Part shown: positions 1 to 64,000 of the stretch, piece after piece | How positions within the stretch are numbered: position 1 is the first letter of the stretch | Layout: each line of letters starts with the position of its first letter | Source of the DNA: an uncultured Mycoplasmatota bacterium | GTDB lineage: Bacteria > Bacillota_I > Bacilli_A > RF39 > UBA660 | Length of the DNA: 64,000 bases | NCBI GenBank assembly: GCA_947571135.1 | Contig: CANOWY010000002.1 | Span: forward strand, 5,569-69,568 | Reading direction: 5' to 3' | Position numbers and translations under genes: made by a program | Notes under the pieces: model-generated | The model's input: the letters and a program-made list of their open reading frames with translations, nothing else | The model's database searches: none | Told to the model about the DNA's origin: nothing

Positions 1-605
1 TTTTCGATTGGTAAATAGAATTCTTCTTGGTTTATTATTTTTCCATTTAATATAGTAAGTGCATTTTTTAATAAATCTATTTCTTTTTCTATATTTGCTT
101 TTAAAGGAAGAAAGTGTCCTTTTATTTTAAGTGCAGGAATTGAAATTTCTGCTAATATACGTAATTCTGCTACTGCACGAGAAGTTACAATATCAAATTT
201 TTCTTTGTGATTTTTAACATAATCTTCAGCACGTTCATAAATAATTTCTACATTCGTTAATTTTAATTTTTCTTTTAATAAGTTTAAAAACGTAATTTTT
301 TTATTATTGGAATCAAGTAGGGTAAAATGACTTTCTTTATTAATAATAGCCAAGACCATTCCCGGAAAACCTGCACCTGTTCCTATATCTAAAACTTTTA
401 GACCATTTTTTATATATTTATTTATAGTAAGTGAATCGTAAAAATGTTTTAAATAAATGTTTTCTTCGTCTGTTATGGCTGTAAGATTTGTATGAGTATT
501 GTATTCTATCAAAAAATCTTTATAAATTTCTAATTGGTTCATTTGTTCTTCTGTGAGTGTAATATTAATTTTTTCTAACTCACTTATCAATTGTTCTTTA
601 TTCAT
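1..605 (-). CDS. rsmG: 16S rRNA (guanine527-N7)-methyltransferase RsmG/GidB. It starts at ATG 603-605 and its 3' end runs off the window.
   Basis: Manual minus-strand translation gives MNKEQLISELEKINITLTEEQMNQLEIYKDF...VLDIGTGAGFPGMVLAI, with a SAM-binding GxGxG motif. It lies directly downstream of mnmG in the conserved operon and overlaps the mnmG stop by 8 nt. Confidence 0.85.
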   Translation of the reverse strand, partial: MNKEQLISELEKINITLTEEQMNQLEIYKDFLIEYNTHTNLTAITDEENIYLKHFYDSLTINKYIKNGLKVLDIGTGAGFPGMVLAIINKESHFTLLDSNNKKITFLNLLKEKLKLTNVEIIYERAEDYVKNHKEKFDIVTSRAVAELRILAEISIPALKIKGHFLPLKANIEKEIDLLKNALTILNGKIINQEEFYLPIE

Positions 606-2463
606 TTTTTCCATATTCCTTCTTTAAATAAATAGCAAGAATTGAGATATCCGCTGGATTAACTCCGCTGATTCTTGAGGCTTGCCCAATAGATAGAGGT
701 CGAATCATTTCTAATTTCTGTCTTGCTTCACTTGCTAAGTTTTTTACTTTACTGTAGTCAATATCTTTTGGAATTTGTTTTTCTTCTAGTTTTAGCATTC
801 TTTCTATTTCTTTTTCAGTCTTTTTAATGTATCCTTCGTATTTGATGTCAATACTGACAATTTCTTTTACCTCTAATGAAAAAGGAATAGGGATAAACTT
901 ATTTAAAAAATCTAGTGTTATTTCTGGTCTTTTTAATAATTCTAATAAGGAAGTTTTATTAAGTGGCAAAGAAAAGTTATTTTCTTCAAAAGAAGTTCGT
1001 ACTTCTTCTATTACTTCTAGTTTTGTATTTTTTAAGAAGTTTTTTAATTCTTCTATTTCTTTTAAATGATTCGTATAGTTTTTATACATTTCTTCAGTAA
1101 TTGTTCCTAATTGATGACCATATTCACGAAGACGAATGTCGGCGTTATCATGTCGAAGAAGAAGCCTATATTCTGCACGAGAAGTTAACATACGATAAGG
1201 TTCTTTTGTTCCTTTTGTGACTAAATCATCAATTAGTACTCCTATGTAGGATTCGTTTCTTTTTAAGATAAACGGTTCTTTATTTTCTAATTTTAGTACA
1301 GCGTTGATTCCTGCGATTAAGCCTTGGCCTGCGGCTTCTTCGTATCCACTTGTACCATTGATTTGTCCAGCCGTAAATAGATTTTCTATTACTTTTGTTT
1401 CTAATGAAGGTTTTAATTGTAATGGGTCTATTGCATCGTATTCAATTGCATAGGCATATTTCGTAATGATAGCATTTTCAAGTCCTTTCAAACTATGCAC
1501 CATTTTCTCTTGTACATCTTCTGGCATAGAGGTAGAAAATCCCCCGATATACCACTCATCATAATACATGCTTTCTGGTTCTAAGAAAAGTTGATGCCTT
1601 TCCTTATCTTTAAAACGTACTATTTTATCTTCAATTGAAGGACAGTATCTTGGACCTATGCCTGTAACATATCCACCATACATACTAGATTTGTCTAAGT
1701 TGTCCATTATAATTTTGTGTGTATTTTCATTTGTATAGATAAGATAGCATTTTTGTTGTTCTTCCATTTTGTATTTTGGTTTCTCATCATGGGAAAAGGT
1801 ATAGTAAATATTGGCTCCATATTCAGGGGAACATACAGAAAAATCAATGGAGTCTGCTTTAATTCTAGGAGGTGTTCCAGTTTTTAATCTTTGAATTGTA
1901 AAGCCTAGTTTTTTTAAATTATCACTTAAGAAGTTACTTCTTGCTTCTCCATGTGGACCACTTTCGGTACTTGATGCACCTCTTAATATATTGCTTTTTA
2001 AATAAGTTCCTGTTGTTAAAATTAGAATATCACATAAAATTTCTTCGTTATTTGAAGTTAGGATTCCTTTGATTTTGCTATTTTCTACTAAAATATCTTC
2101 TACGGTTGCTTCCATAATCTTTAAATTATCTGTATTTTCTAAACGTTTTAACATATTTTTAGGATATGTTGTTTTGTCGGCTTGGCAACGCAAGGAACGA
2201 ACAGCAGGGCCTTTTTTGCTATTTAACATTTTAATTTGAAAATGGGATTCATCTGCAACACAACCCATTAATCCCCCTAAAGCATCAATGTCACGGACAA
2301 TGACCCCTTTTGCTGTTCCTCCAATAGAAGGATTACAAGGCATATCGGCGATATTGTTTTTATTCATTGTAATTAATAATGTTTTTTTTTCCATAAAGGC
2401 TGTAATATGGGCTGCTTCACAACCAGCATGTCCACCACCTACAACTATACATTCGTATTTCAT
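598..2463 (-). CDS. mnmG: tRNA uridine-5-carboxymethylaminomethyl modification enzyme MnmG (GidA)
   Basis: 621 aa with an N-terminal FAD dinucleotide fold (VVGGGHAGCEAA). Length and position are typical of GidA. Confidence 0.95.
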   Translation of the reverse strand: MKYECIVVGGGHAGCEAAHITAFMEKKTLLITMNKNNIADMPCNPSIGGTAKGVIVRDIDALGGLMGCVADESHFQIKMLNSKKGPAVRSLRCQADKTTYPKNMLKRLENTDNLKIMEATVEDILVENSKIKGILTSNNEEILCDILILTTGTYLKSNILRGASSTESGPHGEARSNFLSDNLKKLGFTIQRLKTGTPPRIKADSIDFSVCSPEYGANIYYTFSHDEKPKYKMEEQQKCYLIYTNENTHKIIMDNLDKSSMYGGYVTGIGPRYCPSIEDKIVRFKDKERHQLFLEPESMYYDEWYIGGFSTSMPEDVQEKMVHSLKGLENAIITKYAYAIEYDAIDPLQLKPSLETKVIENLFTAGQINGTSGYEEAAGQGLIAGINAVLKLENKEPFILKRNESYIGVLIDDLVTKGTKEPYRMLTSRAEYRLLLRHDNADIRLREYGHQLGTITEEMYKNYTNHLKEIEELKNFLKNTKLEVIEEVRTSFEENNFSLPLNKTSLLELLKRPEITLDFLNKFIPIPFSLEVKEIVSIDIKYEGYIKKTEKEIERMLKLEEKQIPKDIDYSKVKNLASEARQKLEMIRPLSIGQASRISGVNPADISILAIYLKKEYGKNE

Positions 2464-2614
2464 TTTTAACCTCCTTATATTTTTTCTTATTAAATCGTTT
2501 ATCTTTTAAATTCTTCTATTTCATCATCATTACAAGTTGGAAATGACATTTTATTCAATAATAAATTCATATCTTTTTCTATTTCTTTTTCAGTTCGTTT
2601 ATCAATTTTTATTT

Positions 2615-3118
2615 CTAGCATATCTTCAAAATTATTTCTAAAAAAAACTTAGCAATCTCTTTTACTATTATTCCAGAAGATTTAATTTTGTCCACTAATT
2701 CTATGTATTTTGCAAATTCTTCCTCTTCATTTTCTCTTTCATTTCCTTCCATAGGATTCATAGAAATATCGACTATATATTGAGGTAAAAGTTCTTCTAA
2801 AGGTATTGCATATTCTGGAATTGGTAATGCTTTTCCTTTGAACATATAAAACCCAAATCCTATATATTTTTCTAGAATTTCTTCTGGGATATTGGCTATC
2901 ATGTATAAAATATAGTTATCATTTTTTCTTTCATAACTACCATCTTTTCCTAACTGAAAATAATATCTAGCAAACTCATCATATCGAAAAAAATGAAAGT
3001 ACTCTTTATCTTCTTGATATTTATGGGTATTTATTCTATTATTATTTATTTTTTCATTTTTGGCATTGGTGTATTTATTAATTACTTCTTGTAGTTTGAT
3101 ACAACGATATACTCGCAT
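2615..3118 (-). CDS. Hypothetical protein (167 aa) between mnmG and mnmE
   Basis: An ORF on the operon strand with an acidic C-terminal half and no recognised motif. mnmE and mnmG are normally adjacent. Confidence 0.4.
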   Translation of the reverse strand: MRVYRCIKLQEVINKYTNAKNEKINNNRINTHKYQEDKEYFHFFRYDEFARYYFQLGKDGSYERKNDNYILYMIANIPEEILEKYIGFGFYMFKGKALPIPEYAIPLEELLPQYIVDISMNPMEGNERENEEEEFAKYIELVDKIKSSGIIVKEIAKFFLEIILKIC

Positions 3119-3136
3119 TTAAACCCTCCACTTTTT

Positions 3137-4495
3137 TTATTTTCCTAAACAAAAATTTTTAAACAATTTATCTATTAGTTCATCTTCATAGGTCTCACCA
3201 ATTAGAATACCTAATTTATCAAAAGCATTTCTTAAATGAATTTCTAGCATATCTACTGGAATATTATTTTCGATATCTTCTAGGACTTGTTTTATACTAT
3301 CTAAAGATTCTGTAACTAGAGTAATTTGTCTTACATTAGACAGGTACGTTAAATCTTTTTCTTCTATTTTATCTAACTTATACATTTCTATGATTTTTTG
3401 TTTTAGTTCTTCTAAGCCATTTAAAGTTTTGGTGTTTCCTTTTATTATATTTAAATTATCTGGCAGTTTTATTTTTTGCTTTAAATCTGTTTTGTTAAGG
3501 AAAATTAAATTTGGTTTCTTTTTTATTTGTTCTAAAAGTTCTAAATCATTGTTTGTTAATTCTTCATTGCTATTTAATACGAGGATAATTAAGTCAGATT
3601 CTTCAATAACCTGTTTACTTTTTTCTACACCAATTTTCTCCACAATATCTTCTGTTTCTCTTATTCCAGCAGTATCAATTAAGTTGATTTCAATTCCATT
3701 TAATGTCATCTTGGCTTCAATAATATCTCTTGTTGTTCCAGAAATGTCAGTAACGATTGCTTTTTCCTCATTTAATAAGGAATTTAATATACTACTTTTT
3801 CCAACATTTGGTCTTCCAACCAACGCAATATCAATTCCTGATTTAATCATTTGTCCTACCTTAGAATTTGAAAGTAATAGTTCTAAGTCTTTTTTTATAA
3901 TAGATACTTTTTCTTTTAAAAATTCGTGTGTAACATCAATAGCGTCATCGTATTCAGGATAATCGATATTTACTTCAATGTTGGCAATGATGTCTAATAT
4001 ATGATCTCGTACGTTTCTTACTAATTTTGTTAGTCTACCATTTACACCATTTAAAGCCATTTTTCTTTGGGTTTCACTTTTGGATTCTATAAGATCACTT
4101 ACACTTTCGGCTTCAAGTAAACTAATACGGCCATTTAAAAATGCCCTTTTTGTAAATTCTCCAGGTTCTGCAAGACGTGCTCCGCTACTTATTAACAATT
4201 CTAAAATACGATTTGTAGTTGCAATACCTCCATGGCAGTTAATTTCTACAATATCTTCTGTTGTAAATGTTTTTGGAGATAACATGACCATTACTAAAAC
4301 TTCGTCGATTTCTTCGTTTCCATCCACAATATATCCATAATGTATCGTATGAGAATCTACTTTGGTTAAATCTTTTCCTTTAAATATACTGTTTACTAAA
4401 TATAATGCTTCTTTTCCACTTACTCTTATAATAGAAATTGCTCCTTTACCTAGAGAAGTTGATATTGCTACAATTGTATCTTCCATAAATACCAT
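3137..4495 (-). CDS. mnmE: tRNA modification GTPase MnmE (TrmE)
   Basis: 452 aa with a G-domain carrying GRPNVGKSS (G1), DTAG and NKTD, and the C-terminal CxGK tail (CLGK). Confidence 0.93.
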   Translation of the reverse strand: MVFMEDTIVAISTSLGKGAISIIRVSGKEALYLVNSIFKGKDLTKVDSHTIHYGYIVDGNEEIDEVLVMVMLSPKTFTTEDIVEINCHGGIATTNRILELLISSGARLAEPGEFTKRAFLNGRISLLEAESVSDLIESKSETQRKMALNGVNGRLTKLVRNVRDHILDIIANIEVNIDYPEYDDAIDVTHEFLKEKVSIIKKDLELLLSNSKVGQMIKSGIDIALVGRPNVGKSSILNSLLNEEKAIVTDISGTTRDIIEAKMTLNGIEINLIDTAGIRETEDIVEKIGVEKSKQVIEESDLIILVLNSNEELTNNDLELLEQIKKKPNLIFLNKTDLKQKIKLPDNLNIIKGNTKTLNGLEELKQKIIEMYKLDKIEEKDLTYLSNVRQITLVTESLDSIKQVLEDIENNIPVDMLEIHLRNAFDKLGILIGETYEDELIDKLFKNFCLGK

Positions 4496-4566
4496 TCCAA
4501 TCGACTTGTATTATAGCATAATTTCCTAAATTCTTGTATAGAATTAGTCTTTATTTCTTTTATAGG

Positions 4567-5448
4567 TTATTTTAAATACATTCCTAAATATCGTCTTTGA
4601 CTTTCTTCTTTAGTTTTATAATAGTTATAAACTTCTTCAAAGGCTGCACAATTTTGATTAAACTTATAAAATTTGCATATCTCTTCCCAAGTTGTACTCA
4701 TCTTTGTTTCTAATAATGAAGATAAAAAGTTTTCAAAATAAGGATATTGTTTTATTAAAATTTGGATATTTCTATCTGTAATTCTTAAAATAACACCTTG
4801 TAAATCTAAACCACTTTTTTCCTCTACTTTTGGAATACAATTAGAAAAATCATAAAGAGGTGCTAAATCAATATATTTTGTTATCGGGTTTTTTTCAAAT
4901 TGTAGATTGGCACTATTTCTATCTTTTTGTAACATATAAATATCTAATGCTAACATTTCTAAAATATGTTCTGTTAAAATTTCTCTGTTTTCATCACTAA
5001 CACATAATAATTTTAAGTTTTCAATATTCTCTACACAAAATGGTGCATAACTTAGATGAGTATATTTCTCATAAATGTCATAATAATGTTTGCCAAAGTA
5101 ATAAAGAAATCTTTCTTGTTTAAAATTTTTAGAAGCCAGTCCTATTTTTTTGTTTTTGATTTTTGCTATAAAATAAGAAACTACTTTCATATTGTTTTTC
5201 TGTGCTAAAAAACTTCCCATTAATTCGTCAAGCAAATAAAATGGATAGCCAAAGTTTTCCTCTTCTTCTTTAAAATAATACCAACTATTATTCATGAAAT
5301 ACATCATCTTCATATAGTCGTCTTGTTTTTCTAAATCCCCATTATTTGTGAGTAAAATTTCTTTTTTTTCTTCTTTTGAAACAGAATAATCATTTGAAAG
5401 TTTTATTGTAGGAGTATTTTCTGTAATTAAATTTTTTAAATATAACAT
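4567..5448 (-). CDS. Hypothetical protein with protein-kinase-like (HipA/APH-type) catalytic motifs
   Basis: 293 aa. It carries ...LQKDRNSAN... (DxxxxN) followed 18 residues later by YIDLAPLYDF, which resembles the catalytic-loop and Mg-binding LAPxYD motifs of HipA_C and APH-fold kinases. It is paralogous to the 47609-48679 protein. Confidence 0.45.
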   Translation of the reverse strand: MLYLKNLITENTPTIKLSNDYSVSKEEKKEILLTNNGDLEKQDDYMKMMYFMNNSWYYFKEEEENFGYPFYLLDELMGSFLAQKNNMKVVSYFIAKIKNKKIGLASKNFKQERFLYYFGKHYYDIYEKYTHLSYAPFCVENIENLKLLCVSDENREILTEHILEMLALDIYMLQKDRNSANLQFEKNPITKYIDLAPLYDFSNCIPKVEEKSGLDLQGVILRITDRNIQILIKQYPYFENFLSSLLETKMSTTWEEICKFYKFNQNCAAFEEVYNYYKTKEESQRRYLGMYLK

Positions 5449-5581
5449 AATAGTCCTTCCCCTTTGATTTTATCTATTATATATTATCTTTTTAAATTTT
5501 CAAGAAAAAATGAAAAAAACAAAAATTGGAAAATAAATTTTTTTATGGTATACTGAAAATATAATGAAGGAGGGTTTTAGT

Positions 5582-6565
5582 TTGAAATACATAAGACCGT
5601 ATAAAATAATACATTGTGAAGAATTTTTAAGGGAACCAGCGCAAGATACATTTAAAGAAATAGAAAAATTAGAAGTTTCTAAAATTATTTTGAGAGGAAA
5701 AGGAACAGGAAGAAGTACACTTTTAAATTATATGCAAGAAAAGAAAGCAAATACAGAACAACCATTTATGCTTTTAAATTTTAATAGGGATAATTTACCT
5801 TCAGATACAAAAAATTTTTTAGCAAAAGAATTTTTTGAACATTATTGGGAGATACATTTTACCAGAGAAATCCTTTGGTATATTAAAAAATATCATGAAT
5901 TAACTTATCAAAGCAAATTCTCACAATATGGTGAGGCTATACAGAATTGTTGCCAAGAAATAGTTGATTTACTAAATAGTTTAGTTTTTACAGATAGTTA
6001 TTGCTTACCAAAATTATATACTTCTAAAGAAATTAGTGGAGAAATATTAGATAAATTTAAAAAACTAATGCATATTGAATCAATAGAACTTGGTAGTAAT
6101 CGTTTTGATAGTATTAATAATAGTGATGAATTAGCACAAAAGATTTTATATTCTTATTTTGATTTATTTGATAAAACTATTATTGAAGTAGATGATGAAA
6201 GTTTACCTGAATATTGGTATAAAACTTATTTTAATGAAAATAGTGAACTCATTACTTTCACTCCATATTCTATCGAGTATAATAAAAATTTAGAAATTGT
6301 TTATGCTATTATAAAAAAGAGAATTATGGGATATAATGCAACAATACCATTGGATTGGTTAAATTATGACACTTTAAATTTATTAGTAACTTGTACAAAT
6401 GGAAATATAAAAATAATTTTAGATATTGTAAATGAAATAATTTTAATATGGGAAATAAATGACAGAATTAGACGAGAAGATATTAAAGATACAATTCATG
6501 AAGTTTTATTAAATAATAGAAGTAGAAAACTTATGCGTAGTAAACAACCAAAATTATATTTATAA
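5582..6565 (+). CDS. Hypothetical protein with a deviant P-loop (ILRGKGTGRSTLL). It is transcribed divergently from the kinase-like gene.
   Basis: The AAGGAGG RBS at 5567-5573 lies inside the ORF-track ATG codon, so the TTG at 5582 is the more likely start. The Walker-A-like GKGTGRST has Arg in place of the Lys, and no other motif was recognised. Confidence 0.4.
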   Translation: MKYIRPYKIIHCEEFLREPAQDTFKEIEKLEVSKIILRGKGTGRSTLLNYMQEKKANTEQPFMLLNFNRDNLPSDTKNFLAKEFFEHYWEIHFTREILWYIKKYHELTYQSKFSQYGEAIQNCCQEIVDLLNSLVFTDSYCLPKLYTSKEISGEILDKFKKLMHIESIELGSNRFDSINNSDELAQKILYSYFDLFDKTIIEVDDESLPEYWYKTYFNENSELITFTPYSIEYNKNLEIVYAIIKKRIMGYNATIPLDWLNYDTLNLLVTCTNGNIKIILDIVNEIILIWEINDRIRREDIKDTIHEVLLNNRSRKLMRSKQPKLYL

Positions 6566-6592
6566 TAAACTATTTAAAAACCCGCAGTTTTA

Positions 6593-7204
6593 TTAGTCTG
6601 TGGGTTTTATAATGACATGACGATTTGGCTCTTCGCCTTCACTAGTAGTTTCTACACCTTTAAAATCTGTTAATATGTTATGTACAATTCTTCTTTCAAA
6701 GGAATTCATATTCTCTAAAGTGGCTTCTACTTTAGTACTTCGAACTTCTCTAGCAATTTTCTTAGCCATGTATTCTAAGTTTTTTATTCTTTTTTCTTTG
6801 TAATTTTCTACATCTAAGGAAATAGTAATGTGAACACCATAAGTATTTAATACTTTTTGCTTTACTAATGTTTCTAAGGCTTTTAGTGTTTTTCCATCTT
6901 TTCCAATTAGGATAGCATTATTATCAGCATACATAGCAACATTTATTTTTCTATCTCGAATGGAACTTTCAAATTGAACTTCTAATCCTAAATTAATAAT
7001 GATTGCTTTTAGGTATTCTTTTATCTGTTCTACTAAATCTGTAAGAGTGATTGCTTTTATCTTATAATTGGATGATTTAAATAACTTGCCTGTTATTTCT
7101 TCTTCAACATGATAAATTATTTCACTTTCACTGGCATTTAATTTTTCTGTTGCTAATTTTATGGCCTCTTCTTTTGTTTTTGCTTCTAATTCTACTTCAA
7201 ACAT
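6593..7204 (-). CDS. jag: Jag/KhpB RNA-binding protein (Jag_N, KH and R3H domains)
   Basis: 203 aa, conserved directly downstream of yidC. It shows KH-like GKDGKTLKALE and an R3H region. Confidence 0.85.
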   Translation of the reverse strand: MFEVELEAKTKEEAIKLATEKLNASESEIIYHVEEEITGKLFKSSNYKIKAITLTDLVEQIKEYLKAIIINLGLEVQFESSIRDRKINVAMYADNNAILIGKDGKTLKALETLVKQKVLNTYGVHITISLDVENYKEKRIKNLEYMAKKIAREVRSTKVEATLENMNSFERRIVHNILTDFKGVETTSEGEEPNRHVIIKPTD

Positions 7205-7206
7205 TT

Positions 7207-8163
7207 CTAATTTCCTCTTTTCTTATTTCCCTCATTTATCTTTTTAAAAATAAAGTTTTGTATGACAACAAATCCATTCGTTACAATCCAATATAATGCA
7301 ATCGCAGTTGGTAGACTAAATGATGCAACGGAAATCATAATAATCATAAACTTTAAGGTAAGTTGCATTTGGCGTTCCATTTCATTGGTTGTTTTCTGGT
7401 TATGCATAGCATTTTTGAATGAAAAATAAGTGGATAAGATAATTAACACAATTAATAGAATATAAATATATTTTCCTTGCCCAATCCCAACCCAAGGGGT
7501 CATTCCAAGTTTCATTCCAAATAGACTATCTTCAAAAATTGCGGGCACACGATTGATGGCCTGTAAGAATGCAAAGAATAAAGGCAATTGAATAAAGGCA
7601 AGCAAACAGCCTGATACTGGATTAATTTTATATTTTTTGTATACGAGCATTGTTTCTTGACTTTTCATCATCATAGAATCACTATCGGTACGATTTTTAT
7701 ATTTCTTCTCAATTTTTTGTATTTCTGGTTGGGCTTTTTTCATATTTTCAGATTGTTCCATAGTTTTTTTAGAAAAAGGAAGTAAGATTAAACGAATTCC
7801 TAACCCAATTAACATTACAGATACTCCAAAGTTTTTAATAGCAAGTCCTAATTTCAATATTAACCATGCAAGTGGTTTCACAAATATTGATTCCCACAAA
7901 CTATGATACTTTATATCATTTGGTTTAAAACTGGCACACGTTGGCAAATCTTCTAATTTTGTTTTTAATTGGTCATTGTATTTTTCATACAGTTCATATA
8001 ATTCTTTTTCTTCTGGTTTACACAAAATATTATTTTGAAGACTTTGGCCTGTACTTTCATACGTTACTATACTTTTATCTTCTTTCAAATAGGTTTTATT
8101 TCCACAACCTGTTGTTAATAACAATACTGCAATTAGCAATACGAGTATTTTTTTTGTTTTCAT
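7207..8163 (-). CDS. yidC: Membrane protein insertase YidC/SpoIIIJ (lipoprotein form)
   Basis: 318 aa with a lipobox (LLTTGCG) and multi-TM YidC/Oxa1 core. It sits in the rnpA-yidC-jag synteny. Confidence 0.9.
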   Translation of the reverse strand: MKTKKILVLLIAVLLLTTGCGNKTYLKEDKSIVTYESTGQSLQNNILCKPEEKELYELYEKYNDQLKTKLEDLPTCASFKPNDIKYHSLWESIFVKPLAWLILKLGLAIKNFGVSVMLIGLGIRLILLPFSKKTMEQSENMKKAQPEIQKIEKKYKNRTDSDSMMMKSQETMLVYKKYKINPVSGCLLAFIQLPLFFAFLQAINRVPAIFEDSLFGMKLGMTPWVGIGQGKYIYILLIVLIILSTYFSFKNAMHNQKTTNEMERQMQLTLKFMIIMISVASFSLPTAIALYWIVTNGFVVIQNFIFKKINEGNKKRGN

Positions 8164-8486
8164 TTTATCTCCTTTATTAAATTTTCCAAATCACTTTTCT
8201 TTTGGAAAAATGATAATTCTACACAACTTTTCTTTATCATTATAATATAATCATGATTATTTGGAAAGTTTTCTTTTAGTTCATCTAGGATAGCACGTAA
8301 TTGTCTCTTTATCTTATTCCTTACTACGGCATTTCCAAGTTTTTTGGATACAGCAAGACCAAAGTGTCTTTTTCCTGTTTCTGTTTTCCTTATATATATA
8401 ACAAAACTTTGGTTTTTTATAAAAGGGGAATGTTTTATGATGTTATTGAAATCTATTTTAGATTTTACTACTTCATATTTTTTCAT
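8160..8486 (-). CDS. rnpA: RNase P protein component
   Basis: 108 aa and basic, with the RNR-like motif ...KLGNAVVRNKIKRQLR. It lies between rpmH and yidC. Confidence 0.9.
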   Translation of the reverse strand: MKKYEVVKSKIDFNNIIKHSPFIKNQSFVIYIRKTETGKRHFGLAVSKKLGNAVVRNKIKRQLRAILDELKENFPNNHDYIIMIKKSCVELSFFQKKSDLENLIKEIK

Positions 8487-8534
8487 AATATCCCTTCTTT
8501 CTGTAATATAGCAAAAAAACCACAGAAATGTGGT

Positions 8535-8663
8535 TTATTTCGTAATTAGGTTTTTACGGCCTTTTTTTCTTCTATTTTTTAAAATTTTCGTTTCTTTACG
8601 TGCAAAAAAACCATGTTTCTTTGCTTTTTTTCTTTTATTTGGTTGATAAGTACCTATTTTCAT
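8535..8663 (-). CDS. rpmH: 50S ribosomal protein L34
   Basis: Manual translation gives MKIGTYQPNKRKKAKKHGFFARKETKILKNRRKKGRKNLITK. It is not in the ORF track because it is shorter than the ORF-track length cutoff. Confidence 0.9.
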   Translation of the reverse strand: MKIGTYQPNKRKKAKKHGFFARKETKILKNRRKKGRKNLITK

Positions 8664-8885
8664 AAACGTTCCTCCTTAAATCTAAAGTCATTTTATTATA
8701 ATATTAGGCGAATCAAAATGTCAAGGAATAGATGATTCATTTTATGTTTTTATAAGGGAAAATATTTCTTTTTTATTTCGAGGCCCTTTTTTATTTTTAA
8801 GATTAAAATGTGAAGAAGTTTTTTTCTCATTCTAAATTATCAATAAGTATTAAAAATAGTTATTATAAAATAAATGTGCAAAATG

Positions 8886-9063
8886 TGTGCATAATCTTTT
8901 CTTTTAAATATTTGGGAAATATTGATTATAAACATTAATAACTTTATGTGGATAAATTTTATACACGATGTGAATAAAAAAATTAAAAATTTGTGGATAA
9001 TGTTGATAAATCTTAAAAAGTTAGTTATTATAATGGCGAATTGTGTGGATAACTTGTGCATAA
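8886..9063. promoter_or_regulatory. oriC DnaA-box cluster upstream of dnaA
   Basis: Perfect TGTGGATAA boxes (reverse complement of TTATCCACA) at 8947-8955, 8992-9000 and 9044-9052. One-mismatch boxes at 8886-8894, 8969-8977 and 9055-9063. All are in the same orientation within an AT-rich stretch. Confidence 0.8.
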
Positions 9064-9152
9064 CTATGTACATTTGCTTTTTCACTTTTCAATATTCAAT
9101 TAATGAGATACAATGAACTTACTTAGGGTAGCAGATAGCGGGGTGATGGAAT

Positions 9153-10502
9153 TTGCTGGTTGAAGAGTTATGGGGACAGTTTTTAGAGAAAGTCAAAAAT
9201 GAAATAAATTCTGCTTCTTATAATGCTTGGTTTAATGATTTGAAACTTGTGAATATTAACAGTGATTTTTTAACCATACAGGTGCCGATGGAAATTCATA
9301 AGAAAATTCTTGCCGAAAATTATTATTCTTTAATAGAAGATATTTTATTTAAACTTTCTGGGATTAATTATGATATTAAATTTATTTTAAAAGATGAAAT
9401 CCAAGAAGTAATTGTAGAACCACAAACAATTCCACAAAATCCCGTAAATGATTTTTGGGAAAGTAACTTGGATCAATCCCTTAATTTTGATAATTATATT
9501 GTGGGAAATACTAATCGGTTTGCTAAAGTGGCCGGAATGGCTGTAGCAGAACAACCAGGAAAAATTCATAATCCATTATTTATATATGGAAAAAGTGGAC
9601 TTGGAAAAACACATTTAATGCACGCTATTGGAAATTTCATAACAGAAAATACCAATAAAAAAGTGTTATACACAACAAGTGATATGTTTATGAACGAATA
9701 TATTGGAATTGCTGGGATGGAAAAAGGAAAATCAGCAATAGATTATTCTAATAATTTTAAAAATAAATATCGAAATGTTGACGTTTTGATTATTGATGAT
9801 ATTCAATATTTAGTAGGGGCAGATAAAACGCAAGAGGAATTCTTTTATACTTTTAACGCTCTTCATCAAGCCAATAAACAAATTATTATTAGTTCTGATA
9901 GAAGTCCAGATGATTTAAAGAAAATAGAGGAGCGCTTAAGAAGCAGATTTATGTGGGGACTTCCTGTAAATATTGACCCGCCAGACTTTGATTTACGCGT
10001 CCGAATTATTAAACAAAAGTTAAAGGGAAAAAGTATTCAAGATAAGGTGGACGAAGAAGTTATTGAATTTATTGCAAATAGTTGTCAAAATGATGTACGA
10101 TTTATTGAAGGAACTTTAAACCGGCTTATGGCATATACAGCAATGATTGTTCCAGAGCGTATTGATTTAGAGTTTGCTAACGAGGCTTTAAAAGATTATA
10201 TCAATGTGAATATATATTCTGATAACTCGATTGATAACATTCAAAAAGCCGTAGCAGACTTTTATAATATTACTATAGAAGATTTAAAAGGGAAAAAGCG
10301 AAGTGCGAAGATTGCTTATCCACGGCAAATTGGGATGTATTTATCTAGAATGCTTACAGATGAAACTGTATCTAGAATTGGCATGCAATTTGGTGGTAGA
10401 GATCATTCTACTGTTATTCATGCTTGTGATAAAATAACAGATGACTTAAAAAGTAATAAAAAATTGGAAGAAGAAATTAATATGATTAAGAATAAATTTT
10501 AA
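9153..10502 (+). CDS. dnaA: Chromosomal replication initiator DnaA (TTG start)
   Basis: 449 aa with an AAA+ core (GKSGLGKTHL, Walker B VLIIDDIQ) and a C-terminal DnaA-box-binding domain. Confidence 0.97.
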   Translation: MLVEELWGQFLEKVKNEINSASYNAWFNDLKLVNINSDFLTIQVPMEIHKKILAENYYSLIEDILFKLSGINYDIKFILKDEIQEVIVEPQTIPQNPVNDFWESNLDQSLNFDNYIVGNTNRFAKVAGMAVAEQPGKIHNPLFIYGKSGLGKTHLMHAIGNFITENTNKKVLYTTSDMFMNEYIGIAGMEKGKSAIDYSNNFKNKYRNVDVLIIDDIQYLVGADKTQEEFFYTFNALHQANKQIIISSDRSPDDLKKIEERLRSRFMWGLPVNIDPPDFDLRVRIIKQKLKGKSIQDKVDEEVIEFIANSCQNDVRFIEGTLNRLMAYTAMIVPERIDLEFANEALKDYINVNIYSDNSIDNIQKAVADFYNITIEDLKGKKRSAKIAYPRQIGMYLSRMLTDETVSRIGMQFGGRDHSTVIHACDKITDDLKSNKKLEEEINMIKNKF

Positions 10503-10665
10503 AGTTGTGAATACATGTGCATAACTTGTAAGAAAAAAGTAGAGGTTATTCACAGGAAATAGAAATAAAAATATGGGAAAATAAAGGAAATAACGAAGTT
10601 ATAAACTTTATCCACTGTATAATAAATAAAATAAAAAAAAGAACAAATAAGAAAGAAGGAAAATT
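10503..10665. promoter_or_regulatory. Second DnaA-box cluster and AT-rich putative unwinding region between dnaA and dnaN
   Basis: One-mismatch boxes TGTGCATAA (10517-10525), TTATTCACA (about 10546) and TTATCCACT (10608-10616), followed by an A/T run at 10620-10645. This bipartite arrangement is typical of Firmicutes oriC. Confidence 0.6.
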
Positions 10666-11784
10666 ATGAAATTTGCAATTGATAAAAATATTTTGCTTGA
10701 AAATTTGAATCATGTAATAAAAGGAGTATCTACAAAAAATGTAATTCCTGTATTAAATGGAATTAAATTTGAATTAAACAATAATGGATTATCTTTAACC
10801 GCAAGTGATAGTGAACTTACAATTAATTCTTTTATTGAAGCAAAAGAGATTAAGAATATTGAAAGTATTGGAACTATTATTATTCAAAGTAAATTTTTGG
10901 TGGATATTATTAGAAAACTCCCAGGAGATGTGGCTAACTTTGAAGTTATCGACAGATTAAAGATTAGAATTTATACGGAAAATGCCCAATTTAATTTGAA
11001 TTGTTTAGATGCTAATGATTATCCTAATTTAAAAATGGAAGAACACAAAGACCCTATTATTTTAAAAGGAGATCTTTTGAAAACACTTATTAATCAAACT
11101 GTGTTTGCTATATCTACACAAGAATTAAGGCCATTACTTACAGGTGTAAATGTTACAATTGTTGGAGATGAACTTGTATTTATTGCAACGGATTCTTATC
11201 GACTTGCGAAGAAGAATATAAAACTTGAAAATGCGATTGAAACAGATATTAACATTGTTATTCCAGGAAAAAACATTATAGAACTTGAAAAAATTATTAC
11301 AGATGAAGAAAACGTAGAAATGCATATTTTTAATAATAAAGTATTGTTTAAGTATAAAAATATTAAGTTTCAAACGAATTTGTTATCAGGAACTTATCCA
11401 AATACATCGAATTTAATTCCAACTGACTATGCTATTATCGTAAAGGTACGAAAAGATGAATATGCATCAAGTGTTGATAGAGCCGCCCTTTTAACCCAAG
11501 GAAAAGATAAGAATATTATTAAAATGAAGTTGGAAAATAAAGTCATGACGATTAATTCTTATGCGTCTGAAATTGGAAAGGTAGAGGAAAAATTAGCAGT
11601 AGATACAGAAGCAAGTTCTAGTATTGATATTTCTTTTAGTTCTAAGTATATGTTGGAGGCATTAAGAACCATAAAAGAAGAAGAGATATTTCTTTTAATG
11701 ACAGATGATGTGAAACCTATTGTAATTAAATCTGTTAGTGATGAATCTTTAATCCAACTTATTTTACCAATCAAAACTTATTAA
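10666..11784 (+). CDS. dnaN: DNA polymerase III beta sliding clamp
   Basis: 372 aa with three beta-clamp domains, downstream of dnaA. Confidence 0.95.
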   Translation: MKFAIDKNILLENLNHVIKGVSTKNVIPVLNGIKFELNNNGLSLTASDSELTINSFIEAKEIKNIESIGTIIIQSKFLVDIIRKLPGDVANFEVIDRLKIRIYTENAQFNLNCLDANDYPNLKMEEHKDPIILKGDLLKTLINQTVFAISTQELRPLLTGVNVTIVGDELVFIATDSYRLAKKNIKLENAIETDINIVIPGKNIIELEKIITDEENVEMHIFNNKVLFKYKNIKFQTNLLSGTYPNTSNLIPTDYAIIVKVRKDEYASSVDRAALLTQGKDKNIIKMKLENKVMTINSYASEIGKVEEKLAVDTEASSSIDISFSSKYMLEALRTIKEEEIFLLMTDDVKPIVIKSVSDESLIQLILPIKTY

Positions 11785-11870
11785 TTTAGGTTTTTTTCTT
11801 TTTTCGACAAAATTTCTTTCTCATTGAAGTTATTATAGAGAACAATTTTTAACAGGTGGGAGGTGGTTTT

Positions 11871-12317
11871 GTGGATAAGTATGAAATTAACGATAAGACA
11901 ATTGCTCTTTATTCTCTTACGAATAAAACAAGAGTGTATGAAGAAGATCGATCTTTTGTTGTGGATGCTTTAGCAAGTGAAATTATGGAAGATAGTTGTA
12001 CCTATTTTGGTAGTTCTTTGGAAGGAAGAAAGAAAGGAACTCATAATTTGATAGGGGTATCTTATAAGGCGCCAGTTATCGTAGAAGAAAGTAATGATAT
12101 GATTTTTTTTCCTACAACAAGTCCTAAAGTAAAATCTTGTTCATGGTTACGCTTTAATAAAATTAAATGTTATTATTACAAAAATAATCATTTAGTAGTA
12201 GAGTTTAAGAATGGCGATAAAATTTTACTTAATATTTCTTATGATATGATTAATAATCAAGTTTTACGTGCTACTAGATTAGAATCAGTTTTAAGAGAAA
12301 GAAAAATTCAAAAATAA
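11871..12317 (+). CDS. ComK-family transcription factor-like protein
   Basis: CTYFGSSLEGRKKGT, IFFPTTSP...CSWL and ISYDMINNQVLRATRLESVL align with the B. subtilis ComK motifs CRFFGSSYAGRKAGT, FLFPTLS...CGWI and ISYNSFENQVYRTAWLRTKF. The likely start is the GTG at 11871, after a GGTGGGAGGTGG RBS. Confidence 0.6.
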   Translation: MDKYEINDKTIALYSLTNKTRVYEEDRSFVVDALASEIMEDSCTYFGSSLEGRKKGTHNLIGVSYKAPVIVEESNDMIFFPTTSPKVKSCSWLRFNKIKCYYYKNNHLVVEFKNGDKILLNISYDMINNQVLRATRLESVLRERKIQK

Positions 12318-12434
12318 AAGTGATTTCATGTAAAAAATGCTACAATAGAGTTTATAAATATGATATAATTTTAATAGGTATAGGAGTACATAAATACCTA
12401 TTATTTTATTATATGAGCGTAAAAGAGGCATAAT

Positions 12435-13526
12435 ATGCAAATACAGGAATTGAAATTACTAAATTTTAGAAATTATGAAAAGATACACATTACATTTGCA
12501 GACCACTTAAATATCATTTATGGAAAGAATGGAAGTGGCAAAACAAATTTAGTAGAGGCAATTTATGTACTTGCTCTTTCTAGAACTTTTAAACAAGCCA
12601 ACGATAAAACTTTGATTCGGAATGGAACTTCTTTAACTAAAATAGAAGGTATAGTGAATGCTAATTATCAAAATACTTATAAAGTAATTCTAACGCCAGA
12701 AGGTAAGAAAGTGAAAATTGATAACAATAAAATCACAAAGATAAGCGACTATATTTCTAAAATTAATATTGTTTTATTTAATCCAAATGATTTAAAAATG
12801 ATTAAGGATACGCCAAGTATAAGAAGAAAATATTTGAATATTGCAATTTCTCAATTAAATGTAAGTTATTTAAGAAAATTGAATGATTACAATAAACTGA
12901 TTAAAACAAGAAATGCTTATTTAAAAAAAATGTATTTGAATGGAAATTCTCTTCAATCTTATATGGATATTTTAACAGAGAAGATGGTAGAGATAGGATT
13001 AGAGATTTATGAAATACGTAAAAATTATATTTCTCTTATGAATAGTCATATAAGTTCTGTCTATAAAAGAATTGCAACAGAAGGAATTTTAAAGGTAAAT
13101 TATACTAGTGATTATGAAAATAAAACTAAAGAAGAGTTGATGATGGTTTATAAAAAGAATCTAAGTCGAGATTTAACTTTTGGAAAGACAAGTTTTGGAA
13201 TTCATCATGATGATTTAGAATTCATTTTAGATGATTTGCCTTTAAAAGAATATGGTTCAGAAGGACAACAAAAAAATGCTATCATTTCTTGGAAATTTAG
13301 TGAAATTACCATTATTCAAAAAGAGAAAAATGTAACTCCAATACTTATTTTAGATGATTTATTAAGTGAACTTGATATGGATAAGATTCATAATATTTTT
13401 ACGTTTATTGAAAATGATATTCAAACTTTTATAACAACAACAGAGATAGAGAAGGTGTCCTCTTTGTTGGAGAACGAAAAATATAAAAAGATTCATGTTA
13501 GTAATGGAAAACTAGAGGAGGTATAA
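12435..13526 (+). CDS. recF: DNA replication and repair protein RecF
   Basis: 363 aa with an SMC-like N-terminal Walker A (GKNGSGKTN) and the conserved position after dnaN. Confidence 0.95.
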   Translation: MQIQELKLLNFRNYEKIHITFADHLNIIYGKNGSGKTNLVEAIYVLALSRTFKQANDKTLIRNGTSLTKIEGIVNANYQNTYKVILTPEGKKVKIDNNKITKISDYISKINIVLFNPNDLKMIKDTPSIRRKYLNIAISQLNVSYLRKLNDYNKLIKTRNAYLKKMYLNGNSLQSYMDILTEKMVEIGLEIYEIRKNYISLMNSHISSVYKRIATEGILKVNYTSDYENKTKEELMMVYKKNLSRDLTFGKTSFGIHHDDLEFILDDLPLKEYGSEGQQKNAIISWKFSEITIIQKEKNVTPILILDDLLSELDMDKIHNIFTFIENDIQTFITTTEIEKVSSLLENEKYKKIHVSNGKLEEV

Positions 13527-13529
13527 AAA

Positions 13530-15452
13530 ATGGATGAAAAAGTAACACATTATAATGATGATGATATTCAAGTATTAGAAGGACTAGAAGCCGTTCGAAA
13601 GAGGCCAGGTATGTATATTGGTACCACGAGTGAAAAAGGGCTTCACCATTTAGTTTGGGAAATTGTCGATAATGCAATTGATGAAGCCTTAGCCGGATAT
13701 TGTGATGACATCGAGGTTGTGATTGGTAAAGGGAATACGATAACTGTTAAAGATGATGGACGTGGAATGCCAACTGGTATCAACAAAAAAACGGGGTTAT
13801 CCACAGTAGAAACGATTTTTACAGTGTTGCATGCTGGAGGTAAATTCGGTGGCGGTGGCTACAAAGTGAGTGGAGGACTTCATGGTGTAGGTGCCAGTGT
13901 TGTGAATGCCTTATCAACTTGGCTTGAGGTAACTGTTTATCACGATGGTAAAATATTTTATCAAAAATTCCAAGATGGTGGAAAACCTGTAGAAGAATTA
14001 AAAGAAATTGGTACTTGTGAAGAAAATAGGACAGGAACTACCGTTACGTTTAAGGCAGATCCAGAGATATTCACAGAAACAACTGTTTATAATTATGAAA
14101 CTTTAGCGAAACGTTTACAGGAACTTGCTTTCTTAAATAAAGGAATTCGTATTATTTTAATTGATGAGCGTGAAGAAGAGAAGAAGAACGAGTTTTTGTA
14201 TAATGGTGGAATTATTGAATATGTGCAGATGTTAAATAAAAATAAGAAACCAATTCATGAAAATGTAATGTATTTTGAAGGTACAGAAGATGGAATAGAA
14301 TTAGAAGTTGCTATGCAATACAATGATTCTTATAATGCTAATGTGTATAGTTTTACCAATAATATCAATACATACGAAGGTGGAACACATGAAGATGGTG
14401 TTAAAAGAGCATTAACTCGAATTATTAATAATTATGCTAGAAATAATAAAATTTTAAAAGATAATGATGAAGCGTTAACAGGAGAAGATGTTCGTGAGGG
14501 TTTAACTATGATTATTTCTTGTAAACATCCAGATCCTCAATTTGAAGGACAAACAAAAACAAAGTTAGGAAATGCAGAAGTAAGAAAAATAGCCGATGAT
14601 GTTTTTAGTGAAGGTTTTGAACGTTTCTTGATGGAAAATCCAAATGAAGCAAAAACGATTATAGAAAATGCAAATACAGCAGCGAGGGCTAGACTTGCTG
14701 CGAAAAAGGCAAGAGAACTTACAAGAAGAAAATCTCCACTGGATACGATTAATACATTAGGCAAGTTAGCAGATTGTACAAGTAAGGACGCTACGATATC
14801 TGAAATATTTATTGTCGAAGGGGATAGTGCGGGAGGAAGTGCTAAAAGTGCCAGAATTCCAAAAACTCAAGCCATACTTCCTTTAAGAGGTAAGATTTTA
14901 AATGTAGAAAAAGCAAGACTTGATAGAGCATTATCGAATGAAGAAATTAGAACCATGATTACAGCATTTGGTACTGGTATTGGTGAGGATTTTGATATTG
15001 AAAAATTAAGATATCACAAAATTGTTATAATGACTGATGCCGATGTGGATGGTTCACATATTCAAATCTTATTATTAACATTGTTTTATCGTTTCTTTAG
15101 ACCGATTATTGAAGGTGGGTATGTGTATATCGCTCAACCGCCATTATTTAGAATTACGCATGGTAAAAATATTAAATATGTGCAAGATGAAGTTGAGTAT
15201 GAAGAATATCGTGCTACCTTACCTGCAAGTGCAAAGCCTACAGTAAATCGTTTTAAAGGGTTAGGAGAAATGAATGCGGAAGATTTACGTGATACCACAA
15301 TGAGTATTGAAAATCGTGTCTTAAGAAGGGTGACAATTGAAGATGCTATGGCTGCCGATAAAATAATATCCGAATTCATGGGTGATGATGTATTGCCACG
15401 TAAAGTATTTTTGGAAGAGCATGGTCACGAATATACGGAATTGGATGTTTAG
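13530..15452 (+). CDS. gyrB: DNA gyrase subunit B
   Basis: 640 aa with a GHKL ATPase domain, a Toprim domain (EGDSAGG) and a PLRGKILNV motif. Confidence 0.97.
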
Positions 15453-15464
15453 GAGGGTTAAATT

Positions 15465-18023
15465 ATGGATAAGATAGTAGAAAATAATATTACAGAAGAG
15501 TTTAGAAAATCCTTTGGTACTTATGCAATGAGTGTAATTGTCGATCGTGCTTTGCCAGACTTAAGAGATGGTTGTAAACCTGTTCACCGCCGTATTTTAT
15601 ATTCTATGTATGAGGCTGGTTATACTCCTGATAAACCGTATCGTAAGTGTGCGAGAATTGTCGGAGATGTAATGGGAAAATATCATCCACATGGGGATAC
15701 TTCTATTTATGATGCTATGGTTCGTATGGCTCAAAACTTTAGTTTTAGACATATGTTAGTAGATGGTCATGGTAATTTTGGTAATATGGATGGCGATGGT
15801 GCTGCTGCCATGCGTTATACCGAAGCAAAGTTATCAAAAATTGCATTGGAAATGGTTAGAGATATCAACAAAGATACAGTGGATTTTGTACCTAATTTTG
15901 ATGAAACGGAACATGAACCTAAAGTTTTGCCTAGTAGATTTCCAAATATTTTAGTCAATGGGACGATGGGTATTGCTGTAGGTATGGCAACGAATATTCC
16001 ACCACATAATTTAGGAGAAGTTATTGATGGATGTGTTGCTTACATTGATAATCACGACATTGATGTAGAGGGCTTAATGCAATATATTAAGGGACCAGAT
16101 TTTCCAACAGGTGCTTCAATACTTGGAAATAGCGGAATAAGAAAAGCCTATGAAACAGGAAAAGGTTCTATTACCATTCGTGGACAAGCCGATATTGAAG
16201 AAGTTAATGGTAAAACAAGAATTGTTGTATCTTCATTGCCTTATCAAGTAAATAAAAGTGAGTTCCAGTCTCGTATTGGAGAACTTGTTCGTGATAAAGT
16301 TATTGATGGAATTAGTGAATTGCATGAAGAATCTAATTTAGAAAATCCAGTGCGTGTAGTTATCTACATTAAAAGAGATGCGAATGCAAATGTAGTTTTA
16401 AATAATCTGTATAAATATACACAATTGCAAAATTCTTATGGTATTAATTTACTCATGATTGATCAAGGTTCTCCTAAGATATTAGGGCTTAAAGATATTA
16501 TTTCTAAGTATATCGATTATCAAAAAGAAATTATTATTCGTAGAACAAAATATGATTTAAAGAAGGCAGAAGAAAGAGTTCATATTTTAGAAGGTTTAAA
16601 GATTGCTTTAGATCATTTAGATGAAGTTATTAAAACGATTCGTGAGTCTGCTACAGATGTTATTGCAAAAGAACAATTGATGTCTAAGTTTGGTTTAGAT
16701 GATATCCAAGCCAATGCAATACTTGAAATGAAATTGCGTCGTTTAACAGGTTTGGAAAGAGAAAAGATAGAGAATGAACTAGCCGAACTTTTAAAAACGA
16801 TTGATGAATTAAGAGCCATTCTTGCTAGTGATGAAAAAGTTCTTGCTATTATTAGAGAAGAACTATTAGAAATTAAAAATAAGTATGCAGATGAGAGAAG
16901 AACTAACATTGATATGTCTGCTATTGAGTATATAGAAGATGAATCATTAATTCCAGTGGAAGATATAATGATAGCACTTACTCACAATGGTTATATTAAA
17001 CGTACAACATCAGATACATTTAAATTGCAAAATCGTGGTGGAGTAGGTATTAAAGGAATGAATACTAACGAAGAAGATTTTGTTGAGCATTTAGTGAACT
17101 TATCCACACATGATTTTGTGTTATTCTTTACGAATAAAGGAAAAGTGTATCGCTTAAAAGGATATGAAATTCCAGAATTTAGTCGTCAATCTAAAGGTTT
17201 ACCAGTTATCAACTTACTTCAAATTGAAAAAGAAGAAAAGATAAATTCTATATTAAGTGTAAAAAGAGAAGATAATGCGAAATATTTATTATTTGCGACG
17301 AAGCAAGGTATTGTAAAACGTACTAGTATTAATGAATTTGAAAATATTCGAAACAATGGAAAGATTTGTATTAGTTTAAGACCTAATGATGAGTTAATTG
17401 CTGTTAAGAAAACTACTGGAGAAGATTGTGTCCTTCTTGGTTCTGATAATGGACGTATGGTTAAGTTTATAGAAGATGAGATACGTGTTATGGGAAGAAC
17501 TGCTAGTGGCGTAAGAGGTATTAACTTAGATGGTGGGGAATGTATTGGGGCAGAAATTGCTACTGATACTGATTCTTTAATTATCGTAACGAAGCAAGGT
17601 TATGGTAAACAAACTATAATTAGTGATTATCGTCAAACGAGACGTGGTAGCAAAGGTGTAAAGGCATTAAATATTACTGAGAAGAATGGACCGATGGCTG
17701 CGTTTAGATTAGCACAAGAAAATAGCGATTTGATTATTATTACCAATACTGGAATGGTTATTCGTGTCCCTCTTGATCAAATTAATACTCTTGGAAGAGT
17801 TACACAAGGTGTAAGAGTTATCAACTTAAAAGGTGAACAAGAAGTTTCAAATATAAGTTTGGTAGAGAAGACACCGGAAATAACAGAAACTGAAGTACAA
17901 GACGAAAATATTTCAATAGAACAAACTCAAGTTGAATCTGATACTGTTACTTCAAATGAAAAAATCGAGAGTGATATTCCTGAAGTTGAATTAAGTACAG
18001 AAGTGAAAGAAAACGAAAATTAA
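15465..18023 (+). CDS. gyrA: DNA gyrase subunit A
   Basis: 852 aa with the active-site region [10 protein letters not shown] and a C-terminal beta-pinwheel ending in an acidic tail. Confidence 0.97.
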
Positions 18024-18053
18024 AATATGTTTCACGTGGAACATATTTTTTTT
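18024..18053. terminator. Bidirectional rho-independent terminator between convergent gyrA and the NUDIX gene
   Basis: An 11-bp hairpin (AATATGTTTCACG / GTGGAACATATT, 18024-18047) is followed by a T-run at 18046-18053. On the minus strand an A-run precedes the hairpin and a U-rich stretch follows it. Confidence 0.6.
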
Positions 18054-18054
18054 G

Positions 18055-18570
18055 TTAAAGACTTTTGATTATTTCGAATACTTTTACTCTTTCTTTTGTA
18101 AAAAGGATAGAATCGTTATTTTTATTAATTAAATCTATAATTGTATCTATTTTGAACCATCTAACTTCGGATAATTCTTCTTTTTGGATAATAAATTCTT
18201 TCGCTTTTTTATTGCATTTTAAAAGATAGTAATAGAATATGTGTGAGTCACTGTTATTTATGGAACACTCTTTGTATAAGATTGAACTTAATTCATTTTC
18301 TTTAATTATTAAGCCTAGTTCTTCTTTGAGTTCGCGTATAGCGGCTTCTACTAGTTTTTCTCCTGCTCGCACGTGCCCACCACAAATTTCCCATTTGTTA
18401 GGATTGAATATTCTGTTGTTACTTCTTTTAGACAATAGAATTTGATTGTTATCATTGATTATAAAAACTATTACACCACAATGTAATAAATTTTTGCTAT
18501 GCGCTTCTTGTTTGTCGATAATTTGTCCTGTTGGTTCTCCCTTTTGATTTACTATTTCTACTAATTCCAT
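18055..18570 (-). CDS. NUDIX hydrolase
   Basis: 171 aa with the Nudix box GGHVRAGEKLVEAAIRELKEELGL (Gx5Ex7REUxEExGU). Confidence 0.85.
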   Translation of the reverse strand: MELVEIVNQKGEPTGQIIDKQEAHSKNLLHCGVIVFIINDNNQILLSKRSNNRIFNPNKWEICGGHVRAGEKLVEAAIRELKEELGLIIKENELSSILYKECSINNSDSHIFYYYLLKCNKKAKEFIIQKEELSEVRWFKIDTIIDLINKNNDSILFTKERVKVFEIIKSL

Positions 18571-18645
18571 ATTAAGTTTTCCTTCCTTATTTTTTTTATT
18601 CTAGCATTTTTTTAAAAAACTAAAAAATGTTTCACGTGAAACTTG

Positions 18646-18674
18646 TTGAAAAAAAGTTAGAAAACTGGTATTAT
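18646..18674 (+). promoter_or_regulatory. Sigma-A-type promoter (TTGAAA-N17-TATTAT) for the putative SRP RNA
   Basis: The -35 TTGAAA at 18646-18651 is separated by a 17-nt spacer from the -10 TATTAT at 18669-18674. Confidence 0.5.
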
Positions 18675-18679
18675 CTATT

Positions 18680-18757
18680 TGTGCAACGAATATATTGTAA
18701 CCTGGTCAGAATCGGAAGATAGCAGCCACATCAGTCTCTGTTCGTGTGCACTTTTTT
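18680..18757 (+). ncRNA. ffs: Miniature signal-recognition-particle RNA (4.5S/scRNA-like, domain IV only)
   Basis: CCUGGUCAGAAUCGGAAGAUAGCAGCCAC matches the universal SRP RNA domain-IV consensus (GGUCAG...CC-GGAA-GG...AGCAGCC, with a GGAA tetraloop). It is closed by a GUGCAACGAA / UUCGUGUGCAC helix and followed by a U-run at 18752-18757. It sits in the tadA-scr-dnaX neighbourhood, as in Bacillus. Confidence 0.55.
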
Positions 18758-18778
18758 ATTGATTAAAGGTGGAGTAGT

Positions 18779-19201
18779 ATGGCGGATAATAAAGAAATTA
18801 TAAAAATATTAATTAAGTTGGCTACAAAGGCTTATAAGAAAGGTGAGATTCCTGTTTCTGCTGTTGTGGTACAAAACGAAAAGATTGTTTCTAAAAAATA
18901 CAATTTAAAAGAAAAAATAAAAGATGTTACGGCTCATGCCGAAATTTTATGTATTCGTGAGTCTGCTAAAAAATTAAAGCGATGGAATCTGTCTGATTGT
19001 GACCTATATGTTACTCTAAAACCTTGTAATATGTGTATGGAAATTATAAAACAAAGTCGAATAAAAACTGTTTATTATCTTTTGGATAAATTAGATTATA
19101 AACATGAATTTTCAAAAACAAATATAGAACAAATAAAGTGCGAAGAAGATATAGATACTTATCAACAATTATTATCCGATTTTTTTCAAAATATGCGATG
19201 A
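18779..19201 (+). CDS. tadA: tRNA-specific adenosine deaminase TadA
   Basis: 140 aa with the CDA zinc motifs HAE...PCxxC (HAEILCIRE, KPCNMC). Confidence 0.85.
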   Translation: MADNKEIIKILIKLATKAYKKGEIPVSAVVVQNEKIVSKKYNLKEKIKDVTAHAEILCIRESAKKLKRWNLSDCDLYVTLKPCNMCMEIIKQSRIKTVYYLLDKLDYKHEFSKTNIEQIKCEEDIDTYQQLLSDFFQNMR

Positions 19202-19245
19202 TAAATTGTTTTTTTATGCTATAATTGTTCTTGTGAGGGGATCAT

Positions 19246-20964
19246 ATGGCAAACGATTATAAAGTGCTTTATAGAAAATATAGACCAACTACCTTTGATG
19301 AAATAGTAGGCCAAAAGTATTCTATTGAAATGCTTAAGAATGCAGTGACGAGTAATAAAATATCTCATGCTTATATATTTACTGGTCCTAGAGGTACTGG
19401 AAAAACTAGTACTGCTAAAATATTTGCAAAAACGATTAATTGTGAAAATCCAAAAGATGGCGTCCCATGTGGAACATGTAATAGTTGTCAAAATATTAAT
19501 AATAATGCGGATATTATTGAAATTGATGCTGCTTCTAACAATGGAGTCGATGAGATTAGAGAACTTATCAACAATGTTAAAATTGCTCCTTCTTATAGCA
19601 AATATAAAGTATATATAATTGATGAAGTTCATATGTTATCTCAAAGCGCTTTCAATGCTTTATTATTAACTTTAGAAGAACCTCCGAGTCATATTGTTTT
19701 TATACTTGCAACAACTAATATTGAAAGTGTACCTATTACAATACTGTCACGATGTCAAAGGTATGATTTTAAAAAGTTATCAGATGAAGAACTATCTAAT
19801 CATTTGAAGAAAGTTTCTGATTTAGAGAAAATTGCCATTACAGATGAGGCGATTGAAGAAATTGCGTATTTATCTGAAGGTGGTTGTAGGGATGCCTTAA
19901 GCATTTTAAATCAGTTATCCACAAGTAATGATAGCATTGATTTAAATACTGTTTTAAATAATTATGGATCTGTGTCTATGATTCAAATTCAAAATATAGT
20001 AAAGTATTATTTAAAAAATAGTTTTGAACAATTAAAAAATGTATTTGATAGTATGGAAAAATCTTCAATGGATTATAAGGTGTTTTTAAAAAAATTAATT
20101 GACCGACTTTTTAAAGAAGCAGTGGAATATAAAAATAAAAATGAGAATGTGGAATATTTAAAAATAAAAGAGACTATATTTGAATTAAACGATTTAATTA
20201 ATAAAATAAATATAAATGTTGATCCTTTTATTTTGATCTTTTTAGTTTTAGTTAAGAATGTGAGTGTTTCTGAAGAAAATAAAGGTATGCTTGTGGAAAC
20301 AGAGGTAGAGAAGAAAGAAAAAATAGATACAGAAATGGTGGTAGAAACTGCAAAGCCAGAAACGATTGAAAATTCTAAAGAAAGTAGCAAGGAAGTAAAG
20401 AAAGAGAAAAAAATGGAAATTAAACCAAAAGAAATTCCTCTATTAAATCAAAAGTATATAGATTATTTAGAAGAATTAAAAAAAGTTAGAGTAAATAATT
20501 GCTTTGCAGAAGCCGATAAAAGTTTACTTTTAAGTAGTAAAGAAAAATGGTTACAGTTTAATAACAATTTAGCACCTACAGATGAAATAAAGTCTATTAT
20601 TATAGACTCTGAATTGGTACTTGCTTCTTCTACAATTAATATTGTTATTGATAATCAAGAAAGTATTGTTGATATGTTTAATAATAATATTAAAAAAATT
20701 GAAGCAAAGTATGAAGAGGTAATGGGAGTTAAAATACATTTTATAGCGGTATTATCGAGTGACTGGGATAGAGATAAAAAGGAATATATAAAAAATATTA
20801 AAGAAAAATATGTTTATAAACTTATGGAAGAACCTATTTCTCCCCAGTTAGAAGATACTCCCGAATCTAGGGTAAAGGAATCTTTAAGAGATAGCAGTGC
20901 CCAATATTCTGATTATACAGATATTTTGAAGATTTTTAGTGAAGATCATATAGAAATAAAATAG
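19246..20964 (+). CDS. dnaX: DNA polymerase III subunits gamma/tau
   Basis: 572 aa with an AAA+ clamp-loader N-terminus (GPRGTGKTS, a CGTCNSC zinc module, SRC motif TILSRCQRY) and a low-complexity tau-like C-terminus. Confidence 0.95.
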   Translation: MANDYKVLYRKYRPTTFDEIVGQKYSIEMLKNAVTSNKISHAYIFTGPRGTGKTSTAKIFAKTINCENPKDGVPCGTCNSCQNINNNADIIEIDAASNNGVDEIRELINNVKIAPSYSKYKVYIIDEVHMLSQSAFNALLLTLEEPPSHIVFILATTNIESVPITILSRCQRYDFKKLSDEELSNHLKKVSDLEKIAITDEAIEEIAYLSEGGCRDALSILNQLSTSNDSIDLNTVLNNYGSVSMIQIQNIVKYYLKNSFEQLKNVFDSMEKSSMDYKVFLKKLIDRLFKEAVEYKNKNENVEYLKIKETIFELNDLINKININVDPFILIFLVLVKNVSVSEENKGMLVETEVEKKEKIDTEMVVETAKPETIENSKESSKEVKKEKKMEIKPKEIPLLNQKYIDYLEELKKVRVNNCFAEADKSLLLSSKEKWLQFNNNLAPTDEIKSIIIDSELVLASSTINIVIDNQESIVDMFNNNIKKIEAKYEEVMGVKIHFIAVLSSDWDRDKKEYIKNIKEKYVYKLMEEPISPQLEDTPESRVKESLRDSSAQYSDYTDILKIFSEDHIEIK

Positions 20965-20989
20965 AAAAATAAGAAAGAAGGAAAAAATA

Positions 20990-21280
20990 ATGAATATGCA
21001 AAATTTAATGGCACAAGCCCAAAAAATGCAAAGGGATATGCAAAAAAAGAAAGAAGAAATTGATAATACACTATTTACAGGAAATTCTGAAATGGTAGAA
21101 GTAGTTTTTAATGGAAAAAAAGAAATGGTTTCTATTAAAATTAAAGGAGAAATTGCAAGTGAAGATATGGAAATACTTGAAGATATGATAGTGCTTGCTT
21201 CTAAAGAGGCAACTACTAAAATAGACAAGGAAATAGAAGAAAAAATGGGTTCTCTTGGTGGTTTAGGTGGACTTTTCTAA
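20990..21280 (+). CDS. ybaB: Nucleoid-associated protein YbaB/EbfC
   Basis: 96 aa. MNMQNLMAQAQKMQRDMQKK...GGLGGLF aligns with B. subtilis YaaK, and the gene sits in the conserved dnaX-ybaB-recR order. Confidence 0.9.
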   Translation: MNMQNLMAQAQKMQRDMQKKKEEIDNTLFTGNSEMVEVVFNGKKEMVSIKIKGEIASEDMEILEDMIVLASKEATTKIDKEIEEKMGSLGGLGGLF

Positions 21281-21882
21281 TGATTTATCCTAAAAAATTA
21301 GAAGAGATTATTGAGTATTATAAAAAATTGCCAGGTATAGGGGAAAAAAGTGCAGAGAGAATGGCTCTATCAACTTTAGATATGCCCACAGAGCAAGTAG
21401 AAAATTTTAGTACTAGTTTAGTAGAAGCAAAAAATATACTTAGACCATGTAGAATTTGTGGTCATATTACAGATAAGGAAGTTTGTGATATTTGTAGTGA
21501 TGAAGGAAGAGATAAAAATATCATTTGTGTTCTTGAAGACTATAAAAGTGTATTTACATTTGAAAAAACAGGCAATTTTAAAGGAGTATATCATGTTTTG
21601 AATGGTTTGATTTCTCCAACTGAAGGAGTTGGTTATGACGATATTAATTTACCAAGTTTATTAGATAGAATAGAAAAATTGGAAAATCCAGAACTGATTT
21701 TGGCGTTAAAATCTAATATCGAGGGAGAAACAACAACTTTATTTATAAAAAAAATTTTAGAAGGAAAAAATGTTGTGATATCTAGACTCTCTTATGGAAT
21801 TCCTATTGGTGCAGATATTGATTATATGGATACTGTTACCCTAGATAAAGCATTGGATGATAGAAAACAGATTTCAGAATAA
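21280..21882 (+). CDS. recR: Recombination protein RecR
   Basis: 200 aa with a C4 zinc finger (CRICGHITDKEVCDIC) and a Toprim domain. Confidence 0.93.
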   Translation: MIYPKKLEEIIEYYKKLPGIGEKSAERMALSTLDMPTEQVENFSTSLVEAKNILRPCRICGHITDKEVCDICSDEGRDKNIICVLEDYKSVFTFEKTGNFKGVYHVLNGLISPTEGVGYDDINLPSLLDRIEKLENPELILALKSNIEGETTTLFIKKILEGKNVVISRLSYGIPIGADIDYMDTVTLDKALDDRKQISE

Positions 21883-21918
21883 TAAATTTTAAGTTTGTCC
21901 CATATAATGAAGTAAAAG

Positions 21919-22116
21919 GTGATAAATATGGTAAAAAAGATAGTATCTCTTGTAAAAAAATTTGTATTCGCATTTGTTTTGTTGTATGGATTAAATCTTT
22001 GTATTAATTCTTTAAATGTATTGATTCCTATTAATTTATTTACTTTGGGAACTGTTACATTTTTAGGCGTTCCTGGACTTGTTTCCTTAGTAGCAATTTT
22101 TTTTATGACAAAGTGA
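21919..22116 (+). CDS. bofA: BofA-like small membrane protein (inhibitor of pro-sigma-K processing)
   Basis: LIPINLFTLGTVTFLGVPGLVSLVAIFF aligns with B. subtilis BofA HVPINLVTTAISGILGIPGIAALVVI. It occupies the same position after recR. Confidence 0.6.
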   Translation: MINMVKKIVSLVKKFVFAFVLLYGLNLCINSLNVLIPINLFTLGTVTFLGVPGLVSLVAIFFMTK

Positions 22117-22133
22117 AGTGAGTAGGTGGTTTT

Positions 22134-22958
22134 TTGATAAAGAATGAAAGTATTCAAGTTTTAGAAAAAAAATTTAATGAGAACAGGCTTGCTCATGTTT
22201 TTTTAATTGAAACGAATGACAAGCAATCTGCTCTTAAAGATGTATTGGAATTTTGTAAACTAGTGAATTGTCCTGAAAATTATCTATCCCCTTGTACAAA
22301 ATGTAATTTGTGTCATTTAATAGAAAATGATAGTTTACCATCTTTAAAGATTATTTATCCAGATGGACAGGCTATTAAAAAGTCTCAAATGGAAGAATTA
22401 AAAAGTGATTTTGCTAGTATTCCTTATCTATCAAAGTATAATATTTACATTATTCAAGATGCTGAGAAATTCAATGCATCTTCTGCTAATACTATGCTTA
22501 AGTTTATAGAAGAACCTGAAAAGAACATTATTGGTTTTTTAATAACGAACAATAAAGAGAATGTTATTAATACGATTAAAAGTCGTTGTGAAATTATAAA
22601 AGCAAACTATTCTGAAAAGGTAGAATGTTTTATTGATGAAAAGGTTCAAAATCTAGCAGAAGAATATTTATATAAATTGGAAGTAGAAAAAGAGGAACTC
22701 ATCGTTTATAATAAAGATATTCTTGATGAAAAATTAGAAAAGGAAGAGTATATCCAGTTATTTCAAACCCTTTTAGATTTTTATTTAAGTTTATTGAATG
22801 GAAAAAGGAAATTTGTTAAATTAAAAGATAATTTACAATTAAATCAGGAAACAATTTTGCAAAGAGTCTACCTTGTGAATGAAGTTATAGAACGATTGAA
22901 TTATAATGTGAATATGAATTTGTTATTAGATTATTTTGTACTTAGTTTGGAGGATTAA
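22134..22958 (+). CDS. holB: DNA polymerase III delta-prime subunit
   Basis: 274 aa, AAA+-like, with the SRC motif (TIKSRCEII) and the conserved holB-yaaT order. Confidence 0.8.
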   Translation: MIKNESIQVLEKKFNENRLAHVFLIETNDKQSALKDVLEFCKLVNCPENYLSPCTKCNLCHLIENDSLPSLKIIYPDGQAIKKSQMEELKSDFASIPYLSKYNIYIIQDAEKFNASSANTMLKFIEEPEKNIIGFLITNNKENVINTIKSRCEIIKANYSEKVECFIDEKVQNLAEEYLYKLEVEKEELIVYNKDILDEKLEKEEYIQLFQTLLDFYLSLLNGKRKFVKLKDNLQLNQETILQRVYLVNEVIERLNYNVNMNLLLDYFVLSLED

Positions 22959-22959
22959 A

Positions 22960-23742
22960 ATGAATATATATGGTGTTAAGTTTAGTGATAAAGGAAAAGT
23001 TTATTATTTTAATGCTCATGATTTAAAAATAAATAATAATGTTTGTGTAATTGTAGAAACAGAGAAAGGGTTACAATATGGTAAAGTTACAGAAAAAGTA
23101 AAAGATTTCAATAGCAAAGATACTTTTAAGGATATTGTAAGAGTGACTACAAAAGAAGATTATAAAAAACATTTAAATAATTTAAAGGAAGCCGATCAAG
23201 CATTGAAAAAAGCCCAAGAACTTGCAGATGGCTTATCTTTAGGAATGCGATTTTTGTCTTCTAGTTTTACATTTGACAAAAAACAATTATTGCTTAGTTT
23301 TACCGCAGATGAAAGAGTTGATTTTAGAGAGTTAACAAGAAAACTAGCCGCAATATATAAAACGAGAATTGAATTAAGGCAAATTGGTGCAAGAGATAAG
23401 GCATGTAGTGTAAGTGGAATTGGTCAGTGTGGGAGAGAGTTATGTTGTGCTTCCTTTTTGACTTCTTTAGAATCTGTTTCTATGAATATGGCTAAGAATC
23501 AAAATTTAGCATTGAATCCATCAAAAATTAATGGTTGTTGTGGACGACTTTTATGTTGTTTAGCCTATGAAGATCAAAATTATTTAGAAGCACAAAAGGG
23601 AATGCCTAATGTCGGAGATACAGTTACGATTGAAAGTAGTAAAGGAAAAGTTATTTTTGTAGATATTTTAAATCGTAAAATAAAATTGGATTGTGGAAAT
23701 GAGATTAAAGAAGTGAATTTAAATAATGAAAGTAATAAATGA
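22960..23742 (+). CDS. ricT: RicT/YaaT (PSP1 domain) regulatory protein
   Basis: There is a strong full-length match to B. subtilis YaaT (VDFRELTRKLAAIYKTRIELRQIG, CGRELCCASFL, CGRLLCCLAYE). The likely start is the ATG at 22960, after a GGAGG RBS. Confidence 0.88.
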   Translation: MNIYGVKFSDKGKVYYFNAHDLKINNNVCVIVETEKGLQYGKVTEKVKDFNSKDTFKDIVRVTTKEDYKKHLNNLKEADQALKKAQELADGLSLGMRFLSSSFTFDKKQLLLSFTADERVDFRELTRKLAAIYKTRIELRQIGARDKACSVSGIGQCGRELCCASFLTSLESVSMNMAKNQNLALNPSKINGCCGRLLCCLAYEDQNYLEAQKGMPNVGDTVTIESSKGKVIFVDILNRKIKLDCGNEIKEVNLNNESNK

Positions 23743-24433
23743 TTTGTATGATTATGAAAATTATAAAATTGTGCAAGACAATGAAGTATTTAAGTTTTCT
23801 TTAGATTCTATTTTGTTAGCAGAGTATGTAACGAACTTAAAACAAAGCGATGTGGTTTTAGACTTATGCACAGGCAACGGAGTAGTTCCTTTTATTTTAT
23901 CAAATTATTTCCCAAACAAAATTGTAGCATTTGAAATACAAGAATATATTGTTAAACTGGCACAAGAAGGCATAAAACTTAATGGTTTAGATAAGCAAAT
24001 AGAACTTATCCACGATGATATAAGAGTTATCAACAATTATTTCCCGGGAAATAATTTTGATGTTGTTGTGGCCAATCCTCCTTATTTTAAATATCATGAA
24101 AGTTCTTTAATTAACGAAAATGAAAATAAGGCTATTGCTCGACATGAAATTTGTTTAAATTTAGAAGACATTTTTAAAGTTGTAAAATATGCGCTAAAGG
24201 AGTATGGAATATTTTATTTGGTTCATTTGCCAGAAAGATTGGAAGAAATATTATATTTATGTGAAAAGAATCGAATTATTGCTAAACAGATTCAATTTAT
24301 TTATACAAAAGGTGACAAGAATGCTACGATGGTTTTGATAAAATGTATTAAGAATGCGAAAAACTCTGTTAAGGTTTTTGCTCCTTTGTATATAGGAGAT
24401 TATAAAAGTTATAAAAATATATTTAGAGGGTAG
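23726..24433 (+). CDS. N6-adenine-specific methyltransferase, YabB/TrmN6-like
   Basis: 235 aa with the NPPY motif (VVANPPYFK) and a SAM-binding GxG (LDLCTGNG). It sits in the position of B. subtilis yabB. Confidence 0.7.
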   Translation: MKVINDLYDYENYKIVQDNEVFKFSLDSILLAEYVTNLKQSDVVLDLCTGNGVVPFILSNYFPNKIVAFEIQEYIVKLAQEGIKLNGLDKQIELIHDDIRVINNYFPGNNFDVVVANPPYFKYHESSLINENENKAIARHEICLNLEDIFKVVKYALKEYGIFYLVHLPERLEEILYLCEKNRIIAKQIQFIYTKGDKNATMVLIKCIKNAKNSVKVFAPLYIGDYKSYKNIFRG

Positions 24434-24439
24434 ATAGAT

Positions 24440-24988
24440 ATGAAGTTAATTGTAGGTTTAGGAAATCCAGGAAAGGAATATGAAAATACACGTCATAATG
24501 TTGGCTTTATGGTGTTAGATCATTATGTGTGTGATGATAGTTGGCAAAAGAAATTTGATGGATTGTATCAAGTTGTAAATTATCAGGATGAAAAAGTACT
24601 TTTTTTAAAGCCTTCCACTTATATGAATAATTCTGGAATATCTGTTAGGCAAGCAAGTAAATATTATGATATTGAACCTAGTGATATTTTAATTATTCAA
24701 GATGATATGGACATTGCTTTTGGTAAATATAAATTAAAAAAGAATAGTTCTTCTGGTGGTCATAATGGAATTAAATCTATTATTGCTGCATTAAATACAG
24801 ATTCTTTTGCTAGATTAAAAATAGGGATTTCTCATGATAAAAATAGGGATACTATTCACTATGTGTTAGGAAAGTTTTCTAAAGAAGAAATGAATTATTT
24901 AAATGAAACTTATAAACAATATAATGAAATTATAGAATCTTTTATTTATAAAGGCATTGATATAACAATGAATAAGTTCAATTCTTAA
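24440..24988 (+). CDS. pth: Peptidyl-tRNA hydrolase
   Basis: 182 aa with the N-terminal KLIVGLGNPG...YENTRHNVGF Pth signature. Confidence 0.92.
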   Translation: MKLIVGLGNPGKEYENTRHNVGFMVLDHYVCDDSWQKKFDGLYQVVNYQDEKVLFLKPSTYMNNSGISVRQASKYYDIEPSDILIIQDDMDIAFGKYKLKKNSSSGGHNGIKSIIAALNTDSFARLKIGISHDKNRDTIHYVLGKFSKEEMNYLNETYKQYNEIIESFIYKGIDITMNKFNS

Positions 24989-24997
24989 GGAGGCCGT

Positions 24998-27900
24998 ATG
25001 AAATGGTTAGATAAAAAATTTCCACAAGATGTGAATATAAGAATTACTGGTTTAACCAAGGAATTAAATGTATTTTATTTACTTTCATTATTTAAAAGTA
25101 AACAGGAGAATTTATTAGTAGTTACAAACTCTTTGTATGAATGTAATCAGTTATATTCTTTATTAAGTACATATACAGACGATGTACTTCTTTTTCCTAT
25201 GGATGATTTCTTATCCTCTGTTGCTCTTGCTATTTCCCCAGATTTAAAAATAAAACGTTTGGAAACATTAAAGAAAATAGAAGAAAAAAAGAATATTGTT
25301 GTGACAAATCTTACAGGTTTTTTAAAGTATTTACCTCCTATAAAAGAAGGAGGAAAGAAGGAATTAAGACTTAAAGTTCATGAAGAAATTAGTCGTGATG
25401 ATATTGTTCTTTGCTTAGAAGAATATGGTTATACAAGAGATTCTTTGGTTACGGCAACTGGTACTTATGCAGTACGTGGTTTTATCATTGATATTTTTTC
25501 TACTTTTTTAGAGCATCCTGTTCGTATTGAATTTTTTGGAGATGAGATTGAGTCGATTCGCTATTTTGATGAAGATACACAATTGTCTTTACACTCTATA
25601 GAAGAAGTTTTTATCAGTCCTTATGATGAGATAGTAGAAGATGGTCATAATTCTTTAGTGGATTATTTGAAGCAACCGATTGTTATTTATTATGATTATA
25701 GTCAAATTGAAGTAGGGTATCAAAAATTATGGGAAGATATAGTTGAGTATAAAGTAAGCAATGATATTGCGCAAGATACGGAATATATGTATAAAAAGGA
25801 AGATTTTGTTCTAACAAAAGAAGTTTATATTGATACTTTAAATAATGTGAATACAAGTAATTTACAAGTTTATTCTTATCGGTCTTTTGAAATAGAAAAT
25901 TTTAGGTCTAACTTTGAAACTTTAAAAGAGAAAGTATTTTTATGGCTAAAAAATAAGAAAACAATCATTTTTTATTTATCAAAGGAACATCAAATAAAGC
26001 AGATTAAAGAATTGTTCGACGAAGTGCATATTGTAAAGCAAGAAGAATTGATAGAAAATCAAATTAATATTATACAAAAGAAAATAAATCAAGGTTTTAT
26101 TTTAGATGATTTTGTGGTTATTTCAGAATATGATATTGAACAAGTAAGTACTGGGGATATTAAATATAAAAATATTTTGAAGATTGGTAAAAAAGTCAAT
26201 TCTCTTAATAGTTTAGAACTTGGCGATTATGTAGTGCATAGAAGCCATGGCATAGGAATTTATAATGGTGTTGTTACGTTAACTCAAATGGGTATGCAAA
26301 AGGATTATATTCAGATTAATTATTTAGGTAATGATAAAGTCTATATACCTGTTGAGAAAATTACAACGATATTTAAATATACCGATAAAGATGGTACGAA
26401 ACCTAAAATCAATAAATTGAATAGTACTTCGTGGGAACTAAAGAAAAGACAAGTGCAGAAAAAGATTAAAGATATATCAGAAGAATTGATGCGTTTGTAT
26501 GCAATTCGTAGTAATACGAAGGGGATTTCTTATGTTGATTATCCTATGGAAGACTTGTTTGCGATGGAATTTCCTTATGAAGAAACAAAAGATCAATTGA
26601 AGGCAATAGAGGACGTTCAAAATGATTTAAGAAGTCCAGTTCCTATGGATAGACTTTTATGCGGAGATGTTGGATTTGGTAAAACAGAAGTTGCTTTTCG
26701 GGCTATTTTTAAAACAATTTTAAATAATAAACAAGTTTTGTATTTGTGTCCTACAACGATTTTATCAAAACAGCAATATGCTTCTGCAATAAAACGATTT
26801 TCTAGTTATCCTATTGAAATTGCTTTGCTAAATCGCTTTACTTCCACAAAGGAAACAAAACGAATTTTAGAAGATTTAAAAAGTGGCAAAATTGATATTT
26901 TATTTGGAACGCACCGTTTGTTAAGTGAAGATGTGAAGTGTAAAAATTTAGGATTACTTGTTGTGGATGAAGAGCAACGTTTTGGTGTAACACATAAGGA
27001 AAAAATTAAATCTTTCAAAAATGATGTAAATGTTTTAACGCTTTCTGCAACACCGATTCCTAGAACAATGAAGATGGCTATGAGTGGTTTAAGAGATTTA
27101 TCCATTATTGATACGGCACCAGTGAATCGGTATCCTGTTCAAACTTATGTGATAGCAGAAAATGAACTTATTGTAAAAGATGCAATCTATAAAGAATTAA
27201 CTAGAAAAGGGCAAATTTTTATTTTATATAATAAGGTGGCGTCCATAAGTGATTTTTGTGATAAGTTACGGGCTTTAATACCAGAAGCCAGAATAAATTT
27301 TGCACATGGACAAATGACCAAAAAAGAACTTGATGATATAATGGAATCGTTTGTAAATTATGATTTTGATATTTTGGTTTGTACTACTATTATTGAAACA
27401 GGTATTGATATACCGAATGCTAATACTTTAATCATTTATAATGCGGATCATTTTGGTCTTTCTCAACTTTATCAGATACGTGGTCGTGTTGGTAGAAATG
27501 ACAAAATTGCCTATGCTTATCTTTTATATGATAATAGAAAAGTGCTAAATGATATTGCGGTGAAACGTTTACAAGCCATAAAAGATTTCACAGAACTTGG
27601 TAGTGGATATCGTATTGCCATGCGAGATTTATCGCTTCGTGGAGCAGGTGATATTTTAGGAAGTGAGCAAGCAGGTTTTGTTGATTCTGTTGGTATTTCT
27701 TTATATACCAAAATGGTAGAAGAAGAAATTAAACGTCTAAATGGAGAAGAAGTTGAAGAAGATACAGATGCGAAATCTTTAGTAAATGTAAGTACTCATA
27801 TTAGTGATGATTACGTGCATGATGAAGATATTAAAATTGAAATTCATCAAATGATTAATGAGATAGAGGATGAAACTTCCTTAATTCGTGTAAGAAAAAT

Positions 27901-28228
27901 ATTGGAAGATCGTTTTGGGAGGATTACAGAAGAAATTGAAATTTATATGTATGAAGAATGGTTTGAAAAACTGGCAAAACGTCTAGAAATATTACACGTG
28001 AAACAAACAGAACGGATAGTAGAATTAGAAATACCTGAAGTCTATTCTTCTAAAGTTAAAGGTGATAAGTTGTTTTTTGAGGCTTATAATATAAATCCGA
28101 GTTTTTCGTTTAAATACTTAAATAAAAAAATCATCATTAACTTACTTATAAAAAGGGGAGAGAAACATTTCTTATATTCATTAGTTCCTTTGTTAGAATT
28201 AATTTTAAGAGATATAGAAGAGGATTAA
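24998..28228 (+). CDS. mfd: Transcription-repair coupling factor Mfd
   Basis: 1076 aa with a UvrB-homology N-terminus, a CarD-like RNAP-interaction domain and a SF2 helicase core (GDVGFGKTEV, DEEQRFG). Confidence 0.95.
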   Translation: MKWLDKKFPQDVNIRITGLTKELNVFYLLSLFKSKQENLLVVTNSLYECNQLYSLLSTYTDDVLLFPMDDFLSSVALAISPDLKIKRLETLKKIEEKKNIVVTNLTGFLKYLPPIKEGGKKELRLKVHEEISRDDIVLCLEEYGYTRDSLVTATGTYAVRGFIIDIFSTFLEHPVRIEFFGDEIESIRYFDEDTQLSLHSIEEVFISPYDEIVEDGHNSLVDYLKQPIVIYYDYSQIEVGYQKLWEDIVEYKVSNDIAQDTEYMYKKEDFVLTKEVYIDTLNNVNTSNLQVYSYRSFEIENFRSNFETLKEKVFLWLKNKKTIIFYLSKEHQIKQIKELFDEVHIVKQEELIENQINIIQKKINQGFILDDFVVISEYDIEQVSTGDIKYKNILKIGKKVNSLNSLELGDYVVHRSHGIGIYNGVVTLTQMGMQKDYIQINYLGNDKVYIPVEKITTIFKYTDKDGTKPKINKLNSTSWELKKRQVQKKIKDISEELMRLYAIRSNTKGISYVDYPMEDLFAMEFPYEETKDQLKAIEDVQNDLRSPVPMDRLLCGDVGFGKTEVAFRAIFKTILNNKQVLYLCPTTILSKQQYASAIKRFSSYPIEIALLNRFTSTKETKRILEDLKSGKIDILFGTHRLLSEDVKCKNLGLLVVDEEQRFGVTHKEKIKSFKNDVNVLTLSATPIPRTMKMAMSGLRDLSIIDTAPVNRYPVQTYVIAENELIVKDAIYKELTRKGQIFILYNKVASISDFCDKLRALIPEARINFAHGQMTKKELDDIMESFVNYDFDILVCTTIIETGIDIPNANTLIIYNADHFGLSQLYQIRGRVGRNDKIAYAYLLYDNRKVLNDIAVKRLQAIKDFTELGSGYRIAMRDLSLRGAGDILGSEQAGFVDSVGISLYTKMVEEEIKRLNGEEVEEDTDAKSLVNVSTHISDDYVHDEDIKIEIHQMINEIEDETSLIRVRKILEDRFGRITEEIEIYMYEEWFEKLAKRLEILHVKQTERIVELEIPEVYSSKVKGDKLFFEAYNINPSFSFKYLNKKIIINLLIKRGEKHFLYSLVPLLELILRDIEED

Positions 28229-28584
28229 TATGTTTTTCTTCTTTTTTTATTCAATTTAATTTCTTAAAAAATTCTATTATAGAAATATTTAATTTTTTTG
28301 AATAATGTAAAGAAATTCTAAACCAACAGGCAGATTATTTTCAATATTTGCTATTGTATCATTATATTGAATTAAATCTGCTAATTGAACTTGTTAAGAC
28401 CCTTTTCTTTTTTAAGCCGTCTAATATTGTTACCTATTACTATATATATTATCTTTTTTTGTTGATTTGTATAAATTTTTCCCTTAATTATATTATCTTC
28501 TTTCTATTTTTCAATGCTACTAATTTCATAAGTTAAAGGAATTGAATAATAAAATATTAATAAAGTAATTCTTATGATTGTAAT

Positions 28585-29223
28585 TTATTTATACTGGTTA
28601 TCTACAAGAGTGAAGCCCTCTCCTAATTGACTAAAAAAGTTTTGTAATTTTGCTAAAATGCTTGTTTCTAAGTCCTGTTCGTTTTGAATTGTATTATTTT
28701 TATCTAGTTCAATTAAAATAGGATTTTTCATTTGTTCTAGGAAGGATGGATTTTTTTGAGAAGTGATAATTTCTATTTTATTTGGTTTATTTATTAACCG
28801 TTCGTAAGCATTATTTTTGATTTCTTTTATTAATTCTCTTTTAGACATATTTTTAGTGATACATACATTTATATAATAATTTCGTTTGTTTTCTTCTTGA
28901 ATGGGTAATAATTCGCGATAATGTGACCAACTCAAAGTGAGACCCAGTGGGGCGCATTTTGGAAACACTAAATAAAATTGTCTGAATTTTCTTAAATTAG
29001 TTCCATCATATCCTTTTCCATATTTCTTTGTATATTTAATACTCCATTCTTTGATTAATCCATTTCCGTACTTAGCACGTTCATTGCCTCCTTGTGCTTC
29101 TATGAGCAATCTACCAATATTCCAATAATTTTCTATAGCACTCTGATTTTCTTCTAAGACTCTTCGTTTTTTACTTACTTCATTCTTCTTTATGTAAGTT
29201 TCTATTTCGTTAAAATAATTCAT
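28585..29223 (-). pseudogene. Truncated DUF1016/YhcG-family protein. Only the N-terminal domain is present and the PD-(D/E)xK nuclease core is missing.
   Basis: NYWNIGRLLIEAQGGNERAKYGNGLIKEWSIKYTKKYGKGY...FRQFYLVFP matches the YhcG N-terminal domain. The ORF ends at ...LGEGFTLVDNQYK, right where the nuclease core normally begins. Downstream there is only AT-rich non-coding DNA (28229-28584). Confidence 0.5.
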
Positions 29224-29357
29224 ACAAAACCTCTTTCTATTCTTATATATACACCACGAATTTGCATTTTCCTTTTTTCATCTTAATTTTTCTTTTTCTT
29301 TTGTATATTTTTCATTCTTACAACCCAAACTAATAGACGGAAGGAGTTTGTGATACT

Positions 29358-29880
29358 TTTGAAGTCAACAGGTGTAATTCGTAGAATTGATGAGTTAGGA
29401 AGAATTGTTTTACCAAAAGAAATACGTAGAAATTTAGGAATACGTGAAGGAGAAAATTTAGAAATATTTGTAGAAGAAGATAAAGTAATTTTAAAGAAAT
29501 ATTCAAAAATTAAAGATTATAAGGAAACTATTCATAAAATTGGTAATTTAGTAACACAAGTATATGAAATGAATTTGATAATTACAGATCGAGATAAAAT
29601 TGTATATGCTAATAAATTTTCAACTTATGAAGAGACGGATTTAGATATGAAATTTATTCAGTTGATACATAATCGTGAAAGTGTAGTAAAAAATGATATA
29701 CAAACATATAAATTAAATGGCGAAGAAAAAAGTGGTTATTATTTAATACAACCTATTATATCTTCTACGGATTGTTTAGGATTACTTATAATATTTAATG
29801 AAAAATCTATTAAAGAAGAGAATCTAACTTTACTTAAATTTGTAGCAAATCTTATCGTAAATAAGGTTGATATTTCTTGA
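29358..29880 (+). CDS. spoVT: Stage V sporulation protein T (AbrB-N plus GAF domain regulator)
   Basis: LKSTGVIRRIDELGRIVLPKEIRRNLGIREGENLEIF aligns with B. subtilis SpoVT MKATGIVRRIDDLGRVVIPKEIRRTLRIREGDPLEIF, and a GAF-like C-terminal half follows. It lies downstream of mfd, as in Bacillus. The TTG at 29358 is the more likely start. Confidence 0.8.
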
Positions 29881-29899
29881 TGTGGTAAAAATTATGTGT

Positions 29900-30115
29900 T
29901 AATATACAGATAATTAATGAAGAAGGAAAGAGTAGTGCTTTTTCTTTATGAGAAGAGAGTTTACGTTTGGTGAGAGTAAATATAAAGATGGGTATGAACA
30001 TGGTTCTGGAGTTAAATCGGATACTTCACGTTATGAAGAAAAGTGCATGATTAAAATCATGAATTAAGGTGGTACCGCGGATATTGTTTCGCCCTTAATT
30101 TATGATTTTTTTGTT
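29900..30115 (+). promoter_or_regulatory. T-box riboswitch leader (probably Met-specific)
   Basis: The canonical T-box sequence AATTAAGGTGGTACCGCGG sits at 30062-30080. A terminator helix (AATTAAGG/CCTTAATT) is followed by a T8 run. Stem-I-like GA-rich elements and AUG triplets followed by A lie at about 30000-30010. The leader is upstream of the SDR-metG operon. Confidence 0.7.
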
Positions 30116-30126
30116 TTTAAGGAGGA

Positions 30127-30868
30127 ATGATGATGAATAAAGTAGTTATGATAACAGGTGCTCGTCGAGGTTTAGGACTTGCATGCGCTAAAAAATTTTC
30201 TGAGGGGGGGGTACTGCGTTGTATTAAATGGTAGAAGTCATGAAGAGGAAATGCATGTTATTTCTAAAGAGTTAGAAGAAAAATATTCTATAGAGTGTCT
30301 TGTTTGTATGGGAGATATTGCAAACGAAGAGGATGTAAAAAGAATGCTTGATGAAGTACAAAATAAATTTGGAAGATTGGATGTACTCGTTAATAACGCT
30401 GGGATTGTTTATGATATGGAAATAGAAGAAAGGGCAACAAGTGTATTTGAAGAAACCATGCATAATAATGTTACAGGTACTTATCTAATGTGTAAGTATT
30501 TTGGTAATTTCATGAAGAGCCAAGATTTTATGACGAGAATTATTAATATATCGAGTACAAATGGTATTAATTACAATATTCCAACAAGTATTGATTATGA
30601 TGCTTCTAAAGCGGCGATAAATTCTTTAACAAAAAACTTTGCATTAGAATATGCTCCAAATATTTTAGTGAATGCTATAGCGCCTCATTGGATAAATACG
30701 GAAATGAATGTTTCTTTATCTAAAGAAGAATTGGAAGAAGAGACATCAAAAATATATTTGAAGCGATTTGCAGAACCCGAAGAAATTGCAAATTTTGTAT
30801 ATTTTTTAGGTAGTGAAGAAAATACTTATATAACTAATGAAATAATGGTTATTTCAGGTGGATATTAA
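30127..30868 (+). pseudogene. SDR-family oxidoreductase (FabG-like) interrupted by a +1 frameshift in a G8 homopolymer. It may be phase-variable or a sequencing error.
   Basis: Frame 1 reads MMMNKVVMITGARRGLGLACAKKFSEGG and then hits a stop at 30232. Frame 2 (30179-30868) continues YCVVLNGRS...NAGIV...YxxxK. The frames switch at the G run 30204-30211, and deleting one G gives an intact ~246-aa SDR. Confidence 0.7.
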
Positions 30869-30886
30869 AAAGAAAAGAGGAATATT

Positions 30887-32410
30887 ATGAAAGAGAAATA
30901 TTATATATCAACAGCGATTGCTTATACTTCAGGAAAACCTCATATTGGAAATACGTATGAGATTGTTCTTGCAGATAGTATTGCTCGTTATAAAAGATTA
31001 AAAGGATACGATGTTTATTTTCAAACAGGTACAGATGAACATGGAGAAAAGATTGAATTAAAAGCCAAAGAAGCCGGAATTACTCCAAAAGAGTTTGTGG
31101 ATACTGTTGCAAATGAAATTAAAAGTATTTGGGACATTATGAATACGAGTTATGATAAATTTGTACGTACGACAGATGAACATCATGAAAAAATCGTTCA
31201 AAAAATATTTAAGAAGATGTTTGATAAGGGAGATATTTATTTAGGTGAATATAAAGGCCTTTATTGTACACCTTGCGAATCTTTTTGGACAGAAAGCCAA
31301 CTTGTGGATGGGAAATGTCCTGATTGTGGAAGAGATGTGGAATTAAAAGCAGAAGAGGCATACTTTTTTAAATTAAGTAAGTATCAAGACAAATTAATAG
31401 AATATATTGAGAACCATCCAGAATTTATAGAGCCTGAATCACGTAAAAATGAAATGGTTAATAATTTTTTAAAACCAGGATTGCAAGATTTATGTGTATC
31501 TCGTACTTCTTTCGATTGGGGAATACCTGTTGATTTTGATTCTAAACATGTTGTTTATGTATGGCTAGATGCTCTAACCAATTATATTACAAATATTGGG
31601 TATGACCCAGATGGCTCGAGTGAAGAATTTAACAAGTGGTGGCCAGCAGATTTACACTTGATTGGAAAAGATATTATTCGTTTTCATACTATTTATTGGC
31701 CATGTTTCTTAATGAGTTTAGAATTACCTTTACCAAAACAAGTTTTTGGGCATCCATGGCTTATTATGAGTGATGGAAAGATGAGTAAAAGTCGAGGGAA
31801 TGTGATTTATGCTGATGATTTAGTGAATGAATTCGGAGTAGATGCAGTGCGTTATTATGTATTGCATGAAATTCCTTTTGCTTCCGATGGAGTATTTACA
31901 AGAGATTTATTAATCGAAAGAGTTAATGGAGATTTAGTCAATATTTTAGGTAACTTAGTCAATCGTACAATTTCAATGGCTAAAAAATATTTTGAGAGTC
32001 ACTTAGAAAATAAAAAAGTAGTAGAAGACGTAGATACGGATTTAATATCTATGATAAATACTTTAGAAGAGAAAGTGGAAAGTAGAATGAATAAATTGGA
32101 GATTGGTTCTGCTATTGATGAGATATTTGATGTATTACGTCGTAGTAATAAATATATCGATGAAACTACTCCTTGGGTACTTGCAAAAGAAGAAGATAAG
32201 AAAGATAGATTAGAAACTGTACTTTATAATTTGATAGAAGCAATACGTGTGTGTGCAGTCTTTATAGAACCATTCTTGCCTGAAACTAGTGAGAAGATTT
32301 TAAGTCAGATTAATTCTAGTGATAAATCATTTCAGTATAATGAAAATATGGTATATGATTTGAATGAAGCAGAAATTTTGTTTCAAAGAATTGAAGTAGA
32401 AAAAGAATAA
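30887..32410 (+). CDS. metG: Methionine--tRNA ligase (short form without C-terminal tRNA-binding extension)
   Basis: 507 aa with HIGH-type motif (KPHIGNTYE), KMSKS, and zinc-knuckle cysteines CTPC...CPDC. Confidence 0.95.
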   Translation: MKEKYYISTAIAYTSGKPHIGNTYEIVLADSIARYKRLKGYDVYFQTGTDEHGEKIELKAKEAGITPKEFVDTVANEIKSIWDIMNTSYDKFVRTTDEHHEKIVQKIFKKMFDKGDIYLGEYKGLYCTPCESFWTESQLVDGKCPDCGRDVELKAEEAYFFKLSKYQDKLIEYIENHPEFIEPESRKNEMVNNFLKPGLQDLCVSRTSFDWGIPVDFDSKHVVYVWLDALTNYITNIGYDPDGSSEEFNKWWPADLHLIGKDIIRFHTIYWPCFLMSLELPLPKQVFGHPWLIMSDGKMSKSRGNVIYADDLVNEFGVDAVRYYVLHEIPFASDGVFTRDLLIERVNGDLVNILGNLVNRTISMAKKYFESHLENKKVVEDVDTDLISMINTLEEKVESRMNKLEIGSAIDEIFDVLRRSNKYIDETTPWVLAKEEDKKDRLETVLYNLIEAIRVCAVFIEPFLPETSEKILSQINSSDKSFQYNENMVYDLNEAEILFQRIEVEKE

Positions 32411-32584
32411 AGAACAAGTATATTACTTTTTTTCTTCTTTTTTTTAATTCAAGTGCTAGTCTTAAAAAAGAAATTTTAAGAATGAAATATGAGAGTATAT
32501 TTTATCAAAATGAAGAATATTGTAAAGATTTATACCATTAAAGAAAATAATAGTCGAATTGTAATTGAACTAAACTATTCTTTT

Positions 32585-34189
32585 TTATTTACTTAAAGAT
32601 TGTTTTAAAACTAGAGCACCATCTTCAGTAATTTCAAATTGATTTTGTTCTTCTAATAAAGGAGTGCTATTTGAATATATAATTGTTTTTTCGTTAAATT
32701 CTCCATTTAGTGTATTAAAATAGATTGTCCTGTTCTCTTTCTTCTCTTTAATTTGAAAATAATTTCCAATAGGATATATATATGTGTTTGCTTTGTTATA
32801 AATAATATTTCCTTTATTGTCTATTATGCTATTTTTAATTATTTCATAATTTCCAATAATAGTATTTCTTTTTGTTAAACAAGCATAACCATTTAAATAA
32901 CGAAAACCAAATTGTCCAAAATGAGGAGCAAATCCAAGTTGTTCATAGGGAATAGATTCTATTAAAACTTTTCCACATTCATCAATAATTTGCAAATTTT
33001 CATTAGTTTCATCGAAACCCAATCCATATTCTATTTTTGTATTTTCGTCAAAAAATTGGAAATGAATATCTTCATAAGGTGTTTCAATTGCTTTTTGTTT
33101 TGAAACAATATAAAGAATTCCTCCTTCTTTTTGTTTTAGCCAAATTTTGTCCGCTTTATTACATACCAAGTAATCGTAATTCATTACATTATCTAATTCA
33201 TATAAAATATTAAAATCCTCGTCTAATAAAGTTATATCATAGCAAATATCGTTTCCATGATTATCATAAATTATATTATTTTTAGTAATGGTTATTTTAG
33301 TTGCAAGTCCACTCATATCTAAAGGTCGGATTCCTATTCTTTCTGACTCAAAATGTTTTCCGTTAATAAGATTTATTCCAACAATTTTTGTATTTTCATT
33401 TATTTTAATATACATTAATAAAGTATCATTTTCTATTGTTGAATCAGTGATTGTTCCTAAAAGCGGTAACGGGAATTGTTTTAATATTTCTTGATCTGGA
33501 CTAATAACATAAATATTGTTATTTTTAACAATACAAATATTTCTCTTGTAATAATGTGGTTTTGTTTGGTCTTTTTTTATAACAATTTCGTTTTGTGTAT
33601 CAAATTTCTTTTCTCTATATTTTTCTATTCTTATTTCTTCTTTATCTCTGTCAATTAGTATTAAATTGTCATCGACTAAATAAGGCCAGGCTTTTCCACA
33701 ATCAAAAAGTTGCTCACCTTCTTCATTTAAAATTAATGTTCTTCTTTTTAGATAATCCTCTATAGTTGTTTCAAATAAATATAAGTCACTCCCTAAACAA
33801 CAAAATATTTCTGGCTTTAAGCCCTCGGTATTTGGAATATATTCTTTTGTTTTTAGATTAAATAATTTTTCTCCTATTTCAACTATATTTTCACTTATTT
33901 TAAAACAATTGTCATATTTATCAAAGGAAATTATAATTTCTTTTGTAGTAAAATTTATTAAATGTTTTTTCCGTTCCTTTTCCATTATGACATAAGTGGT
34001 TCCATTCATTTCGAATACATCATAAAGTTTATTAAATTCGGTGAATTCTAGAATTAGTGTTCCATTTGTTAAAAATTTTCTATTATTGCTTAATTCTATA
34101 AATAAAAATGCATCTTTTTTAACTATGTTTACTACTTTTACTTCTTTATTTCTTATACTTGTATTATTGTTACTTATTTCATTATCCAT
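32585..34189 (-). CDS. Hypothetical protein (534 aa), N/I/K-rich with no recognised domain
   Basis: A long ORF on the lagging strand with no signal peptide or catalytic motif detected. Confidence 0.5.
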   Translation of the reverse strand: MDNEISNNNTSIRNKEVKVVNIVKKDAFLFIELSNNRKFLTNGTLILEFTEFNKLYDVFEMNGTTYVIMEKERKKHLINFTTKEIIISFDKYDNCFKISENIVEIGEKLFNLKTKEYIPNTEGLKPEIFCCLGSDLYLFETTIEDYLKRRTLILNEEGEQLFDCGKAWPYLVDDNLILIDRDKEEIRIEKYREKKFDTQNEIVIKKDQTKPHYYKRNICIVKNNNIYVISPDQEILKQFPLPLLGTITDSTIENDTLLMYIKINENTKIVGINLINGKHFESERIGIRPLDMSGLATKITITKNNIIYDNHGNDICYDITLLDEDFNILYELDNVMNYDYLVCNKADKIWLKQKEGGILYIVSKQKAIETPYEDIHFQFFDENTKIEYGLGFDETNENLQIIDECGKVLIESIPYEQLGFAPHFGQFGFRYLNGYACLTKRNTIIGNYEIIKNSIIDNKGNIIYNKANTYIYPIGNYFQIKEKKENRTIYFNTLNGEFNEKTIIYSNSTPLLEEQNQFEITEDGALVLKQSLSK

Positions 34190-34257
34190 AGTCTTTCTCT
34201 CTTCTTTTTTATTATAAAGAAATATATTTTATTTGCAAGAAAAAACGAAAGTCTAGA

Positions 34258-34468
34258 AATTTACTTCTTCTTTTATTTTTGCTATATTGTTTTAGGAGGG
34301 ATACTTATGTTTTGTAATACACATTGTCATTTGTTTTAGGAATATTATGAATATATTGATGAAATTATAAAACTTGCAAAAGAACATGGGGTAACTCGTA
34401 TGATTGTAGCGGGTTGTGATGATAAGTCAAATAAAGAAGATCTTTAGTAGAAAAAGAAGAGATTTATA
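34258..34468 (+). repeat. Degenerate ~210-bp duplicate of the tatD promoter, RBS and first ~58 codons (copy 1)
   Basis: It is about 90% identical to 36802-37017. It carries a 1-nt deletion (creating TAG) and a 5-nt deletion, so it encodes only a broken TatD N-terminus (MFCNTHCHLF*). Confidence 0.8.
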
Positions 34469-34634
34469 CCAAGGACAAATTATTTGTGAAACAAAGAAAG
34501 AAGATTTAGAAAGTCATTTGTATGATGTTATAACTGCTTCTAATAATCCTTATATAGAAGAAGAATTTAATGAAGCATTATTACTTGCTTTACATAAACA
34601 AAGCGTGGATATGAAAAAAAATCCTGTTAAATAA
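34416..34634 (+). other. 72-aa chimeric ORF
   Basis: Its first 17 codons derive from the duplicated tatD fragment in a shifted frame. The rest (…ICETKKEDLESHLYDVITASNNPYIEEEFNEALLLALHKQSVDMKKNPVK) has no match I recognise. Confidence 0.2.
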
Positions 34635-34692
34635 AATCTTGACTCTTCCCTTGAGGTTAGGATTAAAATTCAAGTGAAAGAGAGGAAGATTT

Positions 34693-35682
34693 ATGATTAA
34701 AATTGGAGATTTTGCAAAATTATTTAATGTTTCACTTAAAACAATTCGTTATTATGAAAAGAAGGGTTTATTAACTCCTGCTTTAGTAGATATTTATTCG
34801 GGGTATAGGTATTTTGATAAATCCAATATTATACAAATGAGTAAAATTATGGCTTTAAAGGAATTAGGCTTAGAATTAAGTGAAATTCATAATTTAAGTG
34901 ATGATTTAGTACAGAAAAAAATAAAAGAATATGAAGAACAAATAAAAAAATATTCCAATCAAATTCATATTTTGAAAACTCTTTCAAAAGAAAATGGAGG
35001 AATGAAAAATTTGAAAACGTTTATTAATGACGAAAATGCTATAGGGAAATGGCAATTAGAAGGAGTTTATGAAAGAAAGGAAGACTATCCCCAAAAAAAA
35101 ATTGAATTTGATTTAGGAATAAAAGAATTATATTTAATGCCTAGTGGTCAAGAATATTGGGTCATTTCTTGGACAAAAGGAATTCTTTATATTTCGGGTC
35201 GTGAAAATAAGTACGAGATAGAAAATGACACGATGTTTGTGGAGTTAGTGGATCCAATGGATAAAAATGAGGCTAAGATAGTAGTATACAAAAGAGTAGA
35301 TAATCGTATTTATACTATTGACGATATTCGAGTAAGAGACAATACGCAAATAGATTTTGTGGAAGATAAAAAATTGATTGGCTTTTGGAAAAGTATTGAT
35401 TTTACTAATAATAAGGATGAATTTGCTTTAAGAGTGGAAAAGAGCACGTATGATTTATCCATGAAACAAATTGTTATTACTCCTGACAATAAGGTTATGA
35501 TTGATTATGGGGATAATATTATTAATACTACTTATACTAAAGGTTATATTCTTGATTTATGTTTTAAAGATACACTTTGTAAATATGATTATAAAACTAT
35601 TAATGGAAAAGATTATTTAATTGTTGAGTGGAAAAGCGGCGATTATATATTTGGAAAAATGATAAATGCTATTATGTATTAG
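34693..35682 (+). CDS. MerR-family transcriptional regulator with a large uncharacterised C-terminal domain
   Basis: The N-terminal MerR HTH is IKIGDFAKLFNVSLKTIRYYEKKGLL...GYRYFD. A coiled-coil linker and a ~200-aa beta-rich C-terminal domain follow. Confidence 0.75.
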   Translation: MIKIGDFAKLFNVSLKTIRYYEKKGLLTPALVDIYSGYRYFDKSNIIQMSKIMALKELGLELSEIHNLSDDLVQKKIKEYEEQIKKYSNQIHILKTLSKENGGMKNLKTFINDENAIGKWQLEGVYERKEDYPQKKIEFDLGIKELYLMPSGQEYWVISWTKGILYISGRENKYEIENDTMFVELVDPMDKNEAKIVVYKRVDNRIYTIDDIRVRDNTQIDFVEDKKLIGFWKSIDFTNNKDEFALRVEKSTYDLSMKQIVITPDNKVMIDYGDNIINTTYTKGYILDLCFKDTLCKYDYKTINGKDYLIVEWKSGDYIFGKMINAIMY

Positions 35683-35822
35683 AAAAAGAACAGATTTGAT
35701 ATTTTTATTTATATAGATTTTTATAAGCATAAATTTTTGAAGAAAATATATCAGTCAAGTTACTCATTTTTCCAAGGGGGTTATCATGTATTGTATATTA
35801 TTAATGTGGCCTTTTTTAACTC

Positions 35823-35851
35823 TTGACAGAAGGTCGGGGGGGGGTTATAAT
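35823..35851 (+). promoter_or_regulatory. Consensus sigma-A promoter TTGACA-N17-TATAAT whose spacer contains a G9 homopolymer (candidate phase-variation switch)
   Basis: The -35 is at 35823-35828, the spacer GAAGGTCGGGGGGGGGT at 35829-35845 (G9 at 35836-35844), and the -10 TATAAT at 35846-35851. The gene start is at 35880. Confidence 0.6.
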
Positions 35852-35879
35852 ACCAAACAGTTCAAGGGGTGTTTAGTGT

Positions 35880-36803
35880 ATGTGTAATCCAGAATTAAAA
35901 CAAGATATTTCTATGGCTACTAATATTATTCATGATAATAGTAATTATAAAGATAAGTATATAAAACATTGTGTCATTCCTGCTAGAGGAACAGAAAATG
36001 TGACTGAGTTATTTTCAAAAATAGAGAGTTCTTTCGAAAAATCTCTTATTGTAACAGGAAGTGGCGATCAAGCGTTAGAGGCTATCTTATATGGTGCAAA
36101 AGAAATTCATTCTTTTGATATAAATGCTCTTGCTAAATATGGTAGCGCTTTAAAATTTGCGGCGATTGAGGCATTGGAATATAATGAGTTTTGTGCATTT
36201 TATACTAAGATGTTTCCTACACAGTTATATAAAAAAATACGTGAGTTTTTAAAAGGAAATTTTTTACTTTTTTGGGATTGCATTTTTGATTATGCTTATA
36301 ACTTTGATGTTTACCATTCCCTTTTCAATGCTGATGTTCATGGAAATTTAACAAAGTTTGGTTTTTCTATTTATGATAATAAAAAAGCATATTATCAAAT
36401 TAAAGATAGATTGGGTAAAGTTGCTATTACTTATGCAACGTGTGATCTTTTAGATATACGTTCAAAATTTATGGAAGAAAATTCTTATGATTTTGTTTAT
36501 CTTTCTAATATATTTTATTATATTAATCAAACGCCTGAAATATTTAGTGATTTTATTTTACAAAATATATATCCTCTTTTAAAAGAAGATGGGGAAATGA
36601 TATTGCATTATTTATATAGTGTTTATGGAAGAAGTGATGCTATTTTTAGATCTATTTTAGAAGACATTATTTATGGAGATCAAGACATAAAAGATATTGA
36701 AGAATTTGGTAAGTATTTGAATATGAAGAAATACATTATTGAAAGTTCTGGCTATGGTTTTGGATATAAAGATAAAGATGTTGCTCTTTCTTTGAAGAGG
36801 TAA
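35880..36803 (+). CDS. Hypothetical protein, possibly DUF3419-like (BtaA-N-like SAM-dependent transferase fold)
   Basis: 307 aa. The motif block LIVTGSGDQALEAILYGAKEIHSFDINALAKYGSALKFAAIEALEY resembles the DUF3419 N-terminal signature. The assignment is tentative. Confidence 0.4.
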   Translation: MCNPELKQDISMATNIIHDNSNYKDKYIKHCVIPARGTENVTELFSKIESSFEKSLIVTGSGDQALEAILYGAKEIHSFDINALAKYGSALKFAAIEALEYNEFCAFYTKMFPTQLYKKIREFLKGNFLLFWDCIFDYAYNFDVYHSLFNADVHGNLTKFGFSIYDNKKAYYQIKDRLGKVAITYATCDLLDIRSKFMEENSYDFVYLSNIFYYINQTPEIFSDFILQNIYPLLKEDGEMILHYLYSVYGRSDAIFRSILEDIIYGDQDIKDIEEFGKYLNMKKYIIESSGYGFGYKDKDVALSLKR

Positions 36804-36851
36804 ATTTACTTCTTCTTTTGTTTTTGCTATATTGGTTTAGGAGGGATACTT

Positions 36852-37598
36852 ATGTTTTGTGATACACATTGTCATTTGTTTCGAGAGTATTATGAAGATG
36901 TTGATGAAATTATAAAACTTGCAAAAGAAAATGGGGTAAATCGTATGATTGTAGCAGGGTGTGATGATAAGTCAAATAAAGAAGTATTATCTTTAGTAGA
37001 AAAAGAAGAGATTTATGGGACACTTGGCATACATCCAGAAGAAGTAGAAAATTTTAAAGAGAGTGATTTGAATTTTATTGAAGAAAATTTACAGAATAAA
37101 AAAATTATTGCGATTGGAGAAATTGGCTTGGATTATCATTATGGAAAAGAAAATAGGAAAGATCAAATTCAATTATTTGAGTTACAACTTGCTTTAGCAG
37201 AGAAATATCATATACCAGTAGTGGTTCATTCTAGAGAGGCTACTTTAGATACAATTAATTCTTTAAAAAAATATAATGTTAAAGGTGTTATTCATTCTTT
37301 TAGTGGGAGTTTAGAAACTGCTAAAATTTATATAGAGATGGGTTTTTTACTTGGTGTTAATGGTGTAATTACATTTAAAAATTGTAATTTGAAAGATGTC
37401 ATAAAGGAAATTGATTTGCATAATATTGTATTAGAGACTGATTCTCCTTACTTAACTCCTGTACCTTTTCGTGGAAAAAGGAATGATTCTAGTAAAATTT
37501 CAGTAATTGCTGATTATATTTGTGAGTTAAAAAATGTTTCACGTGTAAAGTTAAGTGAAGTTACAAATGTAAATATTAAACAGTTTTTTGACATTTAG
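36852..37598 (+). CDS. tatD: TatD-family metal-dependent DNase/hydrolase
   Basis: 248 aa with CDTHCHL at the N-terminus and conserved His/Glu/Asp positions. It is in the yabD position after metG. Confidence 0.9.
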   Translation: MFCDTHCHLFREYYEDVDEIIKLAKENGVNRMIVAGCDDKSNKEVLSLVEKEEIYGTLGIHPEEVENFKESDLNFIEENLQNKKIIAIGEIGLDYHYGKENRKDQIQLFELQLALAEKYHIPVVVHSREATLDTINSLKKYNVKGVIHSFSGSLETAKIYIEMGFLLGVNGVITFKNCNLKDVIKEIDLHNIVLETDSPYLTPVPFRGKRNDSSKISVIADYICELKNVSRVKLSEVTNVNIKQFFDI

Positions 37599-37636
37599 TT
37601 TGATGTTTGGTAAACTTATTTTAGTAAGAAATAATA

Positions 37637-38191
37637 TTGCGAGGTGAAATAAGAATGTGTCAATTTTTTAAAATGATTAAAAAGTTTTCTCAATTAACTT
37701 TGCTTATTTTACTTGTGATATTTGTTGAATCTAGTAATAATATAAAAGAGACTAAAGTTTTAAATGATAATTATAATAAATCTATTGATTTGGCCACTAT
37801 GGCTATGAAGTTAAAAGAAGATATTGCAAATGATTTATATAGTGCAAAAGATACTTTTACGGGAGATTTAACTAGTTATTTGCCGACTTGTCCTTTGTGT
37901 AGTGGACGTCTTGCATGTCTTCCTAAATATAATGTATTGGACGGAACGGAAACATATGATGATCTTTCTTATGGGAATGTTAAAATAGTTGCGTCTAGTA
38001 AAAACTTGCCTTGTGGTTCCATTGTTCGTTTGAATAAAACAAAATTATCTGATGAACCTGTTCTTGCTATAGTACTTGATCGAGGGGTTTTAGGGAATGA
38101 TTTGGATTTGTTAACTTCAAATGAAGCGTATGCTTATCAAGTTGGTCGTTCAACCGTTACTTATGATGTTTTGAGAAATGGATGGCAATAA
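37637..38191 (+). CDS. 3D-domain protein (YabE-like), probably membrane-anchored or secreted
   Basis: It has an N-terminal hydrophobic segment and a C-terminal 3D/RlpA-like region (GSIVRL...LAIVLDRG...D). This is the yabE position between tatD and rsmA. Confidence 0.55.
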   Translation: MRGEIRMCQFFKMIKKFSQLTLLILLVIFVESSNNIKETKVLNDNYNKSIDLATMAMKLKEDIANDLYSAKDTFTGDLTSYLPTCPLCSGRLACLPKYNVLDGTETYDDLSYGNVKIVASSKNLPCGSIVRLNKTKLSDEPVLAIVLDRGVLGNDLDLLTSNEAYAYQVGRSTVTYDVLRNGWQ

Positions 38192-38215
38192 GCCATTTTT
38201 TCAGTTGGAGGAATT

Positions 38216-38998
38216 ATGGAATATATAAAAGCAAAAAAAAAATATGGACAAAATTTTTTGAAAAATGAGGAAGTATTAATTAAGATTGTTTCTAGTGTGG
38301 AAATAGACATGAATGATTTGATTTTAGAGATTGGTCCTGGCATGGGAGCATTAACTTCTTATCTTGTTAAGAAAGATATTTCTCTTCTTTGTTATGAAAT
38401 TGATGAACGTATGCAGCCATTTTTAAAAAAATTTGAAGGTGAAAAGTGTAAGATTATCTATGATGATTTTTTAAAAAGAAATATTGTAGATGATATAAAA
38501 AAGATACCTTTTCAAAATCTATATGTAGTTGCAAATATTCCTTATTATATTACTTCTCCTATTATTGTAAAGTTAATAGAGATGGAAGAAAAGCCCAAGG
38601 AGATTGTATTGTTGGTTCAAAAAGAGTTTGCAGAAAGAATTGTAGCGAGTGCAGGACATAAGGAATATAATGCTTTTACTTTATTTGTCGATATAGAGTA
38701 TGAGGCAGAACTTTTATTTTTAGTGGATAGAAATCAATTTTTTCCTGTACCAAATGTGGATAGTGCGGTTATTAAGTTAACGAGAAAAGAAAAAATAGAT
38801 ATCTTAAATAAGGAGAAATATTTAAGATTTATTCGAGATGCTTTTTCAAATAAGCGTAAAACTTTAAGAAATAATTTAAAAGAATATGACTGGGAAAAAC
38901 TAAAAAATATTTTAGAAAAATTGGGCTATAAGGAAAATGTTCGTGCCGAAGAGATAAATAAAGAAGATTTTAAAAAATTAGTCAATCAATATGAATAG
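38216..38998 (+). CDS. rsmA: 16S rRNA (adenine1518/1519-N6)-dimethyltransferase RsmA/KsgA
   Basis: 260 aa with the KKYGQNFL N-terminal signature and SAM motif LEIGPGMGALT. Confidence 0.93.
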   Translation: MEYIKAKKKYGQNFLKNEEVLIKIVSSVEIDMNDLILEIGPGMGALTSYLVKKDISLLCYEIDERMQPFLKKFEGEKCKIIYDDFLKRNIVDDIKKIPFQNLYVVANIPYYITSPIIVKLIEMEEKPKEIVLLVQKEFAERIVASAGHKEYNAFTLFVDIEYEAELLFLVDRNQFFPVPNVDSAVIKLTRKEKIDILNKEKYLRFIRDAFSNKRKTLRNNLKEYDWEKLKNILEKLGYKENVRAEEINKEDFKKLVNQYE

Positions 38999-39025
38999 AT
39001 GATTTTTATGAAAGTAATATTTTAG

Positions 39026-39066
39026 CGATATAGCATATAAAGTTTAGTGCTGTATCGTTTTTTTTA
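39026..39066 (+). terminator. Rho-independent terminator after rsmA
   Basis: A 10-bp stem (39026-39035 / 39048-39057) with a 12-nt loop, followed by a T9 run. Confidence 0.55.
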
Positions 39067-39138
39067 TTACGTTTTAGAAAACGATAAAAATTATGCAAAA
39101 AAATAGTATTTTTGCATAGAATATATTGGTGAAGAATT

Positions 39139-39918
39139 ATGCCAGTTAAAAAAGGCGATATTGTGACTCGTAAAAGTTATGAACATGATACTTTGTTTAA
39201 AGTAATGAATATTAAAGGAAATATTTGTTATTTAAAAGGACTAGATGTTCGTTTGTATGCTGATAGTGAAGTAAGTGATTTAAGTTTGGCAACAGAAGAA
39301 GAAATAGAAGAATTAAAAAAGGAGGAAAAGGAAGAAAATGATGAGCCGCTTGATCGTAGTGCTTTCTTTTATCTTCCAGGAAAAGTTTTGCATTTGGACG
39401 GGGATAATGAATATTTAGGAAGATGTCTTGCTTATTATAAGAAACATAATATTTTTGCAGTTGGAAAAAGAGTAAGTGAATCTGAAGTGGCTAGTAAAAT
39501 TCGTAGTATGCTTCAAGAATATAATCCTGATATTGTGATTATTACAGGCCATGACGCTTATTTTAGAAAAAAAGGTAAAATGGAAGATATTCATAATTAT
39601 AAGAATACGGAAAATTTTGTGAAAGCCGTGAAAGAGTGTAGAAGATATGAAAAAAGCCATGAAAAATTAGTAGTGATTGCTGGGGCTTGTCAAAGTAATT
39701 ATGAAGAACTTATTAAGGCGGGGGCTAATTTTGCTTCTAGTCCAAAGCGTGTAAATATTCATTGCTTGGATCCAGCAATTATTGCTACAACATTATCTTT
39801 AACGGAACGGAATAAGGAAGTTGATTTGATTGCTATGCTTGAAAAAACAAAATACGGGAGTGATGGCATGGGGGGAATTATTTCCAATGGTCTTATGTAT
39901 GTTGGATATCCAAGATAA
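39139..39918 (+). CDS. yabG: Sporulation-specific protease YabG
   Basis: There is a full-length match to B. subtilis YabG (GDIVTRKSY...LF, LPGKVLHLDGD, DIVIITGHDAY, VIAGACQSNYEELIKAGANFASSPKRVNIHCLDP). Confidence 0.88.
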   Translation: MPVKKGDIVTRKSYEHDTLFKVMNIKGNICYLKGLDVRLYADSEVSDLSLATEEEIEELKKEEKEENDEPLDRSAFFYLPGKVLHLDGDNEYLGRCLAYYKKHNIFAVGKRVSESEVASKIRSMLQEYNPDIVIITGHDAYFRKKGKMEDIHNYKNTENFVKAVKECRRYEKSHEKLVVIAGACQSNYEELIKAGANFASSPKRVNIHCLDPAIIATTLSLTERNKEVDLIAMLEKTKYGSDGMGGIISNGLMYVGYPR

Positions 39919-39927
39919 GGGGGAAAT

Positions 39928-40140
39928 ATGAATTTAAATATAATTAAAGAGGAAGTAAAAGCACATTTGAAAGGAAATGTAGAGGTTTCCGTTTTTGGAA
40001 TGCGAAATAAAAATTATAAGGTAGTGGGATATATTTCAAATATTTATCCTAGTATTTTTACGGTAAATGAGAGTGGTGTAGAGAAGAGTTTTAGTTATTC
40101 TGATATTGCCACTGGTGAAATAAGTATCAAGTATTTGTAA
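39928..40140 (+). CDS. veg: Veg protein
   Basis: 70 aa. IKEEVKAHLKGNV...YPSIFTV...SFSYSDI matches the B. subtilis Veg pattern, and the position after yabG is conserved. Confidence 0.75.
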   Translation: MNLNIIKEEVKAHLKGNVEVSVFGMRNKNYKVVGYISNIYPSIFTVNESGVEKSFSYSDIATGEISIKYL

Positions 40141-40220
40141 AAACTCTTGCTAACTTTGGAAATTTATCATAAAATAGTATTAAGTTACTAGAAAATAAAA
40201 ACTTTAGAAGGAGTGTAAAC

Positions 40221-40487
40221 ATGAAAATTACATCAGTAACAGTTCGTAAATTTGAAAGAGATGGAAACAGAATGAAAGGAATCGCAACCGTAGTGGTAGA
40301 TGATGCCTTTGCTATTCACGATATTCGTATTATTGAAGGCGATAATGGTTTGTTTATTGCCATGCCAAGTAGAAAAACTGCCACTGGCGAATATAAAGAT
40401 ATTGCTCATCCTATCAATACAGAAGTTCGTAATATGTTTCAAAATGCAATCTTAGAAGAATACAGTAAAACAAGTGTTGAGGAATAG
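40221..40487 (+). CDS. spoVG: Septation/sporulation regulator SpoVG
   Basis: 88 aa. [64 protein letters not shown] is near-identical in pattern to B. subtilis SpoVG. Confidence 0.92.
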
Positions 40488-40523
40488 AAACGGAAGATTA
40501 TGGCAATTAAAAAATCTAGGAGT

Positions 40524-40763
40524 CTAGATTTTTTTTATGTCTTTATTTTCACTTATTTCAATGGCTTTTTTTACTTCATAAGCAATTTCTTTATCGCTAA
40601 GATTTAATGCTATTACAATTTTTGCAAAAGTATCTAAAAGGGGTATATTTAAATTATTTTCAATTCTGAATATTGTTTTTCGATCTATGTTTGTTATTTT
40701 TTCTAATTTTTCTTGAGACATATTTATTCTATTTCTATATTCCTTTAACATATATGGTTTCAC
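40524..40763 (-). CDS. XRE-family helix-turn-helix transcriptional regulator
   Basis: 79 aa with HTH_XRE (INMSQEKLEKITNIDRKTIFRIENN). It is divergent from the promoter/operator at 40800-40850. Confidence 0.7.
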   Translation of the reverse strand: MKPYMLKEYRNRINMSQEKLEKITNIDRKTIFRIENNLNIPLLDTFAKIVIALNLSDKEIAYEVKKAIEISENKDIKKI

Positions 40764-40799
40764 CTATTAAAATTGTAGCAAGTTTGCCTCATTTTAACA

Positions 40800-40850
40800 T
40801 TGACAAGTATGCCCCAAAAGTATTATAATCTGAGTAGGGCATATATGCCC
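40800..40850 (+). promoter_or_regulatory. Consensus promoter TTGACA-N17-TTATAAT followed by a perfect 14-bp palindrome GGGCATATATGCCC (candidate operator of the divergent XRE regulator)
   Basis: The -35 is at 40800-40805 and the -10 at 40823-40829. The palindrome at 40837-40850 overlaps the +1 region, and an extra ATGCCCC half-site sits in the spacer (40809-40815). Confidence 0.5.
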
Positions 40851-40868
40851 CATAAAGGTGATAAAAAA

Positions 40869-41591
40869 ATGAAATTAGAAAAATTTACTAAAAATAAAAG
40901 AATTAAGAAAATTATGATAGGAAGTATAGTGGGAATAGTTTTAATAATTGGTGGGATAACTTTATATAGAACATTTGCTTTTTATGAAGAGAAAAAAGAG
41001 TTTAATGTATTGCAAGGAAGGGTACCAGATTTTAAAGAAGGGGATATTCAATTATCTGTATTTGTAAACGAAGAAAGAGTAGAGGCAATACCTGAAAGGG
41101 GAAATTATTTAGTTGATGTTTCATGTGATAAAGGTGCAATAGGTAGTTGGGATTATAATAAATGGAGTGTTTCTGTTTCTAACTTTGTTACCAAAACAAA
41201 GTGTGATGTAAAATTTACTTCTGTAAGTGAGAGTGAAATGCCCTCTAATAATTCTTTTAAGCGTGTAACGAGAAATGTATCCGTTACTCCTTTATCAGTA
41301 CCTGGCAATGATGAGGGTATGAATAGTACACGTACGGTGATTTTTGATTTTTCGGATATTGAAGGGTATGAAAATTTTACAGTGGATAATTTTATTGCAA
41401 ATATTAATGCATATACTGCGATGATAGAAAATAATATGGGCGCTTATGCCCAAGTTAGGTCTAGTATAATTACAATATCCTATAATCAAACAACAGGTGT
41501 AGTAACGGTTGAGTATTGTTATGTTTTCCGTGATGTTGTTACTTTTTATAAGGCTGAATCAAGTATTGAATGTACTCTTTTTTATAATTAA
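40869..41591 (+). CDS. Hypothetical membrane-anchored protein (N-terminal TM, extracytoplasmic domain), first gene of an operon with yabP-yabQ-divIC
   Basis: The start is re-assigned to ATG 40869 (RBS AAAGGTG), because the ORF-track start at 40800 is itself the promoter -35. The TM is IMIGSIVGIVLIIGGITLY. Confidence 0.5.
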   Translation: MKLEKFTKNKRIKKIMIGSIVGIVLIIGGITLYRTFAFYEEKKEFNVLQGRVPDFKEGDIQLSVFVNEERVEAIPERGNYLVDVSCDKGAIGSWDYNKWSVSVSNFVTKTKCDVKFTSVSESEMPSNNSFKRVTRNVSVTPLSVPGNDEGMNSTRTVIFDFSDIEGYENFTVDNFIANINAYTAMIENNMGAYAQVRSSIITISYNQTTGVVTVEYCYVFRDVVTFYKAESSIECTLFYN

Positions 41592-41651
41592 TTGATATTT
41601 ATTCATATATATCTTAATTCACTCATATTCTTAACTAGGAGCGTGGTGGAA

Positions 41652-41942
41652 ATGGATAAAGAAGTGGACAATCTAATACTTGGTGGACATGAACTTAAGA
41701 TGAGTGAACGTAGAGAAATATTTTTAACGGGTATTAAAAAAATTGATAGTTTTGATAATGAAGAATTTTTAATGGAGAGTAATATGGGAATTATTCTTTT
41801 AAAAGGAACAAATTTAGAAATTATTAAATTAGACACGCACGATGGAAATGTAAAAATAAAAGGGAAGATTATTAGTTTTACTTATTTAGATGGGGAAGGA
41901 AAGCAAAATCATGAAAGTTTTTTTACAAAGTTATTTAAATAA
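41652..41942 (+). CDS. yabP: Sporulation protein YabP
   Basis: SFDNEEFLMESNMGIILLKGTNLEIIKLDTHDGNVKIKGKIISFTYLD...FFTKLFK aligns with B. subtilis YabP (SFDNEEFLLET...IKGKI...YLD...GFFSKLFK). Confidence 0.8.
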   Translation: MDKEVDNLILGGHELKMSERREIFLTGIKKIDSFDNEEFLMESNMGIILLKGTNLEIIKLDTHDGNVKIKGKIISFTYLDGEGKQNHESFFTKLFK

Positions 41943-42247
41943 TGAATTATAAATTACAACTAATTTCATTTGCGGTTTCCTTTCTTTTTGGTATTTTCTT
42001 TTATTTTACAAGTTTGTTGAATTATAAAATTATAAAAAAACATAGTATTGTTTTACAATACATTATTACTTTTGTATATATATTAGATATATCTTTGCTA
42101 TATATTTTATTAATGTATAAAGTGAATTATGGTATTATTCATATTTATTTTATTGGCATGTTATTTTTAGGGTTTTTGTTTGGGTGGTTTTACTGTAAAC
42201 ATTTTAGAAAATTTTGTCAAATTCGGAAGAATAAATTGAAAGAATAA
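41942..42247 (+). CDS. yabQ: Spore cortex biosynthesis protein YabQ-like small membrane protein
   Basis: 101 aa with 3 TM segments, in the conserved position immediately after yabP. Confidence 0.5.
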   Translation: MNYKLQLISFAVSFLFGIFFYFTSLLNYKIIKKHSIVLQYIITFVYILDISLLYILLMYKVNYGIIHIYFIGMLFLGFLFGWFYCKHFRKFCQIRKNKLKE

Positions 42248-42288
42248 AGTTTAGGTGCTATAATTTTCCTTAAGATAAGGAGATTGTA

Positions 42289-42591
42289 ATGAAAAAAGGA
42301 ATTACAAAAAAAACAAAGCGACGTTTAACTTTTTTATCTAGTGTTATTCTTTTACTTGTTGGTGTTATTATATCTAGTATATTTAAAGATATGTGTCAGG
42401 TTTTAAAAAACAAAAATGAAATTGCTATTCTTACTGATAAATACAATACTTTGTTACATGAAGAAGAGTCATTACAATCTGAAATTACAAAGTTACAAGA
42501 TAGTGATTATGTGGCTCGTTATGCAAGAGAAAAATTTATGTATTCTCTTCCTAATGAATTAATTATTAAGTTGCCAGATTCTAAAGAGTGA
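42289..42591 (+). CDS. divIC: Septum formation initiator DivIC/FtsB-like
   Basis: 100 aa with a single N-terminal TM and a coiled coil (NEIAILTDKYNTLLHEEESLQSEITKLQ). It follows yabQ, as in Bacillus. Confidence 0.6.
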   Translation: MKKGITKKTKRRLTFLSSVILLLVGVIISSIFKDMCQVLKNKNEIAILTDKYNTLLHEEESLQSEITKLQDSDYVARYAREKFMYSLPNELIIKLPDSKE

Positions 42592-42649
42592 AAACTCTTT
42601 TTTTTGATGTGTCATTTGTTGTATAATAGGAAATTAGTTGGTGTGTTTT

Positions 42650-43375
42650 ATGAAGAAGTTAATGGAAATTAAAAATTTAATAGTTGAAAAGGAAAATTTT
42701 AAAATATTAAATGGTATAAATTTAATCATATATGAAGGAGTGAATACTTTTCTTTGTGGAACTCCTAGTAGTGGGAAAACTTCTCTTTTAAAGTCCATTT
42801 CTGGTATGCAAAAGTATAAAGGACATATTATAAAAAACTGTAAGATAGAAGTACTTTTTGATGATTATTCTTTTTCTAAAGATACGATATTAGAGGAACT
42901 AGATTACGATACATTAAATGATAAGCAAAAAAAAATAGTGAATAAATTTATTTCCAAGACTACATTAAAGAAAAATCCTTTTGTGGTGGAGGAAAAGACG
43001 AAAAAACTTGTTTTGCTATGCCAAGTTCTTTTAAGAAAACCTCAACTTTTATTTGTTGATAATTTGTTTTCTGATTTAGATAAGAAGACTATGTATAAAA
43101 TTCTTTCTTATTTGAAAGTTAAGAAAATTACTTTTGTTCATGTTTCTACTTGTATTGAAGAATCTTTAAATTATCCCTATATGGTAATATTAAATAAAGG
43201 TTCTGTGGCGGTAGAAGGTAAGACCTTGCAAGTATTGGAACAGGAAAAAATTTTGAAAAGACTTGGAATTGGATTGCCTTTTTATGTAGATTTATCGATT
43301 CAATTGCGTCTTTATGGGTTGATTGATAAAGTATATTTATCGAAAGAAGAGTTAGAAGGTGCTTTATGGAAATAG
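42650..43375 (+). CDS. Degenerate EcfA1-like ABC ATPase (Walker A intact, signature motif and catalytic Glu lost)
   Basis: Walker A is GTPSSGKTSLL. The signature is replaced by LNDKQKKIV, and Walker B LLFVDNLFSDLD lacks the DE. The EcfA-type C-terminal helix LKRLGIGLPFYVDLSIQLRLYG is retained. It has its own extended -10 promoter (TTGTATAAT, 42619-42627). Confidence 0.6.
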   Translation: MKKLMEIKNLIVEKENFKILNGINLIIYEGVNTFLCGTPSSGKTSLLKSISGMQKYKGHIIKNCKIEVLFDDYSFSKDTILEELDYDTLNDKQKKIVNKFISKTTLKKNPFVVEEKTKKLVLLCQVLLRKPQLLFVDNLFSDLDKKTMYKILSYLKVKKITFVHVSTCIEESLNYPYMVILNKGSVAVEGKTLQVLEQEKILKRLGIGLPFYVDLSIQLRLYGLIDKVYLSKEELEGALWK

Positions 43376-44001
43376 AAAAATATATTGAATTTGGAAAAAT
43401 AAATGCCGTTTTAAATTTAGATTCTTTGGATTTTAATTTTCGAGAAGAAATACATGTTCTTAGAATAAAGCCTAAATATAAAAATATAAATGTAAAGAAA
43501 TATCTTTTAGAGAAAACTTCTTGTTTAGAGGAAAGAATGCTGAGTAGTTTAAAGTTAGTACATATGGAGGAAGATATTTTAGAAAAGAAAATGAATGTTT
43601 TATCTACTTCTGAAAAAGTAAAAGTAGAACTTGCGGTTCTTTTAATTCAAAATGTAAATTGTATTGTTTTCAATAAATTTGATTCTTATTTTATGGAAAA
43701 GGAATTGCTGTTTTTTAAGAAATTGTTTTTAAAGTTAGTAAAAAAGTATAAAAAAACATTTGTTTTTGTAAATAGTGATTTATCTTTTTTGTTTGATTTT
43801 GTAAATCATCTTGTAGTTAAGAAAAGTAAGAAAGATTATCTGGTTTTAGAAGATCCAAATTTTTATGAAGAAGAGTTGTATTCTATAATGGATTGTCCTC
43901 CTATTGTGGATTTTGTAAAATACTTGAATGAACAAGGTAAGAAAATTCTACCTTATATAGATTTAAAAGAACTTTTAAAGGCTATTTTTAGGGAAGTGTA
44001 A
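43366..44001 (+). CDS. Degenerate EcfA2-like ABC ATPase remnant (no Walker A)
   Basis: 211 aa with an LSTSEKVKVELAVLL signature-like block and a Walker-B-like CIVFNKFD lacking catalytic residues. It sits immediately upstream of truA, as in the conserved ecfA1-ecfA2-ecfT-truA arrangement. Confidence 0.5.
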   Translation: MEIEKYIEFGKINAVLNLDSLDFNFREEIHVLRIKPKYKNINVKKYLLEKTSCLEERMLSSLKLVHMEEDILEKKMNVLSTSEKVKVELAVLLIQNVNCIVFNKFDSYFMEKELLFFKKLFLKLVKKYKKTFVFVNSDLSFLFDFVNHLVVKKSKKDYLVLEDPNFYEEELYSIMDCPPIVDFVKYLNEQGKKILPYIDLKELLKAIFREV

Positions 44002-44005
44002 TTTT

Positions 44006-44731
44006 ATGCGTTATCTAATTCGTTTTGGTTATGATGGAAGTCATTTTTATGGTTTTCAAAGATTAAAAAATAAAGTAAGTGTGCAAAAGACTTTAGAAGA
44101 TGCTCTTACAATTATTAATAAGAAATTAGTAGAAATAAAAGGGGCTGGAAGAACAGATATTGGGGTTCATGCGAATTGCCAATGTGCTCATTTTGCTTTG
44201 GATATGAATATTCCAGTAGATAGATTAAAAACAGCACTGAATTCCATCGTACATCCTTATATTCATATTGTAGAATGTAGAAAAGTAAGTGATGATTTTC
44301 ATGCGAGATTTTCAGTTAAAAGAAAGAAATACGTTTATAAGATTTGGTGTGGTGCGTATGATCCTAAAAAGTATGATTATTATTTAATGTATGATAAAAA
44401 ACTTGATGTGGATAAGTTAAAAGAATGTGCCAGTGTATTGATTGGAAAACATGATTTTCATAACTTTGTTTCAGGGAGTAGAGATAATTATGATATGGAA
44501 ATAGAGGATATTGAAATTGTAGAAAATGGAGAAGAAGTAGATATTGTATTTACAGGGAAAAGTTTTTATCGTTATATGGTTCGTAATTTAGTTGGTGCTA
44601 TGTTAGACTATCATGAAGGTAAATGTGATATACTATTGTTGCAGAAAATGTTAAATAATAAAGATTTTGATTATCAATTGTCTTGTGCTTCTGCAAAGGG
44701 TTTATATTTGGAAGGTGTTTATTATGGATGA
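44006..44731 (+). CDS. truA: tRNA pseudouridine(38-40) synthase TruA
   Basis: 241 aa with the catalytic Asp motif GAGRTDIGVHA. Confidence 0.9.
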   Translation: MRYLIRFGYDGSHFYGFQRLKNKVSVQKTLEDALTIINKKLVEIKGAGRTDIGVHANCQCAHFALDMNIPVDRLKTALNSIVHPYIHIVECRKVSDDFHARFSVKRKKYVYKIWCGAYDPKKYDYYLMYDKKLDVDKLKECASVLIGKHDFHNFVSGSRDNYDMEIEDIEIVENGEEVDIVFTGKSFYRYMVRNLVGAMLDYHEGKCDILLLQKMLNNKDFDYQLSCASAKGLYLEGVYYG

Positions 44732-45899
44732 TGAAAAATTAATTGTTGATGAACAATATAGTAATTATGCACTGGAAATTTTTTTTCTAATTAATTATTG
44801 GGTTTGTCAAAATGGCATAATTTTGTCTAAAGAAGACTATGAAAATATTTTTGAACATTTACATACTAATCCAAGTTTTGATTCGAATTTTTTTCATACT
44901 AGTAGGGAAGTACAACTGTATTGTTTAAAGTATTCTCTTTTAGGAGAAGGTAATGCTGAACTTGTAAAAAAAATTTTAGAAAAAAGATTTGATAATGTAG
45001 ATATTATACTAAATAAATATACTAAGTGTAGCCATAAGCAAACTTATCAATATTTGCTATCAAAATATATGGATAATGAAAATCGAATAATACAAATTTT
45101 GAATTTTAAAGATTATAGAATGATGGTTTTATGTTTAAATATTGTTTTTTATTTTGATTTTTCAGAAGATTATGTAAGTTCGAAGGTAGAAACGGAATAT
45201 TTAAGATTATTGGAATCTATTCCTGTTACTCTCGTCAAAGAGGTAAAAGAACTTTTACAACAAAATCGTTTTGATGAATTTTTACTTTTATTACAAGATG
45301 TAGAGCCTATTAAAGAAGTGTTAATAACTTCGGAGGAAACTTTAACTACATATGCTCTTCCATGGGAGAATACAATAAGGACTTTTATAGAAAGAAGAAC
45401 AATTGGAACGCGTTTTTTTAATCAAATTGTAGAGGAGAGGGGTATTCCTGATAATTCAAAAAAATTGAATGATTGGATGAATTTTGATTTAAATGAAAGA
45501 TCAGAAGAATTTTTAGAAATATATAATAATGATTTTACTTTTAAAAATAAATGCTTAGATTTTTATGTACAATTTAGAGAGTTGTATAATTTATTATGCG
45601 AATTTATTAAAAGAGACTATGAAATGTACTATGTAAAAAAGTATTTAGACGATGGTTTTGAAACGGGTGAAGAAAAGGCACAGGGGGATAAACATTATGA
45701 TATAGTAAATATTCTAAAAAAAATGATATATATGTTATGGAATTGTTGGGAGTATACTAAAGTTTTTTCAAAAGAAGATTTTTATATGATAATAAATATT
45801 GTAAAACTTGCTAAGTCTGAGGGAATTCGCTATGCAAAAAATATATATTTAGAAGAAGAATATCAAAAAATATGTAGAAACTATACAAATTCACGATAA
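44724..45899 (+). CDS. Hypothetical protein (about 390 aa) inserted between truA and rplM
   Basis: The ATG overlaps the truA stop (ATGGATGA). No domain was recognised. A terminator hairpin (CACGATAAATTCGTG plus T-run, 45889-45912) follows it. Confidence 0.45.
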   Translation: MDDEKLIVDEQYSNYALEIFFLINYWVCQNGIILSKEDYENIFEHLHTNPSFDSNFFHTSREVQLYCLKYSLLGEGNAELVKKILEKRFDNVDIILNKYTKCSHKQTYQYLLSKYMDNENRIIQILNFKDYRMMVLCLNIVFYFDFSEDYVSSKVETEYLRLLESIPVTLVKEVKELLQQNRFDEFLLLLQDVEPIKEVLITSEETLTTYALPWENTIRTFIERRTIGTRFFNQIVEERGIPDNSKKLNDWMNFDLNERSEEFLEIYNNDFTFKNKCLDFYVQFRELYNLLCEFIKRDYEMYYVKKYLDDGFETGEEKAQGDKHYDIVNILKKMIYMLWNCWEYTKVFSKEDFYMIINIVKLAKSEGIRYAKNIYLEEEYQKICRNYTNSR

Positions 45900-45915
45900 A
45901 TTCGTGTTTTTTGTT

Positions 45916-45944
45916 TGACTTTTCTTTGTTTGTTGCATATAATT
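45916..45944 (+). promoter_or_regulatory. Promoter TTGACT-N17-TATAAT for rplM-rpsI
   Basis: -35 at 45916-45921; -10 at 45939-45944. Confidence 0.5.
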
Positions 45945-46027
45945 TTAACTGGTACATTTTATTTGTTTTGAAGCCAAATACCCTGGGAAAGTAAATGGTG
46001 GATGAACTAATGAAAGGAAAGTATGCA

Positions 46028-46459
46028 ATGAAAACATTCATGCAAAAAAAAGAAAATATTGAACGTAAGTGGTATGTAATCGACGCTGAAGGTAAAAATT
46101 TAGGTCGTATTGCTACAAAAGCAGCAACGGTTTTAAGAGGCAAACATAAAGTTACTTATACTCCTCATGTTGATTGTGGAGATTATGTAATTATTGTGAA
46201 TGCTTCTAAAGTAAACTTAACTGGTAACAAATTAAACGATAAGATGTATTACAATCATAGTGGATATACTGGAGGACTTAGAGAACGTAATGCTAAAACT
46301 ATGATTCAAGATTATCCTGAAGAAATGGTAGAAAGAGCAGTAAAAGGAATGCTTCCTCATAATAGACTTGGACGCCAAATGGGCAAAAAGTTATTTGTTT
46401 ATGCAGGTAGTGATCATAAACATATGGCTCAAAATCCTACTGAAATGAAAGTTGATTAG
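46028..46459 (+). CDS. rplM: 50S ribosomal protein L13
   Basis: [30 protein letters not shown]... matches the canonical L13 N-terminus. The start is re-assigned to ATG 46028. Confidence 0.93.
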
Positions 46460-46468
46460 GAGGGTATT

Positions 46469-46891
46469 ATGGCTACAAGTAAACAAAGTTGGACAGCAAC
46501 TGGACGTAGAAAACGTTCTAGTGCACAAGTAACACTTACAGGTGGAACTGGAATTATTACCATTAATGGTGTAGATGTTAATGACTATATGCCTTACGCT
46601 ACACTTGTAATGGATTTAAAACAACCTTTGACTATGACCAATAACGAAAATAAATTCGATATTACAGTTAATGTTAAAGGTGGAGGTTTCTCTGGTCAAA
46701 CTGGAGCAATCCGTTTAGGTATTACAAGAGCACTTTTAAAATATGATGCTAATTCTGATCAGTCTCGTGATGATTCTTATCGTAAAATTTTAAAAACTGC
46801 TGGATTTGTTACAAGAGATCCAAGAGTGAAAGAACGTAAGAAACCAGGACTTAAAAAAGCACGTAGAGCACCACAATTTAGTAAACGTTAG
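46469..46891 (+). CDS. rpsI: 30S ribosomal protein S9
   Basis: 140 aa with GRRKRSSAQV and the C-terminal ...RAPQFSKR. Confidence 0.93.
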   Translation: MATSKQSWTATGRRKRSSAQVTLTGGTGIITINGVDVNDYMPYATLVMDLKQPLTMTNNENKFDITVNVKGGGFSGQTGAIRLGITRALLKYDANSDQSRDDSYRKILKTAGFVTRDPRVKERKKPGLKKARRAPQFSKR

Positions 46892-47036
46892 AAATATTTT
46901 CATAAAGCCTTACCGTTTTGGTGGGGTTTTTGTTTTTTATTAATTAGAATAAAAGATAAGTTTACTTTTAAGTGAATTATCAATTTATGATATAATCATA
47001 TTAAATTTTTATTAAAAAATTGAAAGGGGAAATGTT

Positions 47037-47498
47037 ATGAATTTGGAAGACGAAGAATTACAACTTTTGGCAGAAGAACAGATGAATAGATTAATAACAG
47101 AAATTCAAAAATATTTAAATAAGTTCTATGATAAAACGTATATCTTAGATAGTAGAGTAAAAAGTCCAGATAAATTAAAAATGAAACAAACGTTAATTTC
47201 TAGTAAAAAGGGATACCCAATTAAATTGACTGATCTTCCAGACATTATTGGGTTAAGAATATCAACAGAAACTGAACAAGATGTAGAAAAAATGAGTGAA
47301 CTAATTAAAGGATTATCACCTAGTAAAGTGATGGATTATTTTAATACGCCTAGAGAAAATGGGTTTAAAGCATTTTTATATTATTTTGAGAATATAGGAA
47401 TAAATGTAGAGATTCAGATTATGACAGTACAAATGATGGAATGGACAAATGCCACACATAAGGAACATGATACTGAAAAATATGGTCAAATAAGATAA
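47037..47498 (+). CDS. Minimal RelA/SpoT-domain nucleotidyltransferase (small alarmone synthetase-like, 153 aa)
   Basis: Motif-by-motif alignment to RelQ: SRVKSPDKLKMK vs GRVKPVASILEK; LPDIIGLRIS vs MQDIAGLRIM (catalytic Asp); DYFNTPRENGFKAFLYYF vs DYIAEHKESGYRSYHLVV; NVEIQIMTVQMMEWTNATHKEHDTEKY vs LVEIQIRTLAMNFWATIEHSLNYKY (catalytic Glu). It lacks the basic R/K and His residues that bind the pyrophosphate-acceptor nucleotide in RelQ. Confidence 0.65.
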   Translation: MNLEDEELQLLAEEQMNRLITEIQKYLNKFYDKTYILDSRVKSPDKLKMKQTLISSKKGYPIKLTDLPDIIGLRISTETEQDVEKMSELIKGLSPSKVMDYFNTPRENGFKAFLYYFENIGINVEIQIMTVQMMEWTNATHKEHDTEKYGQIR

Positions 47499-47608
47499 GA
47501 TTTTGATTTATCATTATGCTACAATATAAAAAAATACTTATAAAGAAAATTTGAATTATTTTATAGTTAAAAATGTTATATTAATTTTAGTTAGTTAGTG
47601 AGGTTATT

Positions 47609-48679
47609 ATGCAAATTAGTTATAATGTAAGAAAAATTGATTATCGTAATAGATTACGAAATTTAGACGTACAAGCACAAAGTAATTTAAAAAGTGATAA
47701 ATTTTTTCCTGTGTTTTATATAGATGGAAAGGAAAAGATATTTAAACCACTTTCTAAAACAAAACCGTTATCTACACCATATTTTGCTTATAGTGAAGTA
47801 GTATGGTCAACTATTCTTAATCGTTTTTTTGATTCTTCTACTCCAGTTTATGAACTTGCTATTATTGAGCATATTGAAGATGATTTTGAAAGTAAATATC
47901 ATCATGGAGTTTTAGTGGATAATATAAGACAGAAAAACGAAGATTTAGTAAATTTATATGAATATTTTCGTGATTATCCAGAAGATGTATTTAATATTAA
48001 AGACTATATTAATTATGCATTAGAATTTTATGATTATAGAGGTTTATTTGAAACAAAGTTTATGAAGTCAAATCTGGTAGTAGCAGAAAGGTTTGTTTAT
48101 CAATTGTTGTTGTCTTATTTAAAATGTGATTTGAATTATCATTATGAAAATCCTTTGTTTAAAAGTGTAAATGGAAAGATTATAGATATTGCTCCTATGA
48201 TTGATCATGAGTTTTCAGGAATGTTTTTATTTATAGATGATTCTCTTCTTCATGATCTTTATTTTAGAAAATCAATTCGTTCTTTGTTTTCACATCATTT
48301 GATTGTCTCAAATTATCCTATCGATCAACAAAGATTTTTTAGTACGATTTCGCAGAATTTAGATGTTATTTCAAAGAAGTATCCTAATGTTTGTAAGTTT
48401 TTTTTGAGTAAGTTAAGAATATTTTTAAACCATTTAGAAGAAAACCCGATTTTTTTAGAAGATAATGGATATTTAGTTCCTTTTCATAGTTTTAATTATG
48501 AGATTGGAGAACAACTTTATAAAAAACATAATTTAGAAGAATCAGAAAGATTAAGAGTAGAAAAATCTTCAAAACAGTTTGTTTCTAATATACAGGAAGT
48601 ATCTAATATACTAAATAAAGAAATATATGTTTATGGAAACTGTTTAGAGAAAGAGATGACAAGAAAATTACAAAAATAG
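47609..48679 (+). CDS. Hypothetical protein with protein-kinase-like motifs, a paralogue of the 4567-5448 protein
   Basis: 356 aa. ...KCDLNYHYEN...KIIDIAPMIDHEF parallels DRNSAN...YIDLAPLYDF of the other paralogue. The N-terminal KEKIFKPLSK...PYFAYSEVVWSTIL parallels KIKNKKIGLASK / PFYLLDELMGSFL. Confidence 0.4.
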   Translation: MQISYNVRKIDYRNRLRNLDVQAQSNLKSDKFFPVFYIDGKEKIFKPLSKTKPLSTPYFAYSEVVWSTILNRFFDSSTPVYELAIIEHIEDDFESKYHHGVLVDNIRQKNEDLVNLYEYFRDYPEDVFNIKDYINYALEFYDYRGLFETKFMKSNLVVAERFVYQLLLSYLKCDLNYHYENPLFKSVNGKIIDIAPMIDHEFSGMFLFIDDSLLHDLYFRKSIRSLFSHHLIVSNYPIDQQRFFSTISQNLDVISKKYPNVCKFFLSKLRIFLNHLEENPIFLEDNGYLVPFHSFNYEIGEQLYKKHNLEESERLRVEKSSKQFVSNIQEVSNILNKEIYVYGNCLEKEMTRKLQK

Positions 48680-48721
48680 AACTGCTTTTCTTATTTCTAT
48701 TTTATTTGCATATAGTTTACT

Positions 48722-49381
48722 ATGAAGAAATATTTTATGAAAGTTAGTATTTTATTTGTTATTGCAATATTATGTTTTGCAAATCATATTGTTTTAGCCA
48801 GTCTTCCTTTGACAGGAAAGTTAATTGTAATTGATGTTGGACATGGTGGTGCGGATCCGGGTACTATGTATGGAGATATCTATGAAAAAGATATTAATCT
48901 TGCCATATCTTTGGATTTGGAGAGTGAACTTTCTAATCTTGGAGCCAGTGTGATTTTAATTCGTAATGAAGATTATGATTTATCAAAACCAAATGCTTCT
49001 TGGAGAAAGAAAAGTGACTTTGACAATCGAATAAAATTGATAAATGGGAGTGGAGCAGACTATTATTTTTCGATTCATTTGAATTATTTAGAGGATACAA
49101 GTTATTATGGGCCGCAAGTTTTCTATAATACAAAGAATGAAAGAAATAAAATAATTGCAGAACAAATTCAAAGTGAATTGAATAAGGAAATTAAAACAGA
49201 TAGGGAAGTAAAATTAATTCCTAGTACTACTTACATGTATAAAGAATTAAATATTGAGGGAGTATTAATTGAATGTGGTTTTTTGTCAAATGCTCATGAG
49301 CGTAGTTTGTTAGTAACGGAAGAGTATCAAAAAAAACTTGCAAAAACAATTGCAAGTGCTATTGGAAATTTAAAATTCTAA
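48722..49381 (+). CDS. cwlD: N-acetylmuramoyl-L-alanine amidase (Amidase_3), CwlD-like germination-specific amidase
   Basis: KLIVIDVGHGGADPG...NGSGADYYFSIHLN is the Amidase_3 signature. It has an N-terminal signal/TM. The position after rpsI matches B. subtilis cwlD. Confidence 0.8.
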   Translation: MKKYFMKVSILFVIAILCFANHIVLASLPLTGKLIVIDVGHGGADPGTMYGDIYEKDINLAISLDLESELSNLGASVILIRNEDYDLSKPNASWRKKSDFDNRIKLINGSGADYYFSIHLNYLEDTSYYGPQVFYNTKNERNKIIAEQIQSELNKEIKTDREVKLIPSTTYMYKELNIEGVLIECGFLSNAHERSLLVTEEYQKKLAKTIASAIGNLKF

Positions 49382-50347
49382 ATATTTCATATCCTTTTTA
49401 ATATGCCAAGATAGTCCAGTAGCATAGGATTTATCTTTTAGAACTTTTTTGTATTCTTCTTCTGTCATTTTGTTCTGTATAAATGTATGAGTTGCTTCAA
49501 ATAAAGCAATACATTCTTTTAGGGCTTTGTTATATAAATCAAAAAAAGATTCATTACTTTTTATTTTTTTATCGAAGGGATTATTCCAAGTATGGTGTTC
49601 GTTATTAAAAATGGATGTATGGCTATTATTGATATGAGAACTATAATTTGCGTAAACGCCTTCTTTTTTTGGTGTCATTTTATCGAATAATTGGTAGAAA
49701 AATTTTTTGATTCCTGTTTGATCGACAATTAAAAATTTATAAGCATAGTACATATATTGGCATCCTTTTTGGTATTTGTTTCCACCATTTTCTATGGAAA
49801 AAGTTTCTTTATAAGTTTTGTTTAAAAGATTGATTAATTCTTTATCTAATTTTTCTTTAGTGATTAGATGTTTGTGGATTTTAAAGTTTTTGAAAGGTTT
49901 CTTTTCTTTTTGTTTATATAAAAATGCATCGATTTCCATTTCCATTTTATTGTGTAAACCATTGTATTTAATTGTTTCTGGTTTTTCTTTTTTGTATTCT
50001 CCAGTTTTGTAGATAATATAAGGGTGTGTTGTACTATCTAAAATATAATGGGTAAGATGTCCATAAAGGCTTGCTAATACAGTTGGATTCTTTTGTAATT
50101 TATTTATTTTTATATATTTAATAAAGTTTAGGAAAAAAGTATCCGTGTTATTGTAATGACAATATTCTTGTAAATCGTGTTTTTTGATTTTAAAAAATTC
50201 ATAGAAAATAAAGGGGTCAAAACCTTGAGCAAAAAGTTCGTATAAATTTTTTTTCTCTTTAAAAGTATTGGTGATTTTTTTGGTGCAATTATTAAAAACA
50301 TCTTTTGCAAAGTAATTATGTGTGGTAATTAAGGGCATAAATTTCAC
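49370..50347 (-). CDS. Zinc-dependent phospholipase C-family-like protein
   Basis: 325 aa. ITTHNYFA near the N-terminus and LYGHLTHYILDSTTHPY resemble the H...N and HYxGDxxQPxH zinc-ligand motifs of Zn-dependent PLC. The call is tentative. Confidence 0.45.
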   Translation of the reverse strand: MKFMPLITTHNYFAKDVFNNCTKKITNTFKEKKNLYELFAQGFDPFIFYEFFKIKKHDLQEYCHYNNTDTFFLNFIKYIKINKLQKNPTVLASLYGHLTHYILDSTTHPYIIYKTGEYKKEKPETIKYNGLHNKMEMEIDAFLYKQKEKKPFKNFKIHKHLITKEKLDKELINLLNKTYKETFSIENGGNKYQKGCQYMYYAYKFLIVDQTGIKKFFYQLFDKMTPKKEGVYANYSSHINNSHTSIFNNEHHTWNNPFDKKIKSNESFFDLYNKALKECIALFEATHTFIQNKMTEEEYKKVLKDKSYATGLSWHIKKDMKYLEF

Positions 50348-50434
50348 TTTCCTTTCACATTATTATAACATAATCTTCATGTAAAAAATATATACTGATT
50401 TTAGGCGTTATGATATAATGTCTATGGTGATGAT

Positions 50435-51364
50435 ATGAATAAGATATTCAAAACTTTAGATGAGCAAATTTCTATTTTAGAAAGTAAAGGGATGATTATA
50501 GAGGATGTTTTGGCCGCTAAAGAAATTCTTTTGCGTGAAAATTATTTCTTTATTAGTGGATATCGTCTTTTATTTATGAAGTCGATGAATGATAAAACAT
50601 TTGTTCCGGGAGCAAGTTTTCGTGAACTGTATGGGGTGTTTAATTTTGATCGTCAAGTTCGAAATATTTTATTTAAAAATTTGCTTATTATTGAGAATAA
50701 TTTAAAGAGTATATTATCTTATCATTTATCTAAAACGTATGGAATTCGAGAGAATGATTATTTGAACCCTAATAATTTTAATAATCAACCAGAAAAGAAA
50801 AGGCAGATTAATGACTTAATTCAGAAAATGAAAAGACAAATTCGTTCAAATGCTGATAGTCATACGGCAACATCTCATTATAATACAAGGTACGGATATA
50901 TTCCTTTGTGGATAGCCGTTAAAGTTTTATCTTTTGGGATTGTGAGTGAACTTTATTTAATTTTAAAACCAAGTGATCAAAAATCTGTCGCAGAATTTTT
51001 TGATGTGGACGCAGATGATTTAGCCACTTATTTACCAGTCCTTGCTAATTATCGTAATTTGTGTGCACATGAAGAAATTTTGTTTGACCATCGTGTACAA
51101 AGGAAAATAGAGGATACTCGTTTTCATGAGTTATTGGAAATACCAAAGATAGGTGATGAATATATTTATGGTAAAGATGATTTATTTGCACTTATTATTA
51201 TTTTGAAACAAATGCTTCGTAAAGACGATTTTAATTCTTTAATTCGAGAATTAGATTATGAGATAAATAAGTTGAATGGAAAATTAGAAAGTATTAGTAT
51301 TGGAAAAGTTTTAGAAAAGATGGGATTTCCTATCAATTATATAGAAATAGAAGGGATGAATTAG
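50435..51364 (+). CDS. Abi_2 family (AbiD/AbiF-like) abortive-infection protein
   Basis: The N-terminus KTLDEQISILESKGMIIEDVLAAKEILLRENYFFISGYRLLF matches the Abi_2 (PF07751) signature. Length is 309 aa. Confidence 0.8.
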   Translation: MNKIFKTLDEQISILESKGMIIEDVLAAKEILLRENYFFISGYRLLFMKSMNDKTFVPGASFRELYGVFNFDRQVRNILFKNLLIIENNLKSILSYHLSKTYGIRENDYLNPNNFNNQPEKKRQINDLIQKMKRQIRSNADSHTATSHYNTRYGYIPLWIAVKVLSFGIVSELYLILKPSDQKSVAEFFDVDADDLATYLPVLANYRNLCAHEEILFDHRVQRKIEDTRFHELLEIPKIGDEYIYGKDDLFALIIILKQMLRKDDFNSLIRELDYEINKLNGKLESISIGKVLEKMGFPINYIEIEGMN

Positions 51365-51366
51365 AA

Positions 51367-52458
51367 ATGCAAGATTTTAAAGTGAATAAAAATGTAAGAT
51401 ATGCAGTTATTTTAATGGTGGTGTTCTTTTTAGGGGCTTTGGGGATGTTTGCACTAGTTAAGTATTCTCCAATGAATGTTATAGAAAATATAACGAAAAC
51501 AGTAAAAGATGTGACGGTTACGGATACAGGAATTGCTGATGCTGTTGAGAAAGTATATGATTCTGTTGTGACGATTGAAACATATAAAAAAGATAAGTTG
51601 TATGCAACAGGTACAGGTTTTGTTTATAAAAATGAAAATGGGAAAGGCTATATTTTAACTAATAATCATGTAATAGAAAGTGCTGATGCCGTTCGTGTTG
51701 TATTTACAAATAATAATTCAGTAGATGCTAAAATTGTAGGCAGTGATAAGTATGCTGATATTGCTGTGTTAACTGTTGATAGCAAAAATGTTTTAAGTGT
51801 TGCATCACTTGGCAATAATTCTAATTCTCGTATTGGAGATACTGTATTTGCAGTAGGTGCTCCTATTGATAGTAGTGCTTATTCCTGGACTGTTACAAGA
51901 GGAATTTTATCTGGTAAGGATAGAATGGTAGAAGTAAGTCTAAATAATTCTTCTATCAGTGACTGGGTGATGAGTGTATTGCAAACGGATGCTGCGATTA
52001 ATTCTGGAAATAGTGGAGGTCCTTTATCTAATTCTAATGGAGAGGTTGTAGGAATTACTTCTATGAAACTTGCTAGTAGTCAAATTGAGGGTATGGGCTT
52101 TGCTATTCCAATAGAAGATGCCTTATGGTATGCTGAAAAGTTTGAGAATGGGGAAAGTATTGTAAGACCTTATTTAGGAGTTTCTATGTATAATTTATCA
52201 GATATCCTAATCCGAGTAGATGCACCTGTATCTAGTGGGGTGTATATTGATCGTGTAGAAGATGGAAGTCCAGCAAGTGAAGCAGGATTAAAAAGTGGTG
52301 ATATTATTGTAAAATTAGGAAATGAAAATATTCCAAGTGTAGCATTTTTGAAGTATCAACTTTATAAACATACTGTTGGAGAAACTGTCGAAATTAGTTA
52401 CTATCGCGGAGAGGAATTAAAAACTACTTCTATACATCTAACAAAAGCAGCGAGTTGA
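51367..52458 (+). CDS. htrA: HtrA/DegP-family serine protease with PDZ domain
   Basis: It has an N-terminal TM, the trypsin-fold catalytic triad (TNNHVI, DIAVL, GNSGGPL) and a C-terminal PDZ domain. Confidence 0.9.
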   Translation: MQDFKVNKNVRYAVILMVVFFLGALGMFALVKYSPMNVIENITKTVKDVTVTDTGIADAVEKVYDSVVTIETYKKDKLYATGTGFVYKNENGKGYILTNNHVIESADAVRVVFTNNNSVDAKIVGSDKYADIAVLTVDSKNVLSVASLGNNSNSRIGDTVFAVGAPIDSSAYSWTVTRGILSGKDRMVEVSLNNSSISDWVMSVLQTDAAINSGNSGGPLSNSNGEVVGITSMKLASSQIEGMGFAIPIEDALWYAEKFENGESIVRPYLGVSMYNLSDILIRVDAPVSSGVYIDRVEDGSPASEAGLKSGDIIVKLGNENIPSVAFLKYQLYKHTVGETVEISYYRGEELKTTSIHLTKAAS

Positions 52459-52497
52459 ACTAGTTAAGTAAAAGTAGACAAGTAAAAAAAAATAGAA

Positions 52498-52536
52498 CCC
52501 TGATTCAATTTTATATTGAATGGGGGTTTTTATTTT
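52498..52536 (+). terminator. Rho-independent terminator after htrA
   Basis: The stem is CCCTGATTCAAT / ATTGAATGGGGG, followed by TTTTTATTTT. Confidence 0.6.
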
Positions 52537-52736
52537 AAAGTATAAGAAGGTCTCTTATTATAGTAATTAATATATTTTTTTATAAATTCTGGGACATCTT
52601 CCCAATGTTTTATATCAAAATCAATTTTTATTGTATCACTTCAAGTTAGTCTGCTTTTTTGTTTATAAAATTACGATAGTTAAGGTATAGTCTATGTTAT
52701 AATAGAATAACAAGTATTTTGATTGGAGGAATGAAT

Positions 52737-53942
52737 ATGAATGAAATTAAGTGTCCTAAGTGTGGAACTATTTTTCAAATAAGTGAAACAGATTATGAAT
52801 CCATTGTGAAACAAATAAGAGATACGGAATTTGAACATGAATTGTCTATTAGAGAAACACAGTTTAATAAAGAAAAGGAAAGTGCAATTAAGTTAGCAGA
52901 AGCCAATTTAGAAAGGACATTAAAGGATAACTTAAGTAAGAAAGATTTAGAAATAGTAGAATTAAATCATCAATTAAAATTAGAACAGACTGAAAAAGAA
53001 TTAGCAATTAAAATGGCGATTCATGAAAGGGATAAAACAATTAATGAATTAAATAATAAATTAGAGTTGAATCAAGCCGATTTTTTATTAAGAGAAAAAA
53101 ATTTAAAAGAAAACTATGAAGAAAAAATGAAAAATAAAGATGAACAAATTGCTTATTACAAAGATTTTAAAGCCAAACAATCTACGAAGATGATAGGGGA
53201 ATCTTTAGAACAACATTGTAATAATGAATTTAATAAGTTAAGACCTTTATTTAAAAATGCTTATTTTGAAAAAGATAATGATATTAAAACTGGCTCTAAA
53301 GGGGATTTTATTTTTAAGGATTATGATGAAGATGGAACGGAAATTATTTCGATTATGTTTGAGATGAAAAATGAGGCCGATGAAACTTCTACTAAGCATA
53401 AGAATGAAGATTTTTTTAAAGAATTAGATAAGGATAGAAGAGAAAAACGTTGTGAATATGCTGTTTTAGTATCATTGTTAGAAATTGATAATGAATATTA
53501 TAATGGAGGTATTGTAGATGTATCTCATAAATATGAAAAGATGTATGTCATTCGTCCTCAATTTTTTATTCCTTTGATTACGTTGATACGTGGCTTTGCT
53601 ATGAATTCGTTAGCATATAAAAAAGAGTTGCAAGTAGTTAAAAATCAAAATATAGATATTTCTCATTTTGAAGAAAATATGAATGCTTTTAAGGAAGGAT
53701 TTGGAAGAAATTATAGGTTGGCTAGTGAAAAATTTAAGAAAGCAATTGACGAGATTGATAAAACTATTGATCATTTACAAAAAACGAAAGAGGCATTGTT
53801 ATCAAGTGAGAATAATTTAAGACTTGCAAATAATAAAGCAGAAGAATTGACGATTAAAAAATTGACGCATAATAGTCCTACTATGGCAGTTAAGTTTGAA
53901 GAATTAGACAAGGCATCAAAAGTAGAAATGGTGACAGAATAA
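52737..53942 (+). CDS. DUF2130-family protein (N-terminal zinc ribbon plus coiled coil)
   Basis: [36 protein letters not shown] matches the characteristic DUF2130 N-terminus. The start is re-assigned to the second ATG after the GGAGGA RBS. Confidence 0.7.
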
Positions 53943-54097
53943 AAGTTACTAATTCATAGAATAGTTACATTCTTTTTCTTTTTTTCTTAATAGGGATTTA
54001 TTTCTCTTTTTTTAGTTTTTCTAAAATAGAGACAGTTTGTATGATAAAATTAAGTAAACGCACAATTTATGAATGTTAAAAATATAAGGAGTTTTAT

Positions 54098-56398
54098 ATG
54101 TTAGATCAGTTACGAAACAATGATTTGGTTATAACAAATAATAAAGATGCTATTTTAGATTATTTAGATAAAAAAAACCAATTATTAAATATTAAGATAA
54201 TGACACAGCAAGAATTTATAAATCATTATTTTGGATATACAGATACATCAGCGCTTTATTATTTAGTAGATAAGTATCATTATAAATATGATGTTGCCAA
54301 AATGTATTTAGATAATTTTTTGTTTGATGAAAAATTGTTTAAAGAATTGGAAGAAAATCACCTTATTTTTAGAACACCATTATTTAAGATGAGAATATCT
54401 CGTATTGTTATTATTGATATTGAGATTGAGCCTTTTTTGAAAAAAGAAATAGAAAAGTATGATTATTTATATTTGAAAAGAGATAAACAAAAATTTGTAC
54501 CTCAAGTTACTTTTTTTTCTACATTAGAAGATGAAGTAGAGTATGTTGCGAACAGAGTGAGAGAGTTATTAAAAATGATGCCTACTTCTAAAATTGCAAT
54601 TGTTTTAGAAAGTGGAGAGTATTTCAATACATTAAAAAGAGTATTTAAATTATACGGGATTCCTATAAATACGTATGAACCTAAAGGTATATATGGCACT
54701 TATTCTGTACATAAATTTTTACATACACTAAAGGATACAAAAGATTTTTCCATGGCTTTGAATTGTATTCGAAAAGATGCTATTTATGATGCGATATTAA
54801 AGGTCTGTAATCAATATCAGTTTACAGGAATAGATGATACAATTCTTTATTTAGTAGAAGAGGAATTAAAGCAAAAAAATATTCCTTATCAGGAAAAGAA
54901 AGAAGCCGTTCGTGTTATCAATATGAACAAAATGGTTGATGAAGAAGATTATTATTTTATTCTTTCTTTTAATGAAGGTATTTTTCCTAAAATCTATAAA
55001 GATGAAGATTATTTAAATGATTTTCAAAAGCAAAAGATTGGTTTATTTACATCTTTTGAGAAAAATAAAAATGAGAAAGAAAAAGTAATTCGTAAAATTA
55101 TGAGTTTTAAAAATGTAGTGATTACGTATAAATTGAGTTTTCAAGGACAAAAATATTATCCTTCTTCCTTGTTAGCGGAGTTGGGTTTAGAAGGAATAGA
55201 GGGAAGTAATCATGAATATTCCTTTTCTGATTCTTATAATCAATTAAAATTAGCAAGTATGTTAGATCAATTTATTAAATACAATAAAGTTCATGAAGAT
55301 TTAGGTCTTCTTATGTATAATTACCAAGAGATTCCTTATTTAACTTATGATAATCAATTTCAAAACATTGAAATTCCTACTTTTAGAAGTTATATTCATG
55401 AAAGGTTAACTTTGTCTTATTCTAGTTTGGATACATTTTATCATTGTAGTTTTCGCTTCTTTTTGGCTAATATTTTAAATTTAGATAAGCATGAAGAAAC
55501 GTTTATGAAAGTGATTGGGACTATGTTTCATTCTATTTTATCTGTTGCTTTTCAAGAGGATTTTGATTTTGAAAGTGCATTTTCTAAATTTGTTAGTACT
55601 AATAAATTTAGCCCAAAAGAAGATTTTTTTGTTTCAAAGTTAAAAATAAAATTATGGGAGGCAATTGAAATTATTAAAGAACAAAATCAAAATAGTGAAC
55701 TAGTGCATGGGTTGTACGAAAAAAAAGTTATTATTCATAAGAAAAAGGATATTGATGTAAATTTTGTTGGTATTATAGATAAAATAAAATATAATGAATT
55801 TAATGGAAAAAAAGTTGTGTCAGTTATTGATTATAAAACGGGGGTACCTTATATTGAACTTAATCATTTATATTATGGGTTGTCTATGCAACTTCCTATT
55901 TATTTGTATTTGTTGCATTCTTTATTTTTAGAAGATGTAGAGATTGCAGGATTTTATTTGCAAAAAGTAGTTCATGAAAATTTGTCTTTTCAAAAGGGGC
56001 ATGATTATGTTAAAGAGATGAAAAAACTTTATCGTTTGGAAGGGTTTAGTACTGATAATGAAGAAATATTAAAATTAAATGATTCTCATTATGTTGATAG
56101 TAAAATGATTAAGGGAATGAGGGTTTCTTCAAAAGGATTTTATCCTTATACAAAAGTTTTAAGTGCAGAACAAATGAAAAAATTGGTAAAATTAGTGGAT
56201 ACGAAAGTAGAAGAAGCCATTGTGGATATTCAAAATGCTCGCTTTAGGATTAATCCAAAAATGATTGATAATGAAATTATTGGTTGTGCTTTTTGTAAAT
56301 TTAAAGATATCTGTTACTGTAGTACTAAAGATTTTGTTTTGTTAAAGAAAATGAATTATGAAGAATTTTTGGGAAGAAGAGAAATAAATGAAAGTTAG
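54098..56398 (+). CDS. addB: AddB/RexB nuclease subunit of the AddAB helicase-nuclease (short form without N-terminal Walker A)
   Basis: 766 aa with a C-terminal PD-(D/E)xK nuclease (VIDYKTG) and Fe-S cysteines (CAFCKFKDICYC). It lies immediately upstream of addA. Confidence 0.8.
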   Translation: MLDQLRNNDLVITNNKDAILDYLDKKNQLLNIKIMTQQEFINHYFGYTDTSALYYLVDKYHYKYDVAKMYLDNFLFDEKLFKELEENHLIFRTPLFKMRISRIVIIDIEIEPFLKKEIEKYDYLYLKRDKQKFVPQVTFFSTLEDEVEYVANRVRELLKMMPTSKIAIVLESGEYFNTLKRVFKLYGIPINTYEPKGIYGTYSVHKFLHTLKDTKDFSMALNCIRKDAIYDAILKVCNQYQFTGIDDTILYLVEEELKQKNIPYQEKKEAVRVINMNKMVDEEDYYFILSFNEGIFPKIYKDEDYLNDFQKQKIGLFTSFEKNKNEKEKVIRKIMSFKNVVITYKLSFQGQKYYPSSLLAELGLEGIEGSNHEYSFSDSYNQLKLASMLDQFIKYNKVHEDLGLLMYNYQEIPYLTYDNQFQNIEIPTFRSYIHERLTLSYSSLDTFYHCSFRFFLANILNLDKHEETFMKVIGTMFHSILSVAFQEDFDFESAFSKFVSTNKFSPKEDFFVSKLKIKLWEAIEIIKEQNQNSELVHGLYEKKVIIHKKKDIDVNFVGIIDKIKYNEFNGKKVVSVIDYKTGVPYIELNHLYYGLSMQLPIYLYLLHSLFLEDVEIAGFYLQKVVHENLSFQKGHDYVKEMKKLYRLEGFSTDNEEILKLNDSHYVDSKMIKGMRVSSKGFYPYTKVLSAEQMKKLVKLVDTKVEEAIVDIQNARFRINPKMIDNEIIGCAFCKFKDICYCSTKDFVLLKKMNYEEFLGRREINES

Positions 56399-56409
56399 GA
56401 GGAGAATGT

Positions 56410-59400
56410 ATGTCAATGTGGACAAAAGAACAAAAAGATGCCATACATTTTGATCATTCTAATATTATTGTAAGTGCTGGAGCAGGTAGTGGAAAGACGG
56501 CCGTTTTGTCTGAAAGAGTTATTCGTAAATTAAAAGATGGAGTTAATATTAATGAACTTTTAATTTTAACGTTTACGAAAGCAGCAGCAGAAGAAATGAA
56601 GATTAGAATTAGAAACAAGATATCAAAGGATGATTCTTTAAAAAGTCAACTTGCTTTACTGGATGCTTCTTATATTACTACTTTTGATGCCTACGCTCTT
56701 GCGATAGTTAAAAAATATAATTATTTGTTAAATGTATCTAAAAATATTTCCATAATCGAGTCTAGTATTATTTCTATAAAAAAGGAAGAATTATTGGATA
56801 GTGTTTTTGATGAATACTATGTGTCTCGAGATGAAAAGTTTTTAAAGTTTATAGATGACTTTTGTGTTAAAGATGATGGAGTAGTTAAAGTATGTATTTT
56901 AGAGATGAATAATAAACTTGATATGCGTTATGATAAGGCAGAGTATTTAAAAAATTATATTGTAAATTATTATAATGATAATTTTATAAACAAGTTAATT
57001 CAAGAATATGAGAATTTAATTTTAGAGAAAGTGAGTCTTCTTCACGAACAGGTATTGAAGTTAGAAGAGTTTGTTTCGACTGAATATGCAGAGAAATTGA
57101 ATGAATCTTTAGGGGAGTTATTGATTGCAGATAGTTATCAAAAGGTTGTAAGTAATATAAATACTATACCTAGGTTACCTAAGAATGCAGAGGAAGAAGC
57201 AAAAGTTGTTAAAGAAAAAATAAGTGATTGCTTGAAAGAAATTGATACTTTATGTAGTTATAGAGATTTAGAAGAAATAAAAGATTCTCTTTACAAAACA
57301 AAGAATTATGTCGAAGTGATTATAGAAATCATTTTAAGGTTAGATGCGAAAGTGAATGATTATAAGTTTCAAAATGACTTATTTGAGTTTTGTGATATTG
57401 CTAAAATGGCGATTCGTGTATTAGAAGAAAACGAAGAGATTTGCATGCAATTGCGTGCTAGTCTAAATGAAATTATGATTGATGAGTATCAAGATACGAA
57501 TGATTTGCAAGAGAAATTTATTTCTTTTCTGGCAAAAGATAATGTCTATATGGTGGGAGATATTAAGCAGTCTATTTATCGCTTTCGAAATGCTAATCCT
57601 AATCTTTTTAAAGAAAAGTATGATCAGTATTCATTACATGAAGGTGGGATAAAAATTGATTTGAATAAAAATTTTCGTTCTAGAAAGGAAGTGCTACAGA
57701 ATATTAATTTGATTTTTAATTTGGTAATGAGTGATTTTGTTGGAGGTGCTAGTTATAGTGCGTCTCATCAAATGTGTTATGGAAATACTTCTTATGATGA
57801 AATTGGAAGTACAGCGCATTCTAATGATTTAGAGATATTAAATTATGTTTATGATAAAACGGCTGGTTACTCGAAAGAAGAAATTGAAATTTTTACTATT
57901 GCAACGGATATTAAGAAGAAAATGGAGGAACAATACGAAATTTTTGATAAAGATGCTCAAATCAAGCGTCCTATTCGATATGAAGATATTGTGATTTTGA
58001 TGGATCGGTCTACTCATTTTTATTTGTATAAAAAAGTATTTGAATATTTAAATATTCCTATGGCAATTTATAAAGATGAATCGATTACAGATAGTGTTAC
58101 TATTGCGATAGTGAAAAATATTTTGTATTTACTTTTAAATCGTTATCCCAATCAAGAATTTAAATATGCTTTTATTAGTGTTTTGCGAAGTTTTTTGTTT
58201 AGGGAAGAGGATAATGTAATTTTTTCTTATTTTGTAAATCAAAATTATGAGGATTCTTTTTTGTTAAAGATTATAGAATCTATCGATTATTTTATGTTAA
58301 ATCCTAAAGAAGTAATGGAAGAGATTATCGAAAAATTTGCTTTTTATGAAAAAATTGTTACAGTGGGAGATGTGGATAAGCATATTGCAATTTTGGATTA
58401 TTTGCTTACTATTGCGGATTCTTTGGGTAAAATGAGATATACTTTGGAGGATTTTTATCATTATTTGTGTGTTTTACAGGAGAAGAATTATGACATTACA
58501 ATTCATTCTTTGAAACAGGAAAATGGAGTTAAAATTATGACTATTCATAAATCTAAAGGATTAGAGTTTCATTTGTGTTATTTTAGTGGATTGTCTTCCA
58601 AGTTTAATTTGAGTGATGTAAATGCGAGGTTTTTGTATGATAAAAAGTATGGAATTGTAACCCCTTTTCTTGATAGAGGAATTAGAGGAACAATTTGTAA
58701 GGATTTGATTAAAATATCTCAATTAAAGGAAGAAATTTCTGAAAGAATTAGACTTTTTTATGTAGCGTTAACAAGGGCAAAGGAGAAGATGATTTTTGTA
58801 GCATCTTTAAAGGAAGAAAGTCCTTTTGTATTGGATAGAGTTATAGATTATCAAAAATTAGAGTATAGATCACTATTAGATATTTTAAATTCTATTAAGG
58901 GAAATTTGTCTTCTTTTATAAGGAGAGTAGATTTAGATAATATTGGACTTACTCATGATTATAATTATATTAAGGAATATAACTTTAGAGAGTTAATAGA
59001 GTATAAAAAGTGCAATTTGGATGTAGATATGCTTGTTAAAGAAGAGAATGTAGTGGAGAAGGAACGTTTTTCTAAAGTGTCTACTAAATTGATGTCTAGA
59101 GAAGAAATGGAAAATATGCGTAGTGGTGTATATTTTCACGAGATTATGGAGAATTTTGATTTTACTAATCCGAATTATAGCGGGCTGGACGATTTTGATG
59201 TAAGAAAGATTCAGGCTTTTATAGGAACTGGCATTTTAGATCGAGCCTTGCATTTATATAAGGAATATGAGTTTAAATATATAGTGAAAGACACTGTTTT
59301 GCATGGTGTGATTGATTTGTTGATAGAAGAGGAAAGTGAATTTAAAATAGTTGATTATAAGTTAGTGAATACAAAAGACGAAGTGTATATTAAACAATTA

Positions 59401-59526
59401 AAAGGATATAAGGAATATATTGAAAAAAGATTTCAAAAAAGTGTTAGAGTATTTTTGTATTCAATAGTAAAAGAAAGTCTTGAAGAAATAAAGTTACAAG
59501 ACTTGGATGTTTTAATGGAAGTCTAG
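56410..59526 (+). CDS. addA: AddA helicase-nuclease subunit (UvrD/PcrA-like SF1 helicase plus C-terminal nuclease)
   Basis: 1038 aa with helicase motif I (GAGSGKTAVL), motif II (DEYQDTN) and the C-terminal nuclease motif (VIDLL...IVDYKL). Confidence 0.92.
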   Translation: MSMWTKEQKDAIHFDHSNIIVSAGAGSGKTAVLSERVIRKLKDGVNINELLILTFTKAAAEEMKIRIRNKISKDDSLKSQLALLDASYITTFDAYALAIVKKYNYLLNVSKNISIIESSIISIKKEELLDSVFDEYYVSRDEKFLKFIDDFCVKDDGVVKVCILEMNNKLDMRYDKAEYLKNYIVNYYNDNFINKLIQEYENLILEKVSLLHEQVLKLEEFVSTEYAEKLNESLGELLIADSYQKVVSNINTIPRLPKNAEEEAKVVKEKISDCLKEIDTLCSYRDLEEIKDSLYKTKNYVEVIIEIILRLDAKVNDYKFQNDLFEFCDIAKMAIRVLEENEEICMQLRASLNEIMIDEYQDTNDLQEKFISFLAKDNVYMVGDIKQSIYRFRNANPNLFKEKYDQYSLHEGGIKIDLNKNFRSRKEVLQNINLIFNLVMSDFVGGASYSASHQMCYGNTSYDEIGSTAHSNDLEILNYVYDKTAGYSKEEIEIFTIATDIKKKMEEQYEIFDKDAQIKRPIRYEDIVILMDRSTHFYLYKKVFEYLNIPMAIYKDESITDSVTIAIVKNILYLLLNRYPNQEFKYAFISVLRSFLFREEDNVIFSYFVNQNYEDSFLLKIIESIDYFMLNPKEVMEEIIEKFAFYEKIVTVGDVDKHIAILDYLLTIADSLGKMRYTLEDFYHYLCVLQEKNYDITIHSLKQENGVKIMTIHKSKGLEFHLCYFSGLSSKFNLSDVNARFLYDKKYGIVTPFLDRGIRGTICKDLIKISQLKEEISERIRLFYVALTRAKEKMIFVASLKEESPFVLDRVIDYQKLEYRSLLDILNSIKGNLSSFIRRVDLDNIGLTHDYNYIKEYNFRELIEYKKCNLDVDMLVKEENVVEKERFSKVSTKLMSREEMENMRSGVYFHEIMENFDFTNPNYSGLDDFDVRKIQAFIGTGILDRALHLYKEYEFKYIVKDTVLHGVIDLLIEEESEFKIVDYKLVNTKDEVYIKQLKGYKEYIEKRFQKSVRVFLYSIVKESLEEIKLQDLDVLMEV

Positions 59527-59639
59527 CATGGATTGAGTTTGATATTATTTGCTCTAAAAAGTGGTAGTTTGATGGTGTGAAATGATTATTTTAACCAATT
59601 TTGTATTTTTTTCATACTTTATACTAGAGGTGAAAAACA

Positions 59640-59726
59640 TGTCTATAAGAGCGACTAAAAAAGTAGTAATAGATCCTGGTCACCCAAGGTATTTGTTCCC
59701 CAACAATAATATGTTGTGGTAAACGA
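59640..59726 (+). pseudogene. 28-codon remnant of an Amidase_3-type gene
   Basis: MSIRATKKVVIDPGHPRYLFPNNNMLW*, to compare with cwlD KLIVIDVGHGG. A stop follows immediately, at the left edge of the terminal island. Confidence 0.35.
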
Positions 59727-59803
59727 TAAATCTATAAGTTAAGGTACTATGTTAGCAGAGTATCTTTTTTAGTGATATAATTATATAAAGAGGTGAAATT
59801 AAC

Positions 59804-60511
59804 ATGATTTACAAAAAGACATATCAAGTTGAAGGAAAGATAATTACAAAAAATGAGATTACTAGCTTAATAAACAATATTTTATCAAAACTTTCAAATG
59901 AAATAGAACTAAATTTAAATATTAAAGCAGATTTTGTAGATCAAAGTTCTCTTGAAGATAATGCAATAGAATTATTAAATGATATATATTTTGACAAAAA
60001 GAAATTAAAAGATATTGAAATAAAGATATATTGCAATCACTTTGATGATCACATTTATATAACCTTGAATAATAATTATTATTCAAGCAGTATATCTTTA
60101 CAAATTAATGAAAAAAAGCTTTATGATTCAATATGCCATAGTATAGAAGAAAATTTAAATTTAATGGATAATCAAAATAAGATTTATTTACTGTCAAGTA
60201 AAAGTTGGGGATACTTTGTTTTATATATTCCAATTGTTGCATTAGAGGTATTATTAATTCTTATTTTGAATGAAGTTTTTAATTGTAAAATATCAACAAT
60301 AATGATGATTACATTGATGTTCTTAATACCTAGTTTAGCTTCCATGTATATAATAAAATATATTGAAAAGAAATATCCAATAAATCAATTTGATTTTGGA
60401 GAATCATCAATAAACCATTTTAGAAATGAGAAATCAGTATTTTTAAAAATAATAGGCTTTGTTATTACAAATATATTGTTGCCAATATTAGTTTCATTAA
60501 TTACTAAATAG
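59804..60511 (+). CDS. Hypothetical protein with a soluble N-terminal domain and a C-terminal 3-TM bundle
   Basis: 235 aa with hydrophobic segments at about residues 145-165, 170-190 and 210-232. No other motif was recognised. Confidence 0.45.
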   Translation: MIYKKTYQVEGKIITKNEITSLINNILSKLSNEIELNLNIKADFVDQSSLEDNAIELLNDIYFDKKKLKDIEIKIYCNHFDDHIYITLNNNYYSSSISLQINEKKLYDSICHSIEENLNLMDNQNKIYLLSSKSWGYFVLYIPIVALEVLLILILNEVFNCKISTIMMITLMFLIPSLASMYIIKYIEKKYPINQFDFGESSINHFRNEKSVFLKIIGFVITNILLPILVSLITK

Positions 60512-60591
60512 TTTTAAATATAAATTATAATGGTATGCGTAAGAGCATATCTTTTTGTTTTGCAAAATTTTAAAGATTGGAGGAATGATAT

Positions 60592-61858
60592 ATGAATTAT
60601 GCAATTTTTAAAAGTGAACCAATAATGACACTCAATGATTTAGCACAAATTGGTTCATACAATAAACGAGAAAAGAAAGCCTATAATTCTAACCCTGATA
60701 TTAAGTTAGAATTAACAAAAGAAAATATTGAATTAGTGCCTTTAGCAGATAAATATGTTAAAGGCTTTTATAATTTAACAAAAGAATATAAAAAGGAACA
60801 TGATGAACGAATGAAAACGGAACGAGAAGATAGAAAAAGAAGTTTTAAACAAATGGTAGATAAATCTAAAAGTGTTGTTGCTGATGAACTTTTATTTACA
60901 GCTACGCATGAGTTTTTTAAGGATATGAGTAAAGAAGATATTAAAAAGTGGGCAGAAGTTTGTATGGATTTTGTTTATAAAGATTTAGGATATACAAAAG
61001 AACAAGTACTACATAGTGTTATACATTTAGATGAAAAAACACCTCATATTCATTGTGTAGTAGTACCTTTAGTAAAAAAATATGATAAAAGAACAAATAC
61101 GGAAAGATATACGATTTCTAAAAAACAATACATTAGAGATAAACTTCATTTATCTGAATTACAAGATATTTACCATAAAAGATTAATTGATAACGGCTAT
61201 GATTTGGAACGAGAGAATTAAACATAGTGATAATGAGAGTATTCCTATTAGAGAATATAAAAAGATAATACGAAAACTTAATCATACTTTAAATGTTAGG
61301 AATGAAAGACTAGAAAATGCCATGACTGATTTAGAAGAACAAATGAAAAGCAATAAAGATGTTATGTTTGATAAAGAATATGTTAAAGTGAAGAAAGAAA
61401 CTTTTGATACTATGAATCATGTTTTTAAAGAAACAAAAAAGGTTATGGAAATACAACCTAAATTGCAACAAGTTTTTGATGAAGTAGATAGTTATTCCCA
61501 AAATTATCTTTCAGTTCAAAAAGAAAATAAAAGAGTAAAAAAAGAAGTTGAAACTTTAAAAAATAAAAATAAGAAATTACAAGAAGAAAATAAAAATCTA
61601 ATTTCCTATATTAGGTCTATGTTAAAGGGTATTAAATATTTTTTTAGAGAGTTACTACAAATTGGTAATGAGAAAACAAAAGAGGTTACTACGAACGAAA
61701 TTAAGGACTATTTTGATAACGAAGATTTTAATAAAGAAGATGTTTATGATATTGCAAAAGAAACTACTAAAGAAAGTGAATTATTTGATTATGCAGATAT
61801 TCCTAGTTATATGAGGATTAGCAAAAAGTCTTATGAAAAAGAAGATCTTAGTTTATAG
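60592..61858 (+). pseudogene. mob: MobV-family (Mob/Pre) relaxase, frameshifted into two ORFs (60592-61221 and 61187-61858)
   Basis: The N-terminus MNYAIFKSEPIMTLND...YNKREK and the motif HLDEKTPHIHCVVVP match the Mob_Pre HxDE..PHxH relaxase signature. ...DNGYDLERE (pMV158 MobM has DHGFELERGK) continues in the +1 frame as IKHSDNE... with a coiled-coil C-terminus. The frames switch within GAGAGAATTAA (61207-61221). Confidence 0.7.
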
Positions 61859-61938
61859 TTTAAATAAGTTTAATTATTATATTTGTTTTATATATATATA
61901 TTATTATATGATATAATTAATGCCAAGAGGTGTTTTAA

Positions 61939-63522
61939 ATGAATACAAAAGTTTTAGTTAAAAATAATTTTAAAAGAGAATTTAGAAAGTGGCTTTCTAG
62001 TAATAGCAATAATTTTGCGGTTAAAAAGAATACTGCTAATTCGTATGTTGCATTGTTAAATGTTTTAAATAACACTATGTTGGAGATGAATTTAATTTCT
62101 ACTTCAATATTTGAAATTGTGCAATATGATAAATTGCAAGAGTCTTATGATTTATTTGAAAGTACAGATGATTTAAAAAACTATTTTCAAAATACTACAT
62201 ATAGTTATTACACAATAAAGAACGCATTTAATAAATATTTAATATTTTTTAAAACTATGATTTTAGGTGAAGAGATTATAGATGAAATTGAGTATGATAA
62301 TAGAAAACTTTTTTCTAAGTGGCTACTTAACAAAGAAAATAATAGAGGCGAATATTTTTCAAAGAATACAGTTAATCAGTATCTAGGTGTATTATCTAAT
62401 GTAAGTTCAGAATTAATATCAAATAATTTAACTAATATGAAAATATTTGATATTAAAACTAGTGAAGAATTAAAAAATGTTTTTGAAAAAGCAGAAACTT
62501 TGGATATTTTTACACAATTTATTAATAATCATCAGCCAATTAATAGTGTAAAATCTTTATATATTGAATTTTTGGAAGAAAAGGAAAATAGCGGACTTAC
62601 AGAAGAATCTATGAATTCTGATTATAACAATATATATGATTCTAGTTTTATTAAGTACACAGAAATAGATTTTTTAAATGAAGTATTTGTTGAAAAAGAA
62701 AAATATGAAACTATGAAAAGTAGACTTTTGAAAAAGAAAAATATAATAATTCAAGGCTCTCCAGGAGTTGGAAAAAGTTTTTTATCTAAAAGGTTAGTTT
62801 ATTCTATTATCGGAAGTAAAAATAGTGAATTTGTTGAAATGGTTCAATTTCATCAAAATTATTCTTATGAAGATTTTGTTATGGGATATAGACCTACAGG
62901 AAGAGGAAACTTTGAATTAAAAAATGGAATTTTTTACAATATTTGTAATGTTGCAAAAAGAAATCCTAATCAAAAATATTTTTTAATCATAGATGAAATA
63001 AATAGAGGAAATTTAAGCAAAATATTTGGTGAGTTACTTCTTTTGATTGAAAATGATAAAAGAGGTGAAGAATATTCTATTCCTTTATTATATAAATCTG
63101 AATTAAAATTTTTTGTTCCGGAAAATTTATATATTATAGGTATTATGAATACTGCAGATAGAAGTTTGGCATTTATGGATTATGCATTAAGAAGAAGATT
63201 TAGTTTTATTGAAATTGAACCACAATTCAAATCAAATAAATTTCAAATGTATTTAAAAAAATGTAACGAGTATAGATATTTAGAAAAAATATTAAATATT
63301 ATAGACAATATAAATCAATCAATATTAGAAGATGAAACTTTGGGAAAGAATTATATGATTGGACATAGTTATTTTTGCAATCTTGAAGAGTCATCTAAGA
63401 ATGATATAAATGAAATAATCAATTTTGATATTATACCTTTAATTGAGGAATATTGGATTAATAATGAAAGCAAGTTTCTAGAATTTAAAAATGAATTATC
63501 GGGGGCAATCGAATATGACTAA
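61939..63522 (+). CDS. mcrB: McrB-like GTPase subunit of a type IV (modification-dependent) restriction system, with an unassigned ~250-aa N-terminal domain
   Basis: The AAA_5/McrB core has IIIQGSPGVGKS (Walker A), the McrB signature QFHQNYSYEDFV, IIDEINRGN and IGIMNTADRS. Confidence 0.8.
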   Translation: MNTKVLVKNNFKREFRKWLSSNSNNFAVKKNTANSYVALLNVLNNTMLEMNLISTSIFEIVQYDKLQESYDLFESTDDLKNYFQNTTYSYYTIKNAFNKYLIFFKTMILGEEIIDEIEYDNRKLFSKWLLNKENNRGEYFSKNTVNQYLGVLSNVSSELISNNLTNMKIFDIKTSEELKNVFEKAETLDIFTQFINNHQPINSVKSLYIEFLEEKENSGLTEESMNSDYNNIYDSSFIKYTEIDFLNEVFVEKEKYETMKSRLLKKKNIIIQGSPGVGKSFLSKRLVYSIIGSKNSEFVEMVQFHQNYSYEDFVMGYRPTGRGNFELKNGIFYNICNVAKRNPNQKYFLIIDEINRGNLSKIFGELLLLIENDKRGEEYSIPLLYKSELKFFVPENLYIIGIMNTADRSLAFMDYALRRRFSFIEIEPQFKSNKFQMYLKKCNEYRYLEKILNIIDNINQSILEDETLGKNYMIGHSYFCNLEESSKNDINEIINFDIIPLIEEYWINNESKFLEFKNELSGAIEYD

Positions 63523-64000
63523 TTTATATAAAAATAAAATTCCAATAAAGAATGTTTATTATATGCTATCATATGCTTATGATTTTTTGGAATATGAAGA
63601 ATTAAATCATTTAGGGGAAGAACAATTTGATAATATATATGAAATGTTATCTATAATACTTCTGCAGGGAATTTATAGTCAGATAAAAAAAGGATTATAT
63701 AAAGAATATATTGATATTAATGAAGATCTACCTTACATAAAAGGAAAATTGAATATGAATAACACTTTATTTTGCATATGTAATAGTTCAATTAATGTTA
63801 ATTGTGATTATGAAAAATATAGTATTAATAATATATTCAATCAAATTATTAAAACAACATTAATCTTATTGCAAAATAAAGATATTGACTTAACAATAAA
63901 ACAAAAAATTAGTAAGTGTTTGGAATATTTTTATGAAGTTGATGTTGTAAACTTTGATAATAACTTTTCATGGAAAAGTATTATTTACAACAGGAACAAT
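63515..64000 (+). CDS. mcrC: McrC-like nuclease subunit (5' part; runs off the window end)
   Basis: The N-terminus ...IPIKNVYYMLSYAYDFLEY matches the McrC N-terminal signature. It overlaps the mcrB stop by 8 nt. Confidence 0.7.
   Translation, partial: MTNLYKNKIPIKNVYYMLSYAYDFLEYEELNHLGEEQFDNIYEMLSIILLQGIYSQIKKGLYKEYIDINEDLPYIKGKLNMNNTLFCICNSSINVNCDYEKYSINNIFNQIIKTTLILLQNKDIDLTIKQKISKCLEYFYEVDVVNFDNNFSWKSIIYNRNN

What the first reader, a model, noticed from the sequence alone, without database searches (positions are those of the whole stretch)
4567..6565. Foreign two-gene insert (kinase-like protein and divergent deviant-P-loop protein) wedged into the mnmE-jag operon
From rpmH to rsmG the genes are normally contiguous. 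Here two genes sit between mnmE and jag: a 293-aa protein on the operon strand with DxxxxN...IDLAPxYD kinase-like motifs (LAPxYD is the HipA Mg-binding signature), and a 333-aa protein on the opposite strand with a deviant Walker A (GKGTGRST, Arg replacing Lys). They share a 115-bp divergent intergenic region (5449-5563). The kinase-like protein is a paralogue of the one downstream of the RelA/SpoT protein (47609-48679). The same family has therefore colonised two different ultra-conserved loci. This arrangement is typical of a toxin or defence gene with a partner.
Basis: partly seen in the sequence, partly recalled or inferred. Interest (0 to 1): 0.6.

Follow-up and report, generated by a model that had tools for sequence, protein, structure and literature searches.

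The report
Orphan HipA/CtkA-like kinase beside decaying NTPase
Two lineage-specific genes sit between mnmE and jag in an uncultured low-GC gut bacterium: a compact HipA/CtkA-fold protein kinase with no antitoxin, and a fast-evolving P-loop NTPase that is often lost; they are long-term, independent residents of this slot, not a recently inserted toxin-partner cassette.

Summary
Two ORFs lie between mnmE and jag, divergently transcribed: A (4567-5448, minus strand) and B (5564/5582-6565, plus strand).

B belongs to a ~330-aa P-loop NTPase family (AAA_14/ORC-Cdc6/mS29-like). The Walker A lysine is arginine in this clade (13 of 62 family members).

The "foreign two-gene cassette / toxin plus partner" reading is not supported. 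Relatives carry A alone, B alone or both at this same slot. Strains with an identical A have B deleted or frameshifted. B evolves fast (dN/dS ~0.6 against ~0.15-0.4 for A). Neither family was found in the phage, plasmid or viral collections searched, and I saw no flanking repeats.

More distant A homologues sit upstream of hisS-aspS. The claimed paralogy with the 356-aa protein is undetectable by profile methods.

One hint remains: a B homologue lies directly downstream of a canonical HipBST module in another metagenome.

The parts
4567..5448 (-). ORF A, 293 aa: compact HipA/CtkA-fold protein kinase. No N-subdomain-1 and no conserved Gly-rich loop.
5269..5271 (-). Codon of K60 (WYYFK). Invariant. 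Predicted ATP-binding beta-3 lysine.
   Evidence: Invariant column in A1. Aligned with the Lys of CtkA 'YMVKF'. The functional role is inferred.
4906..4923 (-). Catalytic loop D176-R-N-S-A-N181.
   Evidence: R177 is invariant; D176 and N181 are >=90% conserved. Aligned to CtkA D-R-H-N-G-N, which is D155..N160 by counting in the alignment.
4849..4866 (-). Mg-binding motif L-A-P-L-Y-D200.
   Evidence: A196, Y199 and D200 are invariant. Aligned to CtkA I-A-P-I-F-D (D179).
5476..5503 (-). Promoter-like site for A: TTGAAA-16-TATAAT (11 of 12). It is followed by the SD AAAGGGGAAGGA at 5454-5465.
   Evidence: Best-scoring site in 2400-7400. Sequence read directly. The -10 and SD are conserved in L006 and L010. 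Consensus match only; function is inferred.
5582..6565 (+). ORF B, 327 aa from TTG 5582 (333 aa from ATG 5564): AAA+/STAND-like P-loop NTPase with Walker A Lys replaced by Arg.
   Evidence: ORF. Start inferred from homologues and the SD. 193 representatives in a full-length family. 32 of 62 members hit AAA_14, 17 hit ORC-CDC6-like, 19 hit DAP3. Profile vs PDB hits mS29/DAP3 at E=6e-6. The AF2 model is unusable (pLDDT 45).
5696..5719 (+). Walker A G45-K-G-T-G-R50-S-T (Arg at the Lys position).
   Evidence: K in 49 and R in 13 of 62 family members. The close clade has R except P0025.
6173..6199 (+). Walker B-like strand T-I-I-E-V-D-D-E (residues 204-212).
   Evidence: Family consensus is hhhhT.DD. 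D211 is D in 55 of 62 members. A strand is predicted at 204-210 in the low-confidence model.
5526..5554 (+). Promoter-like site for B: TTGGAA-17-TATACT with an upstream TG. The SD AAGGAGG lies at 5567-5573.
   Evidence: Consensus match only.
6577..6608 (.). GC-rich hairpin between the convergent 3' ends of B and jag, with A/T runs on both sides: a likely bidirectional terminator.
   Evidence: RNA fold dG -15.7 kcal/mol, z -4.7, 0 of 200 shuffles as good. An equivalent hairpin follows jag in L006 and L010.

Best explanation
These are two unrelated, lineage-specific accessory genes that have long shared one intergenic slot in a clade of uncultured, low-GC gut Bacilli/'Tenericutes'. They are not a mobile two-gene module.

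Gene A. It encodes a compact, stand-alone Ser/Thr-type protein kinase of the HipA/CtkA branch of the PI3/4-kinase-like fold. The ATP-binding Lys (K60), the probable alpha-C Glu (E75), the catalytic loop D176...N181 and the Mg-binding D200 are all intact. It has its own sigma-70-like promoter and a strong SD. I saw no terminator before mnmE, so it may read through into mnmE. It is inherited vertically under purifying selection. My inference is that it phosphorylates one or more cellular proteins, most plausibly in translation or tRNA metabolism, as all characterised Hip kinases do. It would act as a chromosomal growth or translation regulator rather than as the toxin of an addiction module.

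Gene B. It encodes an AAA+/STAND-like P-loop NTPase. The Walker A Lys-to-Arg change probably leaves nucleotide binding but little hydrolysis. It evolves about five times faster than its neighbours at the protein level and is dispensable: it is lost or pseudogenised repeatedly, with no effect on A.

Shown: the fold, the motifs, the synteny, the presence/absence pattern and the selection pattern.
Inferred: kinase activity, the target class, and the nucleotide-binding state of B.
For: Kinase assignment for A:
- Profile hit to CtkA, E=4.2e-6, aligning DRxxxN and APxYD.
- AF2 model with pLDDT 91.5.
- Foldseek top 24 hits are all CtkA, HipA, HipT or Lpg2370.
- Conservation: K60 and D200 invariant; E75, D176 and N181 >=90%.

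Synteny and independence of the two genes:
- jag-A-(71 aa)-mnmE in L001/L012/L013 (A 52% identical, neighbours 73-82%).
- jag-B-A-mnmE in the window, L007, L010 and L011.
- jag-B-mnmE in L022-L024.
- jag-[B remnant]-A-mnmE in L006/L008/L009.
- B frameshifted in L032.

Selection:
- A dN/dS 0.15-0.40; B 0.58-0.65; neighbours 0.05-0.15.
- B dN ~0.30 against ~0.06 for neighbours.

No mobility signal:
- No phage, plasmid or IMG/VR relatives.
- No flanking repeats.
- GC only ~1.3 sd below the window ORF mean.

Other:
- Own promoters, SDs and a terminator after jag.
- Distant A homologues (36-46% identical) in 8 species lie just upstream of, and co-oriented with, [AAA ATPase]-hisS-aspS. In L016 the genes upstream are rel-dtd by Pfam; L015 and L019 show the same gene-size pattern. 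This fits a translation-linked chromosomal role.
Against: - No biochemical data exist. Kinase activity and substrate are pure inference.
- A lacks a conserved Gly-rich loop. Residues 31-40 are variable with pLDDT 62. It gets no Pfam HipA_C hit. It could therefore bind nucleotide unusually or phosphorylate a non-protein substrate.
- One distant member (P0022) lacks D176.
- A's dN/dS is higher than that of housekeeping genes.
- The link to tRNA genes may be trivial, since most genes in a reduced genome are housekeeping.
- A B-family member sits directly after a HipB-HipS-HipT module in L026. That argues against complete functional independence of B-type NTPases and Hip kinases.
- B's structure could not be modelled.
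- Host taxonomy and the species tree were not established, so the order of gains and losses is inferred from pairwise identities only.
Confidence: 0.6

Rival explanations
1. A and B form a functional pair. A would be a Hip-like kinase toxin or effector. B would be its NTPase partner: an antitoxin, a sensor or a regulator, as in a TA or defence system. The divergent shared promoter region would co-regulate them.
For: - Divergent arrangement with a short shared control region.
- A is in the HipA toxin superfamily.
- B is a fast-evolving STAND/AAA+-like NTPase, a class common in defence systems.
- Independently, a 34%-identical B homologue lies 63 bp downstream of, and co-oriented with, an HTH/HipS/HipA_C module in L026.
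- In L031 a B homologue is followed by an AAA_15/AAA_21 ATPase and then a 245-aa ORF whose kinase-like motifs I saw by eye only.
Against: - A occurs without B and B without A at the same slot.
- B is deleted or frameshifted in strains with a 100%-identical A. So B is not needed to neutralise A.
- No B-family gene lies near the 9 distant A-homologue loci examined (8 hisS-aspS loci plus L004).
- PADLOC gives no hits for either protein.
- The other B contexts are unrelated to kinases.
- The L031 ORF has no Pfam or PDB support.
Confidence: 0.15
2. A is not a protein kinase. It is either a small-molecule or lipid/sugar kinase, or a pseudokinase or scaffold. The same fold is used by PI4KII, CotH, Fam20 and MavQ.
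For: - The Gly-rich loop canonical for Hip kinases is absent.
- No Pfam HipA_C hit.
Against: - The best sequence and structure matches are the protein kinases CtkA and HipA, by a clear margin.
- All catalytic residues are conserved under purifying selection, which argues against a pseudokinase.
Confidence: 0.15
3. The pair is recently acquired foreign cargo: horizontal transfer into the operon by a mobile element whose traces have eroded.
For: - GC of A (0.238) and B (0.235), and B's GC3 (0.117), are below the window means (0.276 and 0.182).
- Both families are narrow and patchy in distribution.
- A has a weak hit to a phage family of unknown function, phrog_3162, E=4.9e-5.
- Mosaic identity around the slot in L011, L008 and L009.
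Against: - Orthologues sit at the same position in species whose housekeeping neighbours are only 73-90% identical.
- No repeats, integrase or tRNA at the borders.
- No relatives in the phage, plasmid or viral collections.
- The low GC is shared by other non-housekeeping ORFs in the window.
Confidence: 0.07

Closest known systems
CtkA (JHP940) of Helicobacter pylori, a ~325-aa Ser/Thr kinase (PDB 3akj/3akk/3akl)
   Different: Only 13-15% identical. According to PMC5536186, CtkA is linked to the tfs3 ICE and needs its type IV secretion system for its pro-inflammatory activity on host cells. A lies in the chromosomal oriC-proximal operon of a low-GC Gram-positive-type genome, with no ICE or T4SS genes nearby, and is syntenic across species. 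A has Asn/Lys/Glu where CtkA and HipA have the His of D-x-H-x-x-N.
HipA / HipT toxin kinases of hipBA and hipBST modules (Pfam HipA_C, PF07804)
   Different: No HipA_C Pfam hit even at E<=1. No conserved Gly-rich loop. No upstream HipB (HTH) or HipS gene. Not in an operon with its neighbour B. Vertically inherited next to housekeeping genes.
HipH (YjjJ), the solitary Hip kinase of E. coli
   Same: A Hip-superfamily kinase encoded without a separate antitoxin gene (PMC8262856, PMC9948734).
   Different: HipH carries an N-terminal HTH domain and all four canonical Hip motifs. A has neither the HTH nor the Gly-rich loop.
AAA_14 / ORC-Cdc6-like / mS29 (DAP3)-like P-loop NTPases (for B)
   Same: Family members match AAA_14 (32 of 62), DAP3 (19), ORC-CDC6-like (17) and AAA_16 (15). 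The family profile matches the P-loop region of mitoribosomal mS29 (E=6e-6). It has a Walker A, a Walker B-like hhhhT.DD, and a helical C-terminal part.
   Different: The window protein itself hits no Pfam model. Its Walker A Lys is Arg. The matches cover only about the first 100 residues. No reliable 3-D model was obtained, so the exact NTPase class is unsettled.

Membership tests
Hip kinases (HipA_C, PF07804; criteria of Gerdes et al. 2021, PMC8262856) | Match to the Pfam HipA_C model at or above the gathering score | tested here: not met
   No HipA_C hit for A even at E<=1. By contrast, the L026 neighbour kinase scores 151 bits.
Hip kinases (HipA_C, PF07804; criteria of Gerdes et al. 2021, PMC8262856) | HipA-type kinase fold | tested here: met
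Hip kinases (HipA_C, PF07804; criteria of Gerdes et al. 2021, PMC8262856) | Catalytic motif (Asp...Asn loop) and Mg2+-binding motif (APxYD) | tested here: met
   D176-R-x3-N181 and L-A-P-L-Y-D200 are conserved in 21 homologues and aligned with the CtkA motifs.
Hip kinases (HipA_C, PF07804; criteria of Gerdes et al. 2021, PMC8262856) | Conserved Gly-rich (P-) loop, with an adjacent autophosphorylated Ser/Thr | tested here: not met
   No conserved Gly motif N-terminal to K60. Residues ~30-45 are variable with indels and the lowest pLDDT (62).
Hip kinases (HipA_C, PF07804; criteria of Gerdes et al. 2021, PMC8262856) | Adjacent antitoxin gene, usually a DNA-binding HipB and/or a HipS | tested here: not met
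   The neighbours are mnmE and B (a P-loop NTPase) or jag. No HTH or Couple_hipA gene appears in the window, L001, L006-L013 or L014-L021.
Hip kinases (HipA_C, PF07804; criteria of Gerdes et al. 2021, PMC8262856) | Ser/Thr kinase activity that inhibits growth (aaRS phosphorylation) | not testable with these tools
   Needs biochemistry and expression assays.
CtkA-like kinases | Significant sequence-profile and structural similarity to CtkA over the whole domain | tested here: met
CtkA-like kinases | Carried on an ICE/plasticity zone and dependent on a T4SS | tested here: not met
   Chromosomal oriC-proximal slot, syntenic in relatives, with no ICE or T4SS genes within the loci read.
Type II toxin-antitoxin pair (A+B) | Two co-transcribed adjacent genes that strictly co-occur | tested here: not met
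   The genes are divergent with separate promoters. A occurs without B (L001, L006, L008, L009, L012, L013). B occurs without A (L022-L024). B is a pseudogene in L032.
Known anti-phage defence systems (PADLOC-DB) | Match of either protein to a defence-system model | tested here: not met
   No hits at E<=1 for A, B, the 167-aa ORF or the 356-aa ORF.
P-loop NTPases, AAA+/STAND-like (AAA_14, ORC-CDC6-like, AAA_16) - for B | Walker A GxxxxGK[ST] | tested here: inconclusive
   The family consensus GRGxGK[ST] is canonical (K in 49 of 62). The window protein has G-T-G-R-S-T, so the motif is present but the Lys is replaced.
P-loop NTPases, AAA+/STAND-like (AAA_14, ORC-CDC6-like, AAA_16) - for B | Walker B (hydrophobic strand ending in D[DE]) | tested here: met
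   T-I-I-E-V-D-D-E at 204-212. D211 is conserved in 55 of 62 members.
P-loop NTPases, AAA+/STAND-like (AAA_14, ORC-CDC6-like, AAA_16) - for B | Profile match / fold | tested here: inconclusive
   The window protein has no Pfam hit, but 32 of 62 relatives hit AAA_14 (best 2e-6), and the family profile hits mS29 at E=6e-6. The AF2 model has pLDDT 45, so no fold search was done.
ParA/MinD 'deviant Walker A' ATPases - for B | KGGxxGK[ST] with a conserved signature Lys | tested here: not met
   The motif is (R/T)G(K/E/G)(R)GxG(K/R)[ST]. K46 is E in most close relatives. No ParA/CbiA Pfam hits appear among the 25 families listed (30 matched in all).
Same family as the 356-aa protein at 47609-48679 (claimed paralogue) | Detectable homology between the two families | tested here: inconclusive
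   BLASTP E=0.022 over 79 aa. hhalign probability 0.9%. hmmsearch both ways finds nothing convincing: only P0148, 9.6 bits, E=0.0013 against 41 sequences. A4 has no PDB hit. The positive control A1 vs a HipA_C protein also fails, so a shared fold is not excluded.

The most novel reading that the evidence does not exclude
B-type NTPases are a previously unrecognised accessory component of Hip-superfamily kinase systems, acting as a regulator, sensor or neutraliser. The evidence is two phylogenetically distant adjacencies: a CtkA-like kinase next to B here, and a canonical HipB-HipS-HipT module followed by a B homologue in L026. On this reading, A is the first example of a domesticated, vertically inherited Hip-like kinase wired into the tRNA-modification/aaRS operons (mnmE, hisS-aspS) of reduced-genome gut Bacilli, where it would control translation.
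Probability: 0.12. Interest if true: 0.65.

Novelty: new member of a known kind. Interest (0 to 1): 0.38.

Why it matters
Hip-family kinases are studied almost only as toxins of hipBA/hipBST modules in Proteobacteria, where they drive persistence by phosphorylating aminoacyl-tRNA synthetases.

This is a divergent branch of that family that the Pfam, NCBIfam and PADLOC models searched here do not detect. It is confined to uncultured, small-genome gut Bacilli. It has no antitoxin, and it is inherited in synteny with tRNA-related housekeeping genes (mnmE in one subclade, hisS-aspS in another).

If it is active, it would be a chromosomal Ser/Thr kinase regulating core physiology in organisms with few known regulators. 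It would also extend the range of 'solitary' Hip kinases such as HipH and CtkA.

The practical lesson for genome scans is that a gene pair in an ultra-conserved operon is not by that fact a mobile cassette. Comparative synteny here separates the two genes into independent histories.

Tried and rejected
1. Pfam, NCBIfam, PADLOC and PHROGs on A, B, the 167-aa ORF and the 356-aa ORF. Nothing useful came back except a weak phrog_3162 hit for A.
2. AF2 of B with the 8-sequence alignment A3. The model had pLDDT 45 and was unusable. So B's fold and the 356-aa protein's fold remain untested.
3. Paralogy of A and the 356-aa protein. BLASTP, hhalign and reciprocal hmmsearch gave nothing convincing. I rejected this as evidence of non-homology, because hhalign of A1 against a true HipA_C protein is also negative.
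4. afdb50 fold search: the library was not available. The BFVD viral fold search gave only weak generic kinase hits.
5. Phage, plasmid and IMG/VR searches for A and B: no matches.
6. A metagenome scan for B-family loci. The first alignment was too diverse. The second returned only 4 loci. Several contig look-ups gave contigs too short to be informative. The B-kinase association therefore could not be tested statistically.
7. Flanking direct or inverted repeats: only AT-rich chance matches.
8. Rfam on 1-12000: nothing.
9. The 167-aa ORF as a degraded Nmad3: no similarity.
10. The L027 315-aa and L031 245-aa neighbours of B homologues as A-like kinases. No HMM, Pfam or PDB support. Only by-eye motifs in the L031 ORF.
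Full report
**1. What is in the sequence**

Window 1-12000 is an oriC-proximal region of a ~27% GC genome. The gene order is mnmG (598-2463, minus strand), a 167-aa ORF (2615-3118, minus), mnmE (3137-4495, minus), ORF A (4567-5448, minus, 293 aa), ORF B (5564-6565, plus, 333 aa), jag (6593-7204, minus), yidC, rnpA, then dnaA and dnaN on the plus strand.

The two extra ORFs and their divergent arrangement are therefore real.

- A has the best sigma-70-like site of the region (TTGAAA-16-TATAAT, 5503-5476) and a strong SD.
- B has a TG-extended -10-like site. An SD (AAGGAGG, 5567-5573) is placed for the TTG at 5582, not the ATG at 5564. All homologues start MKYIRP, so B is probably 327 aa.
- A stable hairpin flanked by A/T runs (6577-6608, dG -15.7, z -4.7) lies between the convergent ends of B and jag. 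It probably terminates both.
- I saw no terminator between A and mnmE. mnmE has its own TGcTATAAT.
- Rfam finds nothing here.

**2. ORF A is a HipA/CtkA-fold kinase**

Pfam, NCBIfam and PADLOC give nothing. PHROGs gives only a weak hit to a family of unknown function.

A has 22 homologue clusters, all unannotated. A profile built from them hits H. pylori CtkA at E=4.2e-6. That alignment places A's D176-R-x3-N181 on CtkA's DRHNGN, L-A-P-L-Y-D200 on IAPIFD, and K60 on the Lys of YMVKF. By counting in that alignment these are CtkA D155, N160 and D179. From memory of the 2010 CtkA structure paper, which I did not re-read, those are the catalytic residues.

The AF2 model is confident (pLDDT 91.5, pTM 0.91).
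- Foldseek against the PDB: CtkA first (E=7e-9), then Shewanella and E. coli HipA, Legionella Lpg2370/HipT and E. coli HipT, and further down CotH and PI4K type II.

Conservation across the family: K60 and D200 are invariant, and E75, D176 and N181 are >=90% conserved.

Measured against the four canonical Hip motifs (PMC8262856), A has the catalytic and Mg-binding motifs. It has no conserved Gly-rich loop: the segment before K60 is variable, carries indels and has the lowest pLDDT. Like HipT, HipG, HipI and HipJ, it lacks N-subdomain-1.

A fails several membership criteria of the Hip family proper.

**3. ORF B is a P-loop NTPase with a degenerate Walker A**

The word-index search found only 9 close clusters. 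The exhaustive profile search found 193 representatives, almost all 310-345 aa.
- Among 62 aligned members, 32 hit AAA_14, 19 DAP3, 17 ORC-CDC6-like and 15 AAA_16.
- The family profile hits the P-loop region of mitoribosomal mS29/DAP3 (E=6e-6).
- The family Walker A is canonical (GRGxGK[ST]). Lys is present in 49 of 62 and Arg in 13 of 62. The window's clade carries Arg, with one close relative (P0025) carrying Lys.
- A Walker B-like hhhhT.DD is conserved.

'Deviant Walker A' in the ParA/MinD sense does not apply. The AF2 model from the shallow alignment failed (pLDDT 45), so the exact NTPase class is open.

**4. Comparative genomics separates the two genes**

All hosts are uncultured gut Bacilli/'Tenericutes' MAGs. 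The jag-mnmE slot exists in five states.

| State | Where | Notes |
|---|---|---|
| jag-B-A-mnmE | window, L007, L010, L011 | |
| jag-[B remnant]-A-mnmE | L006, L008, L009 | Flanking proteins nearly identical (mnmE 92-99.6%) and A 100% identical. Only a 219-nt, 67%-identical, indel-ridden remnant of B's 3' end survives. About 850 bp are missing. |
| B broken by a 25-nt deletion giving an immediate TAA | L032 (96% nt identity to the window) | |
| jag-A-(71-aa ORF)-mnmE | L001, L012, L013 | A 52% identical, neighbours 73-82% |
| jag-B-mnmE, no A, no A remnant | L022-L024 | B 51-56% identical, neighbours 80-91% |

Each gene is therefore an old resident of the slot, and each is lost independently.

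More distant A homologues (36-46% identical, 8 species) are not at this slot. They lie just upstream of, and co-oriented with, hisS-aspS, mostly with an intervening gene of 482-506 aa. In L016, the one locus scanned with Pfam, that gene is an AAA ATPase, and the upstream genes are secDF, rel, dtd and an AI-2E-family transporter. L015 and L019 show the same gene-size pattern. One homologue (P0022, 34% identical) is upstream of the suf operon and lacks D176. No B-family gene is present in those loci.

**5. Selection and composition**

| Gene | dN/dS against the window |
|---|---|
| A | 0.15 (L010), 0.24 (L011), 0.40 (L012) |
| B | 0.58-0.65 |
| Neighbours | mostly 0.05-0.15 (mnmE vs L011 0.24) |

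B's dN is ~0.30 against ~0.06 for its neighbours. A is under purifying selection. B is weakly constrained or diversifying.

GC of A (0.238) and B (0.235) is about 1.3-1.4 sd below the window's ORF mean (0.276, sd 0.030). It lies within the range of other non-housekeeping ORFs.

I found no flanking repeats. There were no relatives in 50,697 phage records, 72,556 plasmid records or IMG/VR. Nothing indicates a mobile element.

**6. The claimed paralogue**

The 356-aa protein (47609-48679) belongs to a larger unannotated family, with more than 220 clusters.
- BLASTP to A: E=0.022 over 79 aa.
- hhalign of the two family profiles: probability 0.9%.
- Reciprocal hmmsearch: nothing convincing. The only hit under the inclusion threshold is one sequence at 9.6 bits, E=0.0013 against a 41-sequence set.
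- The family profile has no PDB hit.
- A 45%-identical relative is not next to a RelA/SpoT gene.

So paralogy is unsupported. The hhalign test is insensitive, though: it also misses A against a bona fide HipA_C protein. The 356-aa family also has invariant N176-x-H178-Y-E-N181 and D199. Their pattern and 23-residue spacing resemble HipA's DxHxKN...D, which I recall from memory. I leave a shared fold as untested.

**7. A residual hint of a link between B-type NTPases and Hip kinases**

In L026 a B homologue (34% identical) lies 63 bp downstream of, and co-oriented with, an HTH_3 (71 aa) - Couple_hipA (109 aa) - HipA_C (315 aa, 151 bits) module, that is a hipBST-like locus.

In L031 a B homologue is followed by an AAA_15/AAA_21 ATPase and then a 245-aa ORF in which I can see GxGxxxxV...VVK, DLxxRN and IDLD by eye. 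That ORF has no Pfam or PDB support.

Other B contexts are unrelated. With fewer than ten informative contexts this could be chance, or it could be co-location of accessory genes in variable slots.

**8. Explanation**

Most likely (about 0.6), A is a stand-alone, chromosomally inherited Hip-superfamily protein kinase with an intact active site. It would act on a cellular, probably translation-related, substrate. B would be an unrelated, dispensable, rapidly evolving NTPase that happens to share the slot.

The fold, motifs, synteny, presence/absence pattern and selection are shown. Activity, substrate and the consequence of the K-to-R change are inferred.

The rivals are set out in the Rival explanations section, with what would refute each:
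- a functional A-B pair (~0.15);
- a non-protein kinase or pseudokinase (~0.15);
- recent foreign cargo (~0.07).

**9. Comparison and novelty**

A works like CtkA and HipA and is closest to CtkA. It is not a member of Pfam HipA_C and fails the Gly-rich-loop and antitoxin criteria. I file it as a new, divergent member (a small new family) of the known HipA/CtkA kinase superfamily. B is a member of an uncharacterised AAA_14/ORC-like NTPase family.

Solitary Hip-type kinases (HipH, CtkA) are already known, so the category is not new. The new elements are the host lineage, the synteny with mnmE and hisS-aspS, and the failure of the Pfam, NCBIfam and PADLOC models to detect it.

**10. Verdict**

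- Observation: partly confirmed.
- Interpretation: partly supported. The kinase and the R-for-K P-loop are right. The cassette, the toxin-partner pairing and the paralogue are not supported.
- Interest: 0.38.

Noticed in passing
window 2615-3118 (-); L012 8567-9454: A third lineage-specific gene sits inside the same 'contiguous' operon. It is a 167-aa ORF between mnmE and mnmG with no family hit. In the more distant relative (L001/L012) the same slot holds an unrelated 287-295-aa Nmad3 (PF18754, nucleotide-modification-associated) protein. L022/L024 have nothing there. So the mnmE-mnmG junction is a second variable slot.
   Followed up: partly
L011 (CAMYTM010000029.1) vs window 3137-10502; also L008, L009: There is a mosaic identity pattern. 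In L011, dnaA, yidC, jag and B are 99-100% identical to the window at protein level, but A is 83% and mnmE 80%. The switch falls in the A-B intergenic region. In L008 and L009, mnmE is 92-95% identical while A and mnmG are ~100%. This is either homologous recombination between diverged lineages or chimeric metagenome assembly.
   Followed up: no
L006 7726-7935 (also L008, L009): The B remnant is only ~67% identical to the window's B 3' end, whereas the adjacent jag 3' end is ~96% and the A promoter region 98-100% identical. That is too diverged for simple within-species decay. It may derive from a different B allele or be an old polymorphism.
   Followed up: partly
window 47037-47498 (+) and 47609-48679 (+): A very short (153 aa) RelA_SpoT-domain protein (PF04607, E=2.7e-14) is followed by the 356-aa protein of a large unannotated family. 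That family has invariant N176-x-H-Y-E-N181 and D199, reminiscent of a HipA-type catalytic/Mg motif with Asp replaced by Asn. It may be a pseudokinase or something unrelated. The pairing with the RelA/SpoT gene is not kept in a 45%-identical relative (L035).
   Followed up: partly
L014-L021, e.g. L016 220-11169: Distant A homologues are embedded in the conserved Firmicute block secDF-rel-dtd-(AI-2E transporter)-[A]-[482-aa AAA + AAA_lid_6 ATPase]-hisS-aspS. So in two subclades the kinase gene sits immediately upstream of tRNA-related genes: mnmE in one, hisS-aspS in the other. Only L016 was scanned with Pfam.
   Followed up: partly
L026 1322-4554: A complete hipBST-like module (HTH_3 71 aa, Couple_hipA 109 aa, HipA_C 315 aa) is followed, on the same strand after 63 bp, by a B-family NTPase and then a DHH-family gene.
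   Followed up: partly
L031 5992-8752: A B-family NTPase is followed by a 239-aa AAA_15/AAA_21 (OLD/AbiEii-like) ATPase and a 245-aa ORF. That ORF has protein-kinase-like motifs visible by eye (GFGQSACV...VVK, DLYARN, IDLD) but no Pfam or PDB hit. The three genes are wedged between a class II aaRS gene and gmk.
   Followed up: partly
L006 13610-15202 (also L007-L009): A 530-aa ORF with no Pfam hit lies between rsmG (gidB) and an unusually long (~610 aa) ParB-domain protein. This is another lineage-specific gene in the ori-proximal block. It lies just outside the left end of the window.
   Followed up: no
L012 6956-7171: In the subclade that has A but no B, a 71-aa ORF with no family hit follows A and precedes mnmE. 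It has no counterpart in the window, where the A-mnmE gap is only 71 bp. Whether it is a small partner of A in that subclade is unknown.
   Followed up: no

Follow-up and report, generated by a model that had tools for sequence, protein, structure and literature searches.

A run of eight guanines divides an SDR oxidoreductase gene between two reading frames in the DNA analysed here (64,000 nucleotides, hereafter the window), and the locus raises the question of what such a break in an otherwise intact gene means. The initial annotation set four readings side by side, namely a translational phase-variation switch, a programmed frameshift, a recent pseudogenisation and a homopolymer sequencing error. 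To decide between them we considered the gene itself, its operon, the length of the tract in the same strain and in related species, and the selection that acts on the downstream frame. The split gene comprises the following features.

30133-30234, + strand: upstream (5') part of the SDR gene, read in frame 1, from the list of open reading frames, with the Rossmann TGxxxGxG motif as ITGARRGLG
30204-30211, + strand: the G8 homopolymer, GGGGGGGG, an OFF length (the in-frame lengths are G7 or G10)
30212-30868, + strand: downstream (3') part of the SDR gene, read in frame 2, with 218 codons and a stop, NNAG and the S-Y-K catalytic residues (YDASK)

Read from the sequence, the tract lies in the context ttttctgaGGGGGGGGtactgcg, 71 nt downstream of the start codon used by homologues. 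The earliest in-frame ATG of frame 1 is at 30127; the start in homologues is the third ATG, at 30133, and the N-terminal start of the intact ones is MNKVVMITGARRGLG. The frame 1 product is MMMNKVVMITGARRGLGLACAKKFSEGG, followed by seven residues out of frame, and it ends at TAG 30232-30234, 21 nt past the tract; within it MNKVVMITGARRGLGLACAKKFSEGG is the glycine-rich NAD(P)-binding N-terminal part of an SDR. Frame 2 is open over 30179-30868, and the remainder of the SDR begins in it at the Tyr codon directly after the tract. With one G removed, the two pieces join as a single full-length classical SDR of 244-246 aa, with FSEGGYCVVLNGR as the junction peptide in place of the frame 1 tail FSEGGVLR.

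Residues 11-246 of the repaired protein match the Pfam adh_short_C2 profile from end to end (positions 1-235 of 236, E 2.8e-52), with scores of 178 bits for PF13561 (cut-off 27) and 164 bits for PF00106 (cut-off 26.6), and its alignment with the FabG structure 2p68 has no gap over the frame junction. It carries TGxxxGxG, NNAG and S...YxxxK, the motifs of a classical SDR (adh_short / adh_short_C2). In an NCBIfam search it scored below every equivalog cut-off, including those for FabG (3-oxoacyl-ACP reductase), where TIGR01830 gave 183 bits against 297.75 and NF004198 gave 175 against 296. The layout described in the initial annotation therefore stands: the G8 is at 30204-30211, the gene is in two intact pieces whose frames switch exactly at the G run, as the open reading frames and motifs indicate, deletion of one G gives a continuous protein of about 246 aa, and the gene sits between a T-box (Rfam RF00230) and metG (NCBIfam PRK12267).

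29911-30099, + strand: T-box leader controlling the operon (RF00230, 110 bits, gathering score 93)
30887-32410, + strand: metG, methionine--tRNA ligase of 507 aa (PRK12267, 760 bits, cut-off 598)

The specifier codon of the T-box is AUG (Met) at 30000-30002, an assignment made because the ATG of the motif GAA-N-ATG-G is invariant, while N varies, across 17 related T-box leaders (16 orthologous leaders in one tally). The T-box also holds a terminator-like hairpin at 30077-30092. metG starts 18 nt past the SDR stop with its own ribosome-binding site, AGAGGA, and lies directly downstream of the SDR in 16 of 16 orthologous loci in genomes, as well as in the additional contigs that were checked; the T-box is upstream of the SDR in most of these 16 loci. 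To our knowledge, pairing with metG is not a known context for FabG. A promoter and terminator scan of 29800-31000 found 7 promoter-like sites, against 6.5 in shuffles, and the T-box's terminator alone, and thus does not support a promoter of metG inside the operon.

In some relatives the stretch between the Met T-box and the SDR encodes a NUDIX hydrolase, a 368-aa kinase of the APH family and small proteins (L114, 637-1456; L122, 720-1400; and upstream of the SDR in L115, L116, L127 and L133), so that the accessory genes of the T-box/metG operon form a variable cassette. Methylthioribose kinase, too, has the APH fold, and by this analogy the presence of the kinase in the operon hints at a methionine-related role. 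In the window, a 212-aa DUF1016/YhcG-like open reading frame at 28585-29223 on the - strand aligns with only about the first 50 of the 157 positions of a PDDEXK nuclease domain and may be a truncated remnant.

With eight bases inside an open reading frame, the tract is a simple-sequence repeat of the hypermutable type (homopolymers of at least about 7). The window has a GC content of 27.5%, and in dinucleotide-preserving shuffles GGGGGGGG is expected 0.06 times per 64 kb; it is observed as 3 hits, in two tracts, a number reached in 0 of 100 shuffles. Shorter G runs fall away steeply, from 50 of G4 to 7 of G5 and 1 of G6, with no G7, and then come one G8 and one G9. The codons of the in-frame G7 form, GAG GGG GGG, are also rare choices in the open reading frames of the window, where GGG makes up 11.5% of Gly codons and GAG 18.3% of Glu codons, so that the chance of choosing this combination is about 0.002. 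It nevertheless persists in lineages with saturated synonymous sites, and the G tract is kept across species against codon bias.

Same-strain contigs from other samples were found with the exact MetG protein of the window, a query that is blind to the state of the tract, and then with the intact and truncated SDR products. Over 1.1-6.5 kb they match the window at 99.9-100% identity with the G tract as the sole indel; it is G7 in two of them, G8 in one and G9 in one, whereas the T8 and A8 runs of these overlaps show no length differences. Haplotypes defined from a table of 13 variable sites in the SDR gene distribute the tract lengths as follows.

Haplotype A (that of the window): G7 in L028 and L029; G8 in the window and L027; G9 in L026
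Haplotype B': G7 in L139; G8 in L126; no G9
Haplotype C: G7 in L133; G8 in L127-L130 and L132; no G9

All three SNP haplotypes thus carry both G7, which is in frame, and G8, which is out of frame, and since each shows both lengths there have been at least three separate length changes among sequences at most 12 substitutions apart. Such repeated change on distinct haplotypes is the signature of a hypermutable site. By DNA, the further cluster members are G8 in L126-L130 and L132, G9 in L131 and G7 in L133-L139. In the 90%-identity protein cluster, intact forms of 244/245 aa are on 14 contigs and OFF calls of 205 aa on 8, with matching ON/OFF pairs (P0125/P0121, P0127/P0124 and P0123/P0128), although an exact-protein look-up yields one state per query and these counts are therefore not unbiased frequencies of ON and OFF.

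Counted by independent assemblies, G8 is present in at least 8 runs, G9 in 2 and G7 in at least 10. The G8 and G9 forms come from SRR31850969, SRR31850955, SRR29836959, SRR34956996, SRR34956998, SRR34957002 and SRR34957017 and from the read sets of ERZ14864018 and ERZ14231470; sources of G7 are the read sets behind ERZ14864657 and ERZ15181934, together with ERR4096797, ERR4096799 and SRR24951074. Where the names of same-strain ENA contigs state a coverage it is only 2.5-5x, and the remaining same-strain contigs are short; individual tract calls therefore carry some risk. Public contigs often break at or within about 20 nt of these poly-G tracts (L005 at 1-85, the end of L002, the starts of L032, L033 and L131), which fits either mixed tract lengths within samples or poor read-through of poly-G.

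For a wider comparison, one genome per species was scanned, giving the 16 orthologous loci, all from uncultured Bacilli/'Tenericutes' MAGs, many with an MGBC label. At the same codon position, related species (68-96% identity in protein) have G7 to G11, and the majority are out of frame.

GA-G7: L002, in frame
GA-G8: the window, L008, L012, L114 and L122/L123, OFF (+1)
GC-G9: L009, OFF
GCT-G10: L014, OFF
GCC-G11: L007, OFF (+2)
A-G9: L118-L121, OFF
A-G8: L001 (3060-3085), in frame, GCT A G8 TAC (ARGGY) against GCT GA G7 TAC (AEGGY) in relatives
G5AG4: L004, tract interrupted, in frame

A G7 in orthologues had been proposed as a check, and it is found, in frame, in L002, while the other tract-bearing relatives are mostly G8-G11 and OFF. 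The A-G8 allele of L001 looks, from its sequence, like a former OFF G8 allele rescued through loss of a neighbouring preceding G. An uninterrupted tract of at least 7 is present in nine species-level genomes, in frame in 2 and out of frame in 6; the ninth, L005, is not judgeable because its contig begins with C-rich junk just upstream of the tract. Two in frame to six out is close to the one in three expected under free length drift, and the predominance of OFF among tract-bearing species representatives fits neutral length drift as well as it fits an adaptive switch. Many of the relatives' SDRs are called as open reading frames of 227-229 aa beginning MLKNLLRGGY, which is a shifted reading of AKKFAEGGY. 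More distant orthologues lack the tract and read SQGY, KEGY, KKGY or QNGY at the position. L015 (3200-3260) is the one among them that is not in frame; an A9 run in its EVKKKFG region carries a -1 frameshift, a second homopolymer lesion, independent of the first, in this SDR gene family. An orthologue-alignment scan of metagenome contigs returned only distant SDRs of at most 38% identity, and its pattern LDVLVNNA was too general to inform on the tract.

The downstream part of the gene is under purifying selection. Between orthologues, OFF-OFF pairs included, the 3' frame has a dN/dS of 0.09-0.25 (Nei-Gojobori, dS up to 1.6), and for the OFF-OFF pair L118 and L008 it is 0.09 at a dS of 1.6. The 218-codon downstream frame is unbroken at every OFF locus, and a second lesion in its 654 nt (27-30% GC) was found in none of them. 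The pattern of substitution shows that the gene has been in use throughout the history of the clade.

We think it probable that the G tract of the SDR is a case of slipped-strand phase variation of a known kind, and that the window has been caught in the OFF phase. The same-strain variants, their recurrence and the purifying selection on the gene make this the favoured one of the four readings. The G run would act as a hypermutable simple-sequence repeat within the 5' end of a working SDR gene, where slipped-strand mispairing in replication would gain or lose G's. With G7 (Glu-Gly-Gly, GAG GGG GGG) the full-length enzyme would be made, and with G8 or G9 the ribosome would leave the frame after residue 26-28 (homologue numbering) and stop at TAG 30232-30234 or earlier. 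The G8 of the window would then represent the OFF phase of a reversible, heritable on/off switch, ON being G7 or G10, and the switch would be common to a clade of uncultured low-GC gut Bacilli, 'Tenericutes' in some records. The OFF phase would be effectively null because the N-terminal residues with the cofactor loop are uncoupled from the remaining protein. We infer slippage as the mutational mechanism, as well as the reversibility and rate of the change within a clone and the loss of the protein in the OFF phase. Internal re-initiation was considered as a route to active enzyme and set aside; the ATG at 30251 has GAGGA only 2 nt upstream, and its predicted product would have no glycine-rich loop.

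The locus has the sequence properties of a contingency gene, in that tract length toggles between a full-length (G7, 244 aa) and a truncated (G8, G9) reading, the polymorphism recurs in near-identical strains, the intact gene is under purifying selection and the repeat is conserved across species. Typical contingency loci are of the surface or restriction-modification type, and this SDR, unlike them, is of the cytoplasmic metabolic enzyme type. We know of no selective rationale for switching it, and any adaptive benefit of the switch, like any polar effect on metG, is conjecture.

Beyond this reading, there is a small chance that the clade has undescribed conserved poly-G contingency loci, the SDR tract among them, and that the phase of the SDR tract, which lies in the first translated gene of the Met T-box/metG operon, possibly alters the expression of metG through the loss of about 650 nt of translation (by polarity or mRNA stability), or that OFF alleles are partly rescued by slippage, making the tract a graded dial and not a binary switch. 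That the out-of-frame SDR is still expressed by recoding, either by a ribosome shift on G GGG GGG G or by RNA polymerase slippage, with tract length tuning the amount, we regard as unlikely. Such recoding would account for the persistence of purifying selection although the majority of tract-bearing genomes are OFF, the run of GGG codons lets tRNA-Gly re-pair in any frame, and slippage at homopolymers is documented to rescue frameshifted genes (PMC5009743 for review; Citrobacter tssM, PMC4256274). However, programmed sites hold one fixed out-of-frame offset across orthologues, and this tract is often in frame and, where OFF, is shifted by +1 in some alleles and by +2 in others, which disfavours the programmed frameshift. 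Moreover, G8 would require the deletion of one base or the insertion of two, against the slippage preferences outlined in PMC5574713, where insertions in transcription are mainly at A/T runs and deletions are seldom at homopolymers. Some leakiness through ribosomal or RNA polymerase slippage on the G run is possible.

It is very unlikely that G7 is the true length everywhere and that G8 and G9 are artefacts of poly-G reading or assembly. The low named coverage of the same-strain ENA contigs and the contig ends at or near G tracts, which show that these tracts trouble assemblers, would be in keeping with such an error, but G8 with identical flanks is found in at least eight independent runs and samples, and G7 in at least ten, with both lengths on three SNP haplotypes. 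Systematic error would give a single answer per context, and random error would not repeatedly win the consensus. The T8 and A8-A10 runs and a G9 tract in a promoter show no differences in the same contigs, and species representatives on long contigs (56-95 kb) hold out-of-frame G9-G11.

Recent pseudogenisation, with the SDR under loss and the frameshift as its first disabling lesion, is already largely refuted and we give it hardly any weight, since, although most species representatives with the tract have the SDR out of frame and the tract-less L015 is frameshifted elsewhere in the gene, the 3' frame is intact in all OFF genomes, dN/dS is low even between OFF alleles with saturated synonymous sites, ON and OFF alleles share haplotypes, and the SDR-metG pairing is held clade-wide.

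Phase variation at the SDR tract had also been linked to the poly-G tract of a promoter further along the window.

35823-35851, + strand: promoter with a G9 spacer, made up of a perfect TTGACA (35823-35828), G9 (35836-35844) and a perfect TATAAT (35846-35851), with a spacer of 17 nt
35880-36803, + strand: gene for a 307-aa DUF3419-like protein of methyltransferase fold (Pfam DUF3419), downstream of this promoter

The link is supported in that the same promoter is found in two other species with the tract in the same spacer (L005, 2390-2425, G10 and a 17-nt spacer; L002, 5395-5430, G9 and a 16-nt spacer), so that the tract is conserved across species. No length variation was found in three same-strain copies, all of which are G9, and not every long G tract is therefore visibly variable. 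We regard the G9 as a candidate site of transcriptional phase variation. For the DUF3419-like gene the NCBIfam search gave no equivalog. A direct repeat of about 215 nt (92% identity) lies at 34257-34467, upstream of a 72-aa open reading frame, and at 36802-37016, where it runs from the end of the DUF3419-like gene into the start of a TatD-family gene. Elsewhere in the window, 598-18023 appears, from the order of the open reading frames and their N-termini, to be the chromosome origin region with mnmG, mnmE, jag, yidC, dnaA, dnaN, recF, gyrB and gyrA, and a small SRP RNA is at 18672-18767 (Rfam).

Annotations should list the SDR as phase-variable and OFF, and not as a pseudogene or as two open reading frames; in many public assemblies gene callers split it into products of 31-35 aa and 205-229 aa. 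Together, the SDR tract and the nearby conserved promoter tract suggest a small phasome in the genomes of this clade, open to direct mining from metagenomes. Since the mechanism is a textbook one, the general significance is modest.

Phase variation at poly-G/C tracts, in the so-called phasome genes, is documented in Campylobacter, Neisseria and Helicobacter (PMC6321876, PMC5084427, PMC2823697). The SDR locus resembles these systems in that a G/C homopolymer (about 7-11 bases) sits close to the 5' end of an open reading frame in a low-GC genome, one-base changes switch the frame, near-identical strains are polymorphic and the tract is conserved between related species, and in the companion tract in a promoter spacer. 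It differs in its host, an uncultured Gram-positive-type gut Bacilli/'Tenericutes' lineage, and in its gene, a cytoplasmic SDR within an aminoacyl-tRNA synthetase operon under T-box control and not a gene for surface structures, glycosylation or restriction-modification. For a metabolic enzyme the closest parallel would seem to be glpK of M. tuberculosis, where phase variation of a 7C tract, with drug tolerance, small colonies and reversion, has been shown experimentally (bioRxiv 10.1101/717272; PMC11898584). Both have frameshifts at a short homopolymer in a metabolic enzyme gene and recurrent, homoplasic length variants, but organism, gene and base context of the tract are different, and the SDR switch is proposed here from consensus assemblies.

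As a protein, the SDR is a full-length colinear match to the FabG-like classical SDRs (PDB 2p68; PF13561/PF00106) with TGxxxGxG, NNAG and Ser-Tyr-Lys, from which it is set apart by a score below the FabG cut-off of TIGR01830 and by its constant pairing with metG. With the slippage-rescued genes, such as tssM and those of Blochmannia (PMC3017870), it shares a homopolymer at the frameshift in a gene still under selection; those genes, however, have long A/T runs and a fixed genomic frameshift, whereas the SDR has a G run, frequent in-frame alleles and a variable offset. The kind of switch is therefore already known, and what is new is the host clade and the gene, an SDR fixed beside metG under a Met T-box, which adds an uncultured Gram-positive-type gut commensal lineage and a metG-tied cytoplasmic metabolic enzyme to the poly-G phase-variable loci.

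Follow-up and report, generated by a model that had tools for sequence, protein, structure and literature searches.

Among the uncultured gut Bacilli of this clade, the gap between metG and tatD is a gene slot of hypervariable content, and in the window (the whole stretch of 64,000 nucleotides that was analysed) its content is probably a mosaic of two slot versions, in which a direct repeat of the tatD start arose as a by-product of illegitimate recombination and the result then spread by homologous recombination. The left copy of this repeat is a dead remnant of a tatD start and was not left by a mobile cargo element. A sequence-only reading of the same DNA had proposed such an element, that is, a segment with a chimeric ORF, a MerR-family regulator and a DUF3419-like gene that was inserted into, or recombined at, the start of tatD, the target being duplicated in the process; recombination at the 5′ end of tatD was borne out, but the cargo was not. 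The features that we discuss are collected in Table 1.

Table 1. Features of the metG-tatD slot in the window (positions are those of the window).
Feature	Position	Strand	Remarks
metG	30887..32410	+	Pfam; conserved left flank of the variable slot
g278 5′ remnant	32482..32541	+	ATG, 19 codons, TAA; homologous to L004 8031-8091
AGATTTATACCA, left copy	32526..32537	+	12-nt direct repeat flanking the inserted block
u534 (534 aa)	32585..34189	-	divergent gene; tiny family
Left repeat	34257..34467	+	hairpin right arm, tatD promoter and RBS, 55 decayed tatD codons
ORF72, chimeric	34416..34634	+	first ~17 codons are out-of-frame tatD′; remainder is g278 tail
AGATTTATACCA, right copy	34460..34471	+	joins tatD codon 55 to g278 codon ~222
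Promoter-like TTGACT-19-TAAAAT upstream of the MerR gene	34639..34669	+	read from sequence; same in L004
MerR-family regulator	34693..35682	+	Pfam PF13411, PF00376
Right half of metG terminator (as in Form II)	35704..35722	+	Form II homology resumes
Consensus promoter TTGACA-17-TATAAT	35823..35851	+	G9 run 35836-35844 in spacer
DUF3419-like gene	35880..36803	+	PF11899; SAM-methyltransferase fold
Right repeat	36802..37016	+	functional tatD promoter and first 55 codons
Intact tatD	36852..37598	+	Pfam PF01026

The repeat is the sole significant self-match in the whole 64-kb window (blastn, 311 bits, E 7e-85; the best match in 10 shuffles did not exceed 44 bits). When aligned with MAFFT, its copies are identical at 198 of 211 aligned bases (93.8%) and differ by one 4-nt gap, which lowers the identity to 92% once it is counted; the bracketing of these genes by the 5′ end of tatD is real, with the ends given in Table 1 and an identity of ~94% rather than the ~90% proposed. 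The core of the repeat is 183 nt, ungapped and 93% identical, with the copies at a spacing of 2545; a 39-nt ungapped repeat (34429–34467) that overlaps the end of the core past the gap is 87% identical to its partner at a spacing of 2549. Both copies keep a promoter-like TTTACT-17-TG-TATATT (34260–34288 in the left, 36805–36833 in the right), an AGGAGG ribosome-binding site and the tatD ATG (34307 and 36852), as the sequence-only reading had described, and then run for 55 codons, not for ~58. Of the two, the right copy alone leads into an intact TatD (PF01026, E 4e-74), again as described. The left copy is indeed degraded, a decaying pseudo-fragment with a D4N change, a TAG at 34337–34339 and a deletion after 34439 that removes 4 nt, not 5. 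The TAG, at codon 11, had been attributed to a 1-nt deletion; it is a substitution that leaves the length unchanged, and the same site is CAG in L004 and CGA in the right copy. A terminator hairpin, GAAGAGGTA-AAT-TTACTTCTTC, lies at 36794–36815; its loop coincides with the left end of the repeat, and its left arm forms the final codons of the DUF3419-like gene.

The same structure, which we call Form I, was found in at least nine samples or independent assemblies, with 96.7–100% identity along entire contigs (ENA and Logan contigs); in the data of ENA, Logan and NCBI, the source organism is found only in rodent and rabbit gut. The islet at 32400–35800 has zero mismatches in both contigs that were profiled, and the left copy is identical in 8 of the 8 Form I contigs aligned across the repeat. 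Repeats may mislead assemblers, and several short contigs stop near the repeats or the poly-G run, so an assembly duplication or a chimeric contig had to be considered; we give such an artefact almost no credence, because at least nine independent samples and two assembly pipelines yield the identical structure, single contigs span both copies (L085, 9.9 kb; L098, 14 kb) and the copies are distinguishable by the 13 positions at which they differ.

Conspecific strains with the arrangement metG-DUF3419-tatD (Form II; L090, L092, L093 and L094) encode a TatD protein identical to that of the window. The sequence-only reading had suggested looking for relatives without the 2.5 kb between the repeats; what the Form II strains lack is instead 32409–35703, and this 3.3-kb segment is the unit that varies among strains, its right edge being placed at the half-terminator of Table 1 because homology to Form II resumes there. 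The right repeat region (36800–37000) has one mismatch to L090 and L093. L090 is near-identical to the window before 31000 and mismatch-free across 36400–40400 except for six scattered differences, but it is 4–11% diverged in 31000–32408 and 35704–36400; in mismatch profiles the first of these tracts, the 3′ two-thirds of metG, is diverged to this extent from conspecific Form II strains. Diverged tracts amid near-identity show that the whole allele was imported by homologous recombination, with the left crossover tract in the 3′ two-thirds of metG and the right crossover at about 36400 in the DUF3419-like gene; these tracts record the transfer of the allele by homology and do not date the original join.

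Among 80 species loci, the slot is empty in most of the distant ones (metG to tatD, 2–30 bp), and in close relatives it contains g278 (12 loci), DUF3419 (6–7), MerR (2) or else other genes. Four gene families, g278, a MerR-type regulator, a DUF3419-like methyltransferase-fold protein and u534, are differently combined in these relatives (e.g., metG-g278-MerR-tatD in L004 and L111 and metG-MerR-DUF3419-x-tatD in L117). DUF3419 also adjoins tatD in L001, L009, L017 and L070, and it is the native neighbor of tatD in the conspecific Form II strains and in sister species. The same genes are present in the slot with no tatD repeat in L001, L004, L010, L111 and L117, an outcome that the sequence-only reading had itself named as refuting the cargo, and no second tatD fragment was found in other related loci; the slot has left other scars, that is, a 3′ fragment of u534 in L111 and split pseudogenes in L002 and L013. 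The interval shows no GC anomaly. No ORF in 32400–36800 matches a transposase, an integrase or a defence family in Pfam, NCBIfam or PADLOC; the earlier statement that integrases and transposases are absent stands for these ORFs. We had also considered L004 as a deletion derivative that keeps a scar of DUF3419, TTGAAGAGGTAA; this was downgraded to ambiguous because TTGAAGAGGTAA is the left arm of the conserved terminator hairpin and is present too where g278 is upstream (L003).

The MerR-family regulator was proposed to have a large C-terminal domain, and both parts of this assignment were confirmed. Its N-terminal domain matches PF13411 (E 2.6e-13) and PF00376 (E 5.9e-11), both above the cut-offs; the model combines a winged helix-turn-helix and a long helix with a confidently folded C-terminal domain of two beta-rich lobes. 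The PDB matches in a structure search are MerR proteins, with whole-chain Foldseek matches to EcmrR and BmrR; the C-terminal domain has no match in Pfam, NCBIfam or PADLOC, and no known ligand domain was identified in it. The DNA at 34454–35706 is 95.9% identical to L004, as compared with 81–88% for the core and flanking genes of L004, which points to lateral exchange of this segment. A spacing of 19 nt, as in the promoter-like sequence upstream of the gene, is typical of MerR-controlled promoters. The regulator resembles BmrR, EcmrR and TipAL in its N-terminal winged helix, long dimerisation helix, putative C-terminal ligand-type domain and upstream promoter-like sequence with a 19-nt spacer; unlike in these proteins, its C-terminal domain is not clearly GyrI-like and weakly resembles the double beta-barrel DUF3598 and DUF4822.

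The DUF3419-like gene is predicted to encode a DUF3419/BtaA-like, SAM-dependent enzyme with a Rossmann methyltransferase fold: the match to PF11899 (37.2 bits, cut-off 28.2) covers only positions 35–116 of the 385 in the profile, the model (pTM 0.83) matches many SAM methyltransferases, and a profile search gave 3189 representatives. As the sequence-only reading had it, the gene is preceded by a TTGACA-17-TATAAT promoter with a run of nine G in the spacer. The length of this run differs among near-identical strains: G9, G10 and G11 share one flank haplotype (window, L096 and L098), G9 and G11 were found in L092 and L093, and the spacer measures 16 to 19 nt; this variation makes the sequence a candidate phase-variable (contingency) promoter. 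The run and a second, nearby poly-G tract (30204–30211) are both length-variable and, in our opinion, more interesting than the repeat.

The gene u534 has no match in Pfam, NCBIfam or PADLOC; its homologues divergently adjoin an intact tatD in 5 of the 5 related arrangements examined (L104/L105, L106, L107, L108/L109 and L110; seven contigs). In the window, the left tatD fragment is contiguous with u534, and 32540–34467 aligns to L104 unbroken (a 1949-nt alignment, 80.9%), with collinearity from the metG stop to tatD codon 55. No close (>90%) donor of this block was found among the sampled genomes, and an exact-match scan of JGI metagenome contigs for the progenitor of the left copy, using a 34-nt left-copy-specific string, returned no match.

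The block splits a gene of ~278 aa (g278) that likewise matches nothing in Pfam, NCBIfam or PADLOC. The 19 codons of its head (32482–32538) lie on the far side of u534 from ORF72, and ORF72 contains its last ~57 codons; this ORF is chimeric, as proposed, with tatD′ out of frame followed by the g278 tail (34468–34634, 90% identical to L004 at the protein level). The 64 kb contain exactly two copies of the 12-nt sequence AGATTTATACCA, one to the left and one to the right of the block, and the first 8 nt of the right copy are also native to tatD (37009–37016). The junctions of the block have 8–12 nt of microhomology; the match at the tatD/g278 junction extends over 8–13 nt and is 12 of 13 nt with an L107-type g278 allele; the left junction reads ATACCATTAAAGAAAATAATAGTC, and TAAAGAA is present there. 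Junction microhomology, both parental arrangements and an adjacent tract of homologous exchange are each present, which is consistent with a product of illegitimate or homology-facilitated recombination. However, TACCA at the 32526–32537 site is absent from every other g278 allele compared, and its presence in the g278 head implies an extra step (internal deletion of g278 or a template switch), so a single clean exchange would not suffice.

Form II, the repeat-free relatives, the collinearity with L104 and the split g278 together argue that the piece that moved is u534 with the tatD start, not MerR with DUF3419. The anatomy, junction sequences, parental arrangements in related genomes and recombination tracts are observed; from them we infer in what order and by what mechanism the events took place and how the DNA entered. 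One parent would be version X, metG-g278-MerR-DUF3419-tatD (the arrangements in L004, L111 and L117 are X-like), and the other version Y, metG-u534(reverse)-tatD. A piece of Y, from just past the metG stop to tatD codon 55, would have entered the g278 of X through illegitimate recombination at short stretches of microhomology, replacing about 600 nt of g278; the resulting order is g278 head, u534, promoter-bearing dead tatD start, g278 tail, MerR, DUF3419 and the genuine tatD. On this view, the direct repeat of 211 bp would be a by-product, because the tatD start of Y is now upstream of the tatD of X. The most likely route would be homology-facilitated illegitimate recombination (HFIR) following DNA uptake, in one or two steps, after which ordinary homologous recombination, crossing over within metG and within the DUF3419-like gene, would have carried the finished mosaic from strain to strain. 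One predicted intermediate is a g278 that is internally deleted and without the block, TGTAAAGATTTATACCAAGGACAA. An intact X allele of the window's exact lineage was not found, and the parental alleles are those suggested by more distant relatives. Counting against the mosaic, a few variants absent in L001 and L004 are common to both copies of the repeat, whose last 45 nt are identical; to explain this, gene conversion after the join, a donor that is a close relative or an ancestry that the copies partly share is needed.

A rival explanation is a tandem duplication in situ, on one chromosome, from the g278 tail to the tatD start, with the left unit later lost or replaced by u534: the two copies are mutually closest, sharing AAATTT and GCTATA as well as the identical 3′ end, and the junction microhomology is also compatible. 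We nevertheless consider this duplication unlikely. At about 7 sites the left copy is ancestral (L004-like) and the right copy and L001 are derived; u534, the promoter and tatD′ form a single unbroken alignment to Y alleles, so their attachment is older than the junction; and more steps are needed than for the mosaic. Insertion of the chimeric ORF, MerR and DUF3419 as cargo with target duplication is very unlikely, even though the direct repeats do bracket these genes and the MerR segment, 96% identical to L004, was laterally exchanged. The empty site is the wrong one, since the strain-variable unit is 32409–35703; the DUF3419-tatD pairing is native in the Form II strains and in four relatives; the left copy adjoins u534 just as the tatD start does in Y alleles; ORF72 is what remains of the 3′ end of a gene that begins beyond u534; repeats of 211 bp that are 6% diverged are a misfit with target-site duplication; and a recombinase is absent. 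A transposon, IS or integrative element was rejected for lack of a recombinase, terminal inverted repeats and a GC anomaly (inverted repeats at the boundaries are weak and at chance level only) and because the conspecific empty site is wrong. Integration of a Campbell-type circle at the tatD start was also rejected, as the DUF3419-like gene would then be expected on the left side of the left copy.

The repeats and the kept tatD promoter might, finally, be a working switch, that is, a device for the reversible, RecA-dependent loop-out or amplification of MerR-DUF3419, or one that brings MerR under the housekeeping tatD promoter, the additional copy having been selected for that purpose. A length of two hundred bp with 94% identity suffices for RecA-mediated recombination, and the left copy, which retains a promoter and RBS, is 100% conserved across Form I strains; however, no excised form occurs in the 9 contigs read for u534 or the 19 read for TatD (the contexts listed being Form I or Form II, save short contigs too truncated to classify), and disabling changes are accumulating in the left copy, so we regard a switch as highly improbable. 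If true, the device would, together with the poly-G-controlled DUF3419 promoter, turn the metG-tatD slot of reduced-genome gut Bacilli into a contingency locus with several layers.

The mosaic reveals no new mobile element or mechanism; it is ordinary biology in an undescribed organism. Its value would be that of a clean natural case, with the strain-level intermediates and the two parental arrangements in hand, of slot diversification between housekeeping genes in uncultured gut Bacilli with small genomes: illegitimate joins at 8–12-nt microhomologies are followed by homologous spread, and gene fragments remain. For annotation, ORF72 and the left tatD start should be treated as scars, not genes.

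Campbell-type integration by a single crossover produces direct repeats of the homologous segment, and the window shares with it two diverged direct copies of a chromosomal segment around intervening genes; however, neither the order of the genes nor the split g278 is what integration of a circle with the tatD start would leave. The event in the window also resembles HFIR, which has been described for Acinetobacter, Streptococcus pneumoniae, Pseudomonas stutzeri and E. coli conjugation (PMC3240628; refs 41, 42 and 47 of PMC5361080). In HFIR, one side is joined by homology (here, the diverged metG tract) and the other at a microhomology of a few bases, foreign DNA is gained while recipient DNA is lost (here, about 600 nt of g278), and a recombinase gene is not needed. 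Unlike in HFIR, the u534-tatD′ block looks illegitimately joined at either end, barring an intermediate allele, and the event in the window is reconstructed from natural variants. The slot also resembles the sites of sequential displacement of type VI effector-immunity modules in Vibrio cholerae and those of orphan Rhs/CDI 3′ ends (PMC5361080). As far as we can tell, the modules in the window are no toxin-immunity pairs, and the remnant there, unlike those in V. cholerae, includes part of the conserved flank; in both, however, alternative modules are swapped by recombination in a fixed slot between conserved genes, and truncated remnants persist, here as the tatD′, g278′ and u534′ scars.

The duplicated tatD start is a scar of recombination in the metG-tatD gap, a chromosomal slot of variable content. 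The sequence-only reading had described a direct repeat of the tatD start, and this is confirmed by three analyses. A direct-repeat search of the window aligns 34257-34439 with 36802-36984 (183 nt ungapped, 93% identity, spacing 2545) and, past a gap, finds a further repeat family, 39 nt without gaps, that overlaps this core at its end (34429-34467; 87% identity to its partner, spacing 2549); when the two copies are aligned together with relatives (MAFFT), they agree at 198 of 211 aligned positions, with one 4-nt gap; and in self-BLAST of the whole window the repeat pair is the sole match (311 bits, E 7e-85; maximum of 44 bits in ten composition-preserving shuffles). As had been read, both copies carry the tatD promoter and ribosome-binding site (AGGAGG), and an intact TatD (PF01026, E 4e-74) follows the right copy only. 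Some details change: the repeat contains 55 tatD codons, not about 58; the deletion in the left copy is 4 nt, not 5; and the TAG at 34337-34339, attributed to a 1-nt deletion, is a base substitution that leaves the length unchanged (CAG in L004, a wild-mouse bin; CGA in the right copy). At its left edge the repeat coincides with a terminator hairpin loop; the final codons of the DUF3419-like gene form the left arm of this hairpin, and of its two arms the left copy retains just the right one.

Features of the metG-tatD interval (window positions) and contents of the gap in related loci
Feature	Position or loci	Detail
Left repeat copy	34257-34467	
Right repeat copy	36802-37016	
Promoter-like TTTACT-17-TG-TATATT	34260-34288; 36805-36833	both copies
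tatD ATG	34307; 36852	left copy; right copy
Terminator hairpin	36794-36815	
u534 gene (534 aa)	32585-34189 (-)	
Promoter-like TTGACT-19 nt-TAAAAT	34639-34669	upstream of MerR gene
DUF3419-like gene promoter, perfect TTGACA-17-TATAAT	35823-35851	G9 run in spacer, 35836-35844
g278 (~278-aa protein)	12 loci	metG-tatD gap
DUF3419-like protein	6-7 loci	metG-tatD gap
MerR-type protein	L004 and L010	metG-tatD gap
Several singletons		metG-tatD gap of close subclade
metG-u534-tatD	L104/L105	
metG-DUF3419-u534-tatD	L106	
metG-g278-u534-tatD	L107, L108/L109, L110	

An assembly duplication artefact, for which the sequence-only reading had allowed, is ruled out: in exact-protein look-ups, ENA and Logan assemblies from at least nine samples share this structure (96.7-100% identity over the whole length), and single contigs span both copies (L085, 9.9 kb; L098, 14 kb). 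Among the eight contigs of the window's arrangement (Form I) that were aligned over the left copy, this copy does not differ at a single base, even in strains that are only ~97% identical overall, and the islet at 32400-35800 has zero mismatches in both assemblies profiled.

A TatD scan using one genome per species gave 80 loci, every one in a bin of uncultured Bacilli or "Tenericutes" from the gut of mouse, rabbit, chicken or human; among the relatives with names are Candidatus Coprovivens and Candidatus Onthocola. The gene order, metG-tatD-yabE-like-rsmA-yabG-veg-spoVG, is presumably that of Bacillus subtilis. Because 2-30 bp separate metG from tatD in most of the distant relatives, and 0-4 varying genes from a few families lie between them in the close subclade, the gap is a hypervariable slot. 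A second small variable slot lies a few kb downstream, between rsmA and yabG (~39000-39140), where L098, L107, L108 and L111 have an extra HAD_SAK_2-family gene (about 201-205 aa) that the window lacks. Adjoining the metG-tatD slot, at ~30120-30130, L090 and L098 have an extra 1.6 kb (a 114-aa gene and an APH-type kinase, between the T-box leader at 29911-30099 and dehydrogenase-metG), a strain-level insertion/deletion also lacking in the window.

Positions 34454-35706 are 95.9% identical to L004 (metG-g278-MerR-tatD), compared with 81-88% for the flanking core genes. Residues 14-72 of the chimeric 72-codon frame (34416-34634) correspond to the last 59 residues of L004 g278, and the first 19 g278 codons with their upstream region lie directly after metG (32482-32538; homology to L004 extends to 32542); therefore, g278 is split. 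Its halves are separated by the reverse-strand gene u534 and by the left tatD fragment. The window at 32540-34467 gives a single unbroken 1949-nt alignment with L104 (80.9%); it starts just past the metG stop, takes in u534 and the tatD promoter and ends exactly at codon 55 of tatD, so the left tatD fragment belongs with u534. A divergent u534 homologue is directly upstream of intact tatD in all five related arrangements examined (seven contigs). The family (522-538 aa) has only six homologue clusters, with no Pfam, NCBIfam or PADLOC match and no detectable domain; its identities of 58-75%, much lower than those of the flanking genes, suggest fast evolution. In this clade it was found, in the window and in L104-L110, only adjoining tatD.

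At the right junction, tatD ...GAAGAGATTTAT is joined to g278 ...(A)GATTTATACCAAGG, with a 12/13-nt overlap using the L107-type g278 allele and an exact overlap of ATTTAT using L004. The 12-mer AGATTTATACCA occurs exactly twice in 64 kb (32526-32537 and 34460-34471), once on each side of the u534-tatD fragment block; at the left junction, the g278 head with AGATTTATACCA passes into what in L104 is the terminator after the metG stop (TAAAGAAAA...AATAGTC). Both junctions are joins at microhomology. The reported absence of an integrase or transposase holds: Pfam, NCBIfam and PADLOC searches found no transposase, integrase or defence-family gene in the interval, GC content shows no anomaly there, and its inverted repeats are weak.

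The sequence-only reading had further taken the inter-repeat segment for cargo inserted into, or recombined at, the tatD 5' end with target duplication. Four conspecific contigs with TatD identical to the window's (L090, L092, L093 and L094) have metG-DUF3419-tatD (Form II); their homology to the window ends at 32408 and resumes at 35704 (L090, L094) or near 35823-35836 (L092, L093), so the strain-variable segment is 32409-35703 and not the interval between the repeats. At 35704 the window has just the right half of the metG terminator present in Form II. The DUF3419-like gene is the native neighbour of tatD, and the cargo interpretation is not supported. The mismatch profile of L090 against the window shows six scattered mismatches in all across 36400-40400 (including the right repeat and tatD), 4-11% divergence in 31000-32408 and 35704-36400, and 0-13 mismatches per 200 nt, mostly ≤5, before 31000; this is the signature of a whole slot allele imported by homologous recombination, with crossovers in metG and in the DUF3419-like gene. 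The Form I contigs L098 and L100 are identical over 32400-35800 yet have different metG 3' alleles.

The MerR protein belongs to a well-populated family (333-345 aa, 262 clusters) whose distant members are encoded elsewhere in the chromosome. Relative to L004 (9890-9932) and L098, the window gene has a 1-nt deletion/frameshift near its end (35660-35682), giving the C-terminus MINAIMY* instead of MINGYYVLEKEQI* and 329 residues instead of 335-343; near-invariant C-terminal tyrosines in the family alignment suggest that the tail matters. In its AlphaFold model (mean pLDDT 88), two beta-rich lobes accompany a winged helix and a long helix; over the whole chain the model matches EcmrR and BmrR in the PDB, and its C-terminal part bears just a weak resemblance to double beta-barrel DUF3598 and DUF4822 proteins. 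The DUF3419-like protein, from a large, uncharacterised family (3189 representatives at E≤1e-3, profile search), has a predicted SAM-methyltransferase fold (pTM 0.83). Its promoter is a strong candidate for phase variation: among contigs that share one flank haplotype, the window and seven others have G9, L096 has G10 and L098 has G11; on another haplotype, L092 has G9 and L093 has G11; and the spacer ranges from 16 to 19 nt across strains. Genome GC is 27.5%, and just three G or C runs of ≥6 occur in 64 kb. Another poly-G run (30204-30211) is inside the short-chain dehydrogenase gene directly upstream of metG: the window and L098 have G8, and L081/L099 (otherwise two mismatches from the window over 7.8-8.6 kb) have G9, neither of which is in frame; G7 in L090 is in frame (244-aa product). 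The pattern looks like on/off switching by frameshift.

How did the second tatD start arise? In the history that is most likely, an allele metG-g278-MerR-DUF3419-tatD (related orders are present in L004, L111 and L117) would have recombined illegitimately with an allele metG-u534(reverse)-tatD, and the part of the latter between the metG stop and codon 55 of tatD would have replaced g278 codons ~20-221. TACCA in the g278 head, found at this position in no other g278 allele, implies an extra step: g278 may have lost an internal piece between two AAAGATTTA sites, there may have been an intermediate u534 allele, or the template may have switched. Decay of the left tatD start would have followed (D4N, the TAG, the 4-nt deletion, and further substitutions unique to it). 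Other scars in the slot support displacement: in L111 (metG-g278-MerR-tatD), a 59-residue remnant of the u534 C-terminus (4765-4941) between g278 and MerR is an independent displacement scar, g278 is split in L002, and DUF3419 is split in L013.

Tandem duplication in situ, from the g278 tail to the tatD start, with the left unit later lost or replaced by u534, is improbable. Its main support is a few variants exclusive to the left and right copies and the identity of their last 45 nt, for which a closely related donor or subsequent gene conversion may account. In identity to the left copy, the right copy ranks first (93.8%), ahead of L004 (91.5%) and L001 (87.7%). At ~7 sites the left copy has the L004-like or ancestral base, and a derived base is common to the right copy and L001, which speaks against a recent duplication of the right copy in situ. 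A functional switch operated by the repeats is unlikely because no excised form occurs among the contigs examined for u534 (9) and TatD (19); short unclassifiable contigs aside, those listed are Form I or Form II.

The known process that fits best is homology-facilitated illegitimate recombination, in which one end is exchanged by homology and the other is joined illegitimately (PMC3240628); it has been proposed for the sequential displacement of type VI modules with orphan remnants (PMC5361080). A recombination scar of this sort is an already known kind of thing, here in an undescribed organism.

Follow-up and report, generated by a model that had tools for sequence, protein, structure and literature searches.

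A poly-G tract between the hexamers of a consensus promoter varies in length among otherwise identical genomes of an uncultured gut Firmicute: a candidate spacer-length switch for a DUF3419-like gene

A promoter that carries a long homopolymer between its two hexamers raises the question of whether the run changes length and, if it does, whether transcription of the gene behind it changes with it. This arrangement is found at 35823-35851 of the window, by which we mean the whole 64,000-nt stretch of DNA analysed here, where a run of nine G's separates a -35 from a -10 element just upstream of a DUF3419-like gene (Table 1). The earlier note had described a consensus promoter with a G9 homopolymer as its 17-nt spacer and a gene start at 35880. 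All of these coordinates were verified in the sequence and the spacer does measure 17 nt, whereas the homopolymer fills 9 of these 17 positions, the rest being GAAGGTC and a single T. No other sigma-70-type promoter matching at 12 of 12 hexamer positions occurs in the 64 kb; dinucleotide shuffles gave a mean of 0.04 such matches per window, with at least one match in 4 of 100 shuffles.

The promoter is conserved beyond the window. TTGACA or TTGACT occupies the -35 position in every orthologous locus, tract-less ones included, and both hexamers, the ribosome-binding site and the distance to the start codon are kept in the orthologs, with the DNA 5' of the -35 element diverged or unalignable. 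Two orthologs have the promoter without a G tract, namely L007 (48% identical protein), which reads TTGACA-17-TATAAT, and L024 (57% identical protein), which reads TTGACA-18-TATAAT (L numbers denote comparative loci).

Table 1. Positions of the promoter elements, the two poly-G tracts and neighbouring features in the window
Feature	Position	Strand	Basis or remark
T-box leader	29911-30099		Rfam RF00230 at 110 bits; lies ahead of SDR and metG
SDR (short-chain dehydrogenase) gene, frameshifted here by G8	30127-30868	+	frame and Pfam match
Second variable poly-G tract, G8, intragenic frameshift switch	30204-30211	+	G7/G8/G9 across contigs
534-aa ORF	32585-34189	-	part of the strain-variable metG-to-promoter block
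215-nt direct duplication, upstream copy	34257-34467		92% identical to the downstream copy
MerR-family gene	34693-35682		directly upstream of the promoter
-35 hexamer TTGACA	35823-35828	+	read off window sequence
Spacer GAAGGTC + G9 + T, 17 nt	35829-35845	+	read off window sequence
G9 homopolymer, variable element	35836-35844	+	run census and shuffles
-10 hexamer TATAAT	35846-35851	+	same in every ortholog
Predicted transcription start	35857-35859	+	inferred from promoter geometry, 6-8 nt past the -10
Ribosome-binding site AAGGGGTG	35864-35871	+	kept in orthologs
Start ATG of DUF3419-like gene	35880	+	
DUF3419-like gene, 307 aa, class I SAM-dependent transferase fold	35880-36803	+	
Terminator-like hairpin and T run, gene end	36794-36825	+	9-bp stem; MFE -16.1 kcal/mol, z-score -2.2
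215-nt direct duplication, downstream copy	36802-37016		92% identical to the upstream copy

Long G runs are exceptional at this base composition. The window contains 17.0% G and 10.5% C (GC about 27%), and its only G or C runs of at least 6 nt are the promoter G9, a G8 inside an SDR gene 5.6 kb upstream and a G6 (39870-39875). At these frequencies a G9 or C9 run should turn up about once in 8 Mb, in agreement with the claim that chance would produce one less than once per several megabases. Three matches to G8 or longer, belonging to two tracts, compare with 0.06 expected, and none of 100 shuffles reached three. Tandem Repeats Finder reported no other contingency-type repeat in the window.

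The comparison of tract length covered 23 independent assemblies (metagenomes or MAGs) from this lineage and its sisters, the window included, with all comparative loci gathered by exact-protein look-ups. They comprise four flank types of the window's own clade and two species whose protein orthologs are 57% identical. A G tract of G8 to G11 lies between the hexamers in 23 of these 23 tract-bearing assemblies, giving spacers of 16 nt (1 assembly), 17 nt (13), 18 nt (4), 19 nt (4) and 20 nt (1). Behind the window's flank, GAAGGTC, the tract is G9 in the window, L001, L002 and L018, G10 in L014 and L034, and G11 in L026, L029, L030 and L035. The flank AAGTCC is followed by G9 in L011, G10 in L005 and L031, and G11 in L010; AAGTAC by G10 in L006 and L017; and AAGTAT by G10 in L009, L012 and L016. 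As for the two 57% ortholog species, one has the flank TTTTGTTCA after TTGACT, with G8 (L022), G9 (L023) or G11 (L021), and the other has AAAGTC with G10 (L025). A megablast of the locus against a plasmid collection gave no match, nor did DNA-pattern and protein scans of the JGI metagenome collection.

Part of this variation separates genomes that are otherwise the same. L031 (G10), L010 (G11) and L011 (G9) have 0 mismatches over 2.7-3.4 kb, as have L021 (G11) and L023 (G9) over 3982 nt; in both sets the tract alone differs. The earlier note had called for a comparison of strains and held that a tract invariant among relatives would speak against switching: across the 23 assemblies the length instead runs from G8 to G11, in some cases between assemblies 100% identical over the remaining 2.7-4 kb. 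Some sublineages hold a stable tract, with G9 in 4 of 4 contigs of the window's own clone and G11 in 4 of 4 contigs of a sister clone, in which the 19-nt state seems to be fixed; switching would thus be too slow for every sample to differ.

These lengths are consensus calls from metagenome assemblies, with coverage of 2.4-5x where stated, and poly-G is a hard, error-prone template on some Illumina chemistries. Both points favour a reading in which the tract is real and its length differences are homopolymer sequencing or assembly noise, with no switching in vivo. The same reading gains from the behaviour of contigs at the tracts. In L003, L004, L016, L023 and L033 the sequence ends or turns into an N gap no farther than about 20 nt from the promoter tract, the N10 of the L033 scaffold (1029-1038) lying exactly over it, and L017 ends beside the SDR tract, its positions 1-110 being junk C-rich sequence. 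Breaks of this kind are also the outcome that reads of heterogeneous length would give. As a control, we followed all window homopolymers at 26-41 kb that have identical 12-nt flanks in other loci. The 72 A/T runs of 6-10 nt yielded 405 observations (A10 14 times, A9 5 times) and 0 length variants, and the G5-G6 runs 25 observations and 0 variants; in the same set the promoter G9 differs in 6 of 9 observations and the SDR G8 in 2 of 3. No other indels were found in near-identical loci. Because the A10, the A9, the 70 other A/T runs and the G5-G6 runs keep their lengths in the same assemblies, generic assembly noise fails to explain the tract-length pattern. An error specific to long G runs is disfavoured, since it would produce neither lengths that recur across independent samples of one clone (G9 four times, G11 four times) nor differences as large as 2-3 nt (G8, G9, G11); the SDR tract, moreover, varies though it is only 7-9 nt long, and the lengths of flank and promoter tract co-vary to 17 nt. 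We therefore regard noise as a highly improbable source of the variation. The proviso that the tract might be a homopolymer sequencing artefact accordingly falls for generic noise and is weakened for long-G-specific error.

In the co-variation of flank and tract, a spacer of 17 nt results from G9 with a 7+1-nt flank, from G10 with 6+1 nt and from G8 with 9+0 nt. The modal spacer is 17 nt for all six flank types but GAAGGTC, where four assemblies have 17 nt and four have 19 nt. Compensation of this sort is expected if selection sees the 17-nt spacing. It also bears on the view that treats the tract as a neutral hot spot of mutation, slipping without a selected regulatory role and persisting by chance. 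Two orthologous promoters, those of L007 and L024, do without the tract, the 19-nt state recurs in four samples of one clone and the regulated gene carries no assigned function, all of which suit neutrality. Against these stand the expectation of a G9 or longer run only once per 8 Mb or so, the retention of the tract in the same spacer down to 57% protein identity despite turnover of the intergenic DNA around it, and a modal spacer of 17 nt outside the GAAGGTC type, which requires compensating changes. The DUF3419-like ORF, in addition, is intact in all assemblies and in every spacer state. On balance, a neutral hot spot appears unlikely.

The G run might instead serve as a protein-binding or structural element, either as an operator for the MerR-like protein on the 19-nt forms or as a G-quadruplex. 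A spacer of 19 nt is typical of MerR-activated promoters, a MerR-family gene does lie directly upstream, and the lineage that has it includes 19-nt spacers. Yet the spacer measures 17 nt in the window, no dyad symmetry or inverted repeat was found in or around it, and most lineages that share the promoter and tract lack the MerR-like gene, on which grounds a MerR-type activated promoter was rejected. An intramolecular G-quadruplex was ruled out by reasoning: it needs four G runs, the spacer offers just one, of G9-G11, and conservation does not extend to the GG beside it. Of all the readings considered, an operator or structural role is the one to which we give least credence.

The reading that we prefer, and consider probable, is that of a simple-sequence contingency locus at which slippage of the G run shifts the spacing around a 17-nt optimum and thereby grades transcription of the DUF3419-like gene. 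By its sequence, the locus would be classed as simple-sequence-repeat phase variation of a promoter spacer: the homopolymer between the hexamers exceeds the minimum of about 7 nt for this class, its length varies behind the same flank, and the variation is specific to the tract. The consensus promoter, of the housekeeping-sigma type, would drive this single gene, with the poly-G setting the -35/-10 distance. Slipped-strand mispairing at replication would add or remove G's and move the spacer among 16, 17, 18, 19 and 20 nt. Full strength would come at 17 nt (G9 in the window), lower initiation at 16 or 18 nt and near silence at 19 or 20 nt, the net effect being a heritable yet reversible dimmer. 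An ON/OFF or volume effect is what the behaviour of sigma-70/sigma-A promoters would predict, and the modal 17-nt spacer with its compensating flanks suggests that tract length does affect expression; we infer, too, that slippage is the cause, that populations switch internally and reversibly, and that this is adaptive. Work on the tac, trc and tic promoters reportedly indicates that a one-nt change of spacer may alter output only modestly when the hexamers are perfect. Both hexamers are perfect here, so the loss of strength at 16 or 18 nt may be mild, with strong impairment to be expected at 19 or 20 nt.

The regulated gene encodes a putative transferase. Its product matches Pfam DUF3419 at 37.2 bits (cut-off 28.2), over the SAM-binding part only (profile positions 35-116 of 385), and homologs of the protein also carry PF11899. 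The AlphaFold2 model (pLDDT 78.6, pTM 0.83) displays a class I SAM-dependent methyltransferase fold with a helical insertion, and fold searches returned generic class I methyltransferases. A full HMMER search places the protein in a large family of about 300 aa, with 3189 representatives at E <= 0.001 and 2276 at E <= 1e-10; an NCBIfam search gave no match and a PDB sequence search no significant one. DUF3419 is a domain of betaine-lipid synthases (BTA1) (PMC10685587). A match of 82 of 385 profile positions does not imply BtaA/BTA1 function, and this candidate was rejected with no full-length DUF3419 match and folds that are those of generic methyltransferases. With a hairpin and T run at its end, the gene appears to form a unit by itself. 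On its upstream side, the stretch from the MerR-like gene to the promoter showed no terminator, and transcripts reading through from there might obscure an OFF state.

The second long G tract lies in the 5' coding region of the SDR gene, where the earlier note had placed it, and it also breaks the frame. Read from the ATG at 30127, the G8 frame of the window meets a TAG at about 30231, whereas G7 lets the frame run on through ...E-G-G-Y-C-V-V-L-N-G-R... to the end of the gene; the Pfam SDR match in the window begins at profile position 15-18. Related contigs show all the corresponding states: G7 with an intact SDR of 244-245 aa in L020 and L041, G8 in the window and L019, and G9 in L018, with a stop after about 35 codons for G8 and G9. 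The tract is the only indel over 3.9-8.6 kb in these contigs, which are 0-2 SNPs from the window. Orthologous SDR genes of other species carry a tract at the same site, G9 and in frame in L025 and G10 in L017. As judged from its sequence, this tract, alternating between in-frame and out-of-frame lengths among strains, qualifies as intragenic (translational) poly-G phase variation, in which G7 is ON and G8 and G9 are OFF by frameshift; the SDR of the window is a pseudogene look-alike produced by its G8. The two tracts are unlinked in state, as L018 combines an out-of-frame SDR with a 17-nt promoter spacer and sample ERZ14864657 an in-frame SDR with a 17-nt spacer. The notion of a poly-G theme in this organism holds, the second tract being variable too.

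Most of the known homopolymer contingency loci come from a small number of pathogens, namely Neisseria, Haemophilus, Campylobacter, Helicobacter, Treponema and Mycoplasma. The likening of the promoter to contingency loci of Mycoplasma, Neisseria and Haemophilus proved fitting, with porA, fetA and tp0126 as its closest counterparts. In T. pallidum, tp0126 has a poly-G between its -35 and -10 elements and is transcribed best at 17 nt; promoter poly-G tracts there span 7-11 G's within and between isolates, and tprE/G/J and tprL have poly-G promoters too (PMC7864442). The locus at 35823-35851 is like tp0126 in its G homopolymer between hexamers, the optimum in tp0126 being 17 nt. The T. pallidum targets are predicted outer-membrane proteins of a pathogen, whereas the target in our uncultured gut Firmicute is a SAM-dependent transferase of cytoplasmic appearance; length heterogeneity and its effect on a reporter have been measured in T. 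pallidum, whereas the present locus is known from comparison between assemblies. Changes in -10/-35 spacing grade expression from high to none at N. meningitidis porA (poly-G) and N. gonorrhoeae fetA (poly-C) (PMC5320596; PMC7864442). These two loci share the homopolymer between -10 and -35 with ours but belong to Gram-negative hosts, encode surface proteins and have non-consensus promoters; with a 12/12 promoter, one-nt changes may be milder here. At the vlp promoters of Mycoplasma hyorhinis a poly-A tract in the -35/-10 spacer sets ON or OFF. The likeness lies in the spacer homopolymer and the low-GC organism; the differences are poly-A in place of poly-G and targets that are surface lipoproteins of a multigene family. 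The SDR tract in turn resembles the intragenic poly-G contingency genes of Campylobacter, Helicobacter and Neisseria, with G7/G8/G9 near the 5' coding end, as covered by phasome surveys (PMC6321876, PMC5953494). Those genes concern surface structures or restriction-modification, whereas here a dehydrogenase stands between a T-box leader and metG.

The type of mechanism is therefore already known; what is new is its setting in an uncultured gut Firmicute, its conservation from species to species and its cytoplasmic-type enzyme targets. In the literature searches, the papers on phase variation in gut commensals dealt with invertible DNA, and none treated homopolymer switches in commensal Firmicutes. 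Each of the window's two long G tracts differs in length between genomes that are otherwise the same, and each is conserved across species, a pattern that suggests slippage-based bet-hedging in these members of the microbiome as well, with metabolic or modification enzymes as its targets. Tracts of this kind make genes resemble pseudogenes, as with the SDR in the window, and break short-read metagenome assemblies. A broader proposal, for which our confidence is low, is that a spore-former-like gut clade keeps a cross-species poly-G 'phasome' on cytoplasmic enzymes, made up of a transferase dimmer and an SDR frameshift switch. Under this proposal, should the transferase act on a global target (RNA, lipid or metabolite), the outcome would be heritable physiological subpopulations, phasevarion-like, in a commensal.

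The window is chromosomal and near a replication origin, with dnaA (9153), dnaN, gyrB, dnaX, mfd and spoVT, and shows a strong positive GC skew past about 9 kb. The skew changes sign at about 8200-9150, followed by dnaA-dnaN-(recF)-gyrB-gyrA, and the origin itself probably lies there, inside the window. In both long tracts the G's are on the leading strand. From the T-box leader onward the order is SDR, metG, the 534-aa ORF, the MerR-like gene, the promoter and the DUF3419-like gene. The phase-variable SDR, preceded by the T-box leader, thus lies in an apparent T-box-controlled metG operon. On the 3' side of the DUF3419-like gene come tatD, a 184-aa ORF, ksgA, yabG, veg and spoVG; the 184-aa ORF, which has no Pfam match, we take to be rnmV from conserved Firmicute gene order. 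The sporulation-type genes, those for SpoVT, YabG, SpoVG and Veg, speak for a low-GC Firmicute that forms spores. Related contigs come from gut metagenomes, and one record name says mouse gut.

The region between metG and the promoter differs among strains. The 215-nt direct duplication has copied the terminator and the 5' region of tatD to a site upstream of the MerR-like gene, and in L009 and L010 metG is directly upstream of the promoter. Given these two observations, the block formed by the 534-aa ORF (no Pfam or NCBIfam match), a 72-aa ORF and the MerR-like gene appears to have arisen by insertion or rearrangement. Farther upstream, the genes called right after the same spoVT-side flank in L037, L038 and L040 are those for a 114-115 aa protein and an APH-like kinase in place of the SDR-metG pair. 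Near its 3' end, at 35668, the MerR-like gene has a 1-nt indel (G vs GG) relative to L014, L026, L029, L030 and L034; its product is 329 aa long in the window and 335 aa in L026, the sole complete called gene of the five. In L007, the most distant relative, an A9 run (846-854) splits the SDR into 81 and 161 aa, and one more A would keep the frame, so the SDR is broken at a homopolymer in a second species too.
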